Assembly: GCA_043808785.1 (NCBI GenBank)
Contig: JAZDEL010000001.1
Span: 1 to 32,000 of the forward strand
Length of the DNA: 32,000 bases
Origin: Candidatus Iainarchaeum sp.
GTDB taxonomy: Archaea; Iainarchaeota; Iainarchaeia; Iainarchaeales; JAZDEL01
Direction: 5' to 3'
Part shown: one piece after another, positions 1 through 32,000 of the stretch
How the letters are laid out: each line of letters begins with the position of its first letter
How positions within the stretch are numbered: the first letter of the stretch is position 1
Made by a program: the position numbers and the translations under genes
Notes under the pieces: generated by a model
What the model was told of the DNA's origin: nothing
Seen by the model: only the letters and a program-made list of their open reading frames with translations
Database searches by the model: none

Positions 1-189
1 ACCCTCTCGTGCGTTTTGGTCGGCACCTATGACGTGATGTTCCTGGGTAAGTTCGGAAAGGCTGCGGAGCTGACGGCTTTCGTGGACGAGCTGCGCAAGG
101 ACGAAAACGTGGAGTATGCTGATTTGTTCTATGTTCCAGAAATGAGGGTCGAGAGGCCTATGCCCTTCCCGCTGTCTGCTGAGCCATAG
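1..189 (+). CDS. Partial CDS (3' end): Lrp/AsnC-type regulator, C-terminal ligand-binding domain
   Basis: Frame 1 is open from the window edge to TAG at 187-189 (absent from the track because there is no start in the window). It translates ...LVGTYDVMFLGKFGKAAELTAFVDELRKDENVEYADLFYV..., which resembles the G-x-YD...fv..l....V pattern of the Lrp/AsnC C-terminal domain. Confidence 0.45.
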   Translation, partial: TLSCVLVGTYDVMFLGKFGKAAELTAFVDELRKDENVEYADLFYVPEMRVERPMPFPLSAEP

Positions 190-433
190 CCATTCTTCTC
201 AGCGCGGTGCCGATTTCAGCAGAAATTAAATCGTTCGCTTCCGTGCCCGAAATTTTTCCTATGGAGTGCTGACGTTGTATCTCTCCGAACTTCAGCCCGA
301 ACTCGTGGTCGCGCTGCTTCAAAATGTTGATTGCGTAAAAGGCGCGTTTCGCCTTGTATAGTTCAGGGCCCCACATCTGCCTGTAGTGCGGCAGGTCGTA
401 TGGGTGGCGCGGCTTTCTCTCAACCGTGGGCAT
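158..433 (-). CDS. Hypothetical protein (91 aa)
   Basis: ORF from the track. A TATA-like cttaaatat (reverse complement of 461-469) lies about 30 nt upstream of the ATG. No family motif recognised. Its 3' end overlaps the convergent partial CDS by 32 nt. Confidence 0.4.
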   Translation of the reverse strand: MPTVERKPRHPYDLPHYRQMWGPELYKAKRAFYAINILKQRDHEFGLKFGEIQRQHSIGKISGTEANDLISAEIGTALRRMAMAQQTAGRA

Positions 434-488
434 AAAACCGCTATATTGTAGGGCTAAGTGATATTTAAGGGTTTATTTTGTTTGGGAA

Positions 489-546
489 TTCTGCCATGCC
501 AGAAGAATTGCCCTGAAAATAGCCATAATATGCTGGCATGCCAGAA
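489..546. promoter_or_regulatory. Pair of palindromic CATGCCAGAA sites flanking a TATA-like box (candidate operator)
   Basis: ttctgCCATGCCAGAA at 489-504 (imperfect palindrome) and CTGGCATGCCAG at 533-544 (perfect 12-bp palindrome). The CATGCCAGAA cores at 495-504 and 537-546 are 42 bp apart, with cataatat at 524-531 between them. Confidence 0.4.
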
Positions 547-567
547 CAAGGGTTCTGCGGCTCGTGA

Positions 568-771
568 ATGAATAAACTTAAAGGAATTTGGGCGGTATTT
601 CTTGGTATGTACACTTCTCAGGAACTCGCGAAATATTACCGAAAGGATAAAACCTTCAAGGCAGCTGTTCTCCGCAGTGCCAATGCCGTGTTTGCAGGAA
701 AGATAACAATGGAGCAGTACCACTGTAGAAATAACAAAGCGCTAAAGGCGGCAAAAGCGAGGGTAAATTAG
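568..771 (+). CDS. Hypothetical small basic protein (67 aa)
   Basis: ORF from the track. A TATA-like cataatat at 524-531 is flanked by two palindromic CATGCCAGAA sites. It competes with an antisense ORF at 454-723 that looks less protein-like. Confidence 0.3.
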   Translation: MNKLKGIWAVFLGMYTSQELAKYYRKDKTFKAAVLRSANAVFAGKITMEQYHCRNNKALKAAKARVN

Positions 772-784
772 ATAGCGACAATAG

Positions 785-1159
785 TTAACTTGGCAAACTC
801 AAATCAATTGGCGGCTTGCCCTTGTTCTTTTTCTCTTCTTTCTCCGCCTCTACGCATCGCTCCTTCATTTTCTTGTCCATCTTCTTGACGAGTTCCCCAA
901 TAAGCTTCTTATCTTTGCCCACGCTTTCAAGCAGGATTTTTTTGTAGCCGTTCCAAAAAGCGGTCGCGGAGATTTCCCTCTTGAGCAATTTGCTTTTCAA
1001 ATCAAGGACTTTCTCGGCAAACTTCCTGTCCAGCTGCATCTGGAACCTTGCGACCTCTTTCAGCATTTCCTGATATAGCATGAAGTCGGAAATTGGCGGG
1101 ATTCTCACATTTCCCCAAAATTCGCTTTTCAGTTCGATTACCATGCCGCGCAACCCCAA
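785..1159 (-). CDS. Hypothetical charged/helical protein (124 aa)
   Basis: ORF from the track. K/E-rich with predicted helical character. Divergent from the KaiC-like gene across a palindromic TATA element. Confidence 0.5.
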   Translation of the reverse strand: MGLRGMVIELKSEFWGNVRIPPISDFMLYQEMLKEVARFQMQLDRKFAEKVLDLKSKLLKREISATAFWNGYKKILLESVGKDKKLIGELVKKMDKKMKERCVEAEKEEKKNKGKPPIDLSLPS

Positions 1160-1172
1160 TACTCGTTCAATA

Positions 1173-1192
1173 ATATAAGCAAAGGCTTATAT
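1173..1192. promoter_or_regulatory. Palindromic double TATA element for divergent genes
   Basis: atataagc-aaag-gcttatat: an 8-bp inverted repeat, each arm TATA-like. It lies between divergent starts at 1159 (-) and 1213/1225 (+). Confidence 0.5.
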
Positions 1193-1212
1193 ATTTCTTT
1201 GCTTTATTAGTT

Positions 1213-1968
1213 GTGGGCATTGTGATGGTTGATAGGGTTTCAACAGGTATATCGGGTTTCGATAAACTGATAGAGGGCGGCTTGCCAAAAGGTTCGATTA
1301 CGCTTATTTCGGGAACGCCCGGAACGGGAAAAAGCATTTTCTGCTCGCAGATTGTTTACACAAACGCGCTGAAAGGGAAAAAGTGCCTTTACCTGAACCT
1401 TGAGCAGAATGAGGGCAGGCTCGAGGCGCAGATGAAGCAGTTCGGTCTGGACCCTGAAAAGGTTAAGAGCAACCTGAAGATTCGTGCGGCTGACTCTTCG
1501 AATGTCGAGACCATAAGGTATATTCTTGATGCGATACGGGAAACAAATTACGATTTGATTGTGCTTGATTCCCTGGATTCCATTTCCAGCACGCCTTTCG
1601 AAGGGGAAAAACTCGGCAAAATGGGGTTCGAAAAAATCGCCGAGGGCATTGTTCCCACCCCTTTGGATGCGCCTACAATCGGCAGGATGAAACTGAAAAA
1701 AATCTTCACCGCAATAGCGGAAAGCAAGGCGACTGCATTGGTAACGAGCGAAAGGGTTGAGGGGGCGCAGGGAATAAGCAGGGACACTATTTCCGAGTTT
1801 TTGTGTGATGGCATAATTGTGCTGACTTTTTCCAGTGCTGCTGGCGGGGGAAATAGAACTTTGGAAATCCGCAAAATGAGGCTTACAGACTTTGCAGAAG
1901 GAATAGTGCCGCTGGATTTTGCCAAGGGCGGCATTAAGGTGACGCCCCTTGAAGAAGAAAGATTATAG
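1213..1968 (+). CDS. KaiC/RadA-like RecA-superfamily ATPase (single domain)
   Basis: ISGFDKLIEGGLPKGSITLISGTPGTGKS (Walker A) and LIVLDSLD (Walker B), typical of archaeal COG0467 KaiC-like proteins. The start may be GTG 1213 or ATG 1225. Confidence 0.85.
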   Translation: MGIVMVDRVSTGISGFDKLIEGGLPKGSITLISGTPGTGKSIFCSQIVYTNALKGKKCLYLNLEQNEGRLEAQMKQFGLDPEKVKSNLKIRAADSSNVETIRYILDAIRETNYDLIVLDSLDSISSTPFEGEKLGKMGFEKIAEGIVPTPLDAPTIGRMKLKKIFTAIAESKATALVTSERVEGAQGISRDTISEFLCDGIIVLTFSSAAGGGNRTLEIRKMRLTDFAEGIVPLDFAKGGIKVTPLEEERL

Positions 1969-2974
1969 TGCCAAGTCTATTCGAGAGGACCGAACAATTG
2001 GCGGAATGGTAGATGCCAGCACTGAATTTTTTGAGGGAAACGTCAGGCAAATTATAGAAAACGAAATTGAGACCTATGTCGGCGCTTGGCCTTTAAAGAA
2101 AGCTTTTTTGGATTCGATAGAGGGCGGAAAACGGCTTAGGGCTTTTGCCACCTATTTATTTTACAGATTAGCCGACGGAAAAAAAGAAAACGGGGCGCAA
2201 ATTGCCGCCGCTATGGAGTTAATCCACTGTGCGAGCCTCGTTATCGATGATGAATTAGACAAGCGAAATGTCAGGCCAGACAGGAATGTCCCAACAATGA
2301 GGGGCAAATACTCTCCTGAGGAAGCCATGATGGTAATGGCTTTAGATGTCTTGTTTGCGGAAAACTTGGTAGTCAAAGCGACGGAAGAATTCAGTCTTGA
2401 AAAGAAAAACAAAATAAGGGATTTATTTGTCCGAACAGTATGCGATGGCGGAATGGGGGAAATACTGAAGTGGAAATACATCCAAGACAGAAAAATCCCG
2501 ACAAAAAAAACATATTGGCAGGAGTTGGTAAGGTCTTCGGGGGCGTTGTTCTTCCAGATGGCTTGCGAGATCGGGGCGCTGACCGCAACGGACGACAAGC
2601 AAAAAATAAACAAAATAACCCTTATTGGCTATAAATTGGGCGAACTATTGCAGGCCGGCGACGACATCAAGGACATAAAGGAAGATATGAGGGACGGATT
2701 CTATTCTCTTGGCGTGATAAATTATTATGAATCCCTAAGCGGGGCGAATAAAGCCGCATTTGAAAAAAAATTGAAACAGGGGTTCAGCGAGCAGGAGCTT
2801 GATTCGGTGTATGCCGAAATAATCCACTCTGCGGCGATGGAAAAAACATTCCATGAACTCAGGCAAAAGGGGAAAGAGATTTTGGAACTGCTGGGCGGGT
2901 TTAATGATTCGAAGGAGAAAAAGATTTTGGTAGGTATTGTAGAATTCCTGACTGATAGGATGGCGCTTACGTAA
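1949..2974 (+). CDS. trans-Polyprenyl diphosphate synthase (GGPP/FPP synthase family)
   Basis: Two Asp-rich motifs: LVIDDELDKRNVRPDR (first DDxxD) and AGDDIKD (second DDxxD). Overlaps the upstream gene by 20 nt, so the start is uncertain. Confidence 0.85.
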   Translation: MKKKDYSAKSIREDRTIGGMVDASTEFFEGNVRQIIENEIETYVGAWPLKKAFLDSIEGGKRLRAFATYLFYRLADGKKENGAQIAAAMELIHCASLVIDDELDKRNVRPDRNVPTMRGKYSPEEAMMVMALDVLFAENLVVKATEEFSLEKKNKIRDLFVRTVCDGGMGEILKWKYIQDRKIPTKKTYWQELVRSSGALFFQMACEIGALTATDDKQKINKITLIGYKLGELLQAGDDIKDIKEDMRDGFYSLGVINYYESLSGANKAAFEKKLKQGFSEQELDSVYAEIIHSAAMEKTFHELRQKGKEILELLGGFNDSKEKKILVGIVEFLTDRMALT

Positions 2975-3037
2975 TTCCAAATGTGCGCAGGTAATCGTGT
3001 TCTTATATCAAAGATTCGCAGTTATCAAGCGCAGGTT

Positions 3038-3763
3038 TTAGACTATCTTCTCAGAGGCAAGGTAGTTTCGCTCATTAAATAGGGCGCGCTTGTCCCTATT
3101 TTGCATCATTTTCTTAACTTCTGCGGGGAAGTCAGTCTTTTTCTCAATCTCAAGAATCTTCGAGAGAAGTTCCTTTTGCCCTTTGTTCTTAATTTTTCCA
3201 AGTTTTTCTTCAAAGTGAGAAAGGCTCAAAGTTTCCATTGTGCATTTGGCATCGCCGCATGCAACACAACTGGTTTCCATCGTTATAAATTTTCTGCCAA
3301 CAAGTTGCTCCGCACAGCCCGCAACAAGGCCCGCTATCGCATAATCAACTGGAAATTTTTGGAATCCGAAAAATTTTGATAATTCTCGCCCTACTGGCGG
3401 GTCATAAAATTCAAAGGTAAGCCAGTCGTCTTCATAGTTTGTTTTGGCTACTTTTATATTGCCGTATCCGAATTGCTTTACAATAAGGCTTATTAGCGGG
3501 GCAACAATGTGCTTCCCTTTAATTAATGAACTTATCTTTGAGCCGAATATGTGCCCTGTAAGTTTCGCTGCCATATATTCCTGGGGGTAATACCCGCCCC
3601 CAAATTCGTCAACAAGCCTTTTCTGCAGGAATGCCCAATAGCAACTGGAAAACCAATTCATCCGTTCAGGTTCGCCGTTAGGCACCGCTATGAAATGCCT
3701 TCCGCCCTTATAGCGTATCTGCCTCTTAAAAAGCTCCTCGGCAACCCCTTCAAGAATTTCCAT
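3038..3763 (-). CDS. V4R-domain protein
   Basis: The C-terminal half has AGLVAGCAEQLVGRKFITMETSCVACGDAKCTMET, the E..C...GD..C signature of V4R domains. The track ORF extends to 3835, but that would overlap the divergent gene start. ATG 3763 (MEILEG...) sits about 25 nt from the TATA-like element at 3783-3792. Confidence 0.7.
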   Translation of the reverse strand: MEILEGVAEELFKRQIRYKGGRHFIAVPNGEPERMNWFSSCYWAFLQKRLVDEFGGGYYPQEYMAAKLTGHIFGSKISSLIKGKHIVAPLISLIVKQFGYGNIKVAKTNYEDDWLTFEFYDPPVGRELSKFFGFQKFPVDYAIAGLVAGCAEQLVGRKFITMETSCVACGDAKCTMETLSLSHFEEKLGKIKNKGQKELLSKILEIEKKTDFPAEVKKMMQNRDKRALFNERNYLASEKIV

Positions 3764-3780
3764 AGTATTAATATAATCTA

Positions 3781-3797
3781 TTAAGTATATTATTTTT
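3781..3797. promoter_or_regulatory. Shared A/T-rich TATA region for divergent V4R and LbH genes
   Basis: ttaagtatattattttt lies about 25 nt from both ATG 3763 (-) and ATG 3813 (+). Confidence 0.45.
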
Positions 3798-3812
3798 TGC
3801 TTTGGGGGTTCT

Positions 3813-5000
3813 ATGGGACTTGTGAGGAAAGGCAACTATCTTTTTCAGTTCTTGGCCAGAGAAGTGATAAATGACCTCTACGAAAGAATGTACTTGGATT
3901 GCAAAGGGCTGGAAGGATACACGGATAAAATAGGGGAAGACGTCTTTTCAGATGGGAAGGTGCATGCGGGGCTGGGTTCCGCAATAGGCGACCGCGCTCT
4001 GCTTAACGGCAACATAAAAGTGGGACGTAACACTTTTATTTCGCCGAGAGCGACAATTTGCGGCGATGTTTCAATAGGCTCGAACTGTTATATAGAGGCT
4101 GGGGCGGTTGTGTCAAGGAATGTCCCCGACAACACATATGCCTTCGGAAACCCGTGCACTTTCGGGAAAATGGCGAAAAGTTTCGTTCCGGAAATATACG
4201 ACGCGATAAAAGAGCCCCATAAAAAACCCACCAAGGATATTTCAAATTTCTTCGGAGTAACCTGCAAAATAGGGGCGAACACAAAATTCGGCAGGCAGGT
4301 GCATATTGAAGGCGGGGCAAAAATGGAATTCGGAGAGAACTGCAAAATAGGAAACCGCTGCATTTTCCTGAGCACGCAGCACCCGTACGGGCACAAGGAG
4401 GATTTAATTGAAACCGAGCAGCACTGGCATGATGTGAAGGTCGGCAATAATGTCGTAATTGAGGACAATTGCATAATCAGGGGCGGCGTCACAATAGGCG
4501 ATAATGCGGTAATAAAGGCGGGCAGTGTGGTGGCTAAAAACATAAGTGCGGGCTCTGTTTCTTCGGGTTCCCCTGCGAAACCCGATGGCGGCAGGATTTC
4601 CGAAGTTTCGGTAAAATTTCCGCACATTGCGAATGTGTGGGCAGTAACTGGGCACATGTACCCCGCGGTTGCATATTTCAACTGCTTCGGCAATGTTTCG
4701 GTCGGCCGCGAGGCATTAATCAACAACGAAATGATGGTTATCGGAAAGGGAACTGTGCACATCGGGGCAAAGAGCCTTGTAGGCCCCAGAGTTACACTAA
4801 TAACCGAAACCCCTGTCGATAAAGGCGACATAAAAATCGACAAGCACTGCTTCATAGGCGCGGGCGCGGTCATACTGCCAAACGTAACTGTGGAGAGGGG
4901 AGCGGTAGTAGGGGCGGGTTCGGTTGTTGATAATGACATAGGCAAAAATGAAATATGGGGGGGCAACCTTGCAAAAAAAATCAAGTCCAGGGCATATTGA
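3813..5000 (+). CDS. Left-handed beta-helix (hexapeptide-repeat) acyltransferase with three tandem LbH modules
   Basis: Repeated [LIV]-G-x-x-x-x hexapeptides. Three C-cap-like motifs: AGAVVSRNVPDNTYAFGNPC, AGSVVAKNISAGSVSSGSPAKP and AGSVVDNDIGKNEIWGGNLAKKI. Confidence 0.8.
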   Translation: MGLVRKGNYLFQFLAREVINDLYERMYLDCKGLEGYTDKIGEDVFSDGKVHAGLGSAIGDRALLNGNIKVGRNTFISPRATICGDVSIGSNCYIEAGAVVSRNVPDNTYAFGNPCTFGKMAKSFVPEIYDAIKEPHKKPTKDISNFFGVTCKIGANTKFGRQVHIEGGAKMEFGENCKIGNRCIFLSTQHPYGHKEDLIETEQHWHDVKVGNNVVIEDNCIIRGGVTIGDNAVIKAGSVVAKNISAGSVSSGSPAKPDGGRISEVSVKFPHIANVWAVTGHMYPAVAYFNCFGNVSVGREALINNEMMVIGKGTVHIGAKSLVGPRVTLITETPVDKGDIKIDKHCFIGAGAVILPNVTVERGAVVGAGSVVDNDIGKNEIWGGNLAKKIKSRAY

Positions 5001-5238
5001 AATAACAAAAACCTTAATCGGAACTGCGACATACGCAGTTTATTTTGTCTTCCTCAGGTATACTCTGCTGTATTATCCGATACTATTTGCCTACCGAAGG
5101 ATTGTTGATTTGCTCCCGAAAAATCTTAAGTTGAAATACCCGTTCATACAGATAATTATTTTAACTACGATTTTCTGCGCAGTCTATGTGCTGGCAATTA
5201 TCGCGATAATTTTTGCAGTCATTAATGCAATCAAATAA
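4948..5238 (+). CDS. Possible small membrane protein (96 aa)
   Basis: Two or three hydrophobic helices (YAVYFVFLRYTLLYYPILF, IIILTTIFCAVYVLAIIAIIFAVI). The 53-nt overlap with the upstream gene makes the start doubtful. Confidence 0.35.
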   Translation: MKYGGATLQKKSSPGHIEITKTLIGTATYAVYFVFLRYTLLYYPILFAYRRIVDLLPKNLKLKYPFIQIIILTTIFCAVYVLAIIAIIFAVINAIK

Positions 5239-5257
5239 AACTGCCGCCGATGGCACG

Positions 5258-5266
5258 CTTTATATT
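5258..5266 (+). promoter_or_regulatory. TATA-like box of the HD-domain gene
   Basis: ctttatatt is centred about 28 nt upstream of ATG 5290, consistent with a leaderless transcript. Confidence 0.45.
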
Positions 5267-5289
5267 CTTTTTACTATCTAATTATTGCA

Positions 5290-5880
5290 ATGACTAATGA
5301 TAAACCTGCCCTTTTCGCAGAGGTGCAACGGTTATTCAAAGGAAGGGTTGGAGCGCACGGCTTCGACCATGTTTTGCGCGTGTGCAAATACGCTTTAGAG
5401 ATTGCCGAAGAAGAAAAAGCGAACAAAAAAATTGTCGAGGCAATGGCCTTATTGCACGATATTGTCCGTTATGAGGGCGAGAAAGAAGAGGAAAGTGTTG
5501 CCGAAACTTTGGATGCGGCAAAAAGCATTCTTGAACGCACGGGCGGTTATTCTGCGGCTGAAATTCGGCATATTCTTGACGGCATAAAATCGCACTCTCT
5601 CCACTCAGAAATAAAAAGCGAGCCGCAGACTATCGAGGCGAAGATATTGTTCGATGCCGACAAAATGGATTCTGTCGGGCCGATTGGCATAGCCCGCTGG
5701 TTTACGACAATGGCGCCTAAAGGCATTCCGATTGGAAAAAGTGCCGAAATCTACCTCAGGACAATAAGGAGTATGGAAAAAAAACTTGGCGGCAAGCTCT
5801 ACACCAAAACCGCAACAAAAAAAATCAAAAATCTTGAATACACAAAAGAGTTTATGAAAGAGGTTATTCGGCAAATTTAA
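5290..5880 (+). CDS. HD-domain metal-dependent phosphohydrolase
   Basis: HGFDHVLRV ... LLHDIVR ... FDADKMD (the H...HD...D signature). TATA-like ctttatatt at 5258-5266, about 28 nt before the ATG. Confidence 0.85.
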   Translation: MTNDKPALFAEVQRLFKGRVGAHGFDHVLRVCKYALEIAEEEKANKKIVEAMALLHDIVRYEGEKEEESVAETLDAAKSILERTGGYSAAEIRHILDGIKSHSLHSEIKSEPQTIEAKILFDADKMDSVGPIGIARWFTTMAPKGIPIGKSAEIYLRTIRSMEKKLGGKLYTKTATKKIKNLEYTKEFMKEVIRQI

Positions 5881-5891
5881 ATGATGCCAAA

Positions 5892-6365
5892 ATGCGAACT
5901 GCCCAAAAACAAACCAATTTAAGCGTTTCAGTCCCCTCATTTTTTATGGATGTTTATTTCGCAATTCTGGCTTGGGATGTCATAAAATCTCCTATTAAGA
6001 GGGGCATAGCCTTGGCATTGGCTGGCGACGAAAGCTACCGAACCCCGCTTGAGGTCTCGGTTATTGTCGAGATGAAGCAGGGCGTGACATATGGCACCCC
6101 TGAAATAACTGACGCGCTGCGCGAGATGAAGGACATTGGCGCGGTTGAACACCATAGGGGGGCTTACCGCCTCTCGAAAATGTGGGTTGATTCAATGATT
6201 GAGTTCTTTGAGAAAGAGAGTGTACGGGTCGAGAAGGTTGATGACAGCGAGGCATACTTTAAGGGGTTAGTTGAGCGCCTGAAAAAGGCGGGTTTTATTA
6301 AGAAAGACGCCGAGATTGTGAACGGCACGCTAAAAAAGAGTGACTTTGTGACTGGCAAAGGTTAA
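5892..6365 (+). CDS. Hypothetical protein, possible winged-helix DNA-binding domain
   Basis: ORF from the track. The segment TPLEVSVIVE...ITDALREMKDIGAVEHHRGAYRLS resembles a recognition helix plus wing. Weak assignment. Confidence 0.45.
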   Translation: MRTAQKQTNLSVSVPSFFMDVYFAILAWDVIKSPIKRGIALALAGDESYRTPLEVSVIVEMKQGVTYGTPEITDALREMKDIGAVEHHRGAYRLSKMWVDSMIEFFEKESVRVEKVDDSEAYFKGLVERLKKAGFIKKDAEIVNGTLKKSDFVTGKG

Positions 6366-6396
6366 TAATAAAACCAATTCCTTCGCAGTTCTGTTA

Positions 6397-6801
6397 ATGC
6401 CTGAAAACATCAAAAAAAGGAAAAATGTGCCGAAGGCAATCCAGCTCAAGGTCTGGATGCGCGACAACTGGCACTGCCGTTACTGCGGGAAGCCGATGTT
6501 TTACGGGCCCGCGCTTAAACTGCTGGGCAGCCTGAACCCAAACCACAAATATTTCCACCCTAACGGAAAAGACGGAGAAATGCTTTCATTATTCGCAAAA
6601 GGCTGGGCAAGCGTTGACCATGTGAAGCCGTTCTCGCGGGAAGGAAAGGATGATATTGAAAACTACGTCTCCGCCTGCTGGGGATGTAACCTGAAATATG
6701 GCGACAGGGAGATTGGCAAAGGCAAGCTGAAACCGAGGGAAATCGTCGAGAGCGATTGGGACGGGTTTTACGGGTTGGTTGGAAAAATCAAACAACCGTA
6801 A
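6397..6801 (+). CDS. HNH endonuclease (stand-alone)
   Basis: WHCRYCGKPM ... VDHVKPFSREGKDDIENYVSACWGCNLKYGD, i.e. CxxC ... DH ... N ... CxxCN of the HNH beta-beta-alpha-Me fold. Confidence 0.85.
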   Translation: MPENIKKRKNVPKAIQLKVWMRDNWHCRYCGKPMFYGPALKLLGSLNPNHKYFHPNGKDGEMLSLFAKGWASVDHVKPFSREGKDDIENYVSACWGCNLKYGDREIGKGKLKPREIVESDWDGFYGLVGKIKQP

Positions 6802-6858
6802 TTCGTCAATAGACGAAACAAATAAAAGGATTTGCGGAGAAATCATTATTGTGTTGGA

Positions 6859-7188
6859 ATGGCGAAATTAAAGATTATAGCGGAATTTAAGAAAACCCCC
6901 CTTGAAAGAACAAGGAAAAATATCGCCAATGCGCCGGGCACAAAAGCCAAGGGCATCGGAATCTATGTCCTTTACCTCGGGGGGAAGATTGTGTATGCGG
7001 GAATTTCAAAAAGAAGCATCAGGTCCCGCCTGAAGGACCACAACAAGAGCGCTAGGAAGAAGTGGGACTCGTTCAATTACTGCAAACTTTCGCCCGATTA
7101 CAGGGGGTTCCTTACCCTTGACGAACTGGAAGAAGTTTTTATCAAGTTGCTCAACCCGAAGTTCAACATCATGAAGAAGAACGGGTAA
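6859..7188 (+). CDS. GIY-YIG domain nuclease (stand-alone, about 109 aa)
   Basis: GIGIYVLYLGGKIVYAGISKRSIRSRLKDH ... LEEVFIKLLNPKFN, giving GIY, Y-A-G, a conserved Arg, and the E...N tail. The track ORF starts at TTG 6832; ATG 6859 is preferred. Confidence 0.7.
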   Translation: MAKLKIIAEFKKTPLERTRKNIANAPGTKAKGIGIYVLYLGGKIVYAGISKRSIRSRLKDHNKSARKKWDSFNYCKLSPDYRGFLTLDELEEVFIKLLNPKFNIMKKNG

Positions 7189-7192
7189 TTGC

Positions 7193-7408
7193 ATGGACAA
7201 ATACGAACTCGCTGGCAAAATCGTTCTTGCGCCCAGCCCAGGCAAAATGATGAAACAAATAAGGGAAGAACGCGGAATCGGTCAGGGCGAACTTGCGAAG
7301 AAACTTGGGGTTAAGCAGAGCACGCTGAGCGACTACGAGGCGGGAAGGCGCGGGAGCCCGGGAACAGCGGTTGTGAAAAGGTTTGTCCAAAAAATTACGG
7401 AGGGGTAA
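7193..7408 (+). CDS. XRE-type helix-turn-helix DNA-binding protein (71 aa)
   Basis: MKQIREERGIGQGELAKKLGVKQSTLSDYEAGRR is a classic Cro/C1 HTH. Confidence 0.75.
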   Translation: MDKYELAGKIVLAPSPGKMMKQIREERGIGQGELAKKLGVKQSTLSDYEAGRRGSPGTAVVKRFVQKITEG

Positions 7409-7411
7409 ACT

Positions 7412-7519
7412 ATGGGTGAATTGCCAAAAGTAAAAATCGGAAAGAACGAATACTACGTCGACGATAGGCTGAAGCAGTTGAGGAATACGAAAAATCCGCA
7501 TGATTTTAAGGATTATTAA
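7412..7519 (+). CDS. Unannotated 35-aa micro-ORF (MGELPKVKIGKNEYYVDDRLKQLRNTKNPHDFKDY)
   Basis: My own translation. The ATG is 4 nt after the HTH stop and is preceded by GGAGGGG (7399-7405). It fills the gap between the HTH gene and the 241-aa gene. Below the track's length cutoff. Confidence 0.3.
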   Translation: MGELPKVKIGKNEYYVDDRLKQLRNTKNPHDFKDY

Positions 7520-7552
7520 GGGCAGCATGCGCGGAAGTTCTGGGGGCATTAA

Positions 7553-8278
7553 ATGAATGTGCGGGACTTTATCTCATCAGAACGGGCGCTAATAAACATC
7601 ATAATCCGAACAATTCATAATTTCCACCAAAATAGAAAAGATGTGGAAAATCTTTCCTTCTTCAATTTTTGGGTAACAAGTGTAGCCAACACTAGGACAT
7701 TCATGTATGCAGAAGCATACGGTTATGCAAAGAAGCAACGCTTGGAATTATATCTGTCTGGCAATTATTTGGGTTCGGCATTGGTCGGGGTATATTCAAT
7801 TGAACAGCTTCTGAAAAGCATTATTTCGCTAAAAAAAACAGAAAAGGAGATGGATGCCATTGACGAAAAATCGCTGGGTTTCACAATTGGCGTTTTGAAA
7901 GAGTATGGGGAATTCAGAGGGGGCGAAGGGGCGAAGATAATTGAAAATTTATACAAACTCAATAAGGAACTCAGAAACCAATTAGTGGTGCATTCAAAAG
8001 GGAAAAAACTATCTGAAAGGCATTTTGATGCAATTCATAAGGGCAATTTGTTAGATACAGAAAGAATTTTAGCAGATACTTTCAAAGGGATTTCATTTGA
8101 TGTGCTTATGTTAATTTCGCAGATTGAAACGCAGCTTGATTCGATGTTTTGTCAGAGGTTGGGGGGTCGCCACGAAAAAGGCAGAATATCAACAATTATG
8201 CGGATAAGGCCAATTGAAGATATTCTTAAGGATATACGCGAAACATGCCCCGCATACGCTAAAGATCGTCAGGTTTGA
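7553..8278 (+). CDS. Hypothetical all-alpha protein with an Rx5H (HEPN-like) motif
   Basis: ORF from the track. ELRNQLVVHS fits the HEPN Rx4-6H signature with a polar residue after the Arg. The rest looks helical. No other motif recognised. Confidence 0.55.
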   Translation: MNVRDFISSERALINIIIRTIHNFHQNRKDVENLSFFNFWVTSVANTRTFMYAEAYGYAKKQRLELYLSGNYLGSALVGVYSIEQLLKSIISLKKTEKEMDAIDEKSLGFTIGVLKEYGEFRGGEGAKIIENLYKLNKELRNQLVVHSKGKKLSERHFDAIHKGNLLDTERILADTFKGISFDVLMLISQIETQLDSMFCQRLGGRHEKGRISTIMRIRPIEDILKDIRETCPAYAKDRQV

Positions 8279-8501
8279 ATTTGTATTTGCACTCCTTGCA
8301 AACACCCTCAACCTTCTCGTTTTTCCTGTCGGTTCTACTGCTGGCGCTGCCAGTGGAGCCCTGAACCCTGTACGTTTGGGAAAATGGCGGGAACCAAAGA
8401 ACCTCGTTTTTTGTGCCGCACTCTGGGCACATTGCCTCTATTTTTTCGGGCTGCTGGGTTCCGCGGGTGAAGAGTTCGTAAGACATCAGACCCCTTACCA
8501 T
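8259..8501 (-). CDS. Zinc-ribbon protein (80 aa), last gene of the hsd-linked cassette
   Basis: CPECG...(about 37 aa)...CKECKYKF. The ATG directly abuts the upstream stop (TAAATG at 8499-8504). Confidence 0.6.
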   Translation of the reverse strand: MVRGLMSYELFTRGTQQPEKIEAMCPECGTKNEVLWFPPFSQTYRVQGSTGSASSRTDRKNEKVEGVCKECKYKFKPDDL

Positions 8502-8864
8502 TTATGGTACACAATTATAAAGATTAATAAAATTCCCTACTGTAGCGTATAAAAACCAGGCGGCACCTGCAAAAAGGCCAATTGCCACCATTGCTTTGAA
8601 GTAAACAATATTTTTGTTTCTAAAATTTCTCAAAGCAAACCAAAGCAAAATAGGAAAGGCCGTAAATGCAAATAATTTGATTAAATACGCGAAACTTCCT
8701 GCTGTTTCAAGGAGTCCCGCGAAATCGGGATTGAGCTCAGGGAGGTGGCAAAATTCCACGATAACAAACGTTGTAATTGCGTCCAGCGTGTTTGTTGTCG
8801 CAAGGGCTACGACACTGTGTGAAAACCATTGGCTAAATGGTTTGCATACTGAAATAAAGTTCAT
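8502..8864 (-). CDS. 4-TM membrane protein, DUF5658-like
   Basis: Four hydrophobic helices. LDAITTFVIVEFCHLPELNPDFAGLL resembles the D..T....G..E.NP motif I associate with DUF5658 membrane proteins. GAGGGAG lies upstream of the ATG. Confidence 0.65.
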   Translation of the reverse strand: MNFISVCKPFSQWFSHSVVALATTNTLDAITTFVIVEFCHLPELNPDFAGLLETAGSFAYLIKLFAFTAFPILLWFALRNFRNKNIVYFKAMVAIGLFAGAAWFLYATVGNFINLYNCVP

Positions 8865-8868
8865 GTGC

Positions 8869-9486
8869 TTAATACTCCCTCGGGGCTACATTGGCTTGTT
8901 GTTGTGCAGTTTCTATGAGAACTGCTTGTTTTGGGTCTTTGATTGAAAATTGGATTGTCTCGTCCACTAACAGCCTAACCCTGCCATCTAAGTTTTCTTC
9001 AGTCAAATTTAATGTCTGTTTAAGTGTTTGCCGTTCTGCATCTTTGATTTCAGATATCTTGGCATCAATATCTTTCTTTATTATAAACTCACCGATACCC
9101 CTAGCCTTTGTCAAAATTGTTGCCCCATAAGGAATTCTCCGTGAAACTAGAATGCGTACCCCGACGTAAGTTCCTATAACGTCCCCCTGCTCCCGCTGAT
9201 AGTTTGGCTTGAATTTGGCCCTATCTAGCCAAAAGAACTTATGGCTATCCTCGCTGTTTGTTATAATCAAATCAGCGTTTGGCAGTTTAGCAAGCCCTTG
9301 GTCTAATAATTTCCCAAAGATTGTTGCAGCAAATGGATTTTTGTCTTCTACAATTTCAGAGAGTGTATTCTCTTCTTTTATGGCTTGCAAAATGCTTTCA
9401 ATCACGAGTTTTATCTCACTCTCTTCCATAGGGTCTGCATACGTTTTAGGAATGGGTTTCCAGTCGTAATGAATGTAGCGAGGCAT
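8869..9486 (-). CDS. Orphan soluble protein (205 aa)
   Basis: ORF from the track. The start is 1 nt after the stop of the upstream 505-aa gene. No recognisable catalytic or binding motif. Confidence 0.7.
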   Translation of the reverse strand: MPRYIHYDWKPIPKTYADPMEESEIKLVIESILQAIKEENTLSEIVEDKNPFAATIFGKLLDQGLAKLPNADLIITNSEDSHKFFWLDRAKFKPNYQREQGDVIGTYVGVRILVSRRIPYGATILTKARGIGEFIIKKDIDAKISEIKDAERQTLKQTLNLTEENLDGRVRLLVDETIQFSIKDPKQAVLIETAQQQANVAPREY

Positions 9487-9487
9487 T

Positions 9488-11005
9488 CTAACATACCATT
9501 CTTTGTTTGTTATTGAATTTGTCCCAAGTTTTTATGAATTTTACTGCGGCATCCGTCGTTTGTTTGAATTTCCTTTTTTTGAAAAATCTTCTCGTAACTG
9601 AGTTTTTCACCAGCGCCCTAATCTTCATTTCAATTTTCTTTTTTCGTGTTTTCAATATTCCGGCATTTTTGAGGTCAAAACTTTTCGGTTTATCTTTTTG
9701 TTGAAACTGTTTCTCAATTAGCGTGGCATCCTGCCAGACTTTTCGAATCTTCCCTAAAACAGGTTTCTTGATTCGTGCATGCGGATTCGCAAAAAATATC
9801 GATTTAGAAAATTCGTGCTCCCAAAACAGTACGCCTAATATGCTCTGTTCGTTGGTTTTTTTAAAAACCTCGTGCACCATCTCACGTAGCACCCCCAAAT
9901 AATCCCGAATGTTAAAAAGGGAGTTATCTGTGTATCCCTTGAACAGCGTGTGGTTGAAGTGGACACATATGATGGGGTTATGTTTGCCCTTTAATTGCCC
10001 GTACTCAATCTTGCCCTTTATTAGTTCAGCCAGTCGGCCGAGTAAATATTCCATTATTATTGTTTGTGTAATGGATGGAAAAACAAACTCATCTTGAATC
10101 TCAACTATTCGGTGTTTTGCAGGGAAATATGCCACACTAACAATGCAATTGTCATCTATTTTTTTAGCAGATGTGTTTTTCAGAAAAGTCAAGCCTTCTG
10201 GGGAGGCACTCAATTTGGATAATCTGGCTCCAAACTCGGAATAATATTTAAACACTTCATTATAGTCAAACAGATTTTTTTTGGGGTCATTAAATTTCTC
10301 CACGTGAAACCCACCATACTCGATTAGAGCAATGGGCCATAGTGCCGCAGTGTCTCTCTGCAATAAGGGCATTATGTGTTTACGATCCATTTCTTTGGAG
10401 CTGTCCCGCAAAAGGTCAGTCCTAACGGTTAAGTTCAGGCCAGCATTTTTTGGAATTCTCTCTAATAATTCCTTTGCAATTGTTTGCAAGCCAGCCTTTA
10501 ACTCTTTATTGGGCTTGCCTTCCCCCAAACCAGTCAACTCGATATTGAATTTTATGCTCTCAATGGAAAACTCAAAATCGTTTTTAATGCCCTTCGAACT
10601 TTCATAAGCAACGTCTCTGATGATTGGGCTCTTCAGTAGATTTGATTGGAAAGTTAATTCAGACAAGGCGGATAATGTTTCTGTGTTGTCAAATTGTTTC
10701 ATCCTTCCTCTTAAATTTTCTTTTGTCTGTTTATTGCGGCTTGCAATTTCAAATTTTGTCAAAACCTTTTCTGCTTCGCACAACAGATTGTATGAAAGTG
10801 ACCTGTTGCCTTCTCTGTATGCGGATGCTGCAATATTTAGAAACACATTTGAGCCGTATTCCCTTTCGGAAAACATTGAAAAGTCGTCTACATATTTCCT
10901 TAAAATTGGAAATTCTTTAATTTGCTGTTTGCCGTTGGCTAAATGCTCCTTTTCGTAGTCTTTATTCTCGGAGACTGTCACAATGACCGTGTTAACGCCC
11001 GCCAA
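9488..11005 (-). CDS. Orphan soluble protein (505 aa) with a strongly basic C-terminal tail
   Basis: Long ORF in an AT-rich region where long ORFs rarely arise by chance. No P-loop, nuclease, methylase or RT motif seen. The last ~80 aa are K/R-rich (KTRKKKIEMKIRALVKNSVTRRFFKKRKFKQ). TTG start is uncertain. Confidence 0.75.
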   Translation of the reverse strand: MAGVNTVIVTVSENKDYEKEHLANGKQQIKEFPILRKYVDDFSMFSEREYGSNVFLNIAASAYREGNRSLSYNLLCEAEKVLTKFEIASRNKQTKENLRGRMKQFDNTETLSALSELTFQSNLLKSPIIRDVAYESSKGIKNDFEFSIESIKFNIELTGLGEGKPNKELKAGLQTIAKELLERIPKNAGLNLTVRTDLLRDSSKEMDRKHIMPLLQRDTAALWPIALIEYGGFHVEKFNDPKKNLFDYNEVFKYYSEFGARLSKLSASPEGLTFLKNTSAKKIDDNCIVSVAYFPAKHRIVEIQDEFVFPSITQTIIMEYLLGRLAELIKGKIEYGQLKGKHNPIICVHFNHTLFKGYTDNSLFNIRDYLGVLREMVHEVFKKTNEQSILGVLFWEHEFSKSIFFANPHARIKKPVLGKIRKVWQDATLIEKQFQQKDKPKSFDLKNAGILKTRKKKIEMKIRALVKNSVTRRFFKKRKFKQTTDAAVKFIKTWDKFNNKQRMVC

Positions 11006-11028
11006 TATTTTCTTACGAATGATTCTGT

Positions 11029-11373
11029 TTATTTTCCTCTTTTTGCATTAAATAAATATTCTTTTTTACAGTCGTTGCAATAAAACCTGACTTCATGTTT
11101 TGTTATTTCCACATTTTTTGATTTGCAAGTATCGCAACAAATATCCGGTTCTGGCACAGGAAAAATGCTTCTTTTGAAAATGGCTCCGAGAATGCCGTTT
11201 CCCGCAAGAAAGATGGCTGCTGGGGGGACTAATGATATGGAAAGCCCGCCAATAAGAAAACTTGCAAAAGGTAGCCCAAAAATTGCGTTAACCAACACAA
11301 CAAACCAGCAGAACAATTGCAACGGAATGCCCACAACTTTTAGGGGAAGGCTGAAAACCAACTTTTTTTCCAT
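11029..11373 (-). CDS. 3-TM membrane protein with a C-terminal zinc ribbon
   Basis: Hydrophobic N-terminal two thirds, then CCDTCKSK...(13 aa)...CNDCKKEY. The track ORF starts at TTG 11409, but ATG 11373 overlaps the stop of the upstream 55-aa ORF (TAATG), which favours MEKKLVF... as the start. Confidence 0.65.
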   Translation of the reverse strand: MEKKLVFSLPLKVVGIPLQLFCWFVVLVNAIFGLPFASFLIGGLSISLVPPAAIFLAGNGILGAIFKRSIFPVPEPDICCDTCKSKNVEITKHEVRFYCNDCKKEYLFNAKRGK

Positions 11374-11540
11374 TAGCGCCACCTCAAAGGGGTTCTGCAT
11401 GAATTGCAAATGACGGCGTTCTTGGGAATTTCAGCTTTGCAAACTGGGCATTTTGGTTTTAATATTTCCGCCAAAAGAGCTAATCCGATAGCCCCTAGCA
11501 CAAGACCAGTCAATAATTCCATTGCTTCATCATTGTCCAT
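11373..11540 (-). CDS. Unannotated 55-aa TM + zinc-ribbon protein
   Basis: My own reverse-complement translation: MDNDEAMELLTGLVLGAIGLALLAEILKPKCPVCKAEIPKNAVICNSCRTPLRWR. The ATG at 11540 immediately follows the hsdS stop codon (11541-11543). Its stop overlaps the next ATG. Below the track's length cutoff. Confidence 0.5.
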   Translation of the reverse strand: MDNDEAMELLTGLVLGAIGLALLAEILKPKCPVCKAEIPKNAVICNSCRTPLRWR

Positions 11541-12686
11541 TCAACTCACCAACTCTCCGGAAAACGCTTTAACCAAAACTGATTTGGGCAGAAAATATAG
11601 TTGCGATTCCATTTTTTTAATTTCAGATTCTATCAATTCGCCTTTTGATTTGATTTCGGTTAATTTGCAGACAATTTTCTTTTGTTCGCTTTTGGGCGGA
11701 AATCTAATGGCATACTTTGATATTTTTTGAAAGGAGGTTCTTGGCAATTGGACCCCTGATGTATTTGCGGATGCAAAAGATACGAATCTGTCTGAAAGTA
11801 GCAAATAAAACAAATATTCACCTTCAATTTCTTCTGAAGGAATTAGCGGAATCAAATCTGTCGAAACCGCCCCAGAAAAATCAGCATAAAACGTCTTATT
11901 CAAATAAGGCCTAAGTTTCCCATAAACAACATCTCCTGGGAAAAATTTATTTTTTGTACTCTTTAAATCAGGGTTCTTAATTTGTGTTATAACTCTTCCT
12001 TTTTTTGACTCGATATGTTCGAATCCAACGTAATTAGTTATTTTTTCTTTTTTTGGGTCAATTTTATCTTTTCTGACTTTAACTAACTCACCTAACGGTT
12101 TTTCAGACCAACCCGCGGGCAAATCTCTGGCATAATGCATTAACCCAGATATTGCTTTTTGCATAATTTCCGCATGTTGCTTTTTCACCGTTTCATTTTC
12201 TTTTTTCATTTCGTCGTATTTTTCAAAGAACGCGTCAAGCTTGGCAACGATTTTTTCTTGGACGGGGAGAGAGGGAACGGGGACTTCTATCTCTAACAAT
12301 TTGGGTTTTGTGATATGTGTCATCCCTGTGCCGTGTGTCTTTTTCTTTATGTCTTCTAAGATATGCTTTATCAAATAGTAAAAATAATTTTTTTTGATAA
12401 TTTTCTCATTTGGAATAACCTTAAAGATGTGCTGGTTGAGAAGTGCATCTCCTTCGTCCCAAATAAAAATATCCAATGTAGCTGACCACGCCAAAAGCAA
12501 ATCGCCATTTTTTATCAAATGTTTTTTTTCATAATCTCCCGCATAATAATTTACTACGTCCGTAGAGTTGGTCAAATTTTGAATACGGATTATTGGTAAG
12601 CCTTTCTTGCCCCATTCACTTGGTTTGAATGCCCTGCCATTAATGTAATCTGCAACTTCCCTAAGCGTTTTAATTTCCGTTTCCAT
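11541..12686 (-). CDS. hsdS: Type I restriction-modification specificity subunit
   Basis: Two target-recognition halves separated by conserved helical spacers (LPVQEKIVAKLDAFFEKYDEMKKE... and PPKSEQKKIVCKLTEIKSKGELIESEIKKME...). Overlaps hsdM by 17 nt. Confidence 0.9.
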   Translation of the reverse strand: METEIKTLREVADYINGRAFKPSEWGKKGLPIIRIQNLTNSTDVVNYYAGDYEKKHLIKNGDLLLAWSATLDIFIWDEGDALLNQHIFKVIPNEKIIKKNYFYYLIKHILEDIKKKTHGTGMTHITKPKLLEIEVPVPSLPVQEKIVAKLDAFFEKYDEMKKENETVKKQHAEIMQKAISGLMHYARDLPAGWSEKPLGELVKVRKDKIDPKKEKITNYVGFEHIESKKGRVITQIKNPDLKSTKNKFFPGDVVYGKLRPYLNKTFYADFSGAVSTDLIPLIPSEEIEGEYLFYLLLSDRFVSFASANTSGVQLPRTSFQKISKYAIRFPPKSEQKKIVCKLTEIKSKGELIESEIKKMESQLYFLPKSVLVKAFSGELVS

Positions 12687-14076
12687 TGTTCAGCACCTGC
12701 TCAATTTCATCAAGATAGCCCGCAATCTTTTCTTGGCTGTTGCGGATGTTTTGAATTATTTCTTCTGGCGTTTCAAGCTCGCCATCGTCAAGGCTTTCAT
12801 CTTTGAGTAAGATAATGTCGAGGTTATACTTGCGCCCCTCTATTTCCTTTCTTAAAAATGATTTGAAGCGTTCCGTTTCGGTGCGCGGGCTCGTTCCGTT
12901 CGGGTTTGAGCCAAAGGCCTTTTCAAACTCGGCGAACATTTCCTGAGTTAAGGGGCGCTCCTTTTTTGTGACGCCCGCAATATTGGTTCGATTGTCATAA
13001 ATCCAGACTTTTTCTGTTTTTGCCCCCTTTGTGAAGAACAAGACATTTGCCTTGACCCCTTGGGAATAAGGCGAAAAGGTTCCGTGAGGCAGCCTGAGAA
13101 CCGTATGCAGGGTGCAATCCTCCATCAGGTTCTTTATGACCTGGCTGGCAGAGTGTTCCTCAAACAAAACATTATCGGGCAAGATAATCGCACACCTGCC
13201 GCCAGGCTTGAGAATAGTTACGCAGTGTTGCAAAAAGTTAAGCTGCTTGTTGCTGGTTTCAATCGTGAAATCCTCTCTTTCGGGTGCCTCGCCCGCGCCC
13301 TTTGTCCCGAATGGGGGGTTGGTCAAAATGCAGGAATATCTTTTATTGGGGTCAGGCTCGGCGATTGAATCGCCCAAATGAATGCCGTCTTTTATCCCGT
13401 GCAGATACAAATTCATCAGCGCAAGCCTTCTCGGGCGCTCGACCAATTCCGTGCCAGAATATGTCTTCTCCTTTAGCCTTTGCAATTCTTCCCTCGGAAT
13501 TTCCGCGCCGCCCTTTGTCTGTCCTATAAGCCATTCGTACGCCTCAACCAAAAACCCGCCAGTTCCGGCGGCTGGGTCGTGAACTGTAAGCCCCTTTTCT
13601 TTAAGCGGATTTGGTTTCATTACTTTGACAATTGACTTTATCAAAATTCTTGGCGTGAAATATTGCCCCGCCCCTTTTTTGGCTTCCGAGGCGGCTTTTT
13701 CTAGCAAGCCCTCGTAGGCCTCCGCCTTAACGTCAACCCCTAAAGCGCTCCATTCGGTTTCGTCAATAAGACTGATAAGTTTTTTCAGATTCACAGGGTT
13801 ATTAAAACGGGAAAGGGCTCCAGCAAATATGTCGCCAAGCATCCCTTTTTCTTTGCCCAGATTCCGCAATAAGTCCGAGTAGAATTCAGTTAGTTCCGTT
13901 CCACTTTTTTCTTTCAGTTTGCCCCAGCTCCACTGCTTCGGTATGTCTTGCCCTTTTTCCTCACCCATTTTAAGGAATAACAAAAACGTCAGTTGTTCTA
14001 TGTAGTCACCGTAGTCTATTCCATCGTGGCGGAGGATGTGGCAGAACCCCCAAAGTTTTTGCACTATGTTCGTCAT
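12670..14076 (-). CDS. hsdM: Type I restriction-modification N6-adenine DNA methyltransferase subunit
   Basis: HsdM N-terminal domain (LWGFCHILRHDGIDYGDYIEQLTFLLFLK), QYFTPR, motif I DPAAGTGGF, and motif IV LTNPPFG. Confidence 0.95.
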   Translation of the reverse strand: MTNIVQKLWGFCHILRHDGIDYGDYIEQLTFLLFLKMGEEKGQDIPKQWSWGKLKEKSGTELTEFYSDLLRNLGKEKGMLGDIFAGALSRFNNPVNLKKLISLIDETEWSALGVDVKAEAYEGLLEKAASEAKKGAGQYFTPRILIKSIVKVMKPNPLKEKGLTVHDPAAGTGGFLVEAYEWLIGQTKGGAEIPREELQRLKEKTYSGTELVERPRRLALMNLYLHGIKDGIHLGDSIAEPDPNKRYSCILTNPPFGTKGAGEAPEREDFTIETSNKQLNFLQHCVTILKPGGRCAIILPDNVLFEEHSASQVIKNLMEDCTLHTVLRLPHGTFSPYSQGVKANVLFFTKGAKTEKVWIYDNRTNIAGVTKKERPLTQEMFAEFEKAFGSNPNGTSPRTETERFKSFLRKEIEGRKYNLDIILLKDESLDDGELETPEEIIQNIRNSQEKIAGYLDEIEQVLNNGNGN

Positions 14077-16736
14077 CTTGCCATCGCCTCATTGAACTGC
14101 TTAAGCAAAGGCTCAAGTTTGCCGTTGAAAATTTTATCCGCCTTTTTCCATGAACCCCGCCTTGCGAAAATTGGCATCTCTTCGAAATCCTCCTTCTCAA
14201 CCGCAAGGTTCGTAACCATGTGGTTCTTGATTAATTCGAGCCACTGCACCTGTTCGGGCGTGAATTGTTTCCCTTTGGTTACTTTCTCAATCGCCTTTGC
14301 AACTCTCTCCTCGGCAGTAAGCAGGGGCTCATTTTTCGCTGCATGCTTGATTATGGAAATAATGTCCGCCAGTTCGTTGTGGTATGCCCTGCGCAGGTTA
14401 TCTTCGGTGAAACGCTGCGGCGTCTGCTCGAGTTTCTTCCTCAAGTCGGTCAGAGGTTCGGTGCCCCAGCCTTTGGGTCTTTCAAGAAGGATTTTAATTG
14501 CCTCGATTTTCTCGGGGTTTTTCTTGACGAATTGTTCAAACTCTTTCAGGTAGTCAACAGGCTTCAACTCCCTGCCATCATTCGTTCTGAAAACATATTC
14601 TGATGAAACCTCATCCTTTGTTTCATGGGCGACAAGGAAAACCTTTTGCGCCTTCGGATAATTGTGTAAAACGTCCTGAAATTCCTTGTTTTCAAGAATC
14701 TTTATCGTGCCAACAAAGTCGGTTTCAAGCCTTTCAGGCAATTTTGAGGCAAATACTCCTATATCGCCTTTCTCTATAAATTTCTCAAACAGCGGAAATG
14801 CCTCGGCGCTCATGCTTTTGGAAATTCTGTGCATCCTCTTAATCAGGCAGGTTGTGTTGTATTTTCTGTCTTGGTTATTATGGATGGCTTTGATAATCTC
14901 CTGCATTGTTCTGCCAGGCTTGTCGGGCGCCTGGCTTGTGAAGTCGGTTATTTTGTTAAAGTATTCCAGAAGCGTTCCGTCAAAACAGTCAAATGCGGTA
15001 AAGTGGGTTTTTCCTATTTCATCGCACGTTCTTGTCCCGCGCCCCATCATTTGCGTAAATAATATCCTCGATTTTACGGGGCGCATGAACACGATATTTT
15101 CAAGCGCGGGAATGTCGATGCCCGTTGAAAGCATATCGACAGTTACAACCACGCCCGGCTTCTGGCGGTTTCTGAACTCGCGGATTCTCTGCAGTGGGCG
15201 GTCAACGTTTGGGTTTCCCGTAATTTTCTGCACAAAATCGTCGCCCTTCCCAAATAGTTCCCTGCAAACCCGCACAATCTGGTCGCAGTGAGATGCGTGC
15301 GGCAAATCACCCACCGCAAAAATAAGGGTTTTGGGGAACCTGCCGAATTCCTTTTCCTGGTTTTTTATATATTTGGCAACTTCTTTCAGAATCTTCCTGT
15401 TGCTGTCGGGTGAAGTTATCTCCTTTTCGATTTTTACAGGGTCAAATTGCCGTTCGTCCTCCAGCTGGTCGAGAACCTCTCTGCCTGTTTCGGTATCAAT
15501 CATCCCGACTTTTTCGTTTTCTTTAAGGAAAATTCCCTTCATCCTCACGTTTGACGCAATCTTTACTTCATCAAAAGGAACCAAATAGCCGTCGTTGACC
15601 GCTTGCTCGTAATCATAGCGGAACACAGGCGTGCCAAAATATGCGGTGGTGTGCGCCGCGGGTGTCGCAGTCAGCCCTATCTTCACTGCATTAAAATGGT
15701 TCAGAACCTCGCGCCACTTGCTTTCTTCCGTTGCGGTGTAACCGCGGTGGCATTCATCCGCGATTACAATGTCAAAAGCGTTTATTGGAATATTAAGTTT
15801 TTCTGCATCAAATTCAGTTTCCTCGCTGGGCTCATCCTCAAAGCGCGATTCCTTCCCGAAGATGTTTATCCTCATCCTCTGGATTGTTGAAACGTAAACA
15901 AACGCAAGGCCCGGCTGCGGGTGCTCGAGGTAATGCGAAGGCAGTTCCTGTGGGTTGAACTTGAAGTCATCATCAAAGTCATCCTTGTGCATCCTCTGGC
16001 TGTAAACCTCGTATAATTTGTCGAACTTCTTTCCTGGCTCGGGCTCGAAAGTTTTGAATGCCCTGACTGCCTGTGCAGCCAGCGCCCTCCTGTCAACAAG
16101 GAAAAGAATTCTCTTGCCATAGTTCGATTTCATCAGGCGATAGATTTCGGAAATTACGGTGTATGTCTTGCCTGTTCCTGTAGCCATTGCAACCATCATG
16201 TTGCGCTTATTTTTCCTCAAAGAATCCTCGATTGCTTTTGTTGCATCAATCTGGTAGTATCTGAGCCGCGGGTGGTCGTTTGGGTGCTTTTCAAGCAATT
16301 CCAGAGCTATTTTTGGATTCTTTAAAAGGAGTTCGTTTATTGCGGAGGGCGTGTGGAACTTGGCAACCTTTTCTGAATAACTCTCGGCATTCCGTAAGTC
16401 TTGGAACCAGATTATTTCGCCGTTTGTGGAATAAATGAATGGCACTTTTAAGCCGTTGAAATCGAACGGGCTATTTTTTACTCCGCGCGCATACCGTTGA
16501 GCCTGAACAAGCACGTTTTGCGGCCCGACGGAAAGCTTTTTTGCCTCAACAACTGCAACAATCAAGCCGTCAATAAAAAGCGCATAATCCGCAGGGCCCT
16601 CTTTGGTGTCGAACTCTCCAACTGCAAAGGCGCCATTTTCGGGTATCTTGTCGGTTGGCTTCAGCACCTTCCAGCCGCTCTCTTTCAGTTTAGGGTCAAT
16701 AAGGGCATAGCGGGTTTGGCTCTCGCTGGGTTTCAT
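14073..16736 (-). CDS. hsdR: Type I restriction enzyme R subunit (nuclease-helicase)
   Basis: N-terminal PD-(D/E)xK (ADYALF...VAVVEAKK). SF2 motifs AMATGTGKT, ADECHRG, LTATP, QMMGRGTR. Long helical C-terminal domain. ATGA overlap with hsdM. Confidence 0.95.
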   Translation of the reverse strand: MKPSESQTRYALIDPKLKESGWKVLKPTDKIPENGAFAVGEFDTKEGPADYALFIDGLIVAVVEAKKLSVGPQNVLVQAQRYARGVKNSPFDFNGLKVPFIYSTNGEIIWFQDLRNAESYSEKVAKFHTPSAINELLLKNPKIALELLEKHPNDHPRLRYYQIDATKAIEDSLRKNKRNMMVAMATGTGKTYTVISEIYRLMKSNYGKRILFLVDRRALAAQAVRAFKTFEPEPGKKFDKLYEVYSQRMHKDDFDDDFKFNPQELPSHYLEHPQPGLAFVYVSTIQRMRINIFGKESRFEDEPSEETEFDAEKLNIPINAFDIVIADECHRGYTATEESKWREVLNHFNAVKIGLTATPAAHTTAYFGTPVFRYDYEQAVNDGYLVPFDEVKIASNVRMKGIFLKENEKVGMIDTETGREVLDQLEDERQFDPVKIEKEITSPDSNRKILKEVAKYIKNQEKEFGRFPKTLIFAVGDLPHASHCDQIVRVCRELFGKGDDFVQKITGNPNVDRPLQRIREFRNRQKPGVVVTVDMLSTGIDIPALENIVFMRPVKSRILFTQMMGRGTRTCDEIGKTHFTAFDCFDGTLLEYFNKITDFTSQAPDKPGRTMQEIIKAIHNNQDRKYNTTCLIKRMHRISKSMSAEAFPLFEKFIEKGDIGVFASKLPERLETDFVGTIKILENKEFQDVLHNYPKAQKVFLVAHETKDEVSSEYVFRTNDGRELKPVDYLKEFEQFVKKNPEKIEAIKILLERPKGWGTEPLTDLRKKLEQTPQRFTEDNLRRAYHNELADIISIIKHAAKNEPLLTAEERVAKAIEKVTKGKQFTPEQVQWLELIKNHMVTNLAVEKEDFEEMPIFARRGSWKKADKIFNGKLEPLLKQFNEAMAR

Positions 16737-16760
16737 GCTATTAAATAGCCTATGAATAGG

Positions 16761-19073
16761 TTAAAATCCTTGCTTTTGGCTGTTTTCAAACAATTTCCTT
16801 ACCTTCCCCCCCACCTCAGTCCTCGTCAGCACCTCCCCATACTGCGCATACTCCTTCTTCAGTTCCTTGTCCGTAACAACAAAGAACCATAGTTTGTACC
16901 TTTCATTCAGCGCCCTAACCTTCTCCTCAATCTGCGCCTTCTTCTCCGCAACTGAGCCTGTTTCAACCTCCACCGCAACCAGCACATTCAGCCCCTTGAT
17001 ATGGCCTGTCCTGTTCGGCGCAATAAAGGTGATGTCCGCCTCCTTCGTGAACTTTACTGAAACAGTGTCCGTATATTTCCTCAACTCGTCCGCAATCAAC
17101 TCAACCAAAAAAGCGTGCTTGAGCGATTCCTTCCCCGCTGGCTTCTTAATCAAATACGCCTGCCCTCTCCCTTCCCCAAGCCCGGGCTGCCTTGATTCGA
17201 CGAAACCCTGCGCCTTCAGGAACTTTACTTGGTCTTCATTCAAATCCTTGAGCGCGTAATATCTTTTCTCCAAATGATATGGGGAAAAATCCTCCTCCTT
17301 TTTCTCAGCCATTCCCTTAAGCACCTTCTCGCGCATCCGTACCTCGTCCGGGTTTGTCGTTATGAGTTCATGTTCCTTCTCCGAAGCGACAACCCTCAGA
17401 GGAATGTGGTCGTTCATGGCAAACAGCAAACCTTCCCCCTGCGTCGCGGTCAACAGAAAGCCCTGCTCCTCCTCGTTCAAATTGAACTTCTCGCTCAGCT
17501 CCTTCATAACAGCGGGCTCCTGCCTGAGCAAAAGTTTCCACGCAGTGTTTGCAAGCGTTGTAGCCCCTGCCTTGGAACTCAGCAAATCGTTAACCTCCTG
17601 CGTTATTATCACAAGCCCAAGCCCGAACTTGCGCGCGGTCTTAATCATTTCAAAAATATACCTTGAGTGCTGCCCGTAGCGCAATAAAGTCCACGCTTCA
17701 TCAATCACAAGAAGTTTCCGTTCCCTGCTGGCGTGCATCTTGTTCCTCACGAACTCCAGAATCAAAAACATCATCACTGGCTTAACCTGCGAAGGCATCT
17801 CCGCAATGTCAAAAGAAATAAAATCGTTCTCAAGGTCAAGGTTCGTCTGCCTGTTCAGGAAACTGAACGAACCTTTCGCGTAAATCCTAATCCTGTTAGC
17901 AAGCGCGTCATATGTCATGCGCTCAATCTTGCTCCCGCCCTGCTTCTCCTTCTCAATCTCGTTGTACAAATCCTCCATCACGGGCGGCTTTTTGCCCCAT
18001 GTGCTTTTGTTGTTCGAGATAATTCCCTTCTGCTCATAAACACTCTGCACGCACTTGTCAAGGATGTTCTTCTGAACCTCGGAAAGCTCCCCGCACATTA
18101 TGCGGAACAAGTCCATCAAAATCAGCATCTTCTCCCCGAAGTCCTGCCCCATCAAATCAAATGGGTTTATGATTGTCTCGCTCTCCCTGCTTATCTTCAC
18201 AACCTGCCCGTTATACGTTTTCACGACATCCGTGTACTCGCCCTGCGGGTCTATGATGTTAACCTTAACCCCCTTCAGCAAATTCCGCAGAATGAAAAGC
18301 TTGCAGTAAAAACTCTTCCCCCCTCCCGAAGTGCCAAGAATTAAACCATTGTAGTTCGTCAGCCCGTAAGGGTTGATAATTATGGGAATATTGTTCTCCT
18401 TGTTCAGCCCGACCATAATGCCTTCCTCATCCATGTTAAGAAAGGCAGAAGTGAAAGGAAAGCACGCTCCAAGCGCGTGCGAGGTAATATTGCGCGTGAC
18501 ATTCAGCCTGTCCCTCTGCAGGGGAATAACCGACTGCAAAGCCTGAAGCATCCGCAGGCACGGAGTTTTCGGGATTATCATTATTGAATTGAGTTCAGAT
18601 TCAATTTTCCTGCTCAAAAGTTCAAGCTTCTCCCGCGAAGGGGCGCGCGCGTTCACATAAAGCGCGATGTTGAAAAGCTTCTCCTCCCCTTTCTGCAATT
18701 TCTCCAGCGTGCCGAGCGTGTCCTGATGCTGAACCCTCAGCGAGGGGTTTACAATGCCCTTCATCTCCGCCGACATAATGTCCGATTCTTGCTTAACCAA
18801 TTCCTGATTTAAGCCGGTCATAATCGTGTCTATGTTCGCGGGCGTGATGAACATGCTCAAATCGAAATCCCCCTCGCTCGAAACAATAGAGCCTAACCAG
18901 CCCTCCCTAATCAGCCGCGGATATCCGACAGCCATAACCACGCGGTTGTATTGGCTGTTAACCCGTACGCAGTCGAACTCGTTCTTTATGTAGTGCGGCC
19001 TGAGCAGCGGCTGGAGGTCATGCTTCAGCGAAACGCTTTTGCCATTCCCGCGCTTAAAGAAACTTAGCAACAT
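16761..19073 (-). CDS. VirB4/TraC-type type IV secretion ATPase with a ~170-aa C-terminal PD-(D/E)xK-like extension
   Basis: LILGTSGGGKSF (Walker A, nt 18312-18335), VNIIDPQGEY, LLVIDEAW (Walker B), VIITQE. The C-terminal extension has KHAFLVELIADEL ... EADITFI ... LVAVEVETG. Confidence 0.9.
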   Translation of the reverse strand: MLLSFFKRGNGKSVSLKHDLQPLLRPHYIKNEFDCVRVNSQYNRVVMAVGYPRLIREGWLGSIVSSEGDFDLSMFITPANIDTIMTGLNQELVKQESDIMSAEMKGIVNPSLRVQHQDTLGTLEKLQKGEEKLFNIALYVNARAPSREKLELLSRKIESELNSIMIIPKTPCLRMLQALQSVIPLQRDRLNVTRNITSHALGACFPFTSAFLNMDEEGIMVGLNKENNIPIIINPYGLTNYNGLILGTSGGGKSFYCKLFILRNLLKGVKVNIIDPQGEYTDVVKTYNGQVVKISRESETIINPFDLMGQDFGEKMLILMDLFRIMCGELSEVQKNILDKCVQSVYEQKGIISNNKSTWGKKPPVMEDLYNEIEKEKQGGSKIERMTYDALANRIRIYAKGSFSFLNRQTNLDLENDFISFDIAEMPSQVKPVMMFLILEFVRNKMHASRERKLLVIDEAWTLLRYGQHSRYIFEMIKTARKFGLGLVIITQEVNDLLSSKAGATTLANTAWKLLLRQEPAVMKELSEKFNLNEEEQGFLLTATQGEGLLFAMNDHIPLRVVASEKEHELITTNPDEVRMREKVLKGMAEKKEEDFSPYHLEKRYYALKDLNEDQVKFLKAQGFVESRQPGLGEGRGQAYLIKKPAGKESLKHAFLVELIADELRKYTDTVSVKFTKEADITFIAPNRTGHIKGLNVLVAVEVETGSVAEKKAQIEEKVRALNERYKLWFFVVTDKELKKEYAQYGEVLTRTEVGGKVRKLFENSQKQGF

Positions 19074-19242
19074 CTCCCCTCCTTTTTTTCACAATTTCCG
19101 TGAATTCCTTCTCATTGTTCTTAATCTCTTTTATTTTTACCCCGAACAGAACCCTCGCCACCGCGGCAAGAATGCGGTTCATCCTCCCGAGCTGCCGAGA
19201 ACTTTCTATTATCGCATCCTCAACCTTCTTGTCCATGCGCAT
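19054..19242 (-). CDS. Possible small protein (about 60 aa) between the VirB3-like and VirB4 genes
   Basis: A shortened version (from MRMDKK...) of track ORF 19054-19353. It would fill an otherwise non-coding 146-nt gap and overlaps the VirB4 start by 20 nt. No motif recognised. Confidence 0.3.
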   Translation of the reverse strand: MRMDKKVEDAIIESSRQLGRMNRILAAVARVLFGVKIKEIKNNEKEFTEIVKKRRGDVAKFL

Positions 19243-20188
19243 TTTTTCCGCCAAATGAATCACCCCCTTTTGCCTTGCCGAATTCATCAAGAACCGTAAC
19301 AGCGGAAACGTAATCCCCGCCAGCCTCGACAAACCCCTCAAAATAAGACGCAAGCAAAGAAGTCAGTTCGCCCGTGCCGAGCCTTCTCGTGGAAAGGTTG
19401 CACGCCTTCAGTTTGCCTTGGCACAATTTGGCACGTATCGCCAATTGGTTCAGCGCAATTTCGCTATTCAGTTCATACGTTGTCTTCTGCTTTTCGCGCG
19501 AAAACAAATTCCTGAAGTTCACAAAAATATCCCGCAGAACATTCGCGGAAAAAGACGGCGAATACGGAATGATGATGTAAAAAAGGCGGTTCTTCACGGC
19601 ATTTTCCTCTATGAACCCACGCATGAACTCTTGGAATGAATTGAACTGCTCAAGCAACTGCTCCTTTTTCAGCGCCTTAACTTCGCCCTCCAAATGTGAA
19701 AGGTAGTCGTCAATCGAAAGGTTAACCGTGCGCATAACTATCTGTATCGGGAAATCAAGGGAGTTGAGGAAGTCGGAAAAAGCCCGCACAATCGCCCTCT
19801 GCTGTTCTTGCTCTAAAATCGAAAAATTAATAGGTGTGACCTGCACAACCGCAAGCATCCCGTCCTTCAGGTAAACAGTGTCATCTGATATCCTCTCGAC
19901 TTCTATGAACTTGTTTATCCGCGGGTCGAAATAGCCAGCCTCGCCGATTGAGGCTTTGAATGTCGCAAAGTTCTTCAGGTGCGTACCCAAGCCGAAAAAG
20001 GCGAACCCTGCGGCCAGCAGCGCGAAAAACACTGCGGCGGCAACCTTAATCTCAAATGGTAGCGCGGTTTTGAGGAAAACAACAGCACCCATGCCCCCAA
20101 ACAACCCAACCCAAGCAAGCTGGCTGAACGTGAGGTTGAACAGTATTTTTTCGCTGTATTTCAGGTTCTGCGGTATTTCGTATGCCAT
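19220..20188 (-). CDS. PrgI/VirB3-like membrane protein fused to a cytoplasmic VirB4-N-terminal-like domain
   Basis: The N-terminus MAYEIPQNLKYSEKILFNLTFSQLAWVGLFG plus two TM helices matches the PrgI-family signature (P..l....K..FnLT.rQl). It is followed by VYLKDGMLAVVQVTPINFSILEQEQQRAIVRAFSDFLNSLDFPIQIV, which resembles N-terminal regions of monoderm VirB4 proteins. Confidence 0.7.
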   Translation of the reverse strand: MAYEIPQNLKYSEKILFNLTFSQLAWVGLFGGMGAVVFLKTALPFEIKVAAAVFFALLAAGFAFFGLGTHLKNFATFKASIGEAGYFDPRINKFIEVERISDDTVYLKDGMLAVVQVTPINFSILEQEQQRAIVRAFSDFLNSLDFPIQIVMRTVNLSIDDYLSHLEGEVKALKKEQLLEQFNSFQEFMRGFIEENAVKNRLFYIIIPYSPSFSANVLRDIFVNFRNLFSREKQKTTYELNSEIALNQLAIRAKLCQGKLKACNLSTRRLGTGELTSLLASYFEGFVEAGGDYVSAVTVLDEFGKAKGGDSFGGKNAHGQEG

Positions 20189-20203
20189 TTTCTCAACCCC
20201 TAA

Positions 20204-21151
20204 TCACTCCCATGCCTGCGGCACGCTGCTCTCCAGCGGCACTGTCTGCTTCGATGCATGTGCAATAGCCCTGCCGTAAGTTGCGCCCAAGTAACTGTTC
20301 AGGACAGGCACATGGCTCACAATTGCCAGCGCGGCGTTTATTATTGCAAACAGCATGATGCAGATGTTGGTTATCGCTATCAAAGAAAACGCGATTGTCG
20401 GCGCCCAGCCAACCATCTCGGGGTATGCGCTGAATTCGGTCTCGAGCATCCATGCCGAAATTAAAATTATCACGTCAATTATCTGCATGAACAGCGCGGC
20501 GCCGATAAGGTTCAGCGGTATCTTGCCCCAAGATTGTAGCTGCGGTATGAGGTAAAGGAAAATTCCGATAGGGAAAAGCACTGCCCCAATCCACAGGAAT
20601 ATGTAGCGGATTACAACCGTTATGAACGCGGTAAGCACAGTGCCCCCGAACGCAAGTAGCAGGAAAAGGTTCAGCGAACTTATCGAACTGGAAGTAAAGA
20701 GCGGCTCAAGTTCGCTTGTCCAGAGCGCAGATGCAATCAGCGAGCCTATGGAAAGTACGAGAACGTAAAGAGTATAACTCGCGTTCACTGCAATAACCAT
20801 CAGCACTGCCTTCTTCAGTCCATCTTTTGCCCCAGCCCTTTGGTTCGCATCATACGAACCAATGATGAATTTCAGCCCCACAATCAGGAAGATGAGCAGG
20901 TAAAAAAGAGAAATTATGTAAATAACCATGTCGGAAATCGGCTTCATCAGCGCGGGGTCGGGGTTTGTCGTTATGAAAACCTTAAACAGCGAGAGCAACG
21001 ATGCAAGAAAATTGACGCCCTCGCCCTTCACGCCCGACATCAGCGCGTCAACAAAGTTCTTCCCCAAATCATTCAGCGGGTCCCAAAACCCCGCGCTCGC
21101 CGAGCCGCAAAGCATCAGCAGCACAGCCAGAACCAGAACCGCCCTTTTCAA
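20204..21151 (-). CDS. VirB6/TrbL-like polytopic membrane protein
   Basis: Signal peptide (MKRAVLVLAVLLMLCGSASA) followed by about 6-7 TM helices. It sits between a secreted protein and the VirB3/VirB4 genes. ATGA overlap with the upstream gene. Assignment rests on architecture and context only. Confidence 0.6.
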   Translation of the reverse strand: MKRAVLVLAVLLMLCGSASAGFWDPLNDLGKNFVDALMSGVKGEGVNFLASLLSLFKVFITTNPDPALMKPISDMVIYIISLFYLLIFLIVGLKFIIGSYDANQRAGAKDGLKKAVLMVIAVNASYTLYVLVLSIGSLIASALWTSELEPLFTSSSISSLNLFLLLAFGGTVLTAFITVVIRYIFLWIGAVLFPIGIFLYLIPQLQSWGKIPLNLIGAALFMQIIDVIILISAWMLETEFSAYPEMVGWAPTIAFSLIAITNICIMLFAIINAALAIVSHVPVLNSYLGATYGRAIAHASKQTVPLESSVPQAWE

Positions 21152-22620
21152 GCAAGCACCCCGAGCTTTTTCTTTGCGATAAAATAAAAGATGTAATAAA
21201 CGCCCGCGAAGATGCCGATGTCTTTCGCGGTTTCGGTTGTGTCGTCATAAACAACCCCGATGCGTTTCGTGTCGGAAGCGGAACCGTGCTCAAAGTCAGT
21301 ATGGAACTCCGCTGAAACAACACCCTTTGATTCTGCCGCGCTTACCTGCGCTTCCGCCTTGCCGCTGCCGTCCGTAACCAATTCCTTGAAATTCAGCCCA
21401 TATTTCAGTTCAACCTTGCCGTTAGCAAGCGGCGCCCCACTTTCATCGGAAAGATGCACAACCGCCTTCACTGTTTCATTTGCATCGTAGGAATTTTTGT
21501 CAAGAGCAAGCCACACAACAGCGTCCGGCAAATCTGACAGATTGCATTTACTTCCTAAATCAAATTCCCCAAAATCGCCTGAAATTTTTGCGGAGCAATT
21601 TCCTGCGTTCTTCTCCAGCATAAGTTCAGCGAGATACACCCCCCTGTTTTTGGAAACCGTGCCAGCAACATTCCGCTTCTCCTCCGAGAATTCCTGGACA
21701 CGCTCCACATGCAGGGCATCGTAAGGTTCAAGTCCGTAGTTCAGTTTGTAAGAAGCCTCGCTAACGGAGAGCGTGGCATCGTCAAGCGTAAAATCAAACT
21801 CATTGAAAGGTTGCGTAGCCCCAAACTCAAGCAGAACAGTGTCCAACCCGTTGCCGTCATTGTAAGCCATGCGGAAATCGTAACTGAACTGCCGAGTTTC
21901 CGCATCCAGCAAATTGGAAACTGAAAGTGCATCAGTCCTGTATTCCGTGTGTGAGAACACACAGCTCGTGTTGCAAGTCCAATCCAAGCCGGGAATCCAA
22001 CACGAAGTGTATTCCCTGTAGTGGTCTGTTTTCAGTTTCGTAGCCAAATCAACATTCGCTTTGAATTGTTTTGCCTTTGCATCGGAACTGAAAGTAGCAA
22101 CTTTCCCCGAACCAATCCGCGCGCCGTTAAGGAAAACTCCTATATCCTCCTTCCCAATAGTGTAAGAGTAAACAGTCCTGCAATCCCCCGATGCCGTGCC
22201 TGTCGGCAGTTCAATCCTGTAATTGTACGCGTTTATCACATTGCCCGAAGAATCCACGAGCCAAACAGATTCATTCGTGTCAAAAACGCTGGGGCTGATG
22301 CCGACAACCTTAACCCACGCATCTCTGATTATCCCGTTGCTCTGCGCCGAAACTCCCGCAGGCGGAGTGTTGAACTGCAGCCCCCTGTTCCATTCAAAAA
22401 CAAAGTCGTGGTTCTCGGCAAGGGTTGGCTTGCTCAGAAGCCCGAGAATGCCCTCCTTTTTCTCAGCCTGCGTGAGCGAGGTATCCTTAATAATCGCCTC
22501 GCAGTCTTTGTAGTCGATGCTCGGCAGTTTGCCGCACGAATCAGGCAGCAGGCCATCCGCCCGAACAAGTGGCACGAGCATCAGCATAAGGCATATTTCC
22601 ATGGCTAGCGTAGCTTTCAT
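21148..22620 (-). CDS. Cys-rich secreted protein with an Ig-like domain and a C-terminal TM anchor
   Basis: Signal peptide MKATLAMEICLMLMLVPLVRADG. At least 8 Cys in the ectodomain. An Ig-like segment (ETVKAVVHLSDESGAPLANGKVELKYG...TDGSGKAEAQV). C-terminal anchor IGIFAGVYYIFYFIAKKK. AGAGGTGA SD upstream. Confidence 0.75.
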   Translation of the reverse strand: MKATLAMEICLMLMLVPLVRADGLLPDSCGKLPSIDYKDCEAIIKDTSLTQAEKKEGILGLLSKPTLAENHDFVFEWNRGLQFNTPPAGVSAQSNGIIRDAWVKVVGISPSVFDTNESVWLVDSSGNVINAYNYRIELPTGTASGDCRTVYSYTIGKEDIGVFLNGARIGSGKVATFSSDAKAKQFKANVDLATKLKTDHYREYTSCWIPGLDWTCNTSCVFSHTEYRTDALSVSNLLDAETRQFSYDFRMAYNDGNGLDTVLLEFGATQPFNEFDFTLDDATLSVSEASYKLNYGLEPYDALHVERVQEFSEEKRNVAGTVSKNRGVYLAELMLEKNAGNCSAKISGDFGEFDLGSKCNLSDLPDAVVWLALDKNSYDANETVKAVVHLSDESGAPLANGKVELKYGLNFKELVTDGSGKAEAQVSAAESKGVVSAEFHTDFEHGSASDTKRIGVVYDDTTETAKDIGIFAGVYYIFYFIAKKKLGVLA

Positions 22621-22665
22621 TCGTTCACCTCTGTGGGGTGGGTGGGGGCGGAAAAGGCATTACGC

Positions 22666-23007
22666 CTATATTCCGCCCGTTCCTGATGCAGTAAGGAATT
22701 GAACCAAGGCAGGCGCAACCGCTACCAAAACAAGGCCGCCAACGCAACATGTAGCCGCGACCTTCGCGCCCTCCCTTGCCTGTATGTTCGAGCCGGCAAC
22801 CATGTATGCAACCGCGGCACCGAAGAACCCGAGTGTTGCGAATCCCCCGACTATGTACTGAACCAGCGTTATTAGGTTGTCAATTGGCTCCTTTATCTTG
22901 TCCATGTCCGCGCTCGCGGCAAAAACAGGCCCGAGCATAAGGAACACGGAAGCAAGAAAACACAAAATCCTTTTTCCGTCCAAAATGATTCCTCCTTTGA
23001 AGTTCAT
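22666..23007 (-). CDS. VirB2/TrbC-like (CedA1/TedC-like) pilin candidate
   Basis: 113 aa: signal peptide (..LMLGPVFAASA), then two hydrophobic helices joined by a short basic loop (LVQYIVGGFATLGFFGAAVAYMV - GSNIQAREGAK - VAATCCVGGLVLVAVAPALVQFL). First gene of the train. Assignment by architecture. Confidence 0.6.
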   Translation of the reverse strand: MNFKGGIILDGKRILCFLASVFLMLGPVFAASADMDKIKEPIDNLITLVQYIVGGFATLGFFGAAVAYMVAGSNIQAREGAKVAATCCVGGLVLVAVAPALVQFLTASGTGGI

Positions 23008-23025
23008 ACGGACCTTCTGCCGCGG

Positions 23026-23037
23026 CTAAATAAATGG
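23026..23037 (-). promoter_or_regulatory. TATA-like box upstream of the pilin gene (head of the long minus-strand gene train)
   Basis: The reverse complement reads ccatttatttag, centred about 23 nt upstream of ATG 23007. It is the only sizeable non-coding gap upstream of the train. Confidence 0.4.
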
Positions 23038-23158
23038 ATTCCTTATGTTACCTATGCAAGGTGGCATAAGTCAGCCTTATAAATTCCAAAAACGGGGTTT
23101 TTGTATGACGGCATCTAACCCACATTCAAAGAGAGGCCGTTGCGATGGAGGAAAAACC

Positions 23159-23269
23159 ATGAACTTATTTGCTGAACTAAAAACAAAAGCCCCAGCAGCC
23201 TATGAGTTGCTGGTGCGTGATTACTTGGAACACAAGAGCGCGGAACTGAGCAAAGGGGGCGCGCACTAA
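23159..23269 (+). CDS. Possible 36-aa micro-ORF (MNLFAELKTKAPAAYELLVRDYLEHKSAELSKGGAH)
   Basis: The ATG is preceded by GGAGG (23147-23151) at 7-nt spacing. The stop is embedded in a GC hairpin (ggcgcg-cactaa-cgcgcc). It is part of track ORF 23045-23269. Confidence 0.3.
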   Translation: MNLFAELKTKAPAAYELLVRDYLEHKSAELSKGGAH

Positions 23270-23289
23270 CGCGCCAAATTGGGGATGCC

Positions 23290-23544
23290 ATGCTATTTTT
23301 GAGCGGGAATTCGAATGCGGCAGTTGCCGCGCCCAGAACCAAGCGCTGCTTCTTCTGCGAGAGTGACAGGGGGCGGATGAGAAAAGTATCCAGCCACAAT
23401 GGGCAGGTAAGGCGCCATGTTTGCTACCGTTGTGTGGCTAAAGTCGGCTGGGCTGAGACCTGTGCAATCCTCGAGCGCGTGCCATTTTACCGCGAGCAAA
23501 CCAACTTTTTCAAGGGGCAGCTCGGCTTGGTTAAAGCATTATAG
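23290..23544 (+). CDS. Possible zinc-finger protein (84 aa)
   Basis: CFFC...(19 aa)...CYRC pairs. GGGGA lies 5 nt upstream of the ATG. No family recognised. Confidence 0.35.
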   Translation: MLFLSGNSNAAVAAPRTKRCFFCESDRGRMRKVSSHNGQVRRHVCYRCVAKVGWAETCAILERVPFYREQTNFFKGQLGLVKAL

Positions 23545-23766
23545 CTTATGCTGTTTTTTCACTCTCAGAGTAGGTACTTTTGCCACAATGACTTTACTGC
23601 CCTCTATGCGCCAGATTATTTTTTGCTTTTCCCTGACCACGCCAAGACAGAGCATTTCCTCAGCCACGCGCTTTGGGATGTTCGTGCGATAGTAGAACTT
23701 GCCGGGGTTCTTCTTTTTGTCTGGTTCGTAAACCGTAATTGTTGTTTCCGATTCAAGAGGGGACAT
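23539..23766 (-). CDS. AbrB/SpoVT-like small DNA-binding protein (75 aa)
   Basis: KFYYRTNIPKRVAEEMLCLGVV...IIWRIEGSKVIVAKV resembles the looped-hinge-helix pattern (v.IPk.v.e.lgl..g..v....dg..i.i.k). Confidence 0.5.
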   Translation of the reverse strand: MSPLESETTITVYEPDKKKNPGKFYYRTNIPKRVAEEMLCLGVVREKQKIIWRIEGSKVIVAKVPTLRVKKQHKL

Positions 23767-23886
23767 GTTGAAATTGGTAACAATTTATTTTAAAAAGACA
23801 ATGGTCATACTACTAATGAAAGGTGTAAAGTGTTAGGGACTTACAATCTGATGTAGAAGCCCTCCTCTGGCTCAGCCTTTCTTTCC

Positions 23887-23893
23887 AAAAAAA
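23887..23893 (-). terminator. Oligo-T tract terminator candidate after the 518-aa surface protein gene
   Basis: On the minus strand, GGGCGGCC TTTTTTT begins 8 nt after the stop codon (23901-23903). Archaeal termination typically uses oligo-T. Confidence 0.45.
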
Positions 23894-23900
23894 GGCCGCC

Positions 23901-25457
23901 CTATTCCGTCTTTATGTAAAACGTGTGCCTCGATGCCTCGCGCCTTCCCGTTAGCGGGTTCGCATACTCGACAACAAGGAGATAGATTGCCGCCTGCCCC
24001 TCCGCCTCCGAAGCGGGTATGCCGAATGCCATCAGTGTTTCCTCGGATGTCCCTGCCTTTATCTCATCGAACTCCGAGGTGCTGAAGCCGAGCCAGTTCG
24101 TCGTGCTTTCGTAATCCCCGATTTCGATTGAAATGTCCTGCAAATCAACCTGCCCGCTGTTCTTCAGCGTAAGCCTGGCAGGGTCCTGCGAATATTCCCC
24201 TGTGGAACCGCTTTTCCTCACGGAATAGCTGTCCCTCAATCCCTGCAGCTCGAGGCTTACCTTCGTTTCCCCCACAACCATGCCGAAGTCCAGCGCCTTT
24301 TCGCAGTAGGAATTAGCGAACCTTATCTTGCCGAGCACCTTTGCCTCGGGCTTGGCATCAAGCGGTATTTTCCCGACAAGCTGTACGCTGTATTTGCTGC
24401 TCCCCGAAACCGAAACGCCATCAGAAGAGGGCTGGAATTCGAACCATCCCTGCACAACCGCGGGCGTGTTTCCCTCCGCGCTCGTTATTTCAAGCGTGAA
24501 TGCCGCGCCCTTCATTTCCGCGGCGTTCTTGTTCGTTACCTCTATGGCCTTGTTCACAATCGCCCCGCCCGCGGCCTTCCCGAAATCCACCTTGCTTGCG
24601 GGGTTTGTTGTCACCTTCGCGCATGTGAATTCCGTGAGGCTGTATTTCACATCCATGCCTTCCTTAAGGCCATTTACCCTTACCCCGCCCTTCAGCCCCT
24701 CACCCGCCTTTATTCCCGAACTTTTCACCTTTATGTTCAGCTCGAGTTCCTCGCTCCCCGGTGAAACATAAACGGGCTTTTCATATCCTATATCCATGTA
24801 CTTGCTGCCAAGCGCGCCGCTGAAAACAAGCTCCAATTCAATGCCCTCGCTTCCGTTGTTTTTGAGTTTCAGTATCACATTCGCCTGCTCCCCCATCGCA
24901 AGTTCCTTGGGGAAATCGCCGCTTAATTCAACATCAATGTCCTTCTCAAGTTCCCCAAGGCTTATGCTCCCGCCCCCGGAAACAGCCACCGGCACAAGCC
25001 CCTGCTTTTTGTACCCGCCTGCGGAAACCTCCGCGGAATACTCGCCCTTCCTGATTTTCATGCTCGAGCCAGCTGAACCCTGCGCAACCAGCGCGTTCCC
25101 CGAACCGTAAACCTTCACCGCGGCATTCGCTATCTGCTTTCCTTCGGTGTCCTTCACGGAGAACGAAACATCCATCACGTCCCCGATAAAATATGAGTAG
25201 AGGAAATAAACCGCAACAAGCGCAACAGCCGCGATTATGATTTTGCCCTTATTCTCCAGGAGCACGCCGAGCGCCCCGCCTGCCGCCTCCTGAACCTGCC
25301 CCGAGCCGGAGCCTGAACCCCCTTCCCCCGAACCAAAGCCGCCACTTTTACCCCAGGGCCCCCCACCTCCCCCGCCTCCGATGCCCTCCCCTGTTCCGCC
25401 GAACCCCGCGTCCCCTCCGTGCGGGGATTCGTATTTATCGCCATAATCGCCCGGCAT
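23901..25457 (-). CDS. Type II membrane surface protein: Gly-rich cytoplasmic N-terminus, one TM helix, CARDB/Ig-like repeats
   Basis: The N-terminal ~60 aa are GGDAGFGGTGEGIGGGGGGGPWGKSGGFGSGEGGSGSGSG, followed by the TM helix IIIAAVALVAVYFLYSYFIG. Repeated beta-rich modules follow, with LKNNGSEGIELELVF, VTNKNAAEMKGAAFTLEI and LKNSGQVDLQDISIEI. Confidence 0.8.
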   Translation of the reverse strand: MPGDYGDKYESPHGGDAGFGGTGEGIGGGGGGGPWGKSGGFGSGEGGSGSGSGQVQEAAGGALGVLLENKGKIIIAAVALVAVYFLYSYFIGDVMDVSFSVKDTEGKQIANAAVKVYGSGNALVAQGSAGSSMKIRKGEYSAEVSAGGYKKQGLVPVAVSGGGSISLGELEKDIDVELSGDFPKELAMGEQANVILKLKNNGSEGIELELVFSGALGSKYMDIGYEKPVYVSPGSEELELNIKVKSSGIKAGEGLKGGVRVNGLKEGMDVKYSLTEFTCAKVTTNPASKVDFGKAAGGAIVNKAIEVTNKNAAEMKGAAFTLEITSAEGNTPAVVQGWFEFQPSSDGVSVSGSSKYSVQLVGKIPLDAKPEAKVLGKIRFANSYCEKALDFGMVVGETKVSLELQGLRDSYSVRKSGSTGEYSQDPARLTLKNSGQVDLQDISIEIGDYESTTNWLGFSTSEFDEIKAGTSEETLMAFGIPASEAEGQAAIYLLVVEYANPLTGRREASRHTFYIKTE

Positions 25458-25481
25458 GCCGAAAACAACCCCGAAAAGTAA

Positions 25482-25514
25482 TGTATAATAATGCTTCTAA
25501 TTCATATATAATTA
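25482..25514. promoter_or_regulatory. Back-to-back TATA-like boxes for divergent surface-protein genes
   Basis: tgtataataa (reverse complement ttattataca) lies about 29 nt from ATG 25457 (-). catatataatta at 25503-25514 serves the + gene. Confidence 0.4.
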
Positions 25515-25569
25515 TGCGGTAACCCGCATTTTTGCGGTTTTAGCGTGTTTTTCAGGGTTTTAGGGTTTT

Positions 25570-26049
25570 GTGCAAGGGCGTGTTTTTATGGCAAAAAAGG
25601 CAAGAAGCAATGCGCCAAAGGGCAGGGCTTTAACTGACGGGGCGGATGGCGACTTCGGCGAGGGTTTTTTCCTTGTTCTTGCGGTCCTGCTCATCGCCGC
25701 AGCAGCGGTTTTCATTTACTCCCTTTCGCTGGGCAGGGCGCCCGAAGAGTTCACGCAGGCATGGCTTGAGGGAACGCCCGAAAAGGTAATTGTAGGGCGG
25801 CCTTTTGCAGTCAACTTTGTCGTCGCAAACAGCACAGGCAGTGCAGAGGATTACAAGTATGCAATAACCGCGGAAGGAATGCCAAAGGTTCAGGGCTTCA
25901 TTCCCCTTGCACCGATGCGGCGCGAAAAAGTTTCAAACGAAATTTCCTTGGGCACGCCCGGGATGCAGAAAGTGCAGATAGATATTGCGCCGCAGAACTC
26001 CCCCGAAGCGCAGAAGCAGACACTCTGGTTCTGGGTAGAGGCTGAGTAG
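25570..26049 (+). CDS. Membrane-anchored protein with a single Ig-like ectodomain (159 aa)
   Basis: Basic N-terminus, TM helix FFLVLAVLLIAAAAVFIYSL, then a beta-rich domain ending LWFWVEAE. The start is GTG 25570 or ATG 25588. Confidence 0.6.
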   Translation: MQGRVFMAKKARSNAPKGRALTDGADGDFGEGFFLVLAVLLIAAAAVFIYSLSLGRAPEEFTQAWLEGTPEKVIVGRPFAVNFVVANSTGSAEDYKYAITAEGMPKVQGFIPLAPMRREKVSNEISLGTPGMQKVQIDIAPQNSPEAQKQTLWFWVEAE

Positions 26050-26070
26050 TGCCAACAGGGCAAAGCAATC

Positions 26071-26982
26071 CTATTTCGCCGCAAGTGCGCCCGTTCCCCG
26101 AACGCCTATTTCTTCCAGCGCTTCCGCATGCCTTTTCCCCATGCAGCGATGGTAGAGGTAATCCCACCTCTTTTCCTGCGGCAGTTTCATGTAAACCCAC
26201 TGCCCTATTTTCCTCCCCAGGGGGTATGTCCACTCAGGCTCCTCGTTTATGCGTCTGGCGTTAAAGTTAATGTCGAATTCATGCGCACGCGGCTTTCCTA
26301 TTCTTCCGTCAAGCTTGAGGAACCCATTCTCCAGCGAGTAAAGCCTGTCCGCTGCTTCCGCAAAAGGCGCGTCGAATTTTACATAGCCAAGCTCGTGCAG
26401 GGCATGGATTGCCTCATGCAGGGGCGCTGCCATTGCGCCGCCGTGCACGGTCCTCCAGCCCTTTACCATTGCAATCTTCAGGTCATACCCGTCCCTGATG
26501 AACCCGTGGTACATTTGCCCAGTGCCCTTGAGCTTTGTGTAGAGTTCCTTCCCGCTCCTGCGCATCTCTTTCGGGGAGGGGCCTTTCTCAAGCAGGACAT
26601 CCTTTATTGAAAGAGTTTTTTTTGAAAAAAATCCGAAGATTTTTTTTGAGATTTGCCTTTGTTTTGCTCCGCCAAGATGCCGCGCGAAAACCCTTGCAGC
26701 GAACGCCGCCTGTTTTTTTATCCCCGCAATGTCCCCCTTCCCCATCCTGCCGCCGTGCACTCTCTCTGCTGCATTTGGTAGCGGAAACCTCGGGAGCCTT
26801 TGCGTCCTTGGGGTTTTTTCTATCTCGAGATGCCTTTTTTCCCAGACATAACTCAGGAATTTTATTGCCATGCGCTCGGCACGCTTCTTGTTCATGCCCG
26901 GAAGAATCTCGCCGGTAATTATGAAGTGGCCTTCTTTTGACCCTGCAGTTAACAGTTGTTGCGTATGTTTTTGGTGCGGCAT
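26071..26982 (-). CDS. Hypothetical protein with an HExxH motif (putative zinc metallopeptidase)
   Basis: PLHEAIHALHELG contains HEAIH. ATG 26982 is preceded by GGGGAGG. The track ORF starts at GTG 27003. Lies downstream of the coiled-coil gene and is probably co-transcribed with it. Confidence 0.55.
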   Translation of the reverse strand: MPHQKHTQQLLTAGSKEGHFIITGEILPGMNKKRAERMAIKFLSYVWEKRHLEIEKTPRTQRLPRFPLPNAAERVHGGRMGKGDIAGIKKQAAFAARVFARHLGGAKQRQISKKIFGFFSKKTLSIKDVLLEKGPSPKEMRRSGKELYTKLKGTGQMYHGFIRDGYDLKIAMVKGWRTVHGGAMAAPLHEAIHALHELGYVKFDAPFAEAADRLYSLENGFLKLDGRIGKPRAHEFDINFNARRINEEPEWTYPLGRKIGQWVYMKLPQEKRWDYLYHRCMGKRHAEALEEIGVRGTGALAAK

Positions 26983-27024
26983 AGTGCGCCTCCCCTGTAG
27001 CACTGCGGGCTTTTTATAAGAGCC

Positions 27025-28125
27025 TTATTTCTTCCCTTTCTTTGCCCTTTTCCCGATGGCTTTTTTTGCGCCCTGCCCCTTTTTCCCGGCGCCCCGTGCC
27101 GCAGCCTTCTCAATCCTTGCAGAAAGCGCCCTTATTTTTTCCTCCCTATCCTCAAGCATTTCCTCGAACCTTTTCAGCAGGTTGTTCCTGTCGGCAAGTT
27201 CCCTCTGCATTGCGGCAACTCTTCCGCCCGCCTTTTCAGCCGCCTCTTCCCTCGCCCTTACCTTCGCATCCTCAAGCGCAAGCAACTCACGCGAATACGC
27301 ATTCCTCAATTGAAGGGTTTCGTGCTCTATGTCAAGCACGATCTTCTTTGCATAATCCCTCTCCTTCTTCAGCAGGGTTATGAGTTCGAAAGTCTTCGCC
27401 ATGTGCTGGCCGTTCATCTCATCAATCGCGCGCATCCTGTGCTCGAGGATATCATAGCCGCGTATAAGGTCCTCCAGTTGCTTCCTCTGCCCCTCTATTT
27501 CCGTGCCGAGCATGCTGCCCGCAGCCTCAAGGCCGCGCCCCAGGCTGTTAAGTTCCTTCTCTATATCCGCGCTCGTGTTCTCCTCCAGCGTGCCGAAATA
27601 CGATTTCCTCCTCAGTTCCTCGTACTTTCCCCTGATGTCCTGCAGTTCGTCCTCCTTTTTCTCAAGAAGTTCCAAAACATTCCTGTGCGCGCTCCTTCCC
27701 CGCATCGGCGAGCCCTCCCGCTTCCTTGTCGCTATTCCCGCCCTTTCGGCAAGGTACCTTGTTTTCAGCAGGGCGCTTAGCACCTTTTGCTCCAAGGATG
27801 AGTAAAGTTCCGCGTTCCCTTCCGCATCTGCGGTTTCGCCCTTGCTATCCTCCATTTCCCTGTTCCTTTTAAGCAGCATTATTGCGGAGTTTATCTCATG
27901 CAGGTGCGCCTCCACATCCGCGCTTTGGGGGATGCCCTCGCGCGCGAATTCCGCCTTCATCAGTTCAAGCGCCGAGGAAATTTCCTCAAGCCCCGAGATT
28001 GCCTTCTTCAGGTTGTGCGTGAACGGCACGCGCTCATATGTTCCCCATGCCTTTGCGCCAATTTCCGCATTGAGCCTGTCCGCCGCATTGAGCGCCTTTT
28101 CACAGAGCAGGATAATCTCGGCCAT
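27025..28125 (-). CDS. Long coiled-coil protein with a Lys-rich C-terminal tail
   Basis: E/R/K/L-rich heptad-like sequence throughout. The tail is AAARGAGKKGQGAKKAIGKRAKKGKK. No enzymatic motif. Confidence 0.7.
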   Translation of the reverse strand: MAEIILLCEKALNAADRLNAEIGAKAWGTYERVPFTHNLKKAISGLEEISSALELMKAEFAREGIPQSADVEAHLHEINSAIMLLKRNREMEDSKGETADAEGNAELYSSLEQKVLSALLKTRYLAERAGIATRKREGSPMRGRSAHRNVLELLEKKEDELQDIRGKYEELRRKSYFGTLEENTSADIEKELNSLGRGLEAAGSMLGTEIEGQRKQLEDLIRGYDILEHRMRAIDEMNGQHMAKTFELITLLKKERDYAKKIVLDIEHETLQLRNAYSRELLALEDAKVRAREEAAEKAGGRVAAMQRELADRNNLLKRFEEMLEDREEKIRALSARIEKAAARGAGKKGQGAKKAIGKRAKKGKK

Positions 28126-28194
28126 AGTAAGCCCTGTAATAATGAGGGTTAATTCTTTATATTACTTCTTTTCCCCTGCCGCAATTGCCCAAAC

Positions 28195-28230
28195 GCAAAC
28201 AAAACCCGCGGTTCGGGCGGGTTTGTTTTG
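28195..28230. other. GC-stem hairpin followed by a T-tract, between divergent promoters
   Basis: aaacccgc (28202-28209) / ggttcgg loop / gcgggttt (28217-28224), with flanking imperfect extension (gcaaacaaa... / ...gttttg) and then tttttt. Confidence 0.4.
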
Positions 28231-28290
28231 TTTTTTCACCCGCGCTCCAGCGGGCTTAATTATTTATACTCCCCCGCCCTTATTCCTAAC

Positions 28291-29280
28291 ATGCAGGTTT
28301 TTGAGGATGCAGGCATCTGCATCTCTTCCGGTTCGCGGCTTTACATAGACGCCAACGGCATCTCTGGAGCGGAAGCATTGGTTACGCACGCGCATTCCGA
28401 CCACTCGCGCCTCAGTGCGGGCAACACCTACATAATGACCGAGGGCACAGCCTCGCTCCTTGCAGGCAGGAAACTTCCCAAGAGCGCTAAAATAAAAACC
28501 GTGCCTTTCGGGAAAAAAATTCACGCCGCGGGTTTCGATGTTTCCCTTCACAATTCAGGGCACATTTTGGGTTCCGCCCAGGCGCTTGTGCAGGACGGCA
28601 TAAGCGCCGCAGTGACCTCCGATTTCAAATTGCAGCGCAGCATACTTTTCCCGCCCGCTGAAATTCTGCATGCCGATGTTCTTGTTGTAGAAAGCACGTT
28701 TGGAATTCCGCGCTACAAATTTCCCGAAAGGGAGAAAGTTTACGAGGATATTATGCGCTGGGTCAACCGCGCAACTTCAAAAAAGCATTTTGTCGTCCTC
28801 GGCGGCTACTCCACGGGAAAGGCACAGGAACTCACGAAAATAATGAACGAGTTCTGCGGAGTCACGCCCGTTGTGCATCCGCGCATCTTCTGCCAGAACA
28901 AGGCGCACGAAGAGCACGGAATAAGCCTCGGCTCATACACCTCCCTTGCCGACGGCATAAAGGGCTCCGACGCCCTGCTAATGCCCCCGCATTTGATAAG
29001 CGACGATTTGCTTCAGGCGCTCTCGATGCAGCTGGGGAGGAAAGTGGAGGTTGCTATTGCAACAGGCTGGGAGCGCGGCAAGCACAAGGCGTTTCCCCTG
29101 AGCGACCACGCGGATTTTGAGCAACTGATGCGTTACGTGCGCGAGGCCGAGCCGAAGTTAGTGCTTACCCAGCACGGATTCGCAAAGGAGTTCGCGCACG
29201 CAGTAAGGCGCAAGCTCGGCATTCCCGCGCGCCCGCTGGAAGAGGCGGGGCAGCGCACCCTTGCGGAATTCGGGTTCTGA
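28291..29280 (+). CDS. Metallo-beta-lactamase / beta-CASP family hydrolase (COG1236-like nuclease)
   Basis: VTHAHSDHS (HxHxDH) and the C-terminal LSDHADFEQLMRYVREAEPKLVLTQHG (beta-CASP motifs B/C). ATG 28291 lies about 28 nt after the TATA-like ttaattatttata (28257-28269). The track start at 28228 is unlikely. Confidence 0.85.
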   Translation: MQVFEDAGICISSGSRLYIDANGISGAEALVTHAHSDHSRLSAGNTYIMTEGTASLLAGRKLPKSAKIKTVPFGKKIHAAGFDVSLHNSGHILGSAQALVQDGISAAVTSDFKLQRSILFPPAEILHADVLVVESTFGIPRYKFPEREKVYEDIMRWVNRATSKKHFVVLGGYSTGKAQELTKIMNEFCGVTPVVHPRIFCQNKAHEEHGISLGSYTSLADGIKGSDALLMPPHLISDDLLQALSMQLGRKVEVAIATGWERGKHKAFPLSDHADFEQLMRYVREAEPKLVLTQHGFAKEFAHAVRRKLGIPARPLEEAGQRTLAEFGF

Positions 29281-29303
29281 ATCCGCGAGCCGCCTTAACG
29301 CGG

Positions 29304-29567
29304 TCACTTCCCGGAATACCACTTTTCATATTCCTTGTGGTTGCCGATAAAATAAACCCTTTTTTCCTTCCCGTTTTCCTGCACCTTGAAGCAAATCCTG
29401 AACTGCCCCGCTTCGGCAACAAAAAACGGCAGCCCTTTCTCAAGGTGCCTGGCCTGGTTTTCCTTTTCAAGGCTCACAAGTTTCTTAAGGATACGCAGCC
29501 TGCTTGCCTTATCTATCCTGCCCAGTTGCCTTTCTGCCGCCGGGTCAAGCATCACTGCATATGCCAT
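29304..29567 (-). CDS. RelE/ParE-family toxin
   Basis: 87 aa. MAYAVMLDPAAERQLGRIDKASRLRILKKLVSLEKE... has the typical RelE-like N-terminal helices and a basic C-terminus. Overlaps the antitoxin gene by 1 nt. Confidence 0.7.
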   Translation of the reverse strand: MAYAVMLDPAAERQLGRIDKASRLRILKKLVSLEKENQARHLEKGLPFFVAEAGQFRICFKVQENGKEKRVYFIGNHKEYEKWYSGK

Positions 29568-29842
29568 CAGAGGTCGCTCCGCTTTATTTTGTGCTTTTTG
29601 AGTACTTTTTCAAGCGGAACAAGCCTGCGCCTTCCTTCGCTGACCTCCAGGTCCATTTGCTGCATCTTCCTCAATGCCAGGGCATCCTCCGCCTCCTGGG
29701 CGGTCATCTTCAGCCCGTATTCCCTGCCGAGCCCGAGCACGCCCGCGCGGATTGCCTCGTTCCTTGTCTTGAAATAGCCGAGTTCGATAAGTTTCTCCAG
29801 CGTGAACTGCACGGCCCCCTCCAGGCGGACAATCGTCTCCAT
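29567..29842 (-). CDS. Ribbon-helix-helix (CopG-like) antitoxin
   Basis: N-terminal beta-strand and helices (VRLEGAVQFTLEKLIELGYFKTRNEAIRAGVLGL). GGAGGT SD 6 nt upstream. An inverted repeat lies in its promoter. Confidence 0.65.
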   Translation of the reverse strand: METIVRLEGAVQFTLEKLIELGYFKTRNEAIRAGVLGLGREYGLKMTAQEAEDALALRKMQQMDLEVSEGRRRLVPLEKVLKKHKIKRSDL

Positions 29843-29858
29843 AGTCAGACCTCCTTTT

Positions 29859-29874
29859 TAATATAACAATATTA
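29859..29874. promoter_or_regulatory. Inverted repeat TAATAT-AACA-ATATTA in the RHH/RelE promoter (candidate antitoxin operator)
   Basis: Perfect 6-bp arms with a 4-bp spacer, 17-32 nt upstream of ATG 29842. Confidence 0.4.
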
Positions 29875-29944
29875 TATCAAAAAGATATATAAATTTAACC
29901 CGAATTTGGTGCGGTTTTTAACCATTTCCCGCCTGTTTTTTGTT

Positions 29945-30655
29945 ATGCACCCATCCGCGCTTTACGAATCCCTCTCCCGCGAGTTCGGGGAGCAGAACTG
30001 GTGGCCTGTCACGGATGCGCGTGCTTTCACGCCAACATACAAAAAGCGCGCAGGGTTAACCGAGAGGCAGAAATTCGAAATAATGGCGGGCGCAATCCTC
30101 GCGCAGAACACAGCGTGGGTAAATGTAATGCGCGCGCTTGAAAATTTGAACAGGGAGGGTCTGCTGGATTGCGCAAAATTGGCAAAGGCAAAAAAACAAA
30201 AAATCGCGCGCCTGGTTCGCCCGAGCGGTTATTTCAACATGAAGGCGGAGAAGCTGAAGCGCTTTGCGGTTTGGCTTGAGAAGAACCACGGGGGGAAGCC
30301 GTCGAGTTTTTTTGGTTCAGGCGATACTATCCAGCAATTGCGCTCAGAACTCCTTTCCCTCCATGGAATCGGAAATGAAACCGCAGACTCAATGCTCCTC
30401 TACGCCGGAAACCTTCCCTCGTTCGTAATCGACGCATACACACTGCGTTTTATGGAGCGCTTTTACGCAATGCGGGGAATTAATTATGTAGAAGCCAAAC
30501 ACTTCTTCGAGCGCAGCCTTCCCGCGGATGCCGCGCTTTTCAACGAGTTCCACGCCCTCCTCGTCGAACTCGGCAAGAACTATTGCAAAAAATCCAACCC
30601 GCGCTGTGAAGAGTGCTGCGTGCGCGCGGAGTGCGGGTTTGCCGGAAAGCGGTGA
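29945..30655 (+). CDS. Endonuclease III-related HhH-GPD protein with a [4Fe-4S] cluster loop (COG2231-like)
   Basis: FGEQNWWP near the N-terminus, HhH LHGIGNETADSMLLYA, VIDAY, and C-x6-C-x2-C-x5-C (CKKSNPRCEECCVRAEC). The track start TTG 29906 is probably upstream of the transcription start site. Confidence 0.85.
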   Translation: MHPSALYESLSREFGEQNWWPVTDARAFTPTYKKRAGLTERQKFEIMAGAILAQNTAWVNVMRALENLNREGLLDCAKLAKAKKQKIARLVRPSGYFNMKAEKLKRFAVWLEKNHGGKPSSFFGSGDTIQQLRSELLSLHGIGNETADSMLLYAGNLPSFVIDAYTLRFMERFYAMRGINYVEAKHFFERSLPADAALFNEFHALLVELGKNYCKKSNPRCEECCVRAECGFAGKR

Positions 30656-30720
30656 AGCAAGCGGAAAGAATGTGCGTTTGCCGGGGGAAAGTGATTGCTG
30701 CGTTAACCCTTATCTGGCGC

Positions 30721-31050
30721 TTATAAGTCGCCTTTCTTCCTTTCCCCTTCCATTATTTCCCTGAACCTTCTCCAGCGCTGTGCGGGCGTGCCGTGCAGGG
30801 TTTCGACGTTTTCTTCCATTTTTTTATTCAGGCCGTGTTTTGTCCCCGCCCGCCGGCTGCCTTCTTTGGCAAGCCCCGCCCTTTCCCGTTTCCTGATTAA
30901 GCCTTCACAGCCCCTTATTTTTGCAATCACCCTTTTTTTGCTTGTTCCGAGGGCTCTGCGCGTAATTTTCATGTCATCCTCGAGCAGGACCGCAAGATGC
31001 GCCCGCGTTTTAAGAAGTTCCCCCCTGTAAACCTTTCTCGGAACAGGCAC
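30721..31050 (-). CDS. Hypothetical basic protein (109 aa)
   Basis: ORF from the track. GTG start 15 nt after the htpX stop, with GCGGGGG upstream. No motif recognised. Confidence 0.4.
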   Translation of the reverse strand: MPVPRKVYRGELLKTRAHLAVLLEDDMKITRRALGTSKKRVIAKIRGCEGLIRKRERAGLAKEGSRRAGTKHGLNKKMEENVETLHGTPAQRWRRFREIMEGERKKGDL

Positions 31051-31065
31051 AGAAAAGCCCCCGCC

Positions 31066-31959
31066 CTACATCGCCTCTAACTTCTTAATCCTGTCCTCTA
31101 TCGGAGGGTGCGTGGAGAACAAACTTTTGAACCACAGCTTCTGCCCCTTCAAAGGGTTCGCAATGTAAAGGTGCGCCGTGGCCTTGTTCGCAGCCTCAAG
31201 CACTTCCTTGTCCCCCGAGATTTTCCTCAATGCGGAGGCAAGCCCTTGGGGATAACGGGTCATCTGCACGCCGCTCGCGTCCGCAAGATACTCGCGCTTC
31301 CTGCTTATCGAGAGGTTTATCAGCTGCGCAATCAGGGGGGTAAGGATTGCAAGCAGCAGCCCCACAACAATCCCTATAATCATAACCGCCCCGCCCTTGC
31401 TGTCCCTGTTGCCCCTTAGCCCGCCGAAAAGGAACATCCTCAGCATGAAGTCGCTCATCAGCACGGCAAGCCCCACAAGGATTGCGGCCATTGTCATAAC
31501 CAGTATATCGCGGTTCTTTATGTGCGACATTTCATGCGCTATCACCCCCTGCAGTTCCTCGCGGTTCATTTTCGCAAGCAGGCCCGTTGTAGCGCAAATC
31601 ACGCTGTGCTTCGGGTCGCGGCCTGTTGCGAATGCGTTCATTGCAGTGTCCTCAATCACATAAAGCCTCGGCTTCGGTATGCCCGATGCAATCGACATCT
31701 CCTCCGCAATATTGTGGAATTTGGGGAACTCCTCCTTTGTCGCCTCCCTTGCCCTTGAAATCGCCAGCACGATTTTGTCGCTGTTGAAATACGAGAATGC
31801 CGCGTAAATTACCGCGAACCCGCCGAATATGTAAATGAACAGCGCGTCCCCGAGCACGAACGAGAACACGTACCCCAATGCAAAAAGAAGAATAAAAAAA
31901 ACGGCAAACAGGAGGACCGTTGTCCTTTTGTTTGCCGAAATTTCCTCGTAGAAGCTCAT
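31066..31959 (-). CDS. htpX: HtpX-family M48 zinc metalloprotease
   Basis: N-terminal TM helices, HEMSHIKNRD (HExxH), a downstream EYLADASG glutamate, and a STHPPIEDRI C-terminus. ATG 31959 is preceded by GGTGGGG; the track start is GTG 31968. Confidence 0.9.
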   Translation of the reverse strand: MSFYEEISANKRTTVLLFAVFFILLFALGYVFSFVLGDALFIYIFGGFAVIYAAFSYFNSDKIVLAISRAREATKEEFPKFHNIAEEMSIASGIPKPRLYVIEDTAMNAFATGRDPKHSVICATTGLLAKMNREELQGVIAHEMSHIKNRDILVMTMAAILVGLAVLMSDFMLRMFLFGGLRGNRDSKGGAVMIIGIVVGLLLAILTPLIAQLINLSISRKREYLADASGVQMTRYPQGLASALRKISGDKEVLEAANKATAHLYIANPLKGQKLWFKSLFSTHPPIEDRIKKLEAM

Positions 31960-32000
31960 TCGCCCCACCGTTTATCCGGCATTTACGCAAGGTCCGAGAA

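Follow-up and report, generated by a model that had tools for sequence, protein, structure and literature searches.

A rare, uncatalogued family of predicted HEPN ribonucleases recurring in or beside restriction-modification operons

A 241-residue protein encoded in the window (the whole stretch of 32,000 nucleotides that was analyzed) most probably represents a rare and so far uncatalogued family of HEPN RNases, acting as a solo effector of the abortive-infection (Abi) type next to restriction-modification (R-M) genes, and the two small genes that precede it, for an XRE-type helix-turn-helix (HTH) protein and a 35-residue mini-protein, would be local, non-conserved partners, probably carried on the same transcript. 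The family is new and the superfamily is already known; the toxin-antitoxin (TA) reading of the gene trio is unproven, and no new mechanism is established. In the first-pass annotation, the three genes were interpreted as a candidate TA or Abi module residing in a defense island; of this reading, the HEPN-like nature of the protein and the defense island are supported, and conservation of the three-gene module is not.

The locus

The genes and motifs discussed here are as follows, with positions counted from the first nucleotide of the window.

5259-5265, plus strand: TATA-box-like TTTATAT, read from the sequence, approximately 25 nt 5' of the ATG of the HD hydrolase gene
5290-5880, plus strand: HD hydrolase (Pfam HD, 3.6e-13)
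5892-6365, plus strand: 157-residue protein
6397-6801, plus strand: HNH nuclease (Pfam HNH, 1.1e-10)
6832-7188, plus strand: GIY-YIG nuclease (Pfam GIY-YIG, 1.6e-5)
7193-7408, plus strand: HTH gene, 71-residue XRE-type helix-turn-helix protein (NCBI MFH1224180.1)
7412-7519, plus strand: micro-ORF, 35-residue mini-protein of the 'YFVDxRLxQLRNVxNPHD' family
7553-8278, plus strand: HEPN-like gene, 241 residues (NCBI hypothetical protein V1676_00070, Candidatus Diapherotrites archaeon MAG)
7802-7816, plus strand: codons of E84-Q-L-L-K88, Ex3[KR], the predicted second HEPN active-site element
7973-7993, plus strand: codons of R141-N142-Q-L-V-V-H147, the Rx5H form of the HEPN Rx4-6H motif
8259-8486, minus strand: Zn-ribbon gene, 75 residues (annotated as 80 residues ending at 8501, V1676_00075)
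11541-12686, minus strand: hsdS (Pfam Methylase_S, 2e-40)
12670-14076, minus strand: hsdM (Pfam N6_Mtase, 3e-62)
14073-16736, minus strand: hsdR (Pfam EcoEI_R_C, ResIII, HSDR_N)

The coordinates, lengths, and spacings of the three ORFs agree exactly with those first described, with 3 nt between the HTH stop and the ATG of the micro-ORF (7412) and a gap of 33 nt between the micro-ORF and the 241-residue ORF. The Shine-Dalgarno (SD) sequence proposed for the micro-ORF is present as GGAGGGG, 6-12 nt 5' of its ATG, and a GGGGG is found 8 nt 5' of the ATG of the 241-residue ORF. The array encoding the HD, 157-residue, HNH, and GIY-YIG proteins (5290-7188) is co-directional and tight, with intergenic gaps of 11, 31, 30, and 4 nt. 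From its sequence, TTTATAT at 5259-5265 could possibly be the archaeal promoter of a leaderless seven-gene transcript extending over 5290-8278 (a sigma-70 promoter scan was set aside, the host being an archaeon), and co-transcription of the HTH gene, the micro-ORF, and the HEPN-like gene in this genome is plausible. Rfam, tRNA, and repeat scans returned no RNA genes and no flanking repeats. Though all three genes lie in the same frame, a reading of the trio as a single broken or read-through gene is ruled out, because three in-frame TAA stops are present, one between the HTH gene and the micro-ORF and two between the micro-ORF and the 241-residue ORF, and because homologs of the 241-residue protein share the same N-terminal start.

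The two nucleases said to flank the trio are both recognized by Pfam (HNH, 6397-6801; GIY-YIG, 6832-7188), and these, along with a Type I R-M operon, hsdS/M/R, spanning 11541-16736 on the minus strand, bear out the proposed defense-island setting. The HTH ORF is genuinely of the XRE type, as had been claimed, matching both Pfam HTH_31 (E = 1.6e-11) and HTH_3 (E = 2.4e-11), with the domain at residues 17-66 of 71 and the rest forming a 16-residue N-terminal extension. This protein is probably a transcriptional regulator of the gene array, and any antitoxin role is putative.

A rare family with an invariant HEPN motif

The 241-residue protein has no match among the Pfam, NCBIfam, PHROG, or PADLOC models, a word-indexed search of 5.8e9 proteins returned only the protein itself, a tblastn search against phage and plasmid records produced no match, and searches of the PDB by sequence and by profile produced matches at chance level only (ClpS and OspC, for example). 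Exhaustive phmmer comparison with 1.84e9 representatives identified six relatives (E from 3e-14 to 7e-5), and a profile search brought five further ones, for a total of 11, at 20-32% identity. PADLOC recognizes nothing in any of the 12 family members, and none of the curated HEPN family models reaches its threshold for the family. The closest homolog, P0002, weakly resembles Pfam HEPN_AbiU2 (PF18734) over the motif region (E = 0.011, 15.7 bits, cut-off of 26.8), and the other 11 members show no match to this Pfam model.

The motif noticed originally, ELRNQLVVH, corresponds to residues 139-147 (R141 codon at 7973-7975, H147 codon at 7991-7993). It is not the sole Rx4-6H match in the protein, as had been thought: four are present, starting from R19, R141, R156, and R202, and since at least one such match is found in 73% of shuffles of the sequence, R141..H147 in a lone sequence is no better than chance. 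As far as sequence comparison goes, it gains meaning solely from its invariance across homologs. Only six columns are invariant in the 12-sequence alignment (Y72, E84, N137, R141, N142, and H147), four of which (E84, R141, N142, and H147) correspond to the HEPN catalytic signature; RNxxxxH is found in all 12 members, and Ex3[KR] in 11 of the 12, its E84 being invariant. The R/H pair, whose conservation in homologs was proposed as a check, is thereby conserved throughout, and so are N142 and E84. The published description of HEPN domains calls for Rx4-6H, a polar N, D, or H directly following the R, and an upstream acidic residue in helix-2, typically as part of Ex3[KR] (PMC3710099); the residue following the conserved R in this family, the invariant N142, is of the kind described.

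The AF2 model of the protein, built on only 12 sequences, has a pLDDT of 74.1 and a pTM of 0.71, with pLDDT dipping to 67-72 around residues 141-170; a single-sequence AlphaFold model (pLDDT 35) was discarded. The modeled helices comprise an extra N-terminal helix (3-31), helices 47-68 and 72-92, a short inserted helix (97-106), and helices 112-145 and 150-162/169-203, followed by a low-confidence C-terminal tail (204-241). In this model, E84 is part of helix 72-92, equivalent to HEPN helix-2, R141 closes helix 112-145, the third core helix, and H147 is in the loop 146-149, ahead of helix 150-162. The position published for Rx4-6H in HEPN domains is the end of helix 3 or the next loop (PMC3710099), with which the model, judged by secondary-structure order alone, appears to agree. 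The predicted fold, an all-alpha bundle that places the motif at the helix-3/loop position, is in line with the HEPN bundle that had been anticipated, and the assignment of the protein to HEPN, proposed originally from the motif, is supported by the invariant R and H and by the modeled fold. The best Foldseek probabilities were obtained with 2q00_B (0.84), 1o3u (0.72; TM 0.64 by target), and 2q00_A (0.63), at E-values of 0.4-1.4, and for all remaining matches the probability was 0.35 or lower; none was found at E <= 0.001, helical bundles being noisy in structure search. Both 2q00 and 1o3u are listed among HEPN structures (PMC3710099). Foldseek comparison of the model with viral structures produced nothing meaningful.

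Genomic contexts and the mini-protein family

As to the genomic setting of the family, the neighborhoods of its members (13 loci, eight independent contexts) repeatedly place the gene within or adjacent to R-M operons (L130, L003-L005, L001, and the window). One example is P0003, whose gene is located between hsdS and a conserved Zn-ribbon gene in a Type I R-M operon (L130). Another example is P0012, encoded in three samples (L003-L005) directly after genes for an N6/N4 methyltransferase and an HNH protein. A third example is P0009 (L001), preceded by SLFN_AlbA_2, a MORC-type ATPase, and a PLD-SNF2 helicase. No defense genes were seen at L006, where the gene lies between genes for TFB and an antiporter, or at L128, leaving two of the eight contexts without R-M. 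Archaeal marker genes or Diapherotrites-like genes are present in two contexts, L006 and L130.

The 35-residue ORF is a real gene, belonging to a widespread and uncurated mini-protein family with the consensus LPxVxIGxKxYFVDxRLxQLRNVxNPHDxIDF. It is unannotated in the source record, where the NCBI protein numbers pass from the HTH gene to the HEPN-like gene without an entry for it. A search with a degenerate DNA pattern recovered eight true relatives from genomes, roughly 109 from metagenomes, and none from viral contigs; the sample, drawn by an exact pattern, is a biased one, and it holds 91 distinct core sequences, with conservation extending to the positions that the pattern left free. The family is carried mostly on plasmid- or ICE-like DNA. 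A tblastn search against phages returned nothing, and a word-indexed search with the micro-ORF padded to 40 residues returned no candidates. The nearest profile is the N-terminal half of T5orf172/MUG113 (GIY-YIG-like), with a weak local likeness of the KIG...RLxQL...P type (Pfam MUG113, E = 0.02, 15.9 bits, cut-off of 22.3; PADLOC PDC-S57, E = 0.0011). However, the match is below cut-offs and covers approximately 25 residues, the mini-protein family possesses conserved YFVD and NPHD motifs of its own, and ten other members show no Pfam match whatever. An interpretation of the micro-ORF as a decayed GIY-YIG/T5orf172 fragment was rejected, because it belongs to an independent conserved family.

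These two sets of loci bear directly on the alternative, unlikely in our judgment, that the HTH protein, the mini-protein, and the HEPN-like protein form a dedicated TA or Abi module, in which the HTH protein and/or the mini-protein would neutralize the toxin and autoregulate. Such an arrangement would be in keeping with the co-directional genes, with their spacing of 3 and 33 nt and the SD-like purine runs ahead of the second and the third, with a weak resemblance of the HTH protein to the HTH domains of the antitoxins HipB, Y4mF, MqsA, and HigA (the first three below cut-offs), and with the inhibitor that HEPN toxins generally require (established for HEPN-MNT and RnlA-RnlB). However, the arrangement is found in the window only: no relatives of the HTH protein or the micro-ORF are present beside the homologs of the 241-residue protein (13 loci, eight independent contexts), none of the 118 micro-ORF loci possesses a HEPN-like gene, and an XRE HTH similar to the one in the window occurs in only two of these, downstream of the micro-ORF rather than upstream, which lends no support to conservation of the originally proposed module. 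Furthermore, the HTH protein consists of a DNA-binding domain plus 16 residues, with no obvious toxin-binding module. The G+C contents can be read both ways, as the micro-ORF (0.37) and the HEPN-like gene (0.38) are both low, while the HTH gene (0.53) is unlike both supposed partners, a contrast that hints at a history different from theirs.

A further alternative, which we regard as improbable, places the HEPN-like protein as an accessory of the Type I R-M system, perhaps with the 75-residue Zn-ribbon protein as its partner or inhibitor. At L130, the HEPN-like gene shares 1 nt with the hsdS stop, and the Zn-ribbon gene begins 15 nt beyond its end, and in the window a gene whose product is 77% identical to the latter converges on the HEPN-like gene, their 3' ends overlapping by 20 nt, with hsdS 3.3 kb away. 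However, at another locus, L131, hsdS is followed directly by a Zn-ribbon gene (87% identical product to that in the window) without any HEPN-like gene, which disfavors the Zn-ribbon protein as a specific partner of the HEPN-like protein, and the Zn-ribbon protein is not encoded at the HEPN-family loci other than L130 and the window. The matches at L130 and L131 identify the Zn-ribbon gene as the one that normally closes the Type I R-M operon of related archaea, and because the Zn-ribbon proteins are far better conserved (77-87% identity vs. approximately 30% for the HEPN-like proteins), this gene follows the R-M operon and not the HEPN-like gene.

Equally doubtful is a non-catalytic role for the 241-residue protein, as a helical scaffold or as a HEPN-like domain that binds a nucleotide or ligand, with the R, N, H, and E residues serving binding or structure: no significant match connects the protein to any catalytic HEPN family, and non-catalytic binding domains do exist among HEPN families, but what sets those apart is the loss of Rx4-6H (PMC3710099), and in this family R, N, H, and Ex3[KR] are invariant or nearly so.

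Comparison with known systems

The closest parallels are the solo HEPN proteins of the Abi type, AbiU2, AbiJ, and AbiD/F, whose genes lie within R-M operons or adjoin them (Anantharaman et al. 2013, PMC3710099). Like these, the 241-residue protein is a single helical domain (approximately 200-240 residues) with Rx4-6H and an upstream acidic residue, and its family is encoded in or beside R-M operons. Unlike AbiU2, no family member passes the Pfam cut-off or matches the PADLOC Abi models, the R-to-H spacer is of five residues, and there is no Sel1-repeat partner of the kind reported for AbiU2; the archaeal marker or Diapherotrites-like genes in two of the contexts set the family further apart from the solo Abi HEPN proteins. 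The HEPN-T proteins (PF05168; 1o3u, TM0613; PaREP1-type 2q00), which are the HEPN-MNT toxins, provided the best Foldseek probabilities, none significant, and the model resembles HEPN-T in its predicted up-down helical bundle and the same placement of the motif. However, the 241-residue protein is about twice as long as HEPN-T, with the extra helix 3-31 and the low-confidence tail, it shows no sequence-level match, and, unlike in HEPN-MNT pairs, no minimal nucleotidyltransferase (MNT) gene, nor any other nucleotidyltransferase domain, is found among the neighbors in the window or at the homolog loci. The type II TA systems HipBA, HigBA, and MqsRA share with the window a small XRE-type HTH gene just upstream, in a compact, co-oriented array. 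In contrast to these, the HTH/HEPN pairing is not conserved elsewhere, a third gene lies in between, the HTH protein shows no obvious extra domain, and the putative toxin is of another superfamily.

Conclusions

Overall, the conserved motif, the modeled fold, and the gene neighborhoods speak for a solo HEPN effector, whose RNase activity and defense role we infer. The 241-residue protein would be a metal-independent endoribonuclease, with a predicted active site to which the end of core helix 3 contributes R141, N142, and H147 and core helix 2 contributes E84 and K88. Analogy with other HEPN enzymes suggests that it would probably act as a dimer. Its gene resembles the solo AbiU2- or AbiJ-like genes lodged in or beside R-M operons, and its likely role would be that of a second-line, RNA-targeting Abi or toxin effector beside the Type I R-M system of Candidatus Diapherotrites (DPANN). 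A bolder possibility, to which we give little credence, is that the mini-proteins, as a family carried by mobile elements, control nucleases or defense systems, and that in this genome the 35-residue protein directly inhibits the new HEPN RNase or senses the trigger for it, which would make an undescribed three-part system.

The mini-protein may prove the more useful by-product of this work: it was skipped by gene calling in the source record, and a domain of 35-40 residues, occurring at over 100 loci in metagenomes and genomes across both bacteria and archaea and lacking a curated model, presents a concrete target for small-protein annotation. The new HEPN family, in turn, is wholly missed by standard annotation (Pfam, NCBIfam, PADLOC, and PHROGs), with approximately 12 members found among roughly 15 billion predicted proteins, at least some of them in DPANN-type archaea. 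In these archaea, the 3' end of the Type I R-M operons looks like a hot spot at which additional effectors insert.

The locus

The gene for the 241-aa protein is the last of seven in a compact plus-strand array (5290-8278), situated beside a Type I restriction-modification (R-M) operon.

Genes of the array and its flank (coordinates, strand, description)
5290-5880, +, HD hydrolase
5892-6365, +, 157-aa protein
6397-6801, +, HNH nuclease
6832-7188, +, GIY-YIG nuclease
7193-7408, +, XRE-type HTH protein of 71 aa (MFH1224180.1)
7412-7519, +, 35-aa ORF; ATG 3 nt past the HTH stop, GGAGGGG 6-12 nt upstream
7553-8278, +, 241-aa HEPN-like ORF (V1676_00070); 33-nt gap before it, GGGGG 8 nt upstream
8259-8501, -, zinc-ribbon protein (MFH1224182.1; V1676_00075); 8259-8486 (75 aa) if the start is at M6
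11541-16736, -, Type I R-M operon

The last three genes of the array had been read in the first-pass annotation as a candidate toxin-antitoxin or abortive-infection trio. All three ORFs were confirmed at their coordinates, the HTH gene is bona fide (Pfam HTH_31, E=1.6e-11; HTH_3, E=2.4e-11), and the trio does lie between stand-alone nucleases (HNH and GIY-YIG, among the four upstream genes set apart by gaps of 4-31 nt) and the R-M operon. The three ORFs share one reading frame, with TAA stops at 7406, 7517, and 7550 between them; this was judged coincidental, as it would arise by chance in about 1 of 9 cases and the homologues start at the same N-terminus. The G+C values per gene (0.53 for HTH, 0.37 for the micro-ORF, 0.38 for the HEPN-like gene, all noisy as the genes are small) and that of the 9-13 kb block (0.36-0.40) speak for a mosaic origin. 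Along the window (1-32000), G+C also changes in a marked step, from 0.53-0.55 at 24-32 kb to 0.36-0.40 at 9-13 kb, with 0.42-0.49 elsewhere, as would fit DNA that is mosaic or was acquired horizontally. As for boundary markers, the window revealed neither tRNA genes nor Rfam hits nor flanking direct repeats.

A new family with HEPN features

The 241-aa protein is identical to the NCBI entry “hypothetical protein V1676_00070” of a Candidatus Diapherotrites archaeon MAG, where it lies on a 214-kb contig. Neither Pfam nor NCBIfam, PHROGs, or PADLOC has a model that matches it, and it retrieves itself alone in a word-indexed search of 5.8 billion proteins. Exhaustive phmmer against 1.84 billion cluster representatives recovered six relatives (E 2.9e-14 to 7e-5, 26-34% identity, 193-265 aa), and a profile search seeded with these brought in another five homologues. 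The resulting alignment of 12 sequences has a mean column identity of 36% and only six invariant columns: Y72, E84, N137, R141, N142, and H147.

As to the motif ELRNQLVVH (residues 139-147), previously presented as the only motif found in the protein, the Rx4-6H pattern it fits occurs four times, and 73% of shuffled versions hold at least one match, so that in a single sequence the motif carries no weight by itself. Conservation of the R/H pair among homologues, on which the earlier proposal depended, is borne out, R141 and H147 being invariant in 12 of 12 sequences, with R-N-x4-H kept in every family member and E-x3-[KR] at the E84 position in 11. In catalytic HEPN domains the active site is determined mainly by Rx4-6H, a polar N, D, or H directly follows the R, and an insert between helices 2 and 3 is frequent (Anantharaman et al., 2013, PMC3710099); the features of the 241-aa family match those listed there. 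The closest homologue, P0002, has a sub-threshold match to Pfam HEPN_AbiU2 over the motif region (E=0.011).

The AlphaFold2 model obtained from the 12-sequence alignment is all-alpha (mean pLDDT 74.1, pTM 0.71; residues 51-100 at 85-92).

Elements of the model and their HEPN equivalents
Residues 3-31, extra N-terminal helix; no equivalent
Residues 47-68, helix; helix-1
Residues 72-92, helix with E84..K88; helix-2
Residues 97-106, short helix; insert
Residues 112-145, helix ending at R141; helix-3
Residues 146-149, loop with H147; loop to helix-4
Residues 150-162 and 169-203, kinked helix; helix-4

This predicted helix order fits the published HEPN scheme, in line with the fold expected from the earlier reading. 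Foldseek of the model against PDB gave no match at E <= 0.001; the top probabilities, none significant, were those of 2q00_B (0.84), 1o3u (0.72), and 2q00_A (0.63), with the rest at or below 0.35, the 1o3u match having a TM of 0.64 normalised to target and an rmsd of 4.7 Å, also not statistically significant. Both 2q00 and 1o3u are listed as HEPN structures (PMC3710099). The 241-aa protein quite probably represents a new HEPN family, very small in size, with the full catalytic set retained.

Genomic contexts of the homologues

Every retrievable genomic locus of the homologues was considered, and the ORFs of 13 loci were scanned by local phmmer/HMM.

Homologues of the 241-aa protein, their loci and neighbours
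P0003 (L130), overlaps the Type I hsdS stop by 1 nt; 75-aa zinc-ribbon gene 15 nt downstream
P0012 (L003-L005, three samples), 5 nt past an HNH_3 gene that itself follows an N6/N4 DNA methyltransferase; then a DUF1016 nuclease
P0009 (L001, L002), after SLFN_AlbA_2, HATPase_c_3 (MORC-type) ATPase and PLD-SNF2 helicase
P0004 (L006, L007), alone in an archaeon, TFB on one side and a Na/H antiporter on the other
P0002 (L128, L129), flanked by a 75-aa membrane protein and a LAGLIDADG-like gene
P0006 (L009) and P0008 (L008), short contigs with small unrelated ORFs upstream

The homologue genes repeatedly lie within or next to R-M or defence genes, a setting also described for a number of HEPN families, AbiU2 and AbiJ among them (Table 1, PMC3710099). 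Upstream of P0009, both samples (L001, 4607-5957; L002) carry a conserved gene pair, coding for a membrane protein of 177 aa and an SLFN_AlbA_2 protein of 268 aa; these two may serve this family of effectors as an alternative set of local partners. No relative of the HTH protein or of the micro-ORF was found among all ORFs of the 13 loci, and thus the trio recurs in no locus examined.

The 35-aa ORF and its family

The NCBI numbering, from MFH1224180.1 (HTH) to MFH1224182.1 (zinc ribbon), leaves room for one protein between, and the 35-aa ORF is therefore unannotated in the source record. Relatives, which standard searches did not yield, were sought at the DNA level with a degenerate pattern for Y[YF]VDxRLxx[LF]Rx3NP, which forces eight positions and for which we calculate about 2 chance matches in the 596-Gb genome set at equal base frequencies. 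It matched 9 times in species-representative genomes (8 clearly homologous), 109 times in metagenome contigs, and not at all in viral contigs. Among 91 distinct cores, unforced positions are conserved: Q or E at position 21 (90), V or I at 25 (85), N24 (69), D30 (68), H29 (67), K11 (59), and an upstream L-P (L 58, P 55), all of them also present in the 35-aa peptide. The relatives, together with this conservation, establish the ORF as a genuine gene missed by annotation, a member of a widespread, uncurated mini-protein family with the consensus LPxVxIGxKxYFVDxRLxQLRNVxNPHDxIDF and over 100 loci in genomes and metagenomes (L010-L127). Its hosts are archaea (Micrarchaeota and an unclassified archaeon), Planctomycetota, Poribacteria, and a deltaproteobacterium; examples are a 38-aa ORF of an archaeal MAG (MDYPRMLPIVKIKNKMYFVDERLKQLRNVKNPHDYIDM, L013), a Micrarchaeota MAG, and Deltaproteobacterium NaphS2. 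The ORFs range from 35 to 323 aa, and ten diverse members have no match in Pfam, nor does the family profile in PDB.

Fusions to zinc fingers or ribbons are often seen, several Planctomycetota members carrying a zinc ribbon at the C-terminus of the mini-domain. The neighbours are typical of plasmids, ICEs, and other mobile elements: Cdc6/Orc1-type initiators, Replic_Relax, SSB, PcfJ-like proteins, AbiEi/AbiEii, PIN toxins, and integrase-like ORFs, the last judged by ORF inspection. These fusions, like the replication and transfer genes nearby, hint at a function on mobile elements that is regulatory or related to nucleic acids. A HEPN-like gene is found in none of the 118 loci of this family and an XRE HTH like that of the window in only two; the family is not specifically linked to HEPN proteins. 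With the 13 homologue loci equally devoid of HTH or micro-ORF relatives, the proposal of the trio as a conserved toxin-antitoxin or abortive-infection module is not supported.

The zinc-ribbon gene and the end of the hsdRMS operon

The zinc-ribbon protein, whose start is probably at M6 (8259-8486, 75 aa), is 77% identical to the product of the gene downstream of P0003 (L130, 1239-1466) and 87% identical to that of a gene in L131 (1433-1660) that directly follows hsdS, with no HEPN-like gene there. Thus, in related archaea the hsdRMS operon usually ends with this gene, and HEPN-like genes occur as variable inserts at the operon end in two of three such loci. The only family-model match of the zinc-ribbon protein is a weak one to a HypA-like zinc ribbon (E=0.024), and its gene could be an uncharacterised accessory to the R-M system. 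The gene converges with the HEPN-like gene, the 3' ends overlapping by 20 nt (8259-8278), and therefore convergent transcription could couple expression of the two.

In the window, four genes separate hsdS from the zinc-ribbon gene, encoding a DUF5658 protein and ORFs of 126, 505, and 205 aa. None of the three ORFs matches Pfam, the only scan applied to the 126-aa ORF, and those of 505 and 205 aa likewise match nothing in NCBIfam, PHROGs, or PADLOC. The three (8869-11409, -) are extra relative to the L131 arrangement and have a G+C of 0.38-0.40; this low G+C and their position make them candidates for novel defence-island cargo. Directly upstream of hsdR, and on its strand, comes a set of T4SS-like genes.

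T4SS-like gene set (16761-23007, -)
16761-19073, -, VirB4/TraG-type ATPase
19220-20188, -, PrgI-family protein
22666-23007, -, TrbC/VirB2-type pilin

With only 24 nt between this set and hsdR, the R-M operon appears to belong to a cluster of conjugation-like or ICE-like type, here in a DPANN archaeon.

Proposed working and significance

Transcription of the array may start from a TATA-like TTTATAT (5259-5265), about 25 nt upstream of the ATG of the HD gene, and the HTH protein would act as a regulator of all seven genes. The HEPN-like protein, probably dimeric like other HEPN RNases, would cleave RNA by means of H147, R141, N142, and E84 and would serve as a back-up abortive-infection or toxin effector. 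Candidates for keeping it inactive are the HTH protein, the mini-protein, and the zinc-ribbon protein, none with comparative support.

Overall, the 241-aa protein stands as a probable new family, from a superfamily that is well known and in a genomic setting that is typical. It is mechanistically unsurprising and useful for the annotation of archaeal defence genes; of the by-products, the mini-protein family was least to be expected.

Follow-up and report, generated by a model that had tools for sequence, protein, structure and literature searches.

A frameshifted archaeal gene joining a PD-(D/E)xK-like domain to an HK97 capsid/encapsulin-fold module: probably a decayed copy of an undescribed conflict module

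Family 1 encapsulins, among them T. maritima maritimacin (3DKT) and P. furiosus PfV (2E0Z), are HK97-fold proteins of about 265 aa. In PfV a ferritin-like cargo is fused N-terminally, and in the classical encapsulin layout the cargo gene lies 5' of the shell gene or is fused to it (PMC8346489, PMC12746231). HK97-type major capsid proteins (HK97 gp5, lambda gpE, Shigella phage B2) share the fold. HK97 gp5 also has an N-terminal extension facing the lumen, the delta/scaffold domain. In CBASS, Thoeris, Avs/STAND and retrons, one constant component is combined with swappable effectors of the HNH, TIR, transmembrane or PD-(D/E)xK type. Extra genes also accompany restriction-modification (R-M) operons: PrrC lies within the EcoprrI hsd operon, and Controller (C) proteins, which are helix-turn-helix proteins, are encoded by small genes immediately 5' of, or divergent from, the methyltransferase or restriction genes of several R-M types.

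The window, a stretch of 32,000 nucleotides from Candidatus Iainarchaeum sp. (GCA_043808785.1, contig JAZDEL010000001.1), contains a Type I R-M operon contiguous with six further ORFs on the same strand:

11541..16736, minus strand: Type I restriction-modification operon hsdRMS, Pfam-confirmed
16736-14073, minus strand: hsdR (Pfam HSDR_N, ResIII, EcoEI_R_C)
14076-12670, minus strand: hsdM (Pfam N6_Mtase, HsdM_N)
12686-11541, minus strand: hsdS (Pfam Methylase_S, two matched stretches)
11540-11373, minus strand: orf1, 55 aa, one TM segment at 5-29 and a zinc ribbon, CPVC/CNSC
11373-11029, minus strand: orf2, 114 aa from ATG, membrane protein with a hydrophobic span at 5-66 and a C-terminal zinc ribbon, CDTC/CNDC
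11005-9488, minus strand: orf3, 505 aa from TTG
9486-8869, minus strand: orf4, 205 aa
8864-8502, minus strand: orf5, 120 aa, DUF5658 membrane protein with 3-4 TM segments
8501-8259, minus strand: orf6, 80 aa, zinc ribbon CPEC/CKEC (CPxC...CxxC)

A sequence-only reading had described the six ORFs at 8259-11540 as a cassette coupled to hsdRMS, and much of that description was borne out. All six are present on the minus strand. The hsdS TGA (11543-11541) directly precedes the orf1 ATG at 11540, orf1 and orf2 overlap (TAATG), orf2 and orf3 are 23 nt apart, the orf3 stop and orf4 start are 1 nt apart (TAG-A-ATG), 4 nt separate orf4 from orf5, and orf5 abuts orf6 (TAAATG). The TM segments and CxxC pairs claimed for orf1, orf2, orf5 and orf6 were confirmed. 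orf5 scored 27.0 bits against Pfam DUF5658 (cut-off 25.2; E=7.7e-6), zinc-ribbon Pfam models scored below their cut-offs for orf1, and the 90%-identity cluster of orf2 has a single member. orf1 had been called unannotated, but the source MAG (Candidatus Diapherotrites archaeon) annotates all six ORFs, V1676_00075 to V1676_00100; in the NCBI annotation orf3 starts at GTG and has 497 aa. The region is, as had been proposed, an island rich in defence and mobile-element genes, with hsdRMS and type IV secretion (T4SS) genes upstream of the cassette and HD, HNH, GIY-YIG and HTH genes on the opposite strand. By the ORF coordinates, 13 ORFs follow one another in the same direction over 22620-8259, never more than 146 nt apart.

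The 505-aa and 205-aa proteins, previously taken for two orphans, are halves of one ORF parted by a 1-nt frameshift. With one A deleted at 9529, the reading frame runs on unbroken for 711 aa and is collinear with that of two intact homologues, P0002 (700 aa, 51% identity) and P0003 (697 aa, 40% identity). The parts of this gene are as follows:

8869..11005, minus strand: ancestral fusion gene of orf3 and orf4, for a protein of about 711 aa, broken by a +1-nt frameshift
9716..11005, minus strand: N-domain of about 430 aa; its family is an orphan and bears a PD-(D/E)xK-like signature (63-sequence alignment)
10421..10684, minus strand: putative nuclease core, a helix with E116, a strand with D143, a strand with E156-L-T, then a helix and a strand (coordinates mapped onto the window from orf3 numbering)
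9530..9685, minus strand: K/R-rich orf3 tail, which makes up the N-terminal arm/helix and the opening part of the HK97-fold module
9529..9533, minus strand: A5 run with the reading-frame break, TTC ATA AAA [A]CT TGG
8869..9528, minus strand: HK97/encapsulin-fold module body, comprising orf4 and the 14 in-frame codons before it

Upstream of its ATG the orf4 frame reads K-LGTNSITNKEWYVR, which is among the most conserved stretches of the four closest relatives, and the 14 codons between the frameshift and that ATG are translated by neither ORF as they stand. The product of read-through, or of an intact allele, would run ...FIKLGTNSITNK... across the break. The break caused by the extra A of the A5 run lies within the part encoding the HK97 module, and orf3 and orf4 are two pieces of one gene. 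Unless the assembly is in error at this base, the copy in the window is probably without activity or in decay.

The sequence-only reading had seen no nuclease motif in any of the six proteins. This is doubtful, given the E...D...E-x-T signature of PD-(D/E)xK type in the N-domain. In the 63 sequences of alignment A4, E156, Q337 and N407 are each invariant (63/63), E116 and N53 are each conserved in 62/63, and D143 in 58/63. The third position of the E-x-T/G motif is T in 44 sequences, G in 14 and K in 1, and the canonical lysine of PD-(D/E)xK is missing in 62/63. The AF2 model of P0002 has the elements H102-120, E124-132, E135-143, E146-154, H159-176 and E183-190, and P0002 residues E112, D138 and E151 fall on this core (102-190). 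The predicted alpha-beta-beta-beta-alpha-beta core resembles that of a PD-(D/E)xK nuclease; the N-domain matched nothing in Pfam, the PDB sequences, Foldseek PDB or BFVD, and neither profile nor fold searches confirmed membership of the PD-(D/E)xK superfamily. N-domain proteins stand alone in 107 of 152 representatives and are fused to the HK97 module in 6.

The C-terminal 265 aa or so, made up of the K/R-rich tail and orf4, have an HK97 capsid/encapsulin fold, at encapsulin size, according to the AF2 model and Foldseek. The model, built from 39 sequences, had a pLDDT of 90.5 and a pTM of 0.82, and its Foldseek search of the PDB gave 228 matches at E<=1e-3. The best 50 of the 228 were all phage capsid proteins or encapsulins (families 1, 2A and 2B), with query-normalised TM-scores mostly of 0.5-0.63. 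Top matches, at E 1e-7 to 3e-7, included the phage B2 capsid, PfV, a family 2A encapsulin and the HK97 prohead. The 39-member profile aligned collinearly with the phage major capsid protein 6wkk (E=0.002), T. maritima encapsulin (E=0.009-0.1) and PfV (E=0.03). Its positions 15-45 correspond to T. maritima encapsulin residues 10-40, an alignment that is weak by itself. The N-terminal segment of the module aligns with the encapsulin N-terminus, and the C-terminal strand 'VRL..E...F.v..p.A...L' aligns with the encapsulin C-terminus. The K/R-rich tail also matches the N-terminal ends of C-module proteins that stand by themselves, P0007 being one.

Relatives usually carry the HK97 module by itself, as a separate gene for about 264 aa. 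The overlapping or abutting gene directly upstream, or an N-terminal fusion, encodes an HNH nuclease, a TIR domain, a small membrane protein or the N-domain. HNH genes lie directly 5' of the module in loci L005/6, L010 and L016, and the HNH proteins of L005 and L010 are homologous (E=2e-7). A TIR gene occupies this position in L012, TIR is fused to the module in P0123 and P0138 (Pfam TIR_2, E=5e-11), and L014 has a membrane-protein gene there. By eye, no encapsulin-type targeting peptide was common to the upstream partners. Across about 10 neighbourhoods, defence or mobile genes are often near HK97-module relatives: Type I R-M with an integrase, HEPN-like proteins (Rx4H motif, by eye), Mrr_cat, two further TIR genes with AAA_14, an integrase in another locus, and MmeI-like R-M with a STAND-like NTPase. 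The earlier suggestion of proximity to defence is upheld for the orf3/orf4 family, whose members repeatedly adjoin defence genes. The pairing of the module with an effector had no PADLOC v2 match, and neither a 2021 encapsulin census nor a 2025 review ever mentions a nuclease or TIR; the pairing of the HK97 module with nuclease or TIR is undescribed in these sources.

A homologue of orf6 with 76% identity follows the HK97-module gene in L005/L006, and eight further homologues were found in metagenomes. At 5/8 of the metagenome loci, Pfam-confirmed methyltransferase or R-M genes are close neighbours, and the motifs are conserved in alignment A7. orf6 belongs to a small family of zinc ribbons that recur next to R-M methyltransferases of several types, and for this gene the proposed R-M association holds. 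The family is like C proteins in its small genes, which lie immediately 5' of methyltransferase or restriction genes or diverge from them, but orf6 is a zinc ribbon, not a helix-turn-helix protein, and its gene closes the 3' end of the array in the window.

Several readings of the locus were weighed. The suggestion that the six genes work with hsdRMS as a single defence or DNA-handling system, R-M-coupled and membrane-associated, is very unlikely to be right. The tight junctions, the shared strand with hsdRMS, the R-M association of orf6 relatives, the position of P0002 downstream of another Type I R-M operon and the claimed lack of a known counterpart, which PADLOC bore out with zero matches for all six proteins, speak for such a system. 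Yet the 13 loci carrying orf3/orf4 relatives lack homologues of orf1, orf2 and orf5, which are lineage-specific fillers; orf5 has no conserved tie to the other cassette genes, the combination of three zinc ribbons is not recurrent, and orf6 homologues are found without the other five genes. Type I R-M is near a family member in only two loci, the window and L001, and 8 of 10 family contexts are without it; L001 itself carries different proteins between hsdR and P0002. Close spacing, offered as a sign of coupling, runs through the whole array rather than marking the hsdS/orf1 junction and is no proof of functional coupling in this compact genome, and orf3 relatives adjoin varied, unrelated upstream genes, for example a GatB/GatE-like tRNA amidotransferase gene. 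The GC content of 0.36-0.40 over the hsdS-cassette stretch, against 0.45-0.48 for hsdM/hsdR, suggests a separate origin. The PrrC precedent fits in that the extra genes are contiguous with a Type I R-M operon on the same strand, but here they come after hsdS, not within the operon, they lack an ABC-ATPase or anticodon-nuclease domain, and the hsd link is not conserved. The earlier interpretation as a whole is partly supported. A different possibility, which we take seriously without favouring it, is that the window encodes an intact functional fusion, the frameshift being an assembly or sequencing artefact or being bypassed by +1 recoding at AUA-AAA-A. In its favour, only one base is at issue and it lies in a homopolymer, the sequence put out of frame shows no decay and still encodes a conserved family motif, and re-pairing of tRNA-Lys on AAA in the +1 frame is possible by reasoning. 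On the other hand, slippage and typical short-read errors usually involve runs longer than A5, an ATG belonging to orf4 follows one base past the orf3 stop, the NCBI annotation has two proteins, and the search for another assembly of the locus found none.

The capsid fold raises two further readings. One, which we consider unlikely, is an ordinary metabolic or stress nanocompartment, with the HK97 module as shell, the N-domain as housekeeping cargo enzyme and no role in conflict. The size, fold and N-terminal helix are encapsulin-like, the best sequence matches include the T. maritima and P. furiosus encapsulins, partners encoded directly 5' or fused N-terminally fit the classical cargo layout, and, as with encapsulins, viral hallmark genes are not close by; further, the sole long context of an N-domain-only protein is housekeeping, among translation genes (GatD/GatE, ProRS). 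The partners, however, are HNH, TIR, a membrane protein and the PD-(D/E)xK-like domain, not peroxidases, ferritins or desulfurases, and HNH, TIR and nuclease-like domains are typical toxic effectors, of kinds absent from both encapsulin surveys checked. They lack a recognisable targeting peptide, the genes lie in defence islands or mobile elements with R-M, Mrr, STAND and integrase neighbours, no family member matched Pfam Linocin_M18, and the distribution is patchy and rare, with 209 representatives among 1.84 billion. By a volume estimate, a T=1 or T=3 shell would have too little room for a 48-kDa domain on each subunit, and such a domain is sterically hard to place in a small shell; because, in addition, a membrane-protein partner cannot be lumen cargo, simple encapsulation is not the whole story. 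Also improbable is that a virus, a satellite or another mobile element that forms capsids left this gene behind, as a decaying major capsid gene with a fused scaffold or accessory domain. Phage capsids are among the best matches to the HK97 fold (Foldseek E about 1e-7), the window copy is frameshifted, the island is mobile, and integrases adjoin P0002 and P0060. HNH genes are, moreover, often found with phage packaging modules. Against this, portal, phage-type large terminase, protease and tail genes are absent from the window and all loci, and the window has no portal, protease or capsid match; its sole 'terminase' PHROG match is a VirB4-like ATPase (TraG/AAA_10/DUF87 by Pfam). No relative was found in the phage (INPHARED) or plasmid collections or in the IMG/VR scans. 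Members only 20-50% identical still share the layout of one or two genes with toxic-enzyme partners, which implies selection on the unit itself.

The best explanation of the locus as a whole, and one we think rather probable, is that the frameshifted N-domain/HK97 fusion is a two-part conflict module with a capsid-fold platform. The likeness to CBASS, Thoeris, Avs and retrons lies in a constant HK97 module with varying effectors, in overlapping gene pairs, and in loci within defence islands and on mobile elements. The constant part differs in being a capsid fold, not a cyclase, NTPase or reverse transcriptase, and the putative system has no PADLOC v2 model match. Several observations weigh against this reading as well: the neighbourhoods that point to defence number about 10, most N-domain proteins stand alone and the one long context of such a protein is housekeeping, the canonical lysine is nearly always missing, Linocin_M18 matches and a shared targeting peptide are lacking, simple encapsulation falls short, and the frameshifted window copy may do nothing. 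The window locus is probably a decayed copy of this undescribed module. The unit would serve in defence or addiction and would be cargo of an integrated conjugative-type island, with the capsid-fold protein as a platform that assembles by itself and keeps in check or deploys a toxic effector on its lumen-facing N-terminus. At rest, assembly may cage the effector or keep it inactive. On infection, the assembly state would change, for example by interference or co-assembly with the invader's HK97 capsid machinery, and this change would cluster or release the effector, which may then cut DNA or deplete NAD.

The sequence-only reading had described six minus-strand ORFs lying directly 3' of hsdRMS, a cassette of zinc-ribbon, membrane and orphan proteins, and all six were found:

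orf1: 11540-11373, minus strand, 55 aa
orf2: 11373-11029, minus strand, 114 aa counted from an ATG
orf3: 11005-9488, minus strand, 505 aa counted from a TTG
orf4: 9486-8869, minus strand, 205 aa
orf5: 8864-8502, minus strand, 120 aa
orf6: 8501-8259, minus strand, 80 aa

The junctions are as tight as had been described: the hsdS TGA abuts the orf1 ATG, orf1 and orf2 overlap as TAATG, a 23-nt gap precedes orf3, orf3 and orf4 are joined as TAG-A-ATG, a 4-nt gap precedes orf5, and orf5 and orf6 meet as TAAATG. TM segments and Cys motifs were scored with a simple hydropathy/Cys-motif script, which recovered one TM segment and CPVC/CNSC in orf1, a hydrophobic block and CDTC/CNDC in orf2, 3-4 TM segments in orf5 and CPEC/CKEC in orf6, as had been proposed. 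Pfam agreed with the identities of hsdR, hsdM and hsdS, and orf5, called DUF5658-like, scored above the Pfam DUF5658 cut-off; this was the only match above cut-off when the six proteins were searched against Pfam, NCBIfam, PHROGs and PADLOC, the zinc-ribbon models scoring below theirs. The source MAG, which bears the name Candidatus Diapherotrites archaeon, has all six ORFs annotated (V1676_00075 to V1676_00100). The tight spacing of the cassette is nothing special: by arithmetic on ORF coordinates, 13 ORFs in a row share one direction across 22620-8259, none of them more than 146 nt from the next.

The products of orf3 and orf4 had been taken as two orphan proteins, a view that we abandon: they are one gene. 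A word-indexed search found five relatives of the 505-aa protein and two of the 205-aa protein, and the family proteins P0002 (700 aa) and P0003 (697 aa) each span both as one chain. At the break the minus strand reads ...TTC ATA AAA ACT TGG..., the orf4 frame before its ATG reads K-LGTNSITNKEWYVR-MPRY, and P0002 has FIK-LGNSHLAGKEWFVR-MPRY at the matching place. Removal of one A from the A5 run at 9533-9529 yields an uninterrupted 711-aa ORF, collinear with P0002 and P0003. The break does not coincide with a domain boundary but interrupts a domain, and the 14 codons left outside both ORFs rank among the stretches best conserved in the close relatives, supplying one of the two patterns picked by the locus search. 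Because these out-of-frame codons are still conserved, the break is either recent or artefactual, or else it is bypassed. No exact DNA match to an unshifted allele was found in the GTDB genomes, a collection without the source genome, and no second assembly of the orf3/orf4 locus was found; the window copy may be dead. Annotators should note that two adjoining "orphans" only 1 nt apart can be the halves of a split gene.

An exhaustive profile search gave 209 representatives at E<=1e-3, and local HMMs divided 152 sequences into 107 with only the N-terminal domain (N-domain; median 426 aa), 39 with only the C-terminal module (C-module; median 264 aa) and 6 fusions. The C-module, of about 265 residues, comprises what had been called the "K/R-rich tail" of orf3 together with orf4. 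While a profile of the four closest C-module sequences gave noise against the PDB, the 39-member profile matched the phage major capsid protein 6wkk (E=0.002) among PDB sequences, along with the T. maritima encapsulin (maritimacin; E=0.009-0.1) and P. furiosus PfV (E=0.033); all three matches are collinear along the module, those to the two encapsulins being weak. The weak match of orf4 to phrog_544 'major head protein' (E=0.066) was, in hindsight, a true lead. AlphaFold2, given the window's 8872-9528 and the 39-sequence alignment, produced a model with pLDDT 90.5 and pTM 0.82, with which a Foldseek search of the PDB returned 228 matches at E<=1e-3. Every one of the 50 listed is an HK97-fold capsid protein or an encapsulin; the matches include PfV 2e0z, family 2A 8t6r, SrpI 6x8m, T. 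maritima 7lis and family 2B 9bje. On this model the C-module is predicted to have the HK97 fold required of an encapsulin. Of the 39 members scanned, none matched Pfam Linocin_M18 at E<=0.1. Some N-domain proteins, such as P0018, P0030 and P0054, carry a different C-terminal extension of about 270 aa ending '...RVKIRIAEKFNIKR...', which looks like the strand that closes the HK97 module. By hhalign the extension of P0030 matched the C-module alignment A3 too weakly to serve as evidence (E=0.026); the extension may be a very divergent capsid-fold module.

In A4, an alignment of 63 N-domain sequences, N53, E116, D143, E156, Q337 and N407 (orf3 numbering) are invariant or nearly so, E116 being present in 62 of the 63, D143 in 58 (the remainder E) and E156 in all. 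A full-length AF2 model of P0002, made from 7 sequences, has a usable N-domain (pLDDT mostly 70-90; over the core, blocks mostly 73-91 with two weaker ones of 62 and 56) and a C-part with pLDDT <50. Its N-domain is predicted to contain helix 102-120, strands 124-132, 135-143 and 146-154, helix 159-176 and strand 183-190, that is, the alpha-beta-beta-beta-alpha-beta core expected of a PD-(D/E)xK enzyme, and the E, D and E-x-T would sit on this helix-strand-strand-strand-helix-strand unit in the nuclease layout. The N-domain thus resembles PD-(D/E)xK nucleases in predicted core and in E...D...E, but the lysine is replaced in 62 of the 63 sequences (T 44, G 14, S 3, C 1, K 1); because the position is T or G in 58 and K in one, we call the domain nuclease-like and not a proven PD-(D/E)xK member. 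In P0121 and P0116, which are more distant, the residues read PD...ELK and PD...EVK; by hhalign the N-region of P0116 aligned with A4 too weakly to be used as evidence (E=0.11). Foldseek with the N-domain gave a best PDB match of E=0.27 (MepB, 33 columns) and nothing in BFVD; PDB profile searches with the full-length alignment A2 and with A4 gave 0 matches, and Pfam gave nothing consistent, one member matching HSDR_N_2 at E=0.037. The earlier remark that no nuclease motif occurs in any of the six proteins is doubtful, given the conserved E...D...E-x-T on a predicted PD-(D/E)xK-like core.

The HK97 module comes mainly from metagenomes of DPANN-type archaea. At these loci (L-numbers) and in these proteins (P-numbers) an effector-type partner consistently precedes it or is fused to it:

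L005/6: HNH gene, 166 aa, abutting the module gene P0007
L010: HNH gene, 133 aa, overlapping the start of P0031 by 11 nt
L016: uncalled HNH ORF, 122 aa, abutting P0083
L012: TIR gene, 189 aa, overlapping the start of P0060 by 8 nt
P0123 and P0138: TIR domain fused to the module
L014/15: 123-aa protein with hydrophobic, membrane-like segments (by eye), overlapping the start of P0051
Window, P0002 and P0003: N-domain fused to the module

The HNH proteins of L005/6 and L010 are homologous (E=2e-7). The neighbours of the module genes were as follows:

L001: Type I R-M and an integrase
L002: proteins with HEPN-like Rx4H motifs (by eye)
L005: a cut PD-(D/E)xK-like ORF (motif by eye) and Mrr_cat
L011: two more TIR proteins and an AAA_14 ATPase
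L012: an integrase
L014: Lhr helicase and PolB
L016: MmeI-like R-M and a large STAND-like NTPase

L013 gave no informative neighbours. At L011 1957-5775 the TIR-HK97 fusion P0123 stands beside its two TIR neighbours, one with a DCD (deoxycytidylate deaminase-type) domain, and the ATPase, of AAA_14/DUF4143 type, and the locus looks like a dense TIR-based defence island. Close to the membrane-protein/HK97-module pair, L014 6211-8736 encodes a family B DNA polymerase and an Lhr-type helicase; the module may here be cargo of a further mobile element, one that replicates itself. By analogy, an HK97 module with alternative toxic partners follows a logic familiar from conflict systems, in which a constant module is combined with swappable effectors, and we infer that the orf3/orf4 unit is a conflict module.

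The genes upstream of hsdRMS on the same strand are a conjugative-type island, in which Pfam identified a VirB4-like ATPase (TraG P-loop/AAA_10/DUF87), a PrgI-like protein and a VirB2/TrbC-type pilin. This T4SS/conjugation-like set occupies 16761-23007 (minus strand), directly upstream of hsdRMS, and also includes several unknown ORFs; its ATPase has 770 aa with an extra C-terminal domain. The ATPase matches phrog_2666 'terminase large subunit' at E=1e-24, probably a PHROGs labelling issue, and a provirus reading of that match was dropped because Pfam and the adjoining PrgI and VirB2-type pilin genes identify a type IV secretion apparatus. Converging on orf6 from the opposite strand (5290-8278, plus strand) are HD (196 aa), HNH (134 aa), GIY-YIG (118 aa) and Xre-type HTH (71 aa) genes and a 241-aa ORF, together with a 157-aa ORF that has a weak FokI-recognition-domain match. 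The 3' ends of the 241-aa ORF and orf6 overlap by 20 nt. The 241-aa ORF has a possible HEPN-like R-x5-H motif (LRNQLVVH), and similar motifs occur beside HK97-module genes at L002 (IRNKFAH) and L010 (PRDHLIVH). Cellular genes lie at both window ends, KaiC, polyprenyl synthetase, a V4R-domain protein and a hexapeptide-repeat transferase at one, and an RMMBL-domain hydrolase, HhH-GPD and M48 peptidase at the other. GC is 0.36-0.40 from hsdS through the cassette and 0.36-0.42 when the 241-aa ORF is included (window 7500-13000), against 0.45-0.48 in hsdM/hsdR, 0.45-0.50 in hsdM/hsdR and the T4SS genes together, and about 0.53-0.55 in the right chromosomal flank, steps that suggest a mosaic island with parts acquired separately. 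No tRNA genes or Rfam matches were found in the window.

A homologue 76% identical to orf6 follows the HK97-module gene of L005/6 (L005 1987-2214). Eight further orf6 loci found in metagenomes (L018-L025) all lack an HK97 gene, and on this ground the idea of orf6 as a dedicated partner of the HK97 gene was dropped. Pfam-confirmed methyltransferase/R-M genes of Types I, II and III lie close by at five of the eight:

L018: Type I-like N6_Mtase and Methylase_S
L019: N6_N4 and D12 methyltransferases
L022: orf6 homologue about 11 nt upstream of an N6_N4 methyltransferase
L023: two orf6 copies flanking Type III mod and res
L024: orf6 homologue upstream of a methyltransferase and a ResIII helicase

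The homologues are often immediately upstream of the methyltransferase, and the family is well conserved (K..CPxCGTKNEVLWFP...EKVxGxCKxCxYKFKPDDL). Its members are possible small regulators or accessories of R-M in DPANN-type archaea.

One explanation of the cassette, that of the sequence-only reading, is a six-gene zinc-ribbon/membrane system coupled to R-M. It is contradicted by a gene set that is not conserved, and should be dropped: tblastn with all window proteins against 13 loci with family members found no relatives of orf1, orf2 or orf5. At L001 the genes between hsdR and P0002 encode unrelated proteins. The gene abutting the orf3 relative is a membrane protein at L001, a HEPN-like-motif protein at L002 and a GatB/GatE-like amidotransferase at L003/L004; since orf3 relatives directly adjoin any gene that happens to come before them, such close contact is, in these genomes, no evidence of functional linkage. 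A PrrC-like arrangement, with conserved R-M association, was not seen for orf1, orf2 or orf5, and the orf3/orf4 family lies near Type I R-M only twice, in the window and at L001, with the MmeI-like R-M at L016. The notion of an R-M-linked accessory finds real support in orf6 and fails for orf1, orf2, orf5 and orf3/orf4. The earlier interpretation is in part supported, the key object being the split orf3/orf4 gene family and orf6 coming second.

A viral remnant is contradicted as well: searches of the window ORFs (Pfam, PHROGs) and of the L001-L017 gene tables found no portal, protease, tail or phage-type terminase genes, phrog_2666 matching the VirB4-like ATPase alone, so that viral morphogenesis genes are absent nearby, as expected of an encapsulin, and the portal, terminase and protease expected of a viral capsid locus are missing. 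Relatives were absent from INPHARED phages and the IMG/VR scans, and from phages and plasmids by tblastn. Searches with the alignment A5 found no relatives in genome, viral or metagenome contigs, and those with P0149 and P0083 none in viral contigs. In an encapsulin, a dedicated cargo encoded beside the shell gene or fused to it would be loaded through a targeting peptide or domain; here the partners overlap, abut or are fused to the module as listed above, and by eye their C-termini have no targeting motif in common. A classical metabolic encapsulin is contradicted by the kinds of partner and by the neighbourhoods. Outside viruses the HK97 capsid fold is known only from encapsulins, with roles in metal storage, elemental metabolism and stress resistance, according to a 2025 review (PMC12746231); neither that review nor a 2021 encapsulin census (PMC8346489) mentions a nuclease or TIR. 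In full-text searches no paper came up that connects TIR, HNH or defence islands to encapsulins or other proteins of HK97 fold. The expectation that the cassette is not a known defence system was borne out by PADLOC-DB v2.0, which gave 0 matches at E<=1 for the six proteins; the 39 C-module members had only two marginal single matches to it (E ~0.004), and PADLOC v2 holds no model for the N-domain or C-module. Within the literature and databases searched, the pairing of HK97 module and effector is undescribed.

The capsid-fold protein would be a self-assembling platform governing the effector on its N-terminus. In known HK97 shells the N-terminal end faces the lumen. Encapsulation alone is an appealing model, since encapsulins have their cargo encoded upstream of the shell gene or joined to it. 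As we estimate, however, a 48-kDa domain present 60 or 180 times would take up or overrun the lumen of a T=1 or T=3 shell; given this volume problem, and a membrane-protein partner unfit as lumen cargo, we prefer an assembly-state switch. In such a switch resting assemblies would keep the effector inactive, infection would perturb or template assembly, plausibly through HK97 capsid or scaffold proteins that the invader brings, and the effector, once clustered or set free, would then cut DNA or burn NAD. Capsid-derived immunity could take two forms: a shell might cage HNH, PD-(D/E)xK-like nucleases or TIR NADases until infection, or a capsid mimic might co-assemble with viral capsid machinery and switch on or deliver its N-terminally fused effector. 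That a capsid-derived immune mechanism of this kind, with an encapsulin-like HK97-fold protein recruited as the fixed component of a defence module, is real we consider less likely than not, though the chance of a new kind of immune system is a real one.

What the analysis shows is gene structure, fold, conserved residues and synteny, and all function is inferred from these; it is the family-level pattern that would surprise specialists. Apart from this, the orf6 zinc-ribbon family is a candidate R-M accessory or regulator in archaea. In sum, this family joins the HK97 fold to toxic effectors that are standard in prokaryotic immunity (HNH, TIR, membrane protein and nuclease-like domain), at sites in defence islands and on mobile elements. 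Should this coupling prove functional, it may be a new way of keeping lethal enzymes safe, by physical caging, or of sensing viral capsid assembly, by mimicry; in either case an encapsulin-type protein would for the first time have an immune, not a metabolic, role.

What the first reader, a model, noticed from the sequence alone, without database searches (positions are those of the whole stretch)
16761..23007. Minimal archaeal VirB2/VirB6/VirB3/VirB4 module (Ced/Ted-like) without relaxase or coupling protein
Five to six co-directional genes with 0-45 nt spacers encode: a two-helix hairpin pilin candidate with a signal peptide; a Cys-rich secreted, C-terminally anchored protein; a signal-peptide-bearing polytopic membrane protein; a PrgI/VirB3-signature protein; and a clear VirB4 ATPase (GTSGGGKS, IIDPQGEY, LLVIDEAW). 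No relaxase, VirD4-type coupling protein, VirB11 or integrase is visible anywhere in the 32 kb. That composition resembles the archaeal Ced (Sulfolobales) and Ted (Pyrobaculum) DNA-import machineries, which are built from VirB2-, VirB6- and VirB4-like parts, more than it resembles a conjugative plasmid. In an organism with this gene content (possibly a small-genome archaeon), such an apparatus could mediate DNA uptake or host interaction. This particular gene set has an extra secreted protein, a VirB3 fusion and a nuclease-tailed VirB4, so it looks like a distinct variant.
Basis: partly seen in the sequence, partly recalled or inferred. Interest (0 to 1): 0.75.

Follow-up and report, generated by a model that had tools for sequence, protein, structure and literature searches.

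The report
Minimal DPANN archaeal type IV secretion module
A small-genome (DPANN) archaeon carries a stripped-down pilus-and-motor machine related to bacterial conjugation systems; in relatives the same genes are the core of small integrating mobile elements, so it more likely moves DNA between cells than acts as a host DNA-uptake system.

Summary
Window 16761-23007 (minus strand) has five intact, co-directional genes:
- a VirB2/TrbC pilin;
- a secreted, C-terminally anchored protein with a cysteine motif;
- a polytopic membrane protein;
- a PrgI/VirB3 protein;
- a VirB4 ATPase with a C-terminal nuclease-like domain.

Two corrections. The "VirB3 fusion" is VirB3 plus the first ~200 residues of VirB4 (TrsD-like), so VirB3-VirB4 is split across two ORFs. 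The "extra" secreted protein is a recurrent component of the system, not an oddity of this window.

The module is conserved in DPANN genomes: 307 relatives were confirmed and 80 loci inspected. By sequence the VirB4 belongs with the monoderm conjugative (MPF-FATA, CD1110) lineage, not with CedB.

No relaxase or coupling protein was found in the window or in the neighbour genes scanned. However, 17 of 44 relatives with enough upstream sequence carry a dedicated, almost always co-oriented tyrosine recombinase, often beside a tRNA gene. Three Iainarchaeia loci share a sharply bounded 8-10 kb unit running from integrase to T4SS. Cargo is DNA methylases, restriction-modification and other defence genes.

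This favours a conjugation-like module of integrative elements over a Ced/Ted-type import system. Transfer direction is untested. The window copy has no integrase in view and is followed by a type I R-M operon.

The parts
22666..23007 (-). VirB2/TrbC-type T4SS pilin precursor (113 aa): a signal peptide followed by a two-helix hairpin
   Evidence: Pfam T4SS_pilin 6.6e-10 and TrbC 1.1e-8, both above the gathering score. Hydropathy agrees. The family occurs in 58 related loci, just upstream of the other genes. NCBI names it 'TrbC/VirB2 family protein'.
23008..23100 (-). Candidate archaeal promoter for the module: a TTTATTTA box about 25-32 nt upstream of the pilin ATG, which would suggest a leaderless mRNA
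   Evidence: Read directly from the sequence. This is inference only. No archaeal promoter model was available.
21148..22620 (-). Secreted, C-terminally membrane-anchored protein (490 aa). It has an N-terminal Cys-x(n)-Cys / SLxxxEK motif and a variable, probably beta-rich ectodomain. It is a candidate adhesin or contact component.
   Evidence: The family is present in 21 loci at the same position. Short versions of 130-140 aa (families c17 and c27) share the signal peptide, the Cys motif and the C-terminal anchor. The only Pfam hits are weak ones to Big_1 and Invasin_D3. The structure prediction failed, with pLDDT 32.
20204..21151 (-). Polytopic membrane protein (315 aa) in the VirB6 position. 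Residues 71-122 form a pilin-like hairpin.
   Evidence: The family is present in 63 loci. Precomputed Pfam tables list TrbL_3 (PF19590) for relatives. hhalign of the pilin family against this family gives probability 95.6%, E 1.2e-8. Eight of 13 members hit Pfam T4SS_pilin. The window protein itself has no Pfam hit, and there is no sequence hit in PDB.
19220..20188 (-). PrgI/VirB3 (residues 5-68, two TM helices) fused to the N-terminal, TrsD/TraC-like part of VirB4 (residues ~91-211). This is the first half of a split VirB3-VirB4.
   Evidence: Pfam PrgI 7.6e-8. NCBIfam matches to the VirB4 N-terminal region (4.2e-8) and to TrsD (5.8e-4). It aligns to residues 1-271 of the fused 1029-aa P0010. 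The split form occurs in 40 loci.
19074..19219 (-). Gap between the two halves of VirB3-VirB4. It carries a GGAGGGG ribosome-binding motif before the ATG at 19073. The overlapping small ORF (19054..19353) is not conserved.
   Evidence: The small ORFs at this position in L003 are unrelated. No family hit.
17316..19073 (-). VirB4 ATPase proper: the rest of the N-terminal domain plus the P-loop motor (Walker A GTSGGGKS, Walker B LLVIDEAW)
   Evidence: NCBIfam CD1110 family 1.6e-96, covering profile positions 190-735. Pfam P-loop_TraG 1.5e-26. It aligns to residues 286-1027 of fused P0010 at 61% identity. The motifs are invariant.
16761..17315 (-). C-terminal domain of VirB4 (~185 aa): a small alpha/beta subdomain followed by a PD-(D/E)xK nuclease-like fold. 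H653, D680, E702 and K718 are invariant; E704 is nearly so.
   Evidence: AlphaFold2 mean pLDDT 90.5. Foldseek against PDB: most of the leading hits are restriction-endonuclease-fold nucleases (MUS81, EndoMS/NucS, XPF, BamHI, Hjc, Ecl18kI). The best has E 5e-3, probability 0.99 and TM about 0.35. Conservation. A profile search found 766 clusters. About 41 of the 149 representatives examined are VirB4 tails, and the rest include standalone and TM-anchored forms.
11541..16736 (-). Type I restriction-modification operon: hsdR 14073-16736, hsdM 12670-14076, hsdS 11541-12686. It starts 24 nt after the VirB4 stop and is probably cargo of the same island.
   Evidence: Pfam and NCBIfam hits. HsdM-family genes recur near the module in 9 other loci, and HsdR follows close downstream of VirB4 in L053 as well.

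Best explanation
The five genes encode a minimal, pilus-forming type IV secretion-like machine of the monoderm conjugative (MPF-FATA) lineage, which is widespread in DPANN archaea.

Inferred roles:
- A Sec-exported VirB2-type pilin would polymerise into a pilus.
- A polytopic membrane protein containing its own pilin-like hairpin would form the membrane platform or channel (the VirB6 position).
- VirB3 (PrgI) would anchor the VirB4 hexameric motor. In this lineage the motor is encoded in two pieces: VirB3 + TrsD-like N-domain, and the rest.
- A surface-anchored cysteine-motif protein with a variable ectodomain would mediate cell contact.
- The nuclease-like C-terminal domain on VirB4 would process DNA at the cytoplasmic face, standing in for the missing relaxase and coupling protein.

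In relatives this module is the conserved backbone of integrating mobile elements made of a tyrosine recombinase, DNA methylases, the T4SS and defence cargo. Its most likely job is therefore conjugation-like cell-to-cell transfer of such an element.

The copy in this window has no recombinase within 9 kb upstream or anywhere downstream in the window. It is joined to a type I R-M operon. It may be an immobilised or larger island.

Shown: gene identities, conservation, the mobile-element context in relatives, and the nuclease-like fold.
Inferred: pilus formation, DNA as the substrate, direction of transfer, and nuclease activity.
For: Component identities.

Lineage:
- VirB4 scores 324 bits against CD1110 and 58 bits against CedB.
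- The nearest annotated plasmid genes are CD1110-type VirB4 at about 30% identity.

Conservation:
- 307 relatives were confirmed among GTDB species genomes. Nearly all of the best 80 loci are labelled as DPANN or unclassified archaea.
- Gene order pilin - (Cys-motif protein) - membrane protein - (VirB3N) - VirB4 is conserved.

Mobile-element context:
- One orthologous tyrosine recombinase family (HMM E about 1e-106 to 1e-148 for the co-oriented upstream copies) lies upstream in 17 of 44 loci with at least 8 kb of upstream sequence, almost always on the same strand.
- A tRNA gene (Asp x6, Leu, Glu) lies directly upstream of the integrase, within about 160 nt, in 8 Woese/Pace/Nanoarchaeota loci.
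- L001, L018 and L033, three loci from different samples or assemblies, share 74-78% DNA similarity. It begins at the identical sequence ACGCAGAGGAAGA about 100 nt before the integrase and ends just after the gene following VirB4. The flanks are largely unrelated.
- The right end in L033 lies 78 nt from the 3' end of tRNA-Glu.
- Several assemblies hold two diverged copies.
- Cargo is N6/N4, MT-A70 and Dcm-like methylases, HsdM/R, AbiEii, Fic, a Gabija-like pair and GHKL ATPases (Dcm judged by eye).

Nuclease-like tail.

Archaeal conjugative plasmids and ICEs also lack relaxases (PMC6563490).
Against: - The window itself shows no integrase, att repeats or tRNA.
- No att direct repeats were found in any relative, and no circular contigs.
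- 27 of the 44 informative relatives lack the integrase within 10 kb.
- No known conjugative system works without a coupling ATPase, and none is present here.
- Foldseek support for the nuclease fold is weak numerically (E 5e-3, TM about 0.35), and the canonical lysine of the ExK motif is replaced (ExE, with a conserved K in the next helix).
- Neither DNA transfer nor its direction has been tested.
- The related Patescibacteria system, which has a similar part list, is chromosomal and is thought not to be conjugative (PMC12102498).
Confidence: 0.5

Rival explanations
1. A Ced/Ted-like DNA import machine. The pilus and VirB4 motor would pull DNA from neighbouring or host cells into the DPANN cell, for repair or as a nucleotide source. 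The nuclease tail would process the incoming DNA.
For: - It has the same minimal part list as Ced/Ted (VirB2-, VirB6- and VirB4-like; PMC9905601).
- No relaxase or coupling protein was found in the window or in the neighbours scanned.
- A nuclease at the membrane motor would suit uptake, and membrane-anchored standalone copies of the domain exist.
- DPANN archaea have reduced biosynthesis (general knowledge).
Against: - VirB4 is far from CedB (58 bits against a cut-off of 700) and CedD (45 bits against 600), and close to conjugative CD1110.
- The pilin and membrane-protein profiles hit no PDB sequence at E<=10. If the Ced and Ted pilins solved in PMC9905601 are among the PDB sequences searched, they were not matched; their presence there was not checked.
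- In relatives the module is carried by integrase-bounded elements with methylase and defence cargo, sometimes in two copies per assembly. That is unlike the chromosomal, single-copy Ced/Ted loci.
- The HerA, ParA and Rad50 neighbours typical of Ted loci are absent.
Confidence: 0.2
2. A host-interaction apparatus like the Patescibacteria T4SS. The pilus and the surface protein would attach the episymbiont to its host, and the motor would move proteins or metabolites rather than a mobile element.
For: - The domain set is the one reported as widespread in Patescibacteria: VirB4, TrsD, PrgI/VirB3, VirB6 and VirB2-like pilins, mostly without relaxase. Those genes are essential for epibiotic growth in one strain (PMC12102498).
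- The system appears confined to small-genome DPANN lineages.
- The contact protein has a highly variable ectodomain.
- Nanohaloarchaeal giant adhesins carry VirB4 domains (PMC10266531).
Against: - The distribution is mobile-element-like, with integrase, tRNA adjacency, orphan methylases and defence cargo. This contrasts with the conserved chromosomal placement near dnaA reported for Patescibacteria.
- A conserved nuclease-like domain on the motor points to DNA.
- No effector candidates recur next to the module.
Confidence: 0.2
3. This particular copy is a decaying or inert remnant of a mobile element and has no current function.
For: No integrase is visible in the window. GC content is heterogeneous across 7.6-24 kb. 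VirB3-VirB4 is in two ORFs.
Against: - All five ORFs are intact and full length, with the catalytic motifs preserved.
- The two-ORF arrangement is the conserved state in 40 loci, not a frameshift.
- There is a ribosome-binding motif before the second ORF.
Confidence: 0.07

Closest known systems
MPF-FATA conjugative T4SS of Firmicutes/Actinobacteria/Tenericutes (CD1110/Tn916-type, pCF10 PrgI-PrgJ, pGO1 TrsC-TrsD-TrsE)
   Same: - VirB4 scores highest against the CD1110 family (324 bits, against a cut-off of 325 for a full-length protein).
- PrgI-type VirB3.
- The TrsD-like N-terminal piece is encoded apart from the ATPase, as in pGO1.
- Monoderm-type system with no outer-membrane parts.
   Different: - It has a VirB2-type pilin, which MPF-FATA systems lack.
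- No coupling protein, relaxase, VirB8-like protein or cell-wall hydrolase was found.
- VirB4 carries an extra C-terminal nuclease-like domain.
- There is an extra cysteine-motif anchored protein.
- Identity is only about 30%.
Patescibacteria (CPR) T4SS described in PMC12102498
   Same: Same set of domains: VirB4, TrsD, PrgI/VirB3, VirB6-like and VirB2-like pilins of Pfam T4SS_pilin/TrbC type. It is also MPF-FATA-derived, mostly lacks a relaxase, and occurs in ultra-small episymbionts.
   Different: - There, the genes are chromosomal, near-universal (about 80% of genomes) and often near dnaA. No VirB3-VirB4 fusions were found, and T4CP homologues exist elsewhere in those genomes.
- Here, VirB3 is fused to TrsD or to the whole VirB4. 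A nuclease-like tail is present. Relatives sit in integrase-bounded elements.
- A direct phylogenetic link was not tested.
Ced (Sulfolobales) and Ted (Thermoproteales) DNA-import systems (PMC9905601)
   Same: Archaeal. A minimal VirB2-like + VirB6-like + VirB4-like set without relaxase or coupling protein.
   Different: - The CedB and CedD models score far below their cut-offs.
- The pilin and membrane-protein profiles hit no PDB sequence at E<=10.
- Ced and Ted are chromosomal host systems, with Ups pili or HerA/ParA/Rad50 neighbours. This module travels with integrases and defence cargo.
Archaeal conjugative plasmids and ICEs (Sulfolobus pNOB8-type; thaumarchaeal ICEs, PMC6563490)
   Same: Integrative elements with a tyrosine recombinase, VirB4, VirB6- and VirB3-like proteins, pilins and no recognisable relaxase.
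   Different: - Those carry a VirB4 + VirD4 pair and are large (median 64 kb).
- The DPANN units have one ATPase only and can be as small as about 8 kb.

Membership tests
Type IV secretion system, MPF-FATA lineage | VirB4 ATPase with intact Walker A/B that groups with monoderm conjugative VirB4 | tested here: met
   NCBIfam CD1110 1.6e-96 (324.3 bits, cut-off 325, on a protein that lacks its first ~190 profile positions). Next best are the Mycoplasma ICE VirB4 at 276 bits, then TraC-F at 169 and VirB4_CagE at 127. The motifs are invariant. No tree was built.
Type IV secretion system, MPF-FATA lineage | VirB3/PrgI membrane partner of VirB4 | tested here: met
   Pfam PrgI 33.2 bits against a cut-off of 27, residues 5-68, with two TM segments.
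Type IV secretion system, MPF-FATA lineage | VirB6/PrgH-type polytopic channel protein | tested here: inconclusive
   Relatives carry a precomputed TrbL_3 (PF19590) hit. The Pfam copy used here gave no TrbL hit for 13 family members and instead gave T4SS_pilin for 8 of them. There is no PDB sequence hit. No usable structure model could be made.
Type IV secretion system, MPF-FATA lineage | Coupling protein (VirD4/TcpA) and relaxase for conjugation | tested here: not met
   None in the window ORFs. None in the Pfam-annotated neighbourhoods L001-L003. None among the recurrent neighbour families or the large genes between integrase and pilin that were scanned with Pfam; the remaining recurrent families were judged by eye only. 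CONJScan and MOBscan profiles were not available.
Ced system | CedB-type ATPase | tested here: not met
   NCBIfam CedB 57.9 bits against a cut-off of 700. CedD 45 bits against 600.
Ced system | CedA channel and CedA1/CedA2 pilins | tested here: not met
   The pilin-family and membrane-protein-family profiles find no PDB sequence at E<=10. Whether the CedA1 sequence is among those searched was not checked. Fold-level comparison was not possible.
Ted system | TedA/TedB/TedC with HerA, ParA and Rad50 neighbours | tested here: not met
   The pilin profile gave no PDB sequence hit; whether TedC is among the sequences searched was not checked. There are no HerA, ParA or Rad50 genes in the window. 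No TedA or TedB profile was available.
Patescibacteria-type T4SS | VirB4 + TrsD + PrgI + VirB6-like + VirB2-like pilin set | tested here: met
   All five domain types were detected. TrsD match 5.8e-4 on residues 100-176 of the 322-aa protein.
Patescibacteria-type T4SS | VirB4 inside the Patescibacteria clade; conserved chromosomal placement | not tested
   No named Patescibacteria VirB4 sequences were available for a tree. The context in DPANN relatives is mobile-element-like.
Integrative and conjugative element (ICE) | Integrase and defined ends (att sites) | tested here: inconclusive
   Window: no integrase, no tRNA and no flanking repeats. Relatives: integrase in 17 of 44 informative loci, tRNA-adjacent in 8, and a common left end plus conserved right end in three loci. 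No att repeats were found.
Integrative and conjugative element (ICE) | Self-transfer by its own T4SS | not testable with these tools
   This needs mating experiments or population data showing excision and transfer.
PD-(D/E)xK nuclease superfamily (VirB4 C-terminal domain) | Restriction-endonuclease-like alpha/beta fold with a conserved acidic active site | tested here: met
   The model has pLDDT 90.5. Most of the leading Foldseek hits are MUS81, NucS/EndoMS, XPF, Ecl18kI, BamHI, Hjc and VRR_NUC, with probability up to 0.99 but E of only 5e-3 and TM about 0.35. D680, E702 and K718 are invariant and E704 nearly so, a BamHI-like D...ExE arrangement. Activity is untested.

The most novel reading that the evidence does not exclude
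DPANN archaea host a family of very small (from about 8 kb) self-transmissible integrative elements. Their whole transfer machine would be a pilin, a pilin-containing membrane protein, a contact protein and one VirB3-VirB4-nuclease polypeptide. In that polypeptide the nuclease tail would replace both relaxase and coupling protein. This would be the simplest conjugation apparatus known.
Probability: 0.25. Interest if true: 0.85.

Novelty: new variant of a known kind. Interest (0 to 1): 0.62.

Why it matters
Archaeal conjugation is poorly understood. Nothing found in the searched literature describes a T4SS-like system or a conjugative element in DPANN archaea. The only near exception is VirB4 domains reported in nanohaloarchaeal giant proteins.

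If this module really transfers DNA, three things would follow:
- It would define a minimal parts list for conjugation: one ATPase, no relaxase and no coupling protein.
- It would give a candidate route for gene flow among ultra-small archaea and their hosts.
- It would explain how restriction-modification and other defence genes spread in these lineages.

If instead the module serves host interaction, it would be the archaeal counterpart of the Patescibacteria T4SS that is essential for epibiotic growth.

Either way, the nuclease-tailed VirB4 and the pilin-like hairpin inside the VirB6-position protein are concrete, testable features.

Tried and rejected
- **Source contig lookup.** An exact lookup of the window's VirB4 in the gene-position index found nothing, so the contig beyond the window could not be read.
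- **att sites.** I searched for tRNA 3'-end repeats downstream of the module, for local alignments of the element ends, and for direct repeats in the window and in L001, L003, L018 and L033. Only chance-level matches turned up.
- **Circular contigs.** No terminal overlaps in 25 whole-contig loci.
- **IMG/VR scan.** Only distant matches at 20-25% identity, so the module is not viral.
- **490-aa protein.**
  - Two database searches, one with the single sequence and one with a 20-sequence profile, returned only itself and one fragment.
  - The two-sequence model was unusable, with pLDDT 32.
- **PDB sequence searches.**
  - The C-terminal domain profile gave only spurious polyubiquitin matches to a short stretch.
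  - The pilin and membrane-protein profiles gave nothing.
- **Unknown window ORFs.** PADLOC and PHROGs scans of the unknown ORFs and of the 490-aa and 315-aa proteins gave nothing useful.
- **Frameshift or pseudogene reading of the 322/770 split.** Rejected. The split is conserved in 40 loci and has its own ribosome-binding motif.
- **Small ORF in the 146-nt gap as a sixth component.** Rejected. It is not conserved in relatives.

Full report
**1. Observation**

The region 16761-23007 holds five intact ORFs on the minus strand at exactly the coordinates given:
- 113 aa, 23007..22666;
- 490 aa, 22620..21148;
- 315 aa, 21151..20204;
- 322 aa, 20188..19220;
- 770 aa, 19073..16761.

The spacers are 45, -4, 15 and 146 nt. 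The 146-nt gap carries a GGAGGGG motif in front of the ATG of the last gene.

Family hits:
- The 113-aa protein passes the Pfam gathering scores of both T4SS_pilin and TrbC/VirB2.
- The 322-aa protein passes PrgI.
- The 770-aa protein matches P-loop_TraG, AAA_10 and DUF87. In NCBIfam it matches the CD1110 family of VirB4-like conjugal transfer ATPases at 1.6e-96.

The exception is the C-terminal anchor of the 490-aa protein, which is seen in the sequence but falls below the threshold.

An exact copy of the VirB4 is on record from an NCBI metagenome-assembled genome named Candidatus Diapherotrites archaeon, on a 214-kb contig. NCBI already labels the pilin 'TrbC/VirB2 family protein' and the 322-aa protein 'PrgI family protein'. 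The other two are labelled hypothetical.

**2. Two corrections to the anatomy**

*The split VirB3-VirB4.* The 322-aa protein is not simply VirB3.
- Residues 5-68 are PrgI.
- Residues ~91-211 match the N-terminal region of VirB4 models and, weakly, TrsD.
- The 770-aa protein matches the CD1110 profile only from position 190 onward.
- Against a fused 1029-aa relative (P0010), the 322-aa ORF aligns to residues 1-271 and the 770-aa ORF to residues 286-1027.

So VirB3-VirB4 is encoded in two pieces. This is not a frameshift. The two-gene form occurs in 40 related loci, mostly Iainarchaeia. Woese-, Pace- and Nanoarchaeota mostly carry a single ~1000-aa fusion. A separately encoded TrsD-like N-domain is also the arrangement in pGO1-type and Patescibacteria systems (PMC12102498).

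*The 490-aa protein.* It is not an oddity of this window.
- Its family occupies the same slot in 21 loci.
- In 11 more loci the slot holds 130-140-aa proteins. These share the signal peptide, an N-terminal Cys-x(n)-Cys / S-L-x-x-x-E-K motif and a C-terminal membrane anchor, but lack the long ectodomain.

**3. The other two parts**

*The 315-aa membrane protein.*
- It has no family hit of its own.
- It is 22-37% identical to 12 sampled members of a family found in 63 loci.
- Precomputed tables list Pfam TrbL_3 for three relatives.
- In the Pfam copy available here, 8 of 13 members matched T4SS_pilin instead.
- A profile-profile comparison aligns the pilin hairpin to residues 71-122 of the membrane protein at 95.6% probability.

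I therefore treat it as the occupant of the VirB6 position that contains a pilin-like hairpin. Formal VirB6 membership is left open.

*The C-terminal ~185 residues of VirB4.*
- They are conserved across the whole DPANN family. H653, D680, E702 and K718 are invariant.
- AlphaFold2 with a 21-sequence alignment gave pLDDT 90.5.
- Most of the leading Foldseek matches against PDB are PD-(D/E)xK nucleases: MUS81, EndoMS/NucS, XPF, Ecl18kI, BamHI, Hjc and VRR_NUC.
- The numbers are modest (E 5e-3, TM about 0.35), because the model has two subdomains.
- A profile search of 1.84 billion representatives found 766 clusters. Of the 149 best examined (other than the window's own protein), 9 are full-length VirB4 and 32 are colinear VirB4 fragments. 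The rest include free 170-190-aa proteins and ~290-370-aa proteins with N-terminal membrane helices.

'Nuclease-tailed VirB4' is therefore supported at the fold level. Activity is untested.

**4. Relatives and their context**

A scan of one genome per GTDB species confirmed 307 relatives. Nearly all of the best 80 are labelled as DPANN or unclassified archaea: Iainarchaeum at ~54-65% identity, and Woese-, Pace- and Nanoarchaeota at 43-48%. Three bins carry other labels (see section 8).

I called ORFs in all loci and clustered them. Among 55 loci with at least 4 kb upstream, 46 have both the pilin and the membrane protein beside VirB4.

The neighbours are what changes the interpretation:
- **Integrase.** One family of tyrosine recombinase with a zinc ribbon lies upstream. 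It is present in 17 of 44 loci with at least 8 kb of upstream sequence, almost always on the same strand, and it has no hit in the window.
- **tRNA adjacency.** In eight Woese/Pace/Nanoarchaeota loci a tRNA gene (Asp-GTC six times, Leu, Glu) lies directly upstream of that integrase, within about 160 nt.
- **A discrete unit.** L001, L018 and L033 come from different samples or assemblies and share 74-78% DNA similarity. It starts at the identical sequence ACGCAGAGGAAGA about 100 nt before the integrase and stops just after the DUF4145 gene that follows VirB4. The flanks are largely unrelated, and the unit is 7.8-10 kb. In L033 the right end lies 78 nt from the 3' end of a tRNA-Glu.
- **Copy number.** Several assemblies carry two diverged copies.
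- **Cargo.** Recurrent or variable neighbours are N6/N4, MT-A70 and Dcm-like DNA methylases, HsdM/HsdR, AbiEii, Fic, TrmB regulators, a Gabija-like pair, GHKL ATPases and an AAA_13 ATPase (Dcm judged by eye from the sequence).
- **What is missing.** No coupling protein or relaxase appeared among the neighbours scanned. The other recurrent families were judged by eye only.

**5. What this means for the window**

The window copy has the full module, with the 490-aa type of contact protein as in L017 and L026. It has no integrase, tRNA or flanking repeats.

A type I R-M operon starts 24 nt after the VirB4 stop. HsdM genes recur near the module in nine other loci, and HsdR follows close downstream of VirB4 in L053 as well.

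GC content is uneven: 0.35-0.41 at 7.6-13 kb, about 0.49 over the module, and 0.53-0.55 to the right. NCBI protein numbering implies that only about three genes of the contig lie left of the window. Any integrase would therefore have to lie more than 9 kb upstream of the pilin gene, or in that short left stretch.

**6. Mechanism and rivals**

The best-supported reading is a conjugation-like DNA transfer module of DPANN integrative elements (confidence about 0.5).

For it: the conjugative lineage of VirB4, the integrase/tRNA/methylase/defence context, the discrete unit with a sharp common left end, multiple diverged copies, and a DNA-processing-type domain on the motor.

Against it: no coupling ATPase, no att sites, no circular forms, most informative relatives without an integrase in view, and no functional data.

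The rivals:
- **Ced/Ted-like import (about 0.2).** It shares the part list. However, it fails the CedB test (58 bits against 700) and does not fit the mobile context.
- **Patescibacteria-like host-interaction role (about 0.2).** It shares the exact domain set. However, that system is chromosomal and near-universal in its phylum (PMC12102498).
- **Inert remnant (about 0.07).** This is unlikely given the intact genes.

The absence of a relaxase does not discriminate between these readings, because archaeal conjugative plasmids and ICEs also lack one (PMC6563490).

**7. Novelty**

The individual domains are recognised by automatic annotation. Literature searches found the following:
- a description of the analogous Patescibacteria system (PMC12102498);
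- Ced/Ted (PMC9905601);
- thaumarchaeal ICEs (PMC6563490);
- VirB4 domains in nanohaloarchaeal giant proteins (PMC10266531).

They found no description of this DPANN module, its nuclease-tailed VirB4 or its small integrase-bounded elements. The library does not cover subscription journals, so prior description cannot be excluded. I rate it a new variant of a known kind.

**8. Limits**

- ORF calling and clustering in the loci were my own crude procedure (longest-ORF greedy selection, then BLASTP single linkage).
- MAG bins can mix strains, so 'two copies per genome' is provisional.
- Three relatives sit in bins labelled as bacteria or Methanosarcinales (L023, L041, L070) and one further relative (P0011) is named Sphaerochaetaceae. 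These are probably mis-binned.
- No tree was built.
- Structure models for the 490-aa and 315-aa proteins could not be obtained, because the tool accepted only window sequences and database hits. The two-sequence model of the 490-aa protein was unusable, and no model of the 315-aa protein was attempted.

Noticed in passing
window 11541-16736 (minus strand): A complete type I restriction-modification operon (hsdR, hsdM, hsdS, with overlapping genes) begins 24 nt after the VirB4 stop codon on the same strand. HsdM-family genes recur near the module in nine other loci, and HsdR follows close downstream of VirB4 in L053.
   Followed up: partly
window 20204-21151, residues 71-122 of the 315-aa protein: The polytopic membrane protein contains a hairpin homologous to the VirB2-type pilin encoded two genes upstream (hhalign 95.6%, E 1.2e-8). 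Eight of 13 family members hit Pfam T4SS_pilin.
   Followed up: yes
P0123-P0271 (profile search with window 16761-17315): The VirB4 C-terminal nuclease-like domain also occurs as free 170-190-aa proteins. It also occurs as ~290-370-aa proteins with N-terminal membrane helices and a charged linker. Their gene context could not be examined.
   Followed up: partly
window 6397-7188 (plus strand): Two small nuclease genes lie side by side: HNH (134 aa) and GIY-YIG (118 aa). An HD-domain gene precedes them at 5290-5880.
   Followed up: no
window 7600-13000: A low-GC stretch (0.35-0.41) holding ORFs of 505, 205, 126 and 120 aa (minus strand) and 241 aa (plus strand). None has a hit in Pfam, and none of those submitted to NCBIfam, PADLOC or PHROGs has a hit there.
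   Followed up: partly
window 23901-25457 (minus strand): A 518-aa protein with a glycine-rich N-terminus and one membrane segment. Only faint matches to choice-of-anchor D and S-layer models hint at a surface domain. It lies upstream of the pilin gene and is not conserved next to the module in relatives.
   Followed up: partly
window 23290-23766: Small genes lie between the 518-aa gene and the pilin gene. One is a 75-aa ORF on the module strand with no family hit. Another is an 84-aa Cys-rich ORF on the opposite strand with a weak Endonuclease VII match (0.0027).
   Followed up: no
P0087 (relative of the window VirB4): A 1251-aa VirB4 relative carries LAGLIDADG homing-endonuclease and intein Pfam domains. 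This suggests an intein inserted in a DPANN VirB4.
   Followed up: no
L078 3078-6351; L049 4972-6978; L083 3186-5252; L074 4061-6205: The variable genes between the integrase and the methylase in related elements are defence-like. L078 has a Gabija-like pair (AAA_15 + OLD-TOPRIM, and a UvrD helicase). L049 and L083 have GHKL ATPases. L074 has an AAA_13 ATPase.
   Followed up: partly
L018 1450-1540: Just outside the left end of the element in L018 there is a degenerate second copy of the element's own left-end sequence. It may be a trace of an earlier or tandem insertion.
   Followed up: no
L023, L041, L070, P0011: Relatives of the window VirB4 (44-65% identity) sit in bins or records labelled Peregrinibacteria, Bdellovibrionales, Methanosarcinales and Sphaerochaetaceae. 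This is either mis-binning of DPANN contigs or transfer across lineages.
   Followed up: no

What the first reader, a model, noticed from the sequence alone, without database searches (positions are those of the whole stretch)
16761..17290. VirB4 ATPase carries a C-terminal restriction-endonuclease-fold-like domain
After the ATPase core ends (about aa 575), the protein continues for a further ~195 aa. The last ~170 aa of this tail, from about aa 600, carry the domain described here. This region contains a helix with E658 (KHAFLVELIADEL), a strand with D680 (EADITFI) and a strand with E702-V-E704 (LVAVEVETG). That order and spacing fit PD-(D/E)xK nucleases such as Hjc-like enzymes, although the usual Lys is not in the canonical position. 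A DNA-cleaving or DNA-binding module fused to the motor of a DNA-translocating apparatus, placed 24 nt upstream of hsdR, is unusual. It could process incoming or outgoing DNA.
Basis: inference. Interest (0 to 1): 0.65.

Follow-up and report, generated by a model that had tools for sequence, protein, structure and literature searches.

The report
Nuclease-like domain fused to archaeal VirB4
The motor ATPase of a small conjugation-like DNA-transfer apparatus in a DPANN archaeon ends in a conserved, previously undescribed restriction-endonuclease-fold domain with an intact-looking active site, which may do the DNA cutting for which archaea have no known relaxase.

Summary
ORF 16761-19073 (-) encodes a 770-aa VirB4-like ATPase. 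Its last ~165 aa (605-768) form a folded domain that is conserved in 110 of 120 close homologues, so it is not a low-complexity tail.

AlphaFold (pLDDT 91-92) gives a small beta-alpha-beta-beta lobe followed by a canonical alpha-beta-beta-beta-alpha-beta PD-(D/E)xK core. D680 sits at the start of strand 2 and E702-x-E704 on strand 3. H653, D680, E702, E704 and K718 are invariant or nearly so in 230 sequences.

Foldseek hits are weak (best E 4e-3), but nearly all of the better-scoring ones are restriction-endonuclease-fold nucleases: MspJI, MUS81/XPF, EndoMS, BamHI. No Pfam, PDB-sequence or PHROG family matches.

The D...ExE(TG) motif resembles BamHI and the MOBC (TraX) relaxases, but the profile comparison with TraX is not significant.

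The domain is almost confined to DPANN archaea. It occurs fused to VirB4 in a pilin-VirB6-VirB3-VirB4 module that has no relaxase or coupling protein. It also occurs alone or membrane-anchored, directly downstream of tyrosine recombinase genes.

The hsdR adjacency recurs in about 1 locus in 5 but is variable cargo.

Best reading: a metal-dependent DNA endonuclease that processes DNA for these integrative transfer elements. The function is untested.

The parts
16761..19073 (-). VirB4-like T4SS ATPase gene, 770 aa. It is identical to an NCBI protein annotated 'DUF87 domain-containing protein [Candidatus Diapherotrites archaeon]'.
17451..18413 (-). ATPase core, aa 221-541 (P-loop_TraG / AAA_10 / DUF87).
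17262..17348 (-). Charged linker, aa 576-604, between the ATPase and the tail domain. It is only partly conserved, and pLDDT is lower at the start of the model.
17145..17261 (-). Small beta-alpha-beta-beta lobe, aa 605-643. It always accompanies the nuclease core, including in stand-alone proteins. It may be a truncated winged-helix-like DNA-binding or dimerisation lobe.
16776..17144 (-). PD-(D/E)xK-fold core, aa 644-766: alpha1 651-665, beta2 681-686, beta3 696-704, alpha2 709-725, beta4 728-733, then alpha-beta-alpha.
17115..17117 (-). H653 codon, invariant (230/230), in helix alpha1.
17034..17036 (-). D680 codon, invariant, at the start of strand beta2. The preceding residue is P in most homologues and A here.
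16962..16970 (-). E702-V-E704 codons on strand beta3. E702 is conserved in 229/230 and E704 in 226/230. They are followed by conserved T705-G706, giving an ExETG motif as in BamHI and OkrAI.
16920..16922 (-). K718 codon on helix alpha2 (226/230). It is a candidate for the relocated catalytic Lys.
19220..20188 (-). PrgI/VirB3-like membrane protein.
20204..21151 (-). Polytopic membrane protein, homologous to the TrbL_3/VirB6-like genes of related loci.
21148..22620 (-). 490-aa protein with an N-terminal signal-like hydrophobic segment and weak Ig-like matches, conserved in many of the related modules.
22666..23007 (-). TrbC/VirB2-type T4SS pilin.
11541..16736 (-). Type I restriction-modification operon: hsdR 14073-16736, hsdM 12670-14076, hsdS 11541-12686. 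It starts 24 nt downstream of virB4. I judge it to be variable cargo, not part of the mechanism.

Best explanation
The last ~165 residues of this DPANN VirB4-like ATPase are a distinct, previously uncatalogued family of the PD-(D/E)xK (restriction-endonuclease-fold) superfamily. The family carries a D...ExE active-site variant plus an invariant His and a Lys on the next helix.

I propose that it is a divalent-metal-dependent DNA endonuclease, tethered by a ~30-aa linker to the cytoplasmic face of a minimal T4SS-like channel (pilin, VirB6-like, VirB3-like, VirB4).

There it would bind and nick or cut the DNA that the apparatus moves. That would supply the DNA-processing step done in bacteria by a separate relaxase and coupling protein, neither of which is seen in these modules.

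The same domain encoded alone or with a membrane anchor, right after a tyrosine recombinase gene, would be the equivalent of the integrase-plus-relaxase core of bacterial mobilisable islands.

Shown: the domain is real and conserved; its fold class; the conserved motif residues; its gene contexts. Inferred: catalysis, the substrate, whether it nicks or cuts both strands, and the direction of DNA transfer.
For: Domain and motif:
- It is conserved in 110/120 VirB4 homologues.
- 453 cluster representatives were found by exhaustive phmmer.
- H653, D680, E702, E704 and K718 are invariant or >97% conserved in both fused and unfused forms.

Fold:
- AF2 gives pLDDT 92.3/90.9 with a canonical alpha-beta-beta-beta-alpha-beta core, and the acidic residues lie on strands 2 and 3.
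- Foldseek PDB hits are MspJI, MUS81/XPF/Hef, EndoMS, BamHI/OkrAI, VRR-NUC and Can2, with probability up to 0.97.
- BFVD hits are named nuclease, REase, Mrr, RecB or VRR-NUC.
- Sub-threshold Pfam hits include PD-(D/E)xK families, which give the best E-values: CoiA_nuc, AHJR-like, ERCC4, DUF4143.
- The ExETG motif is identical in form to BamHI E111-F-E113-T-G.

Gene context:
- The conserved module is pilin-(Ig-like)-VirB6-VirB3-VirB4tail, with no relaxase or T4CP seen.
- An integrase lies upstream in L001 and L002.
- Unfused copies lie directly downstream of tyrosine recombinases in 7 independent loci.

Precedent:
- MOBC relaxases (TraX, MobC) are PD-(D/E)xK enzymes with a D-E-E, BamHI-like site and an N-terminal winged helix (PMC6736028, PMC12857230).
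- TraX D152/E170/E172/K188 align in register with D680/E702/E704/K718.
- No relaxase homologues are known in archaeal conjugative elements, and the source of transferred ssDNA is an open question (PMC9905601).
Against: - No Foldseek hit reaches E <= 1e-3 against the PDB, and TM-scores stay below 0.5.
- Profile comparisons with BamHI (P 0.014) and with a TraX profile (P 0.002-0.01, probability 4-15%) are not significant.
- The canonical Lys is absent from strand 3. No conserved Tyr occupies the position of TraX Y181.
- A closely related VirB4 clade lacks the tail, and in the one locus examined no separate copy is encoded nearby. The domain is therefore not indispensable to the apparatus.
- Nothing shows that these modules move DNA rather than proteins or other cargo, nor in which direction.
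- No candidate nick site was identified.
Confidence: 0.5

Rival explanations
1. Import-side nuclease. The apparatus takes up DNA, as the Ced/Ted systems do. The tethered nuclease would cut or degrade incoming DNA at the channel exit, either degrading one strand or feeding nucleotide salvage in these biosynthetically poor symbionts. This would be analogous to EndA/NucA, or to the early proposal for CoiA in bacterial competence.
For: - The module resembles the minimal Ced/Ted import systems (VirB2, VirB6 and VirB4 homologues only; PMC9905601).
- The location is membrane-proximal in both the VirB4-fused form and the TM-anchored forms.
- Weak CoiA_nuc matches were found.
- The module is widespread across DPANN lineages.
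Against: - The tight pairing of unfused copies with tyrosine recombinases, and the integrases next to some modules, point to mobile-element biology rather than host nutrition.
- The CoiA matches are far below threshold.
- The known Ced/Ted ATPases are not reported to carry such a domain.
Confidence: 0.2
2. Recombination accessory of integrative elements. The domain would work with the tyrosine recombinase, for example as a junction- or structure-specific resolvase or a directionality or processing factor for excision and integration. Its fusion to VirB4 would merely couple excision products to the transfer machine.
For: - Integrase-then-domain gene pairs occur in 7 loci, several with overlapping or <130-nt spacing.
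- Structural neighbours include structure-specific nucleases (MUS81/XPF/Hef, EndoMS).
- Weak AHJR-like hits were found.
Against: - Tyrosine recombinases need no nuclease partner.
- Many VirB4-fused loci show no integrase within the fetched 8 kb, and this window has none.
- An N-terminal membrane anchor on many unfused copies is odd for a recombination factor.
Confidence: 0.15
3. Non-catalytic module. A degenerate nuclease fold would be retained as a DNA-binding, oligomerisation or docking domain, like ERCC1 or EME1, or functionally like the FtsK gamma domain that reads DNA sequence for the motor.
For: - The canonical Lys is missing from strand 3.
- Inactive PD-(D/E)xK paralogues (ERCC1) are among the structural hits.
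- A tail-less sister clade exists.
Against: Near-absolute conservation of an acidic triad plus His and Lys, over sequences only ~30-45% identical overall, is the signature of a metal-binding active site rather than a scaffold.
Confidence: 0.08
4. Defence or exclusion nuclease. The domain would be a restriction-like guard that destroys foreign DNA arriving through the channel, functionally allied with the adjacent type I R-M system.
For: - Type I R-M genes lie within 5 kb downstream in 6 of ~31 informative related loci, plus this window.
- Other defence genes (GmrSD, AbiEii, Vsr, Fic) are also found downstream.
Against: - The downstream neighbourhood is variable and includes housekeeping genes (TFIIB, UbiA). 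L001-L003 have no R-M.
- The conserved partners are the T4SS genes and integrases, not R-M.
- hsdR brings its own PD-(D/E)xK nuclease domain (HSDR_N).
Confidence: 0.07

Closest known systems
MOBC relaxases (TraX of pAD1/pTEF1, MobC of CloDF13; Pfam PF13814 Replic_Relax)
   Same: - Both are PD-(D/E)xK-fold enzymes of conjugative or mobilisable elements with a D...ExE ('DEE', BamHI-like) metal site, preceded by a winged-helix-type lobe (PMC6736028, PMC12857230).
- The motifs are collinear: TraX D152, E170-x-E172, K188 and H102/103 correspond to D680, E702-x-E704, K718 and H653.
- Unfused copies pair with an integrase, as relaxases do in mobilisable islands.
   Different: - There is no significant sequence or profile match: no PF13814 hit, and hhalign probability is 4-15%.
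- There is no conserved Tyr at the Y181 position.
- The N-terminal lobe is only beta-alpha-beta-beta.
- The domain is fused to VirB4 or to a membrane anchor instead of being a soluble protein working with a T4CP.
- The hosts are archaeal (DPANN).
BamHI / OkrAI type II restriction endonucleases
   Same: Both have the same active-site variant, with Glu in place of Lys, and the same local motif: BamHI PID94...ME111FE113TGN against PD680...VE702VE704TGS. BamHI chains recur among the Foldseek hits (probability 0.5-0.77, rmsd 4.3-5.7 A over 89-117 columns).
   Different: Similarity outside the motif is not significant (hhalign P 0.014). There is no sign of a cognate methyltransferase partner for the domain. 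The context is a transfer apparatus, not an R-M pair.
Ced and Ted DNA-import systems of Crenarchaeota
   Same: Both are minimal archaeal T4SS derivatives built from VirB2-like pilin, a VirB6-like channel and a VirB4-like ATPase, without relaxase or T4CP (PMC9905601).
   Different: - No nuclease domain is mentioned for CedB/TedB in the papers read.
- The DPANN pilin, VirB6-like, PrgI and VirB4 proteins match the bacterial-type Pfam models directly.
- Integrases and cargo genes flank the DPANN modules.
Motor-nuclease pairings in the FtsK-HerA superfamily (HerA-NurA; FtsK gamma domain)
   Same: A hexameric DNA-pumping ATPase is coupled to a nuclease (HerA-NurA; PMC9905601 discussion) or carries a C-terminal DNA-recognition domain (FtsK gamma; own knowledge).
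   Different: NurA has an RNase H fold and is a separate polypeptide. The FtsK gamma domain is non-catalytic. I found no report of a PD-(D/E)xK domain fused in cis to a VirB4.
CoiA competence nuclease (PF06054)
   Same: It is a PD-(D/E)xK enzyme acting on transferred DNA, with a non-Lys variant (ExQ) (PMC1189080; bioRxiv 10.1101/2024.02.06.579203). It is one of the families recurring among the sub-threshold Pfam hits, with the best E-value.
   Different: The hits are below threshold (best E 1e-3; gathering score not reached). CoiA is restricted to Bacillota and is not attached to a secretion ATPase.

Membership tests
PD-(D/E)xK (restriction-endonuclease-like) superfamily | alpha-beta-beta-beta-alpha-beta core with a four-stranded mixed sheet flanked by helices | tested here: met
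   AF2 models with pLDDT 92.3 and 90.9 give helix 651-665, strands 681-686, 696-704 and 728-733, and helix 709-725.
PD-(D/E)xK (restriction-endonuclease-like) superfamily | Conserved Asp at the start of strand 2 and (D/E)-x-K on strand 3 | tested here: inconclusive
   (P)D680 and E702 are invariant and lie on the expected strands. The third position is E704, not Lys, as in BamHI. An invariant K718 lies on the next helix. Its spatial proximity to the acidic residues could not be checked because no coordinates were available.
PD-(D/E)xK (restriction-endonuclease-like) superfamily | Significant structural similarity to solved members | tested here: inconclusive
   Nearly all of the better-scoring Foldseek hits are superfamily members (probability up to 0.97). 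However, the best E-value is 3.6e-3 and TM-scores are 0.35-0.49.
PD-(D/E)xK (restriction-endonuclease-like) superfamily | Metal-dependent phosphodiesterase activity | not testable with these tools
   This needs biochemistry.
MOBC relaxases (PF13814 Replic_Relax) | Match to the family profile | tested here: not met
   TraX of pTEF1 hits PF13814 (E 2e-6), but none of the 9 domain members scanned individually does, and PF13814 is not among the 25 families shown for the 71-member scan. hhalign against a 7-sequence TraX profile gives P 0.002-0.01 and probability 4-15%.
MOBC relaxases (PF13814 Replic_Relax) | D-E-E metal-binding motif in a BamHI-like arrangement | tested here: met
   D680/E702/E704 align with TraX D152/E170/E172. 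The motif is described in PMC6736028.
MOBC relaxases (PF13814 Replic_Relax) | Essential Tyr (TraX Y181) shortly after the ExE motif | tested here: not met
   Positions 707-717 are variable and contain no conserved Tyr. The nearest conserved Tyr is Y742 (223/230, otherwise Phe).
MOBC relaxases (PF13814 Replic_Relax) | N-terminal winged helix-turn-helix; encoded with a T4CP and an oriT | tested here: inconclusive
   Only a beta-alpha-beta-beta lobe is present. No T4CP was seen in the modules. No search for an oriT was made.
VirB4/TraC/CagE T4SS ATPases (the host protein) | P-loop_TraG/AAA_10/DUF87 ATPase domain, encoded with VirB3-, VirB6- and VirB2-like genes | tested here: met
Archaeal Holliday junction resolvase (Hjc / AHJR-like) | Profile match and a canonical E...D...ExK motif | tested here: not met
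   AHJR-like hits occur in only 5 of 71 members (best E 0.0048, below threshold). Lys is absent from strand 3. No Hjc entry is among the 50 best Foldseek PDB hits in either search.
CoiA nuclease (PF06054) | Profile match above the gathering score | tested here: not met
   The best E-value is ~1e-3, in a few members only.

The most novel reading that the evidence does not exclude
DPANN archaea carry relaxase-free integrative conjugative elements. In these, a restriction-endonuclease-fold nickase welded to the VirB4 motor replaces both the relaxase and the coupling protein. The stand-alone or membrane-anchored 'integrase + nuclease' gene pairs would then be the archaeal counterpart of mobilisable islands that hitch a ride on the apparatus. 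This would give the first concrete candidate for the missing DNA-processing enzyme of archaeal conjugation-like transfer.
Probability: 0.3. Interest if true: 0.8.

Novelty: new variant of a known kind. Interest (0 to 1): 0.62.

Why it matters
Archaeal conjugative plasmids and the Ced/Ted systems have no recognisable relaxase. How transferable DNA is generated and handed to the channel is an acknowledged open question (PMC9905601).

A conserved, apparently active nuclease domain built into the VirB4 motor of a widespread DPANN T4SS-like module, and paired with integrases when free-standing, is a directly testable candidate for that step. It is a small soluble domain with five obvious point mutants.

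It also defines an uncatalogued PD-(D/E)xK family with 453 cluster representatives, nearly confined to DPANN archaea. It adds a new domain architecture to VirB4 ATPases. It also bears on how these ultra-small symbionts exchange or acquire DNA.

Tried and rejected
Searches that found nothing useful:
- The word-indexed protein search with the tail alone found nothing, not even the protein itself. The exhaustive phmmer search was needed.
- PDB sequence and profile searches gave only spurious keratin and ubiquitin matches.
- A profile search of the word-indexed database found only 11 unannotated short proteins.
- IMG/VR viral contigs have no true copy. There are no PHROG hits, no Rfam hits and no tRNA in the window.

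Tool and source limits:
I replaced it with a hand-made degenerate DNA pattern, followed by HMM confirmation.
- The CloDF13 record was unusable as a MobC source, so I used TraX of pTEF1 instead.
- Iyer et al. 2004 and Francia et al. 2013 are not held. What I say about them comes from citing papers or from my own knowledge.

Ideas tested and dropped:
- Functional coupling to hsdR. The downstream flank varies between loci.
- A 'Rosetta-stone' separate domain gene next to tail-less VirB4. None was found in L119.
- A gene-fusion artefact in this MAG. The fusion is present in more than 100 independent homologues.
- An integrase within this window. None was found.
- Hjc-likeness specifically. It is not supported.
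Full report
**The observation**

ORF 16761-19073 on the minus strand encodes a 770-aa protein. It is identical to an NCBI entry annotated 'DUF87 domain-containing protein [Candidatus Diapherotrites archaeon]' from a 214-kb contig. The window therefore comes from a DPANN archaeon.

Pfam places the VirB4/TraG-type ATPase core at aa 221-541 (P-loop_TraG 1.5e-26, AAA_10, DUF87). The remaining residues up to 770 have no Pfam match and no PDB sequence match.

The gap to the hsdR start codon is exactly 24 nt.

**Is the tail real?**

Of the 120 best full-length homologues (45-68% identical to the query over the aligned region), 110 carry the same tail at 28-46% identity. Of the ten without it:
- five end at or just after the ATPase core and look cut short, consistent with their short contigs;
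- one is a partial, intein-bearing protein;
- four form a genuinely tail-less clade.

An exhaustive phmmer search of 1.84 billion cluster representatives with the tail alone found 453 proteins at E <= 1e-3. An HMM of aa 600-763 matches the query at 605-768.

Conservation is highly uneven, as expected for an enzyme:

| Residue | VirB4 tails (of 108) |
|---|---|
| H653 | 108 |
| D680 | 108 |
| E702 | 108 |
| E704 | 105 (otherwise Q) |
| K718 | 107 |
| T705, G706, W729, F731, Y742, R751 | >90% |
| E649 | 99 (otherwise Q) |

The same residues are conserved in copies of the domain that are not fused to VirB4.

**Fold**

AlphaFold2 with a 71-sequence alignment gives high-confidence models for aa 596-770 (pLDDT 92.3, pTM 0.87) and for the cropped core aa 644-770 (pLDDT 90.9).

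After a small beta-alpha-beta-beta lobe (605-643) comes the following core:
- helix 651-665, carrying H653;
- a short strand;
- strand 681-686, with D680 at its start;
- strand 696-704, carrying E702 and E704;
- helix 709-725, carrying K718;
- strand 728-733;
- then alpha-beta-alpha.

This is the canonical PD-(D/E)xK core, with the acidic residues on the canonical strands.

Foldseek against the PDB finds nothing at E <= 1e-3. Nearly all of the better-scoring hits are restriction-endonuclease-fold nucleases; the few others (AF2093, an RFC clamp-loader subunit, Tdp2) score poorly. The nuclease hits are:
- MspJI (E 3.6e-3);
- MUS81-EME1/2 (probability 0.96-0.97, TM 0.45-0.49);
- EndoMS/NucS, XPF, Hef;
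- BamHI and OkrAI;
- Ecl18kI, VRR-NUC, Can2.

The viral structure library gives hits named nuclease, restriction endonuclease, Mrr, RecB-family or VRR-NUC. Sub-threshold Pfam hits scattered over family members include PD-(D/E)xK families (CoiA_nuc, AHJR-like, ERCC4, DUF4143), which give the best E-values, among unrelated weak hits.

I conclude that the fold assignment is sound. This is a new family of the superfamily, not a member of any catalogued one.

**Active-site variant**

Strand 3 carries E-x-E-T-G instead of (D/E)-x-K. BamHI has exactly this form: its PDB sequence reads ...GPID94VY...GME111FE113TGN..., and OkrAI reads ...ALEWETGN....

hhalign aligns the two motifs, but without significance (P 0.014).

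Migration of the catalytic Lys to another element is documented in other PD-(D/E)xK families (PMC1189080). The invariant K718 on the following helix is the obvious candidate here. I could not measure distances because model coordinates are not exposed.

**Distribution and architectures**

I scanned one genome per GTDB species with a degenerate DNA pattern for AIEVETG-N11-K and confirmed candidates with the HMM. This gave 57 true loci.

All but two of the 57 true loci carry archaeal labels, most of them DPANN lineages: Woese-, Pace-, Nano- and Micrarchaeota and 'ainarchaeum'; the rest are labelled simply 'archaeon' or 'uncultured Methanosarcinales archaeon'. The two exceptions are a 'bacterium' and a Cloacimonadota label. 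The ~40 bacterial matches were chance hits that failed the HMM.

About 40 of the true loci are VirB4 fusions of 750-1050 aa. The longer ones also have the PrgI/TraC-like protein fused at the N-terminus.

The others are short proteins:
- stand-alone forms of ~160-200 aa;
- 270-430-aa proteins, several of which have N-terminal transmembrane segments and a charged spacer.

The small N-terminal lobe always accompanies the core.

**Context of the fused form**

In this window and in related loci the gene order is:
1. TrbC/VirB2-type pilin;
2. usually a secreted Ig-like protein;
3. TrbL/VirB6-like channel protein;
4. PrgI/VirB3-like protein;
5. VirB4 with the tail.

This order is seen. No relaxase or VirD4-type coupling protein was seen in any of these modules. 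A tyrosine recombinase lies 1-2.5 kb upstream of the pilin gene in L001 and L002. None lies within this window.

The region downstream of virB4 is variable. Type I R-M genes occur within 5 kb in 6 of ~31 informative loci, plus this window. Among 78 downstream genes, Pfam finds:
- ResIII x5, N6_Mtase x4, Methylase_S x3;
- GmrSD, AbiEii, Vsr, Fic and YhcG;
- housekeeping genes such as TFIIB x4 and UbiA.

L001-L003 have no R-M there.

**Context of the unfused form**

In L004, L021, L026, L040, L071, L087 and L104/L105, the domain gene lies immediately downstream of, and co-directional with, a tyrosine recombinase gene. Four of these recombinases are 60-68% identical orthologues, and two of the four pass Pfam Phage_integrase. 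That is 7 of roughly 11 informative loci.

**Mechanistic reading**

The combination of evidence is:
- an acidic triad plus His and Lys under near-absolute conservation;
- a restriction-endonuclease fold;
- tethering to the cytoplasmic motor of a DNA-transfer-type channel, or to the membrane;
- association with integrases;
- absence of relaxase and T4CP.

I think this is best explained by a metal-dependent DNA endonuclease that processes the DNA handled by these integrative elements.

There is a direct bacterial precedent. MOBC relaxases (TraX of pAD1, MobC of CloDF13) are PD-(D/E)xK enzymes with a 'DEE', BamHI-like metal site and an N-terminal winged helix. They appear not to form a covalent DNA intermediate (PMC6736028, PMC12857230).

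I tested this lead. I located TraX on pTEF1, where it matches PF13814 at E 2e-6 and carries D152, E170-x-E172, Y181 and K188. I built a seven-sequence profile from plasmid homologues.

hhalign aligns the two families collinearly:

| DPANN domain | TraX |
|---|---|
| H653 | H102/103 |
| D680 | D152 |
| E702, E704 | E170, E172 |
| K718 | K188 |
| WFFVVT | LIYVTPS |

The score is 26.5, against a maximum of 19.2 in 30 column-shuffled controls. However, P is only 0.002-0.01 and the probability 4-15%. There is no conserved Tyr at the Y181 position, and no domain member hits PF13814.

So the domain may work like a MOBC relaxase, but I do not file it as a member of that family.

**Caveats and rivals**

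A closely related VirB4 clade lacks the tail, and L119 encodes no separate copy nearby. The domain is therefore an accessory, not a core part of the machine.

Nothing here shows the direction of transfer. The module is as minimal as the Ced/Ted DNA importers (PMC9905601). An import-side role, cutting or degrading incoming DNA as EndA or NucA do in competent bacteria, is the main rival.

Other rivals:
- A role as a recombination accessory of the integrase.
- A non-catalytic DNA-binding or docking role, which is disfavoured by the conservation pattern.
- A defence or exclusion role linked to R-M, which is disfavoured by the variability of that neighbourhood.

**Novelty**

Full-text searches on DPANN, VirB4, Ced/Ted, FtsK-HerA and MOBC terms found no description of a nuclease domain on VirB4 or of this family.

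The literature states that archaeal conjugative systems have no recognisable relaxase and that the origin of the transferred ssDNA is unresolved (PMC9905601).

I rate this a new variant of a known kind. It combines a new PD-(D/E)xK family with a new VirB4 architecture. It offers a plausible but untested link to an open question.

Noticed in passing
window 11541-16736 (-): There is a complete type I R-M operon, hsdR-hsdM-hsdS, with overlapping stop and start codons (hsdR/hsdM share 14073-14076; hsdM/hsdS overlap at 12670-12686). The hsdS gene and the two unknown ORFs beyond it (9488-11005, 505 aa; 8869-9486, 205 aa) lie in a low-GC block (0.375-0.39, against 0.45-0.50 for hsdR/hsdM and the T4SS genes). 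This suggests a mosaic or recently exchanged specificity region.
   Followed up: partly
window 24001-32000 versus 13001-23000: GC content steps from ~0.47-0.50 over the T4SS/R-M block to 0.53-0.55 from 24 kb onward. This may mark the edge of an island. No integrase, tRNA or Rfam match was found in the window to define the boundaries.
   Followed up: partly
window 5290-6801 (+): A run of small genes encodes an HD-domain protein (5290-5880), a protein with a weak FokI recognition-domain match (5892-6365) and an HNH endonuclease (6397-6801). This may be another defence or mobile cassette.
   Followed up: no
window 23008-23900: A ~900-nt stretch upstream of the pilin gene has no ORF of 100 aa or more and no Rfam hit. 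It is a candidate regulatory or origin-of-transfer region for the module.
   Followed up: partly
L040:3458-4681(-), L080:4264-5484(-) and three other neighbours: Reverse transcriptase genes (RVT_1, ~407 aa) lie convergently just downstream of unfused copies of the domain. Five RT genes occur among 76 neighbours of unfused copies.
   Followed up: partly
P0087 (homologue, 1251 aa): This VirB4 homologue is interrupted by a LAGLIDADG/intein-type insertion (PF14528, PF14890).
   Followed up: no
L007 (P0175) and L016:3045-5247: An integrase N-terminal SAM-like segment is joined or adjacent to the C-terminal half of a tailed VirB4. This could be an integration event into virB4 or a rearrangement.
   Followed up: no
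L009, L015, L025, L033 and others (VirB4 of ~1000 aa): In many DPANN loci the PrgI/TraC-like (VirB3-like) protein is fused to the N-terminus of VirB4. One polypeptide then carries VirB3, VirB4 and the nuclease-like tail.
   Followed up: partly
L026:4968-7998 (-): Two tandem MORC/HATPase_c_3-type ATPase genes lie next to an integrase-plus-domain pair. They are a possible defence cargo.
   Followed up: no
L119 and P0089-P0093: A sister clade of VirB4 (about 60% identical over the ATPase) ends ~30 aa after the core with a short basic tail and lacks the nuclease-like domain.
   Followed up: yes
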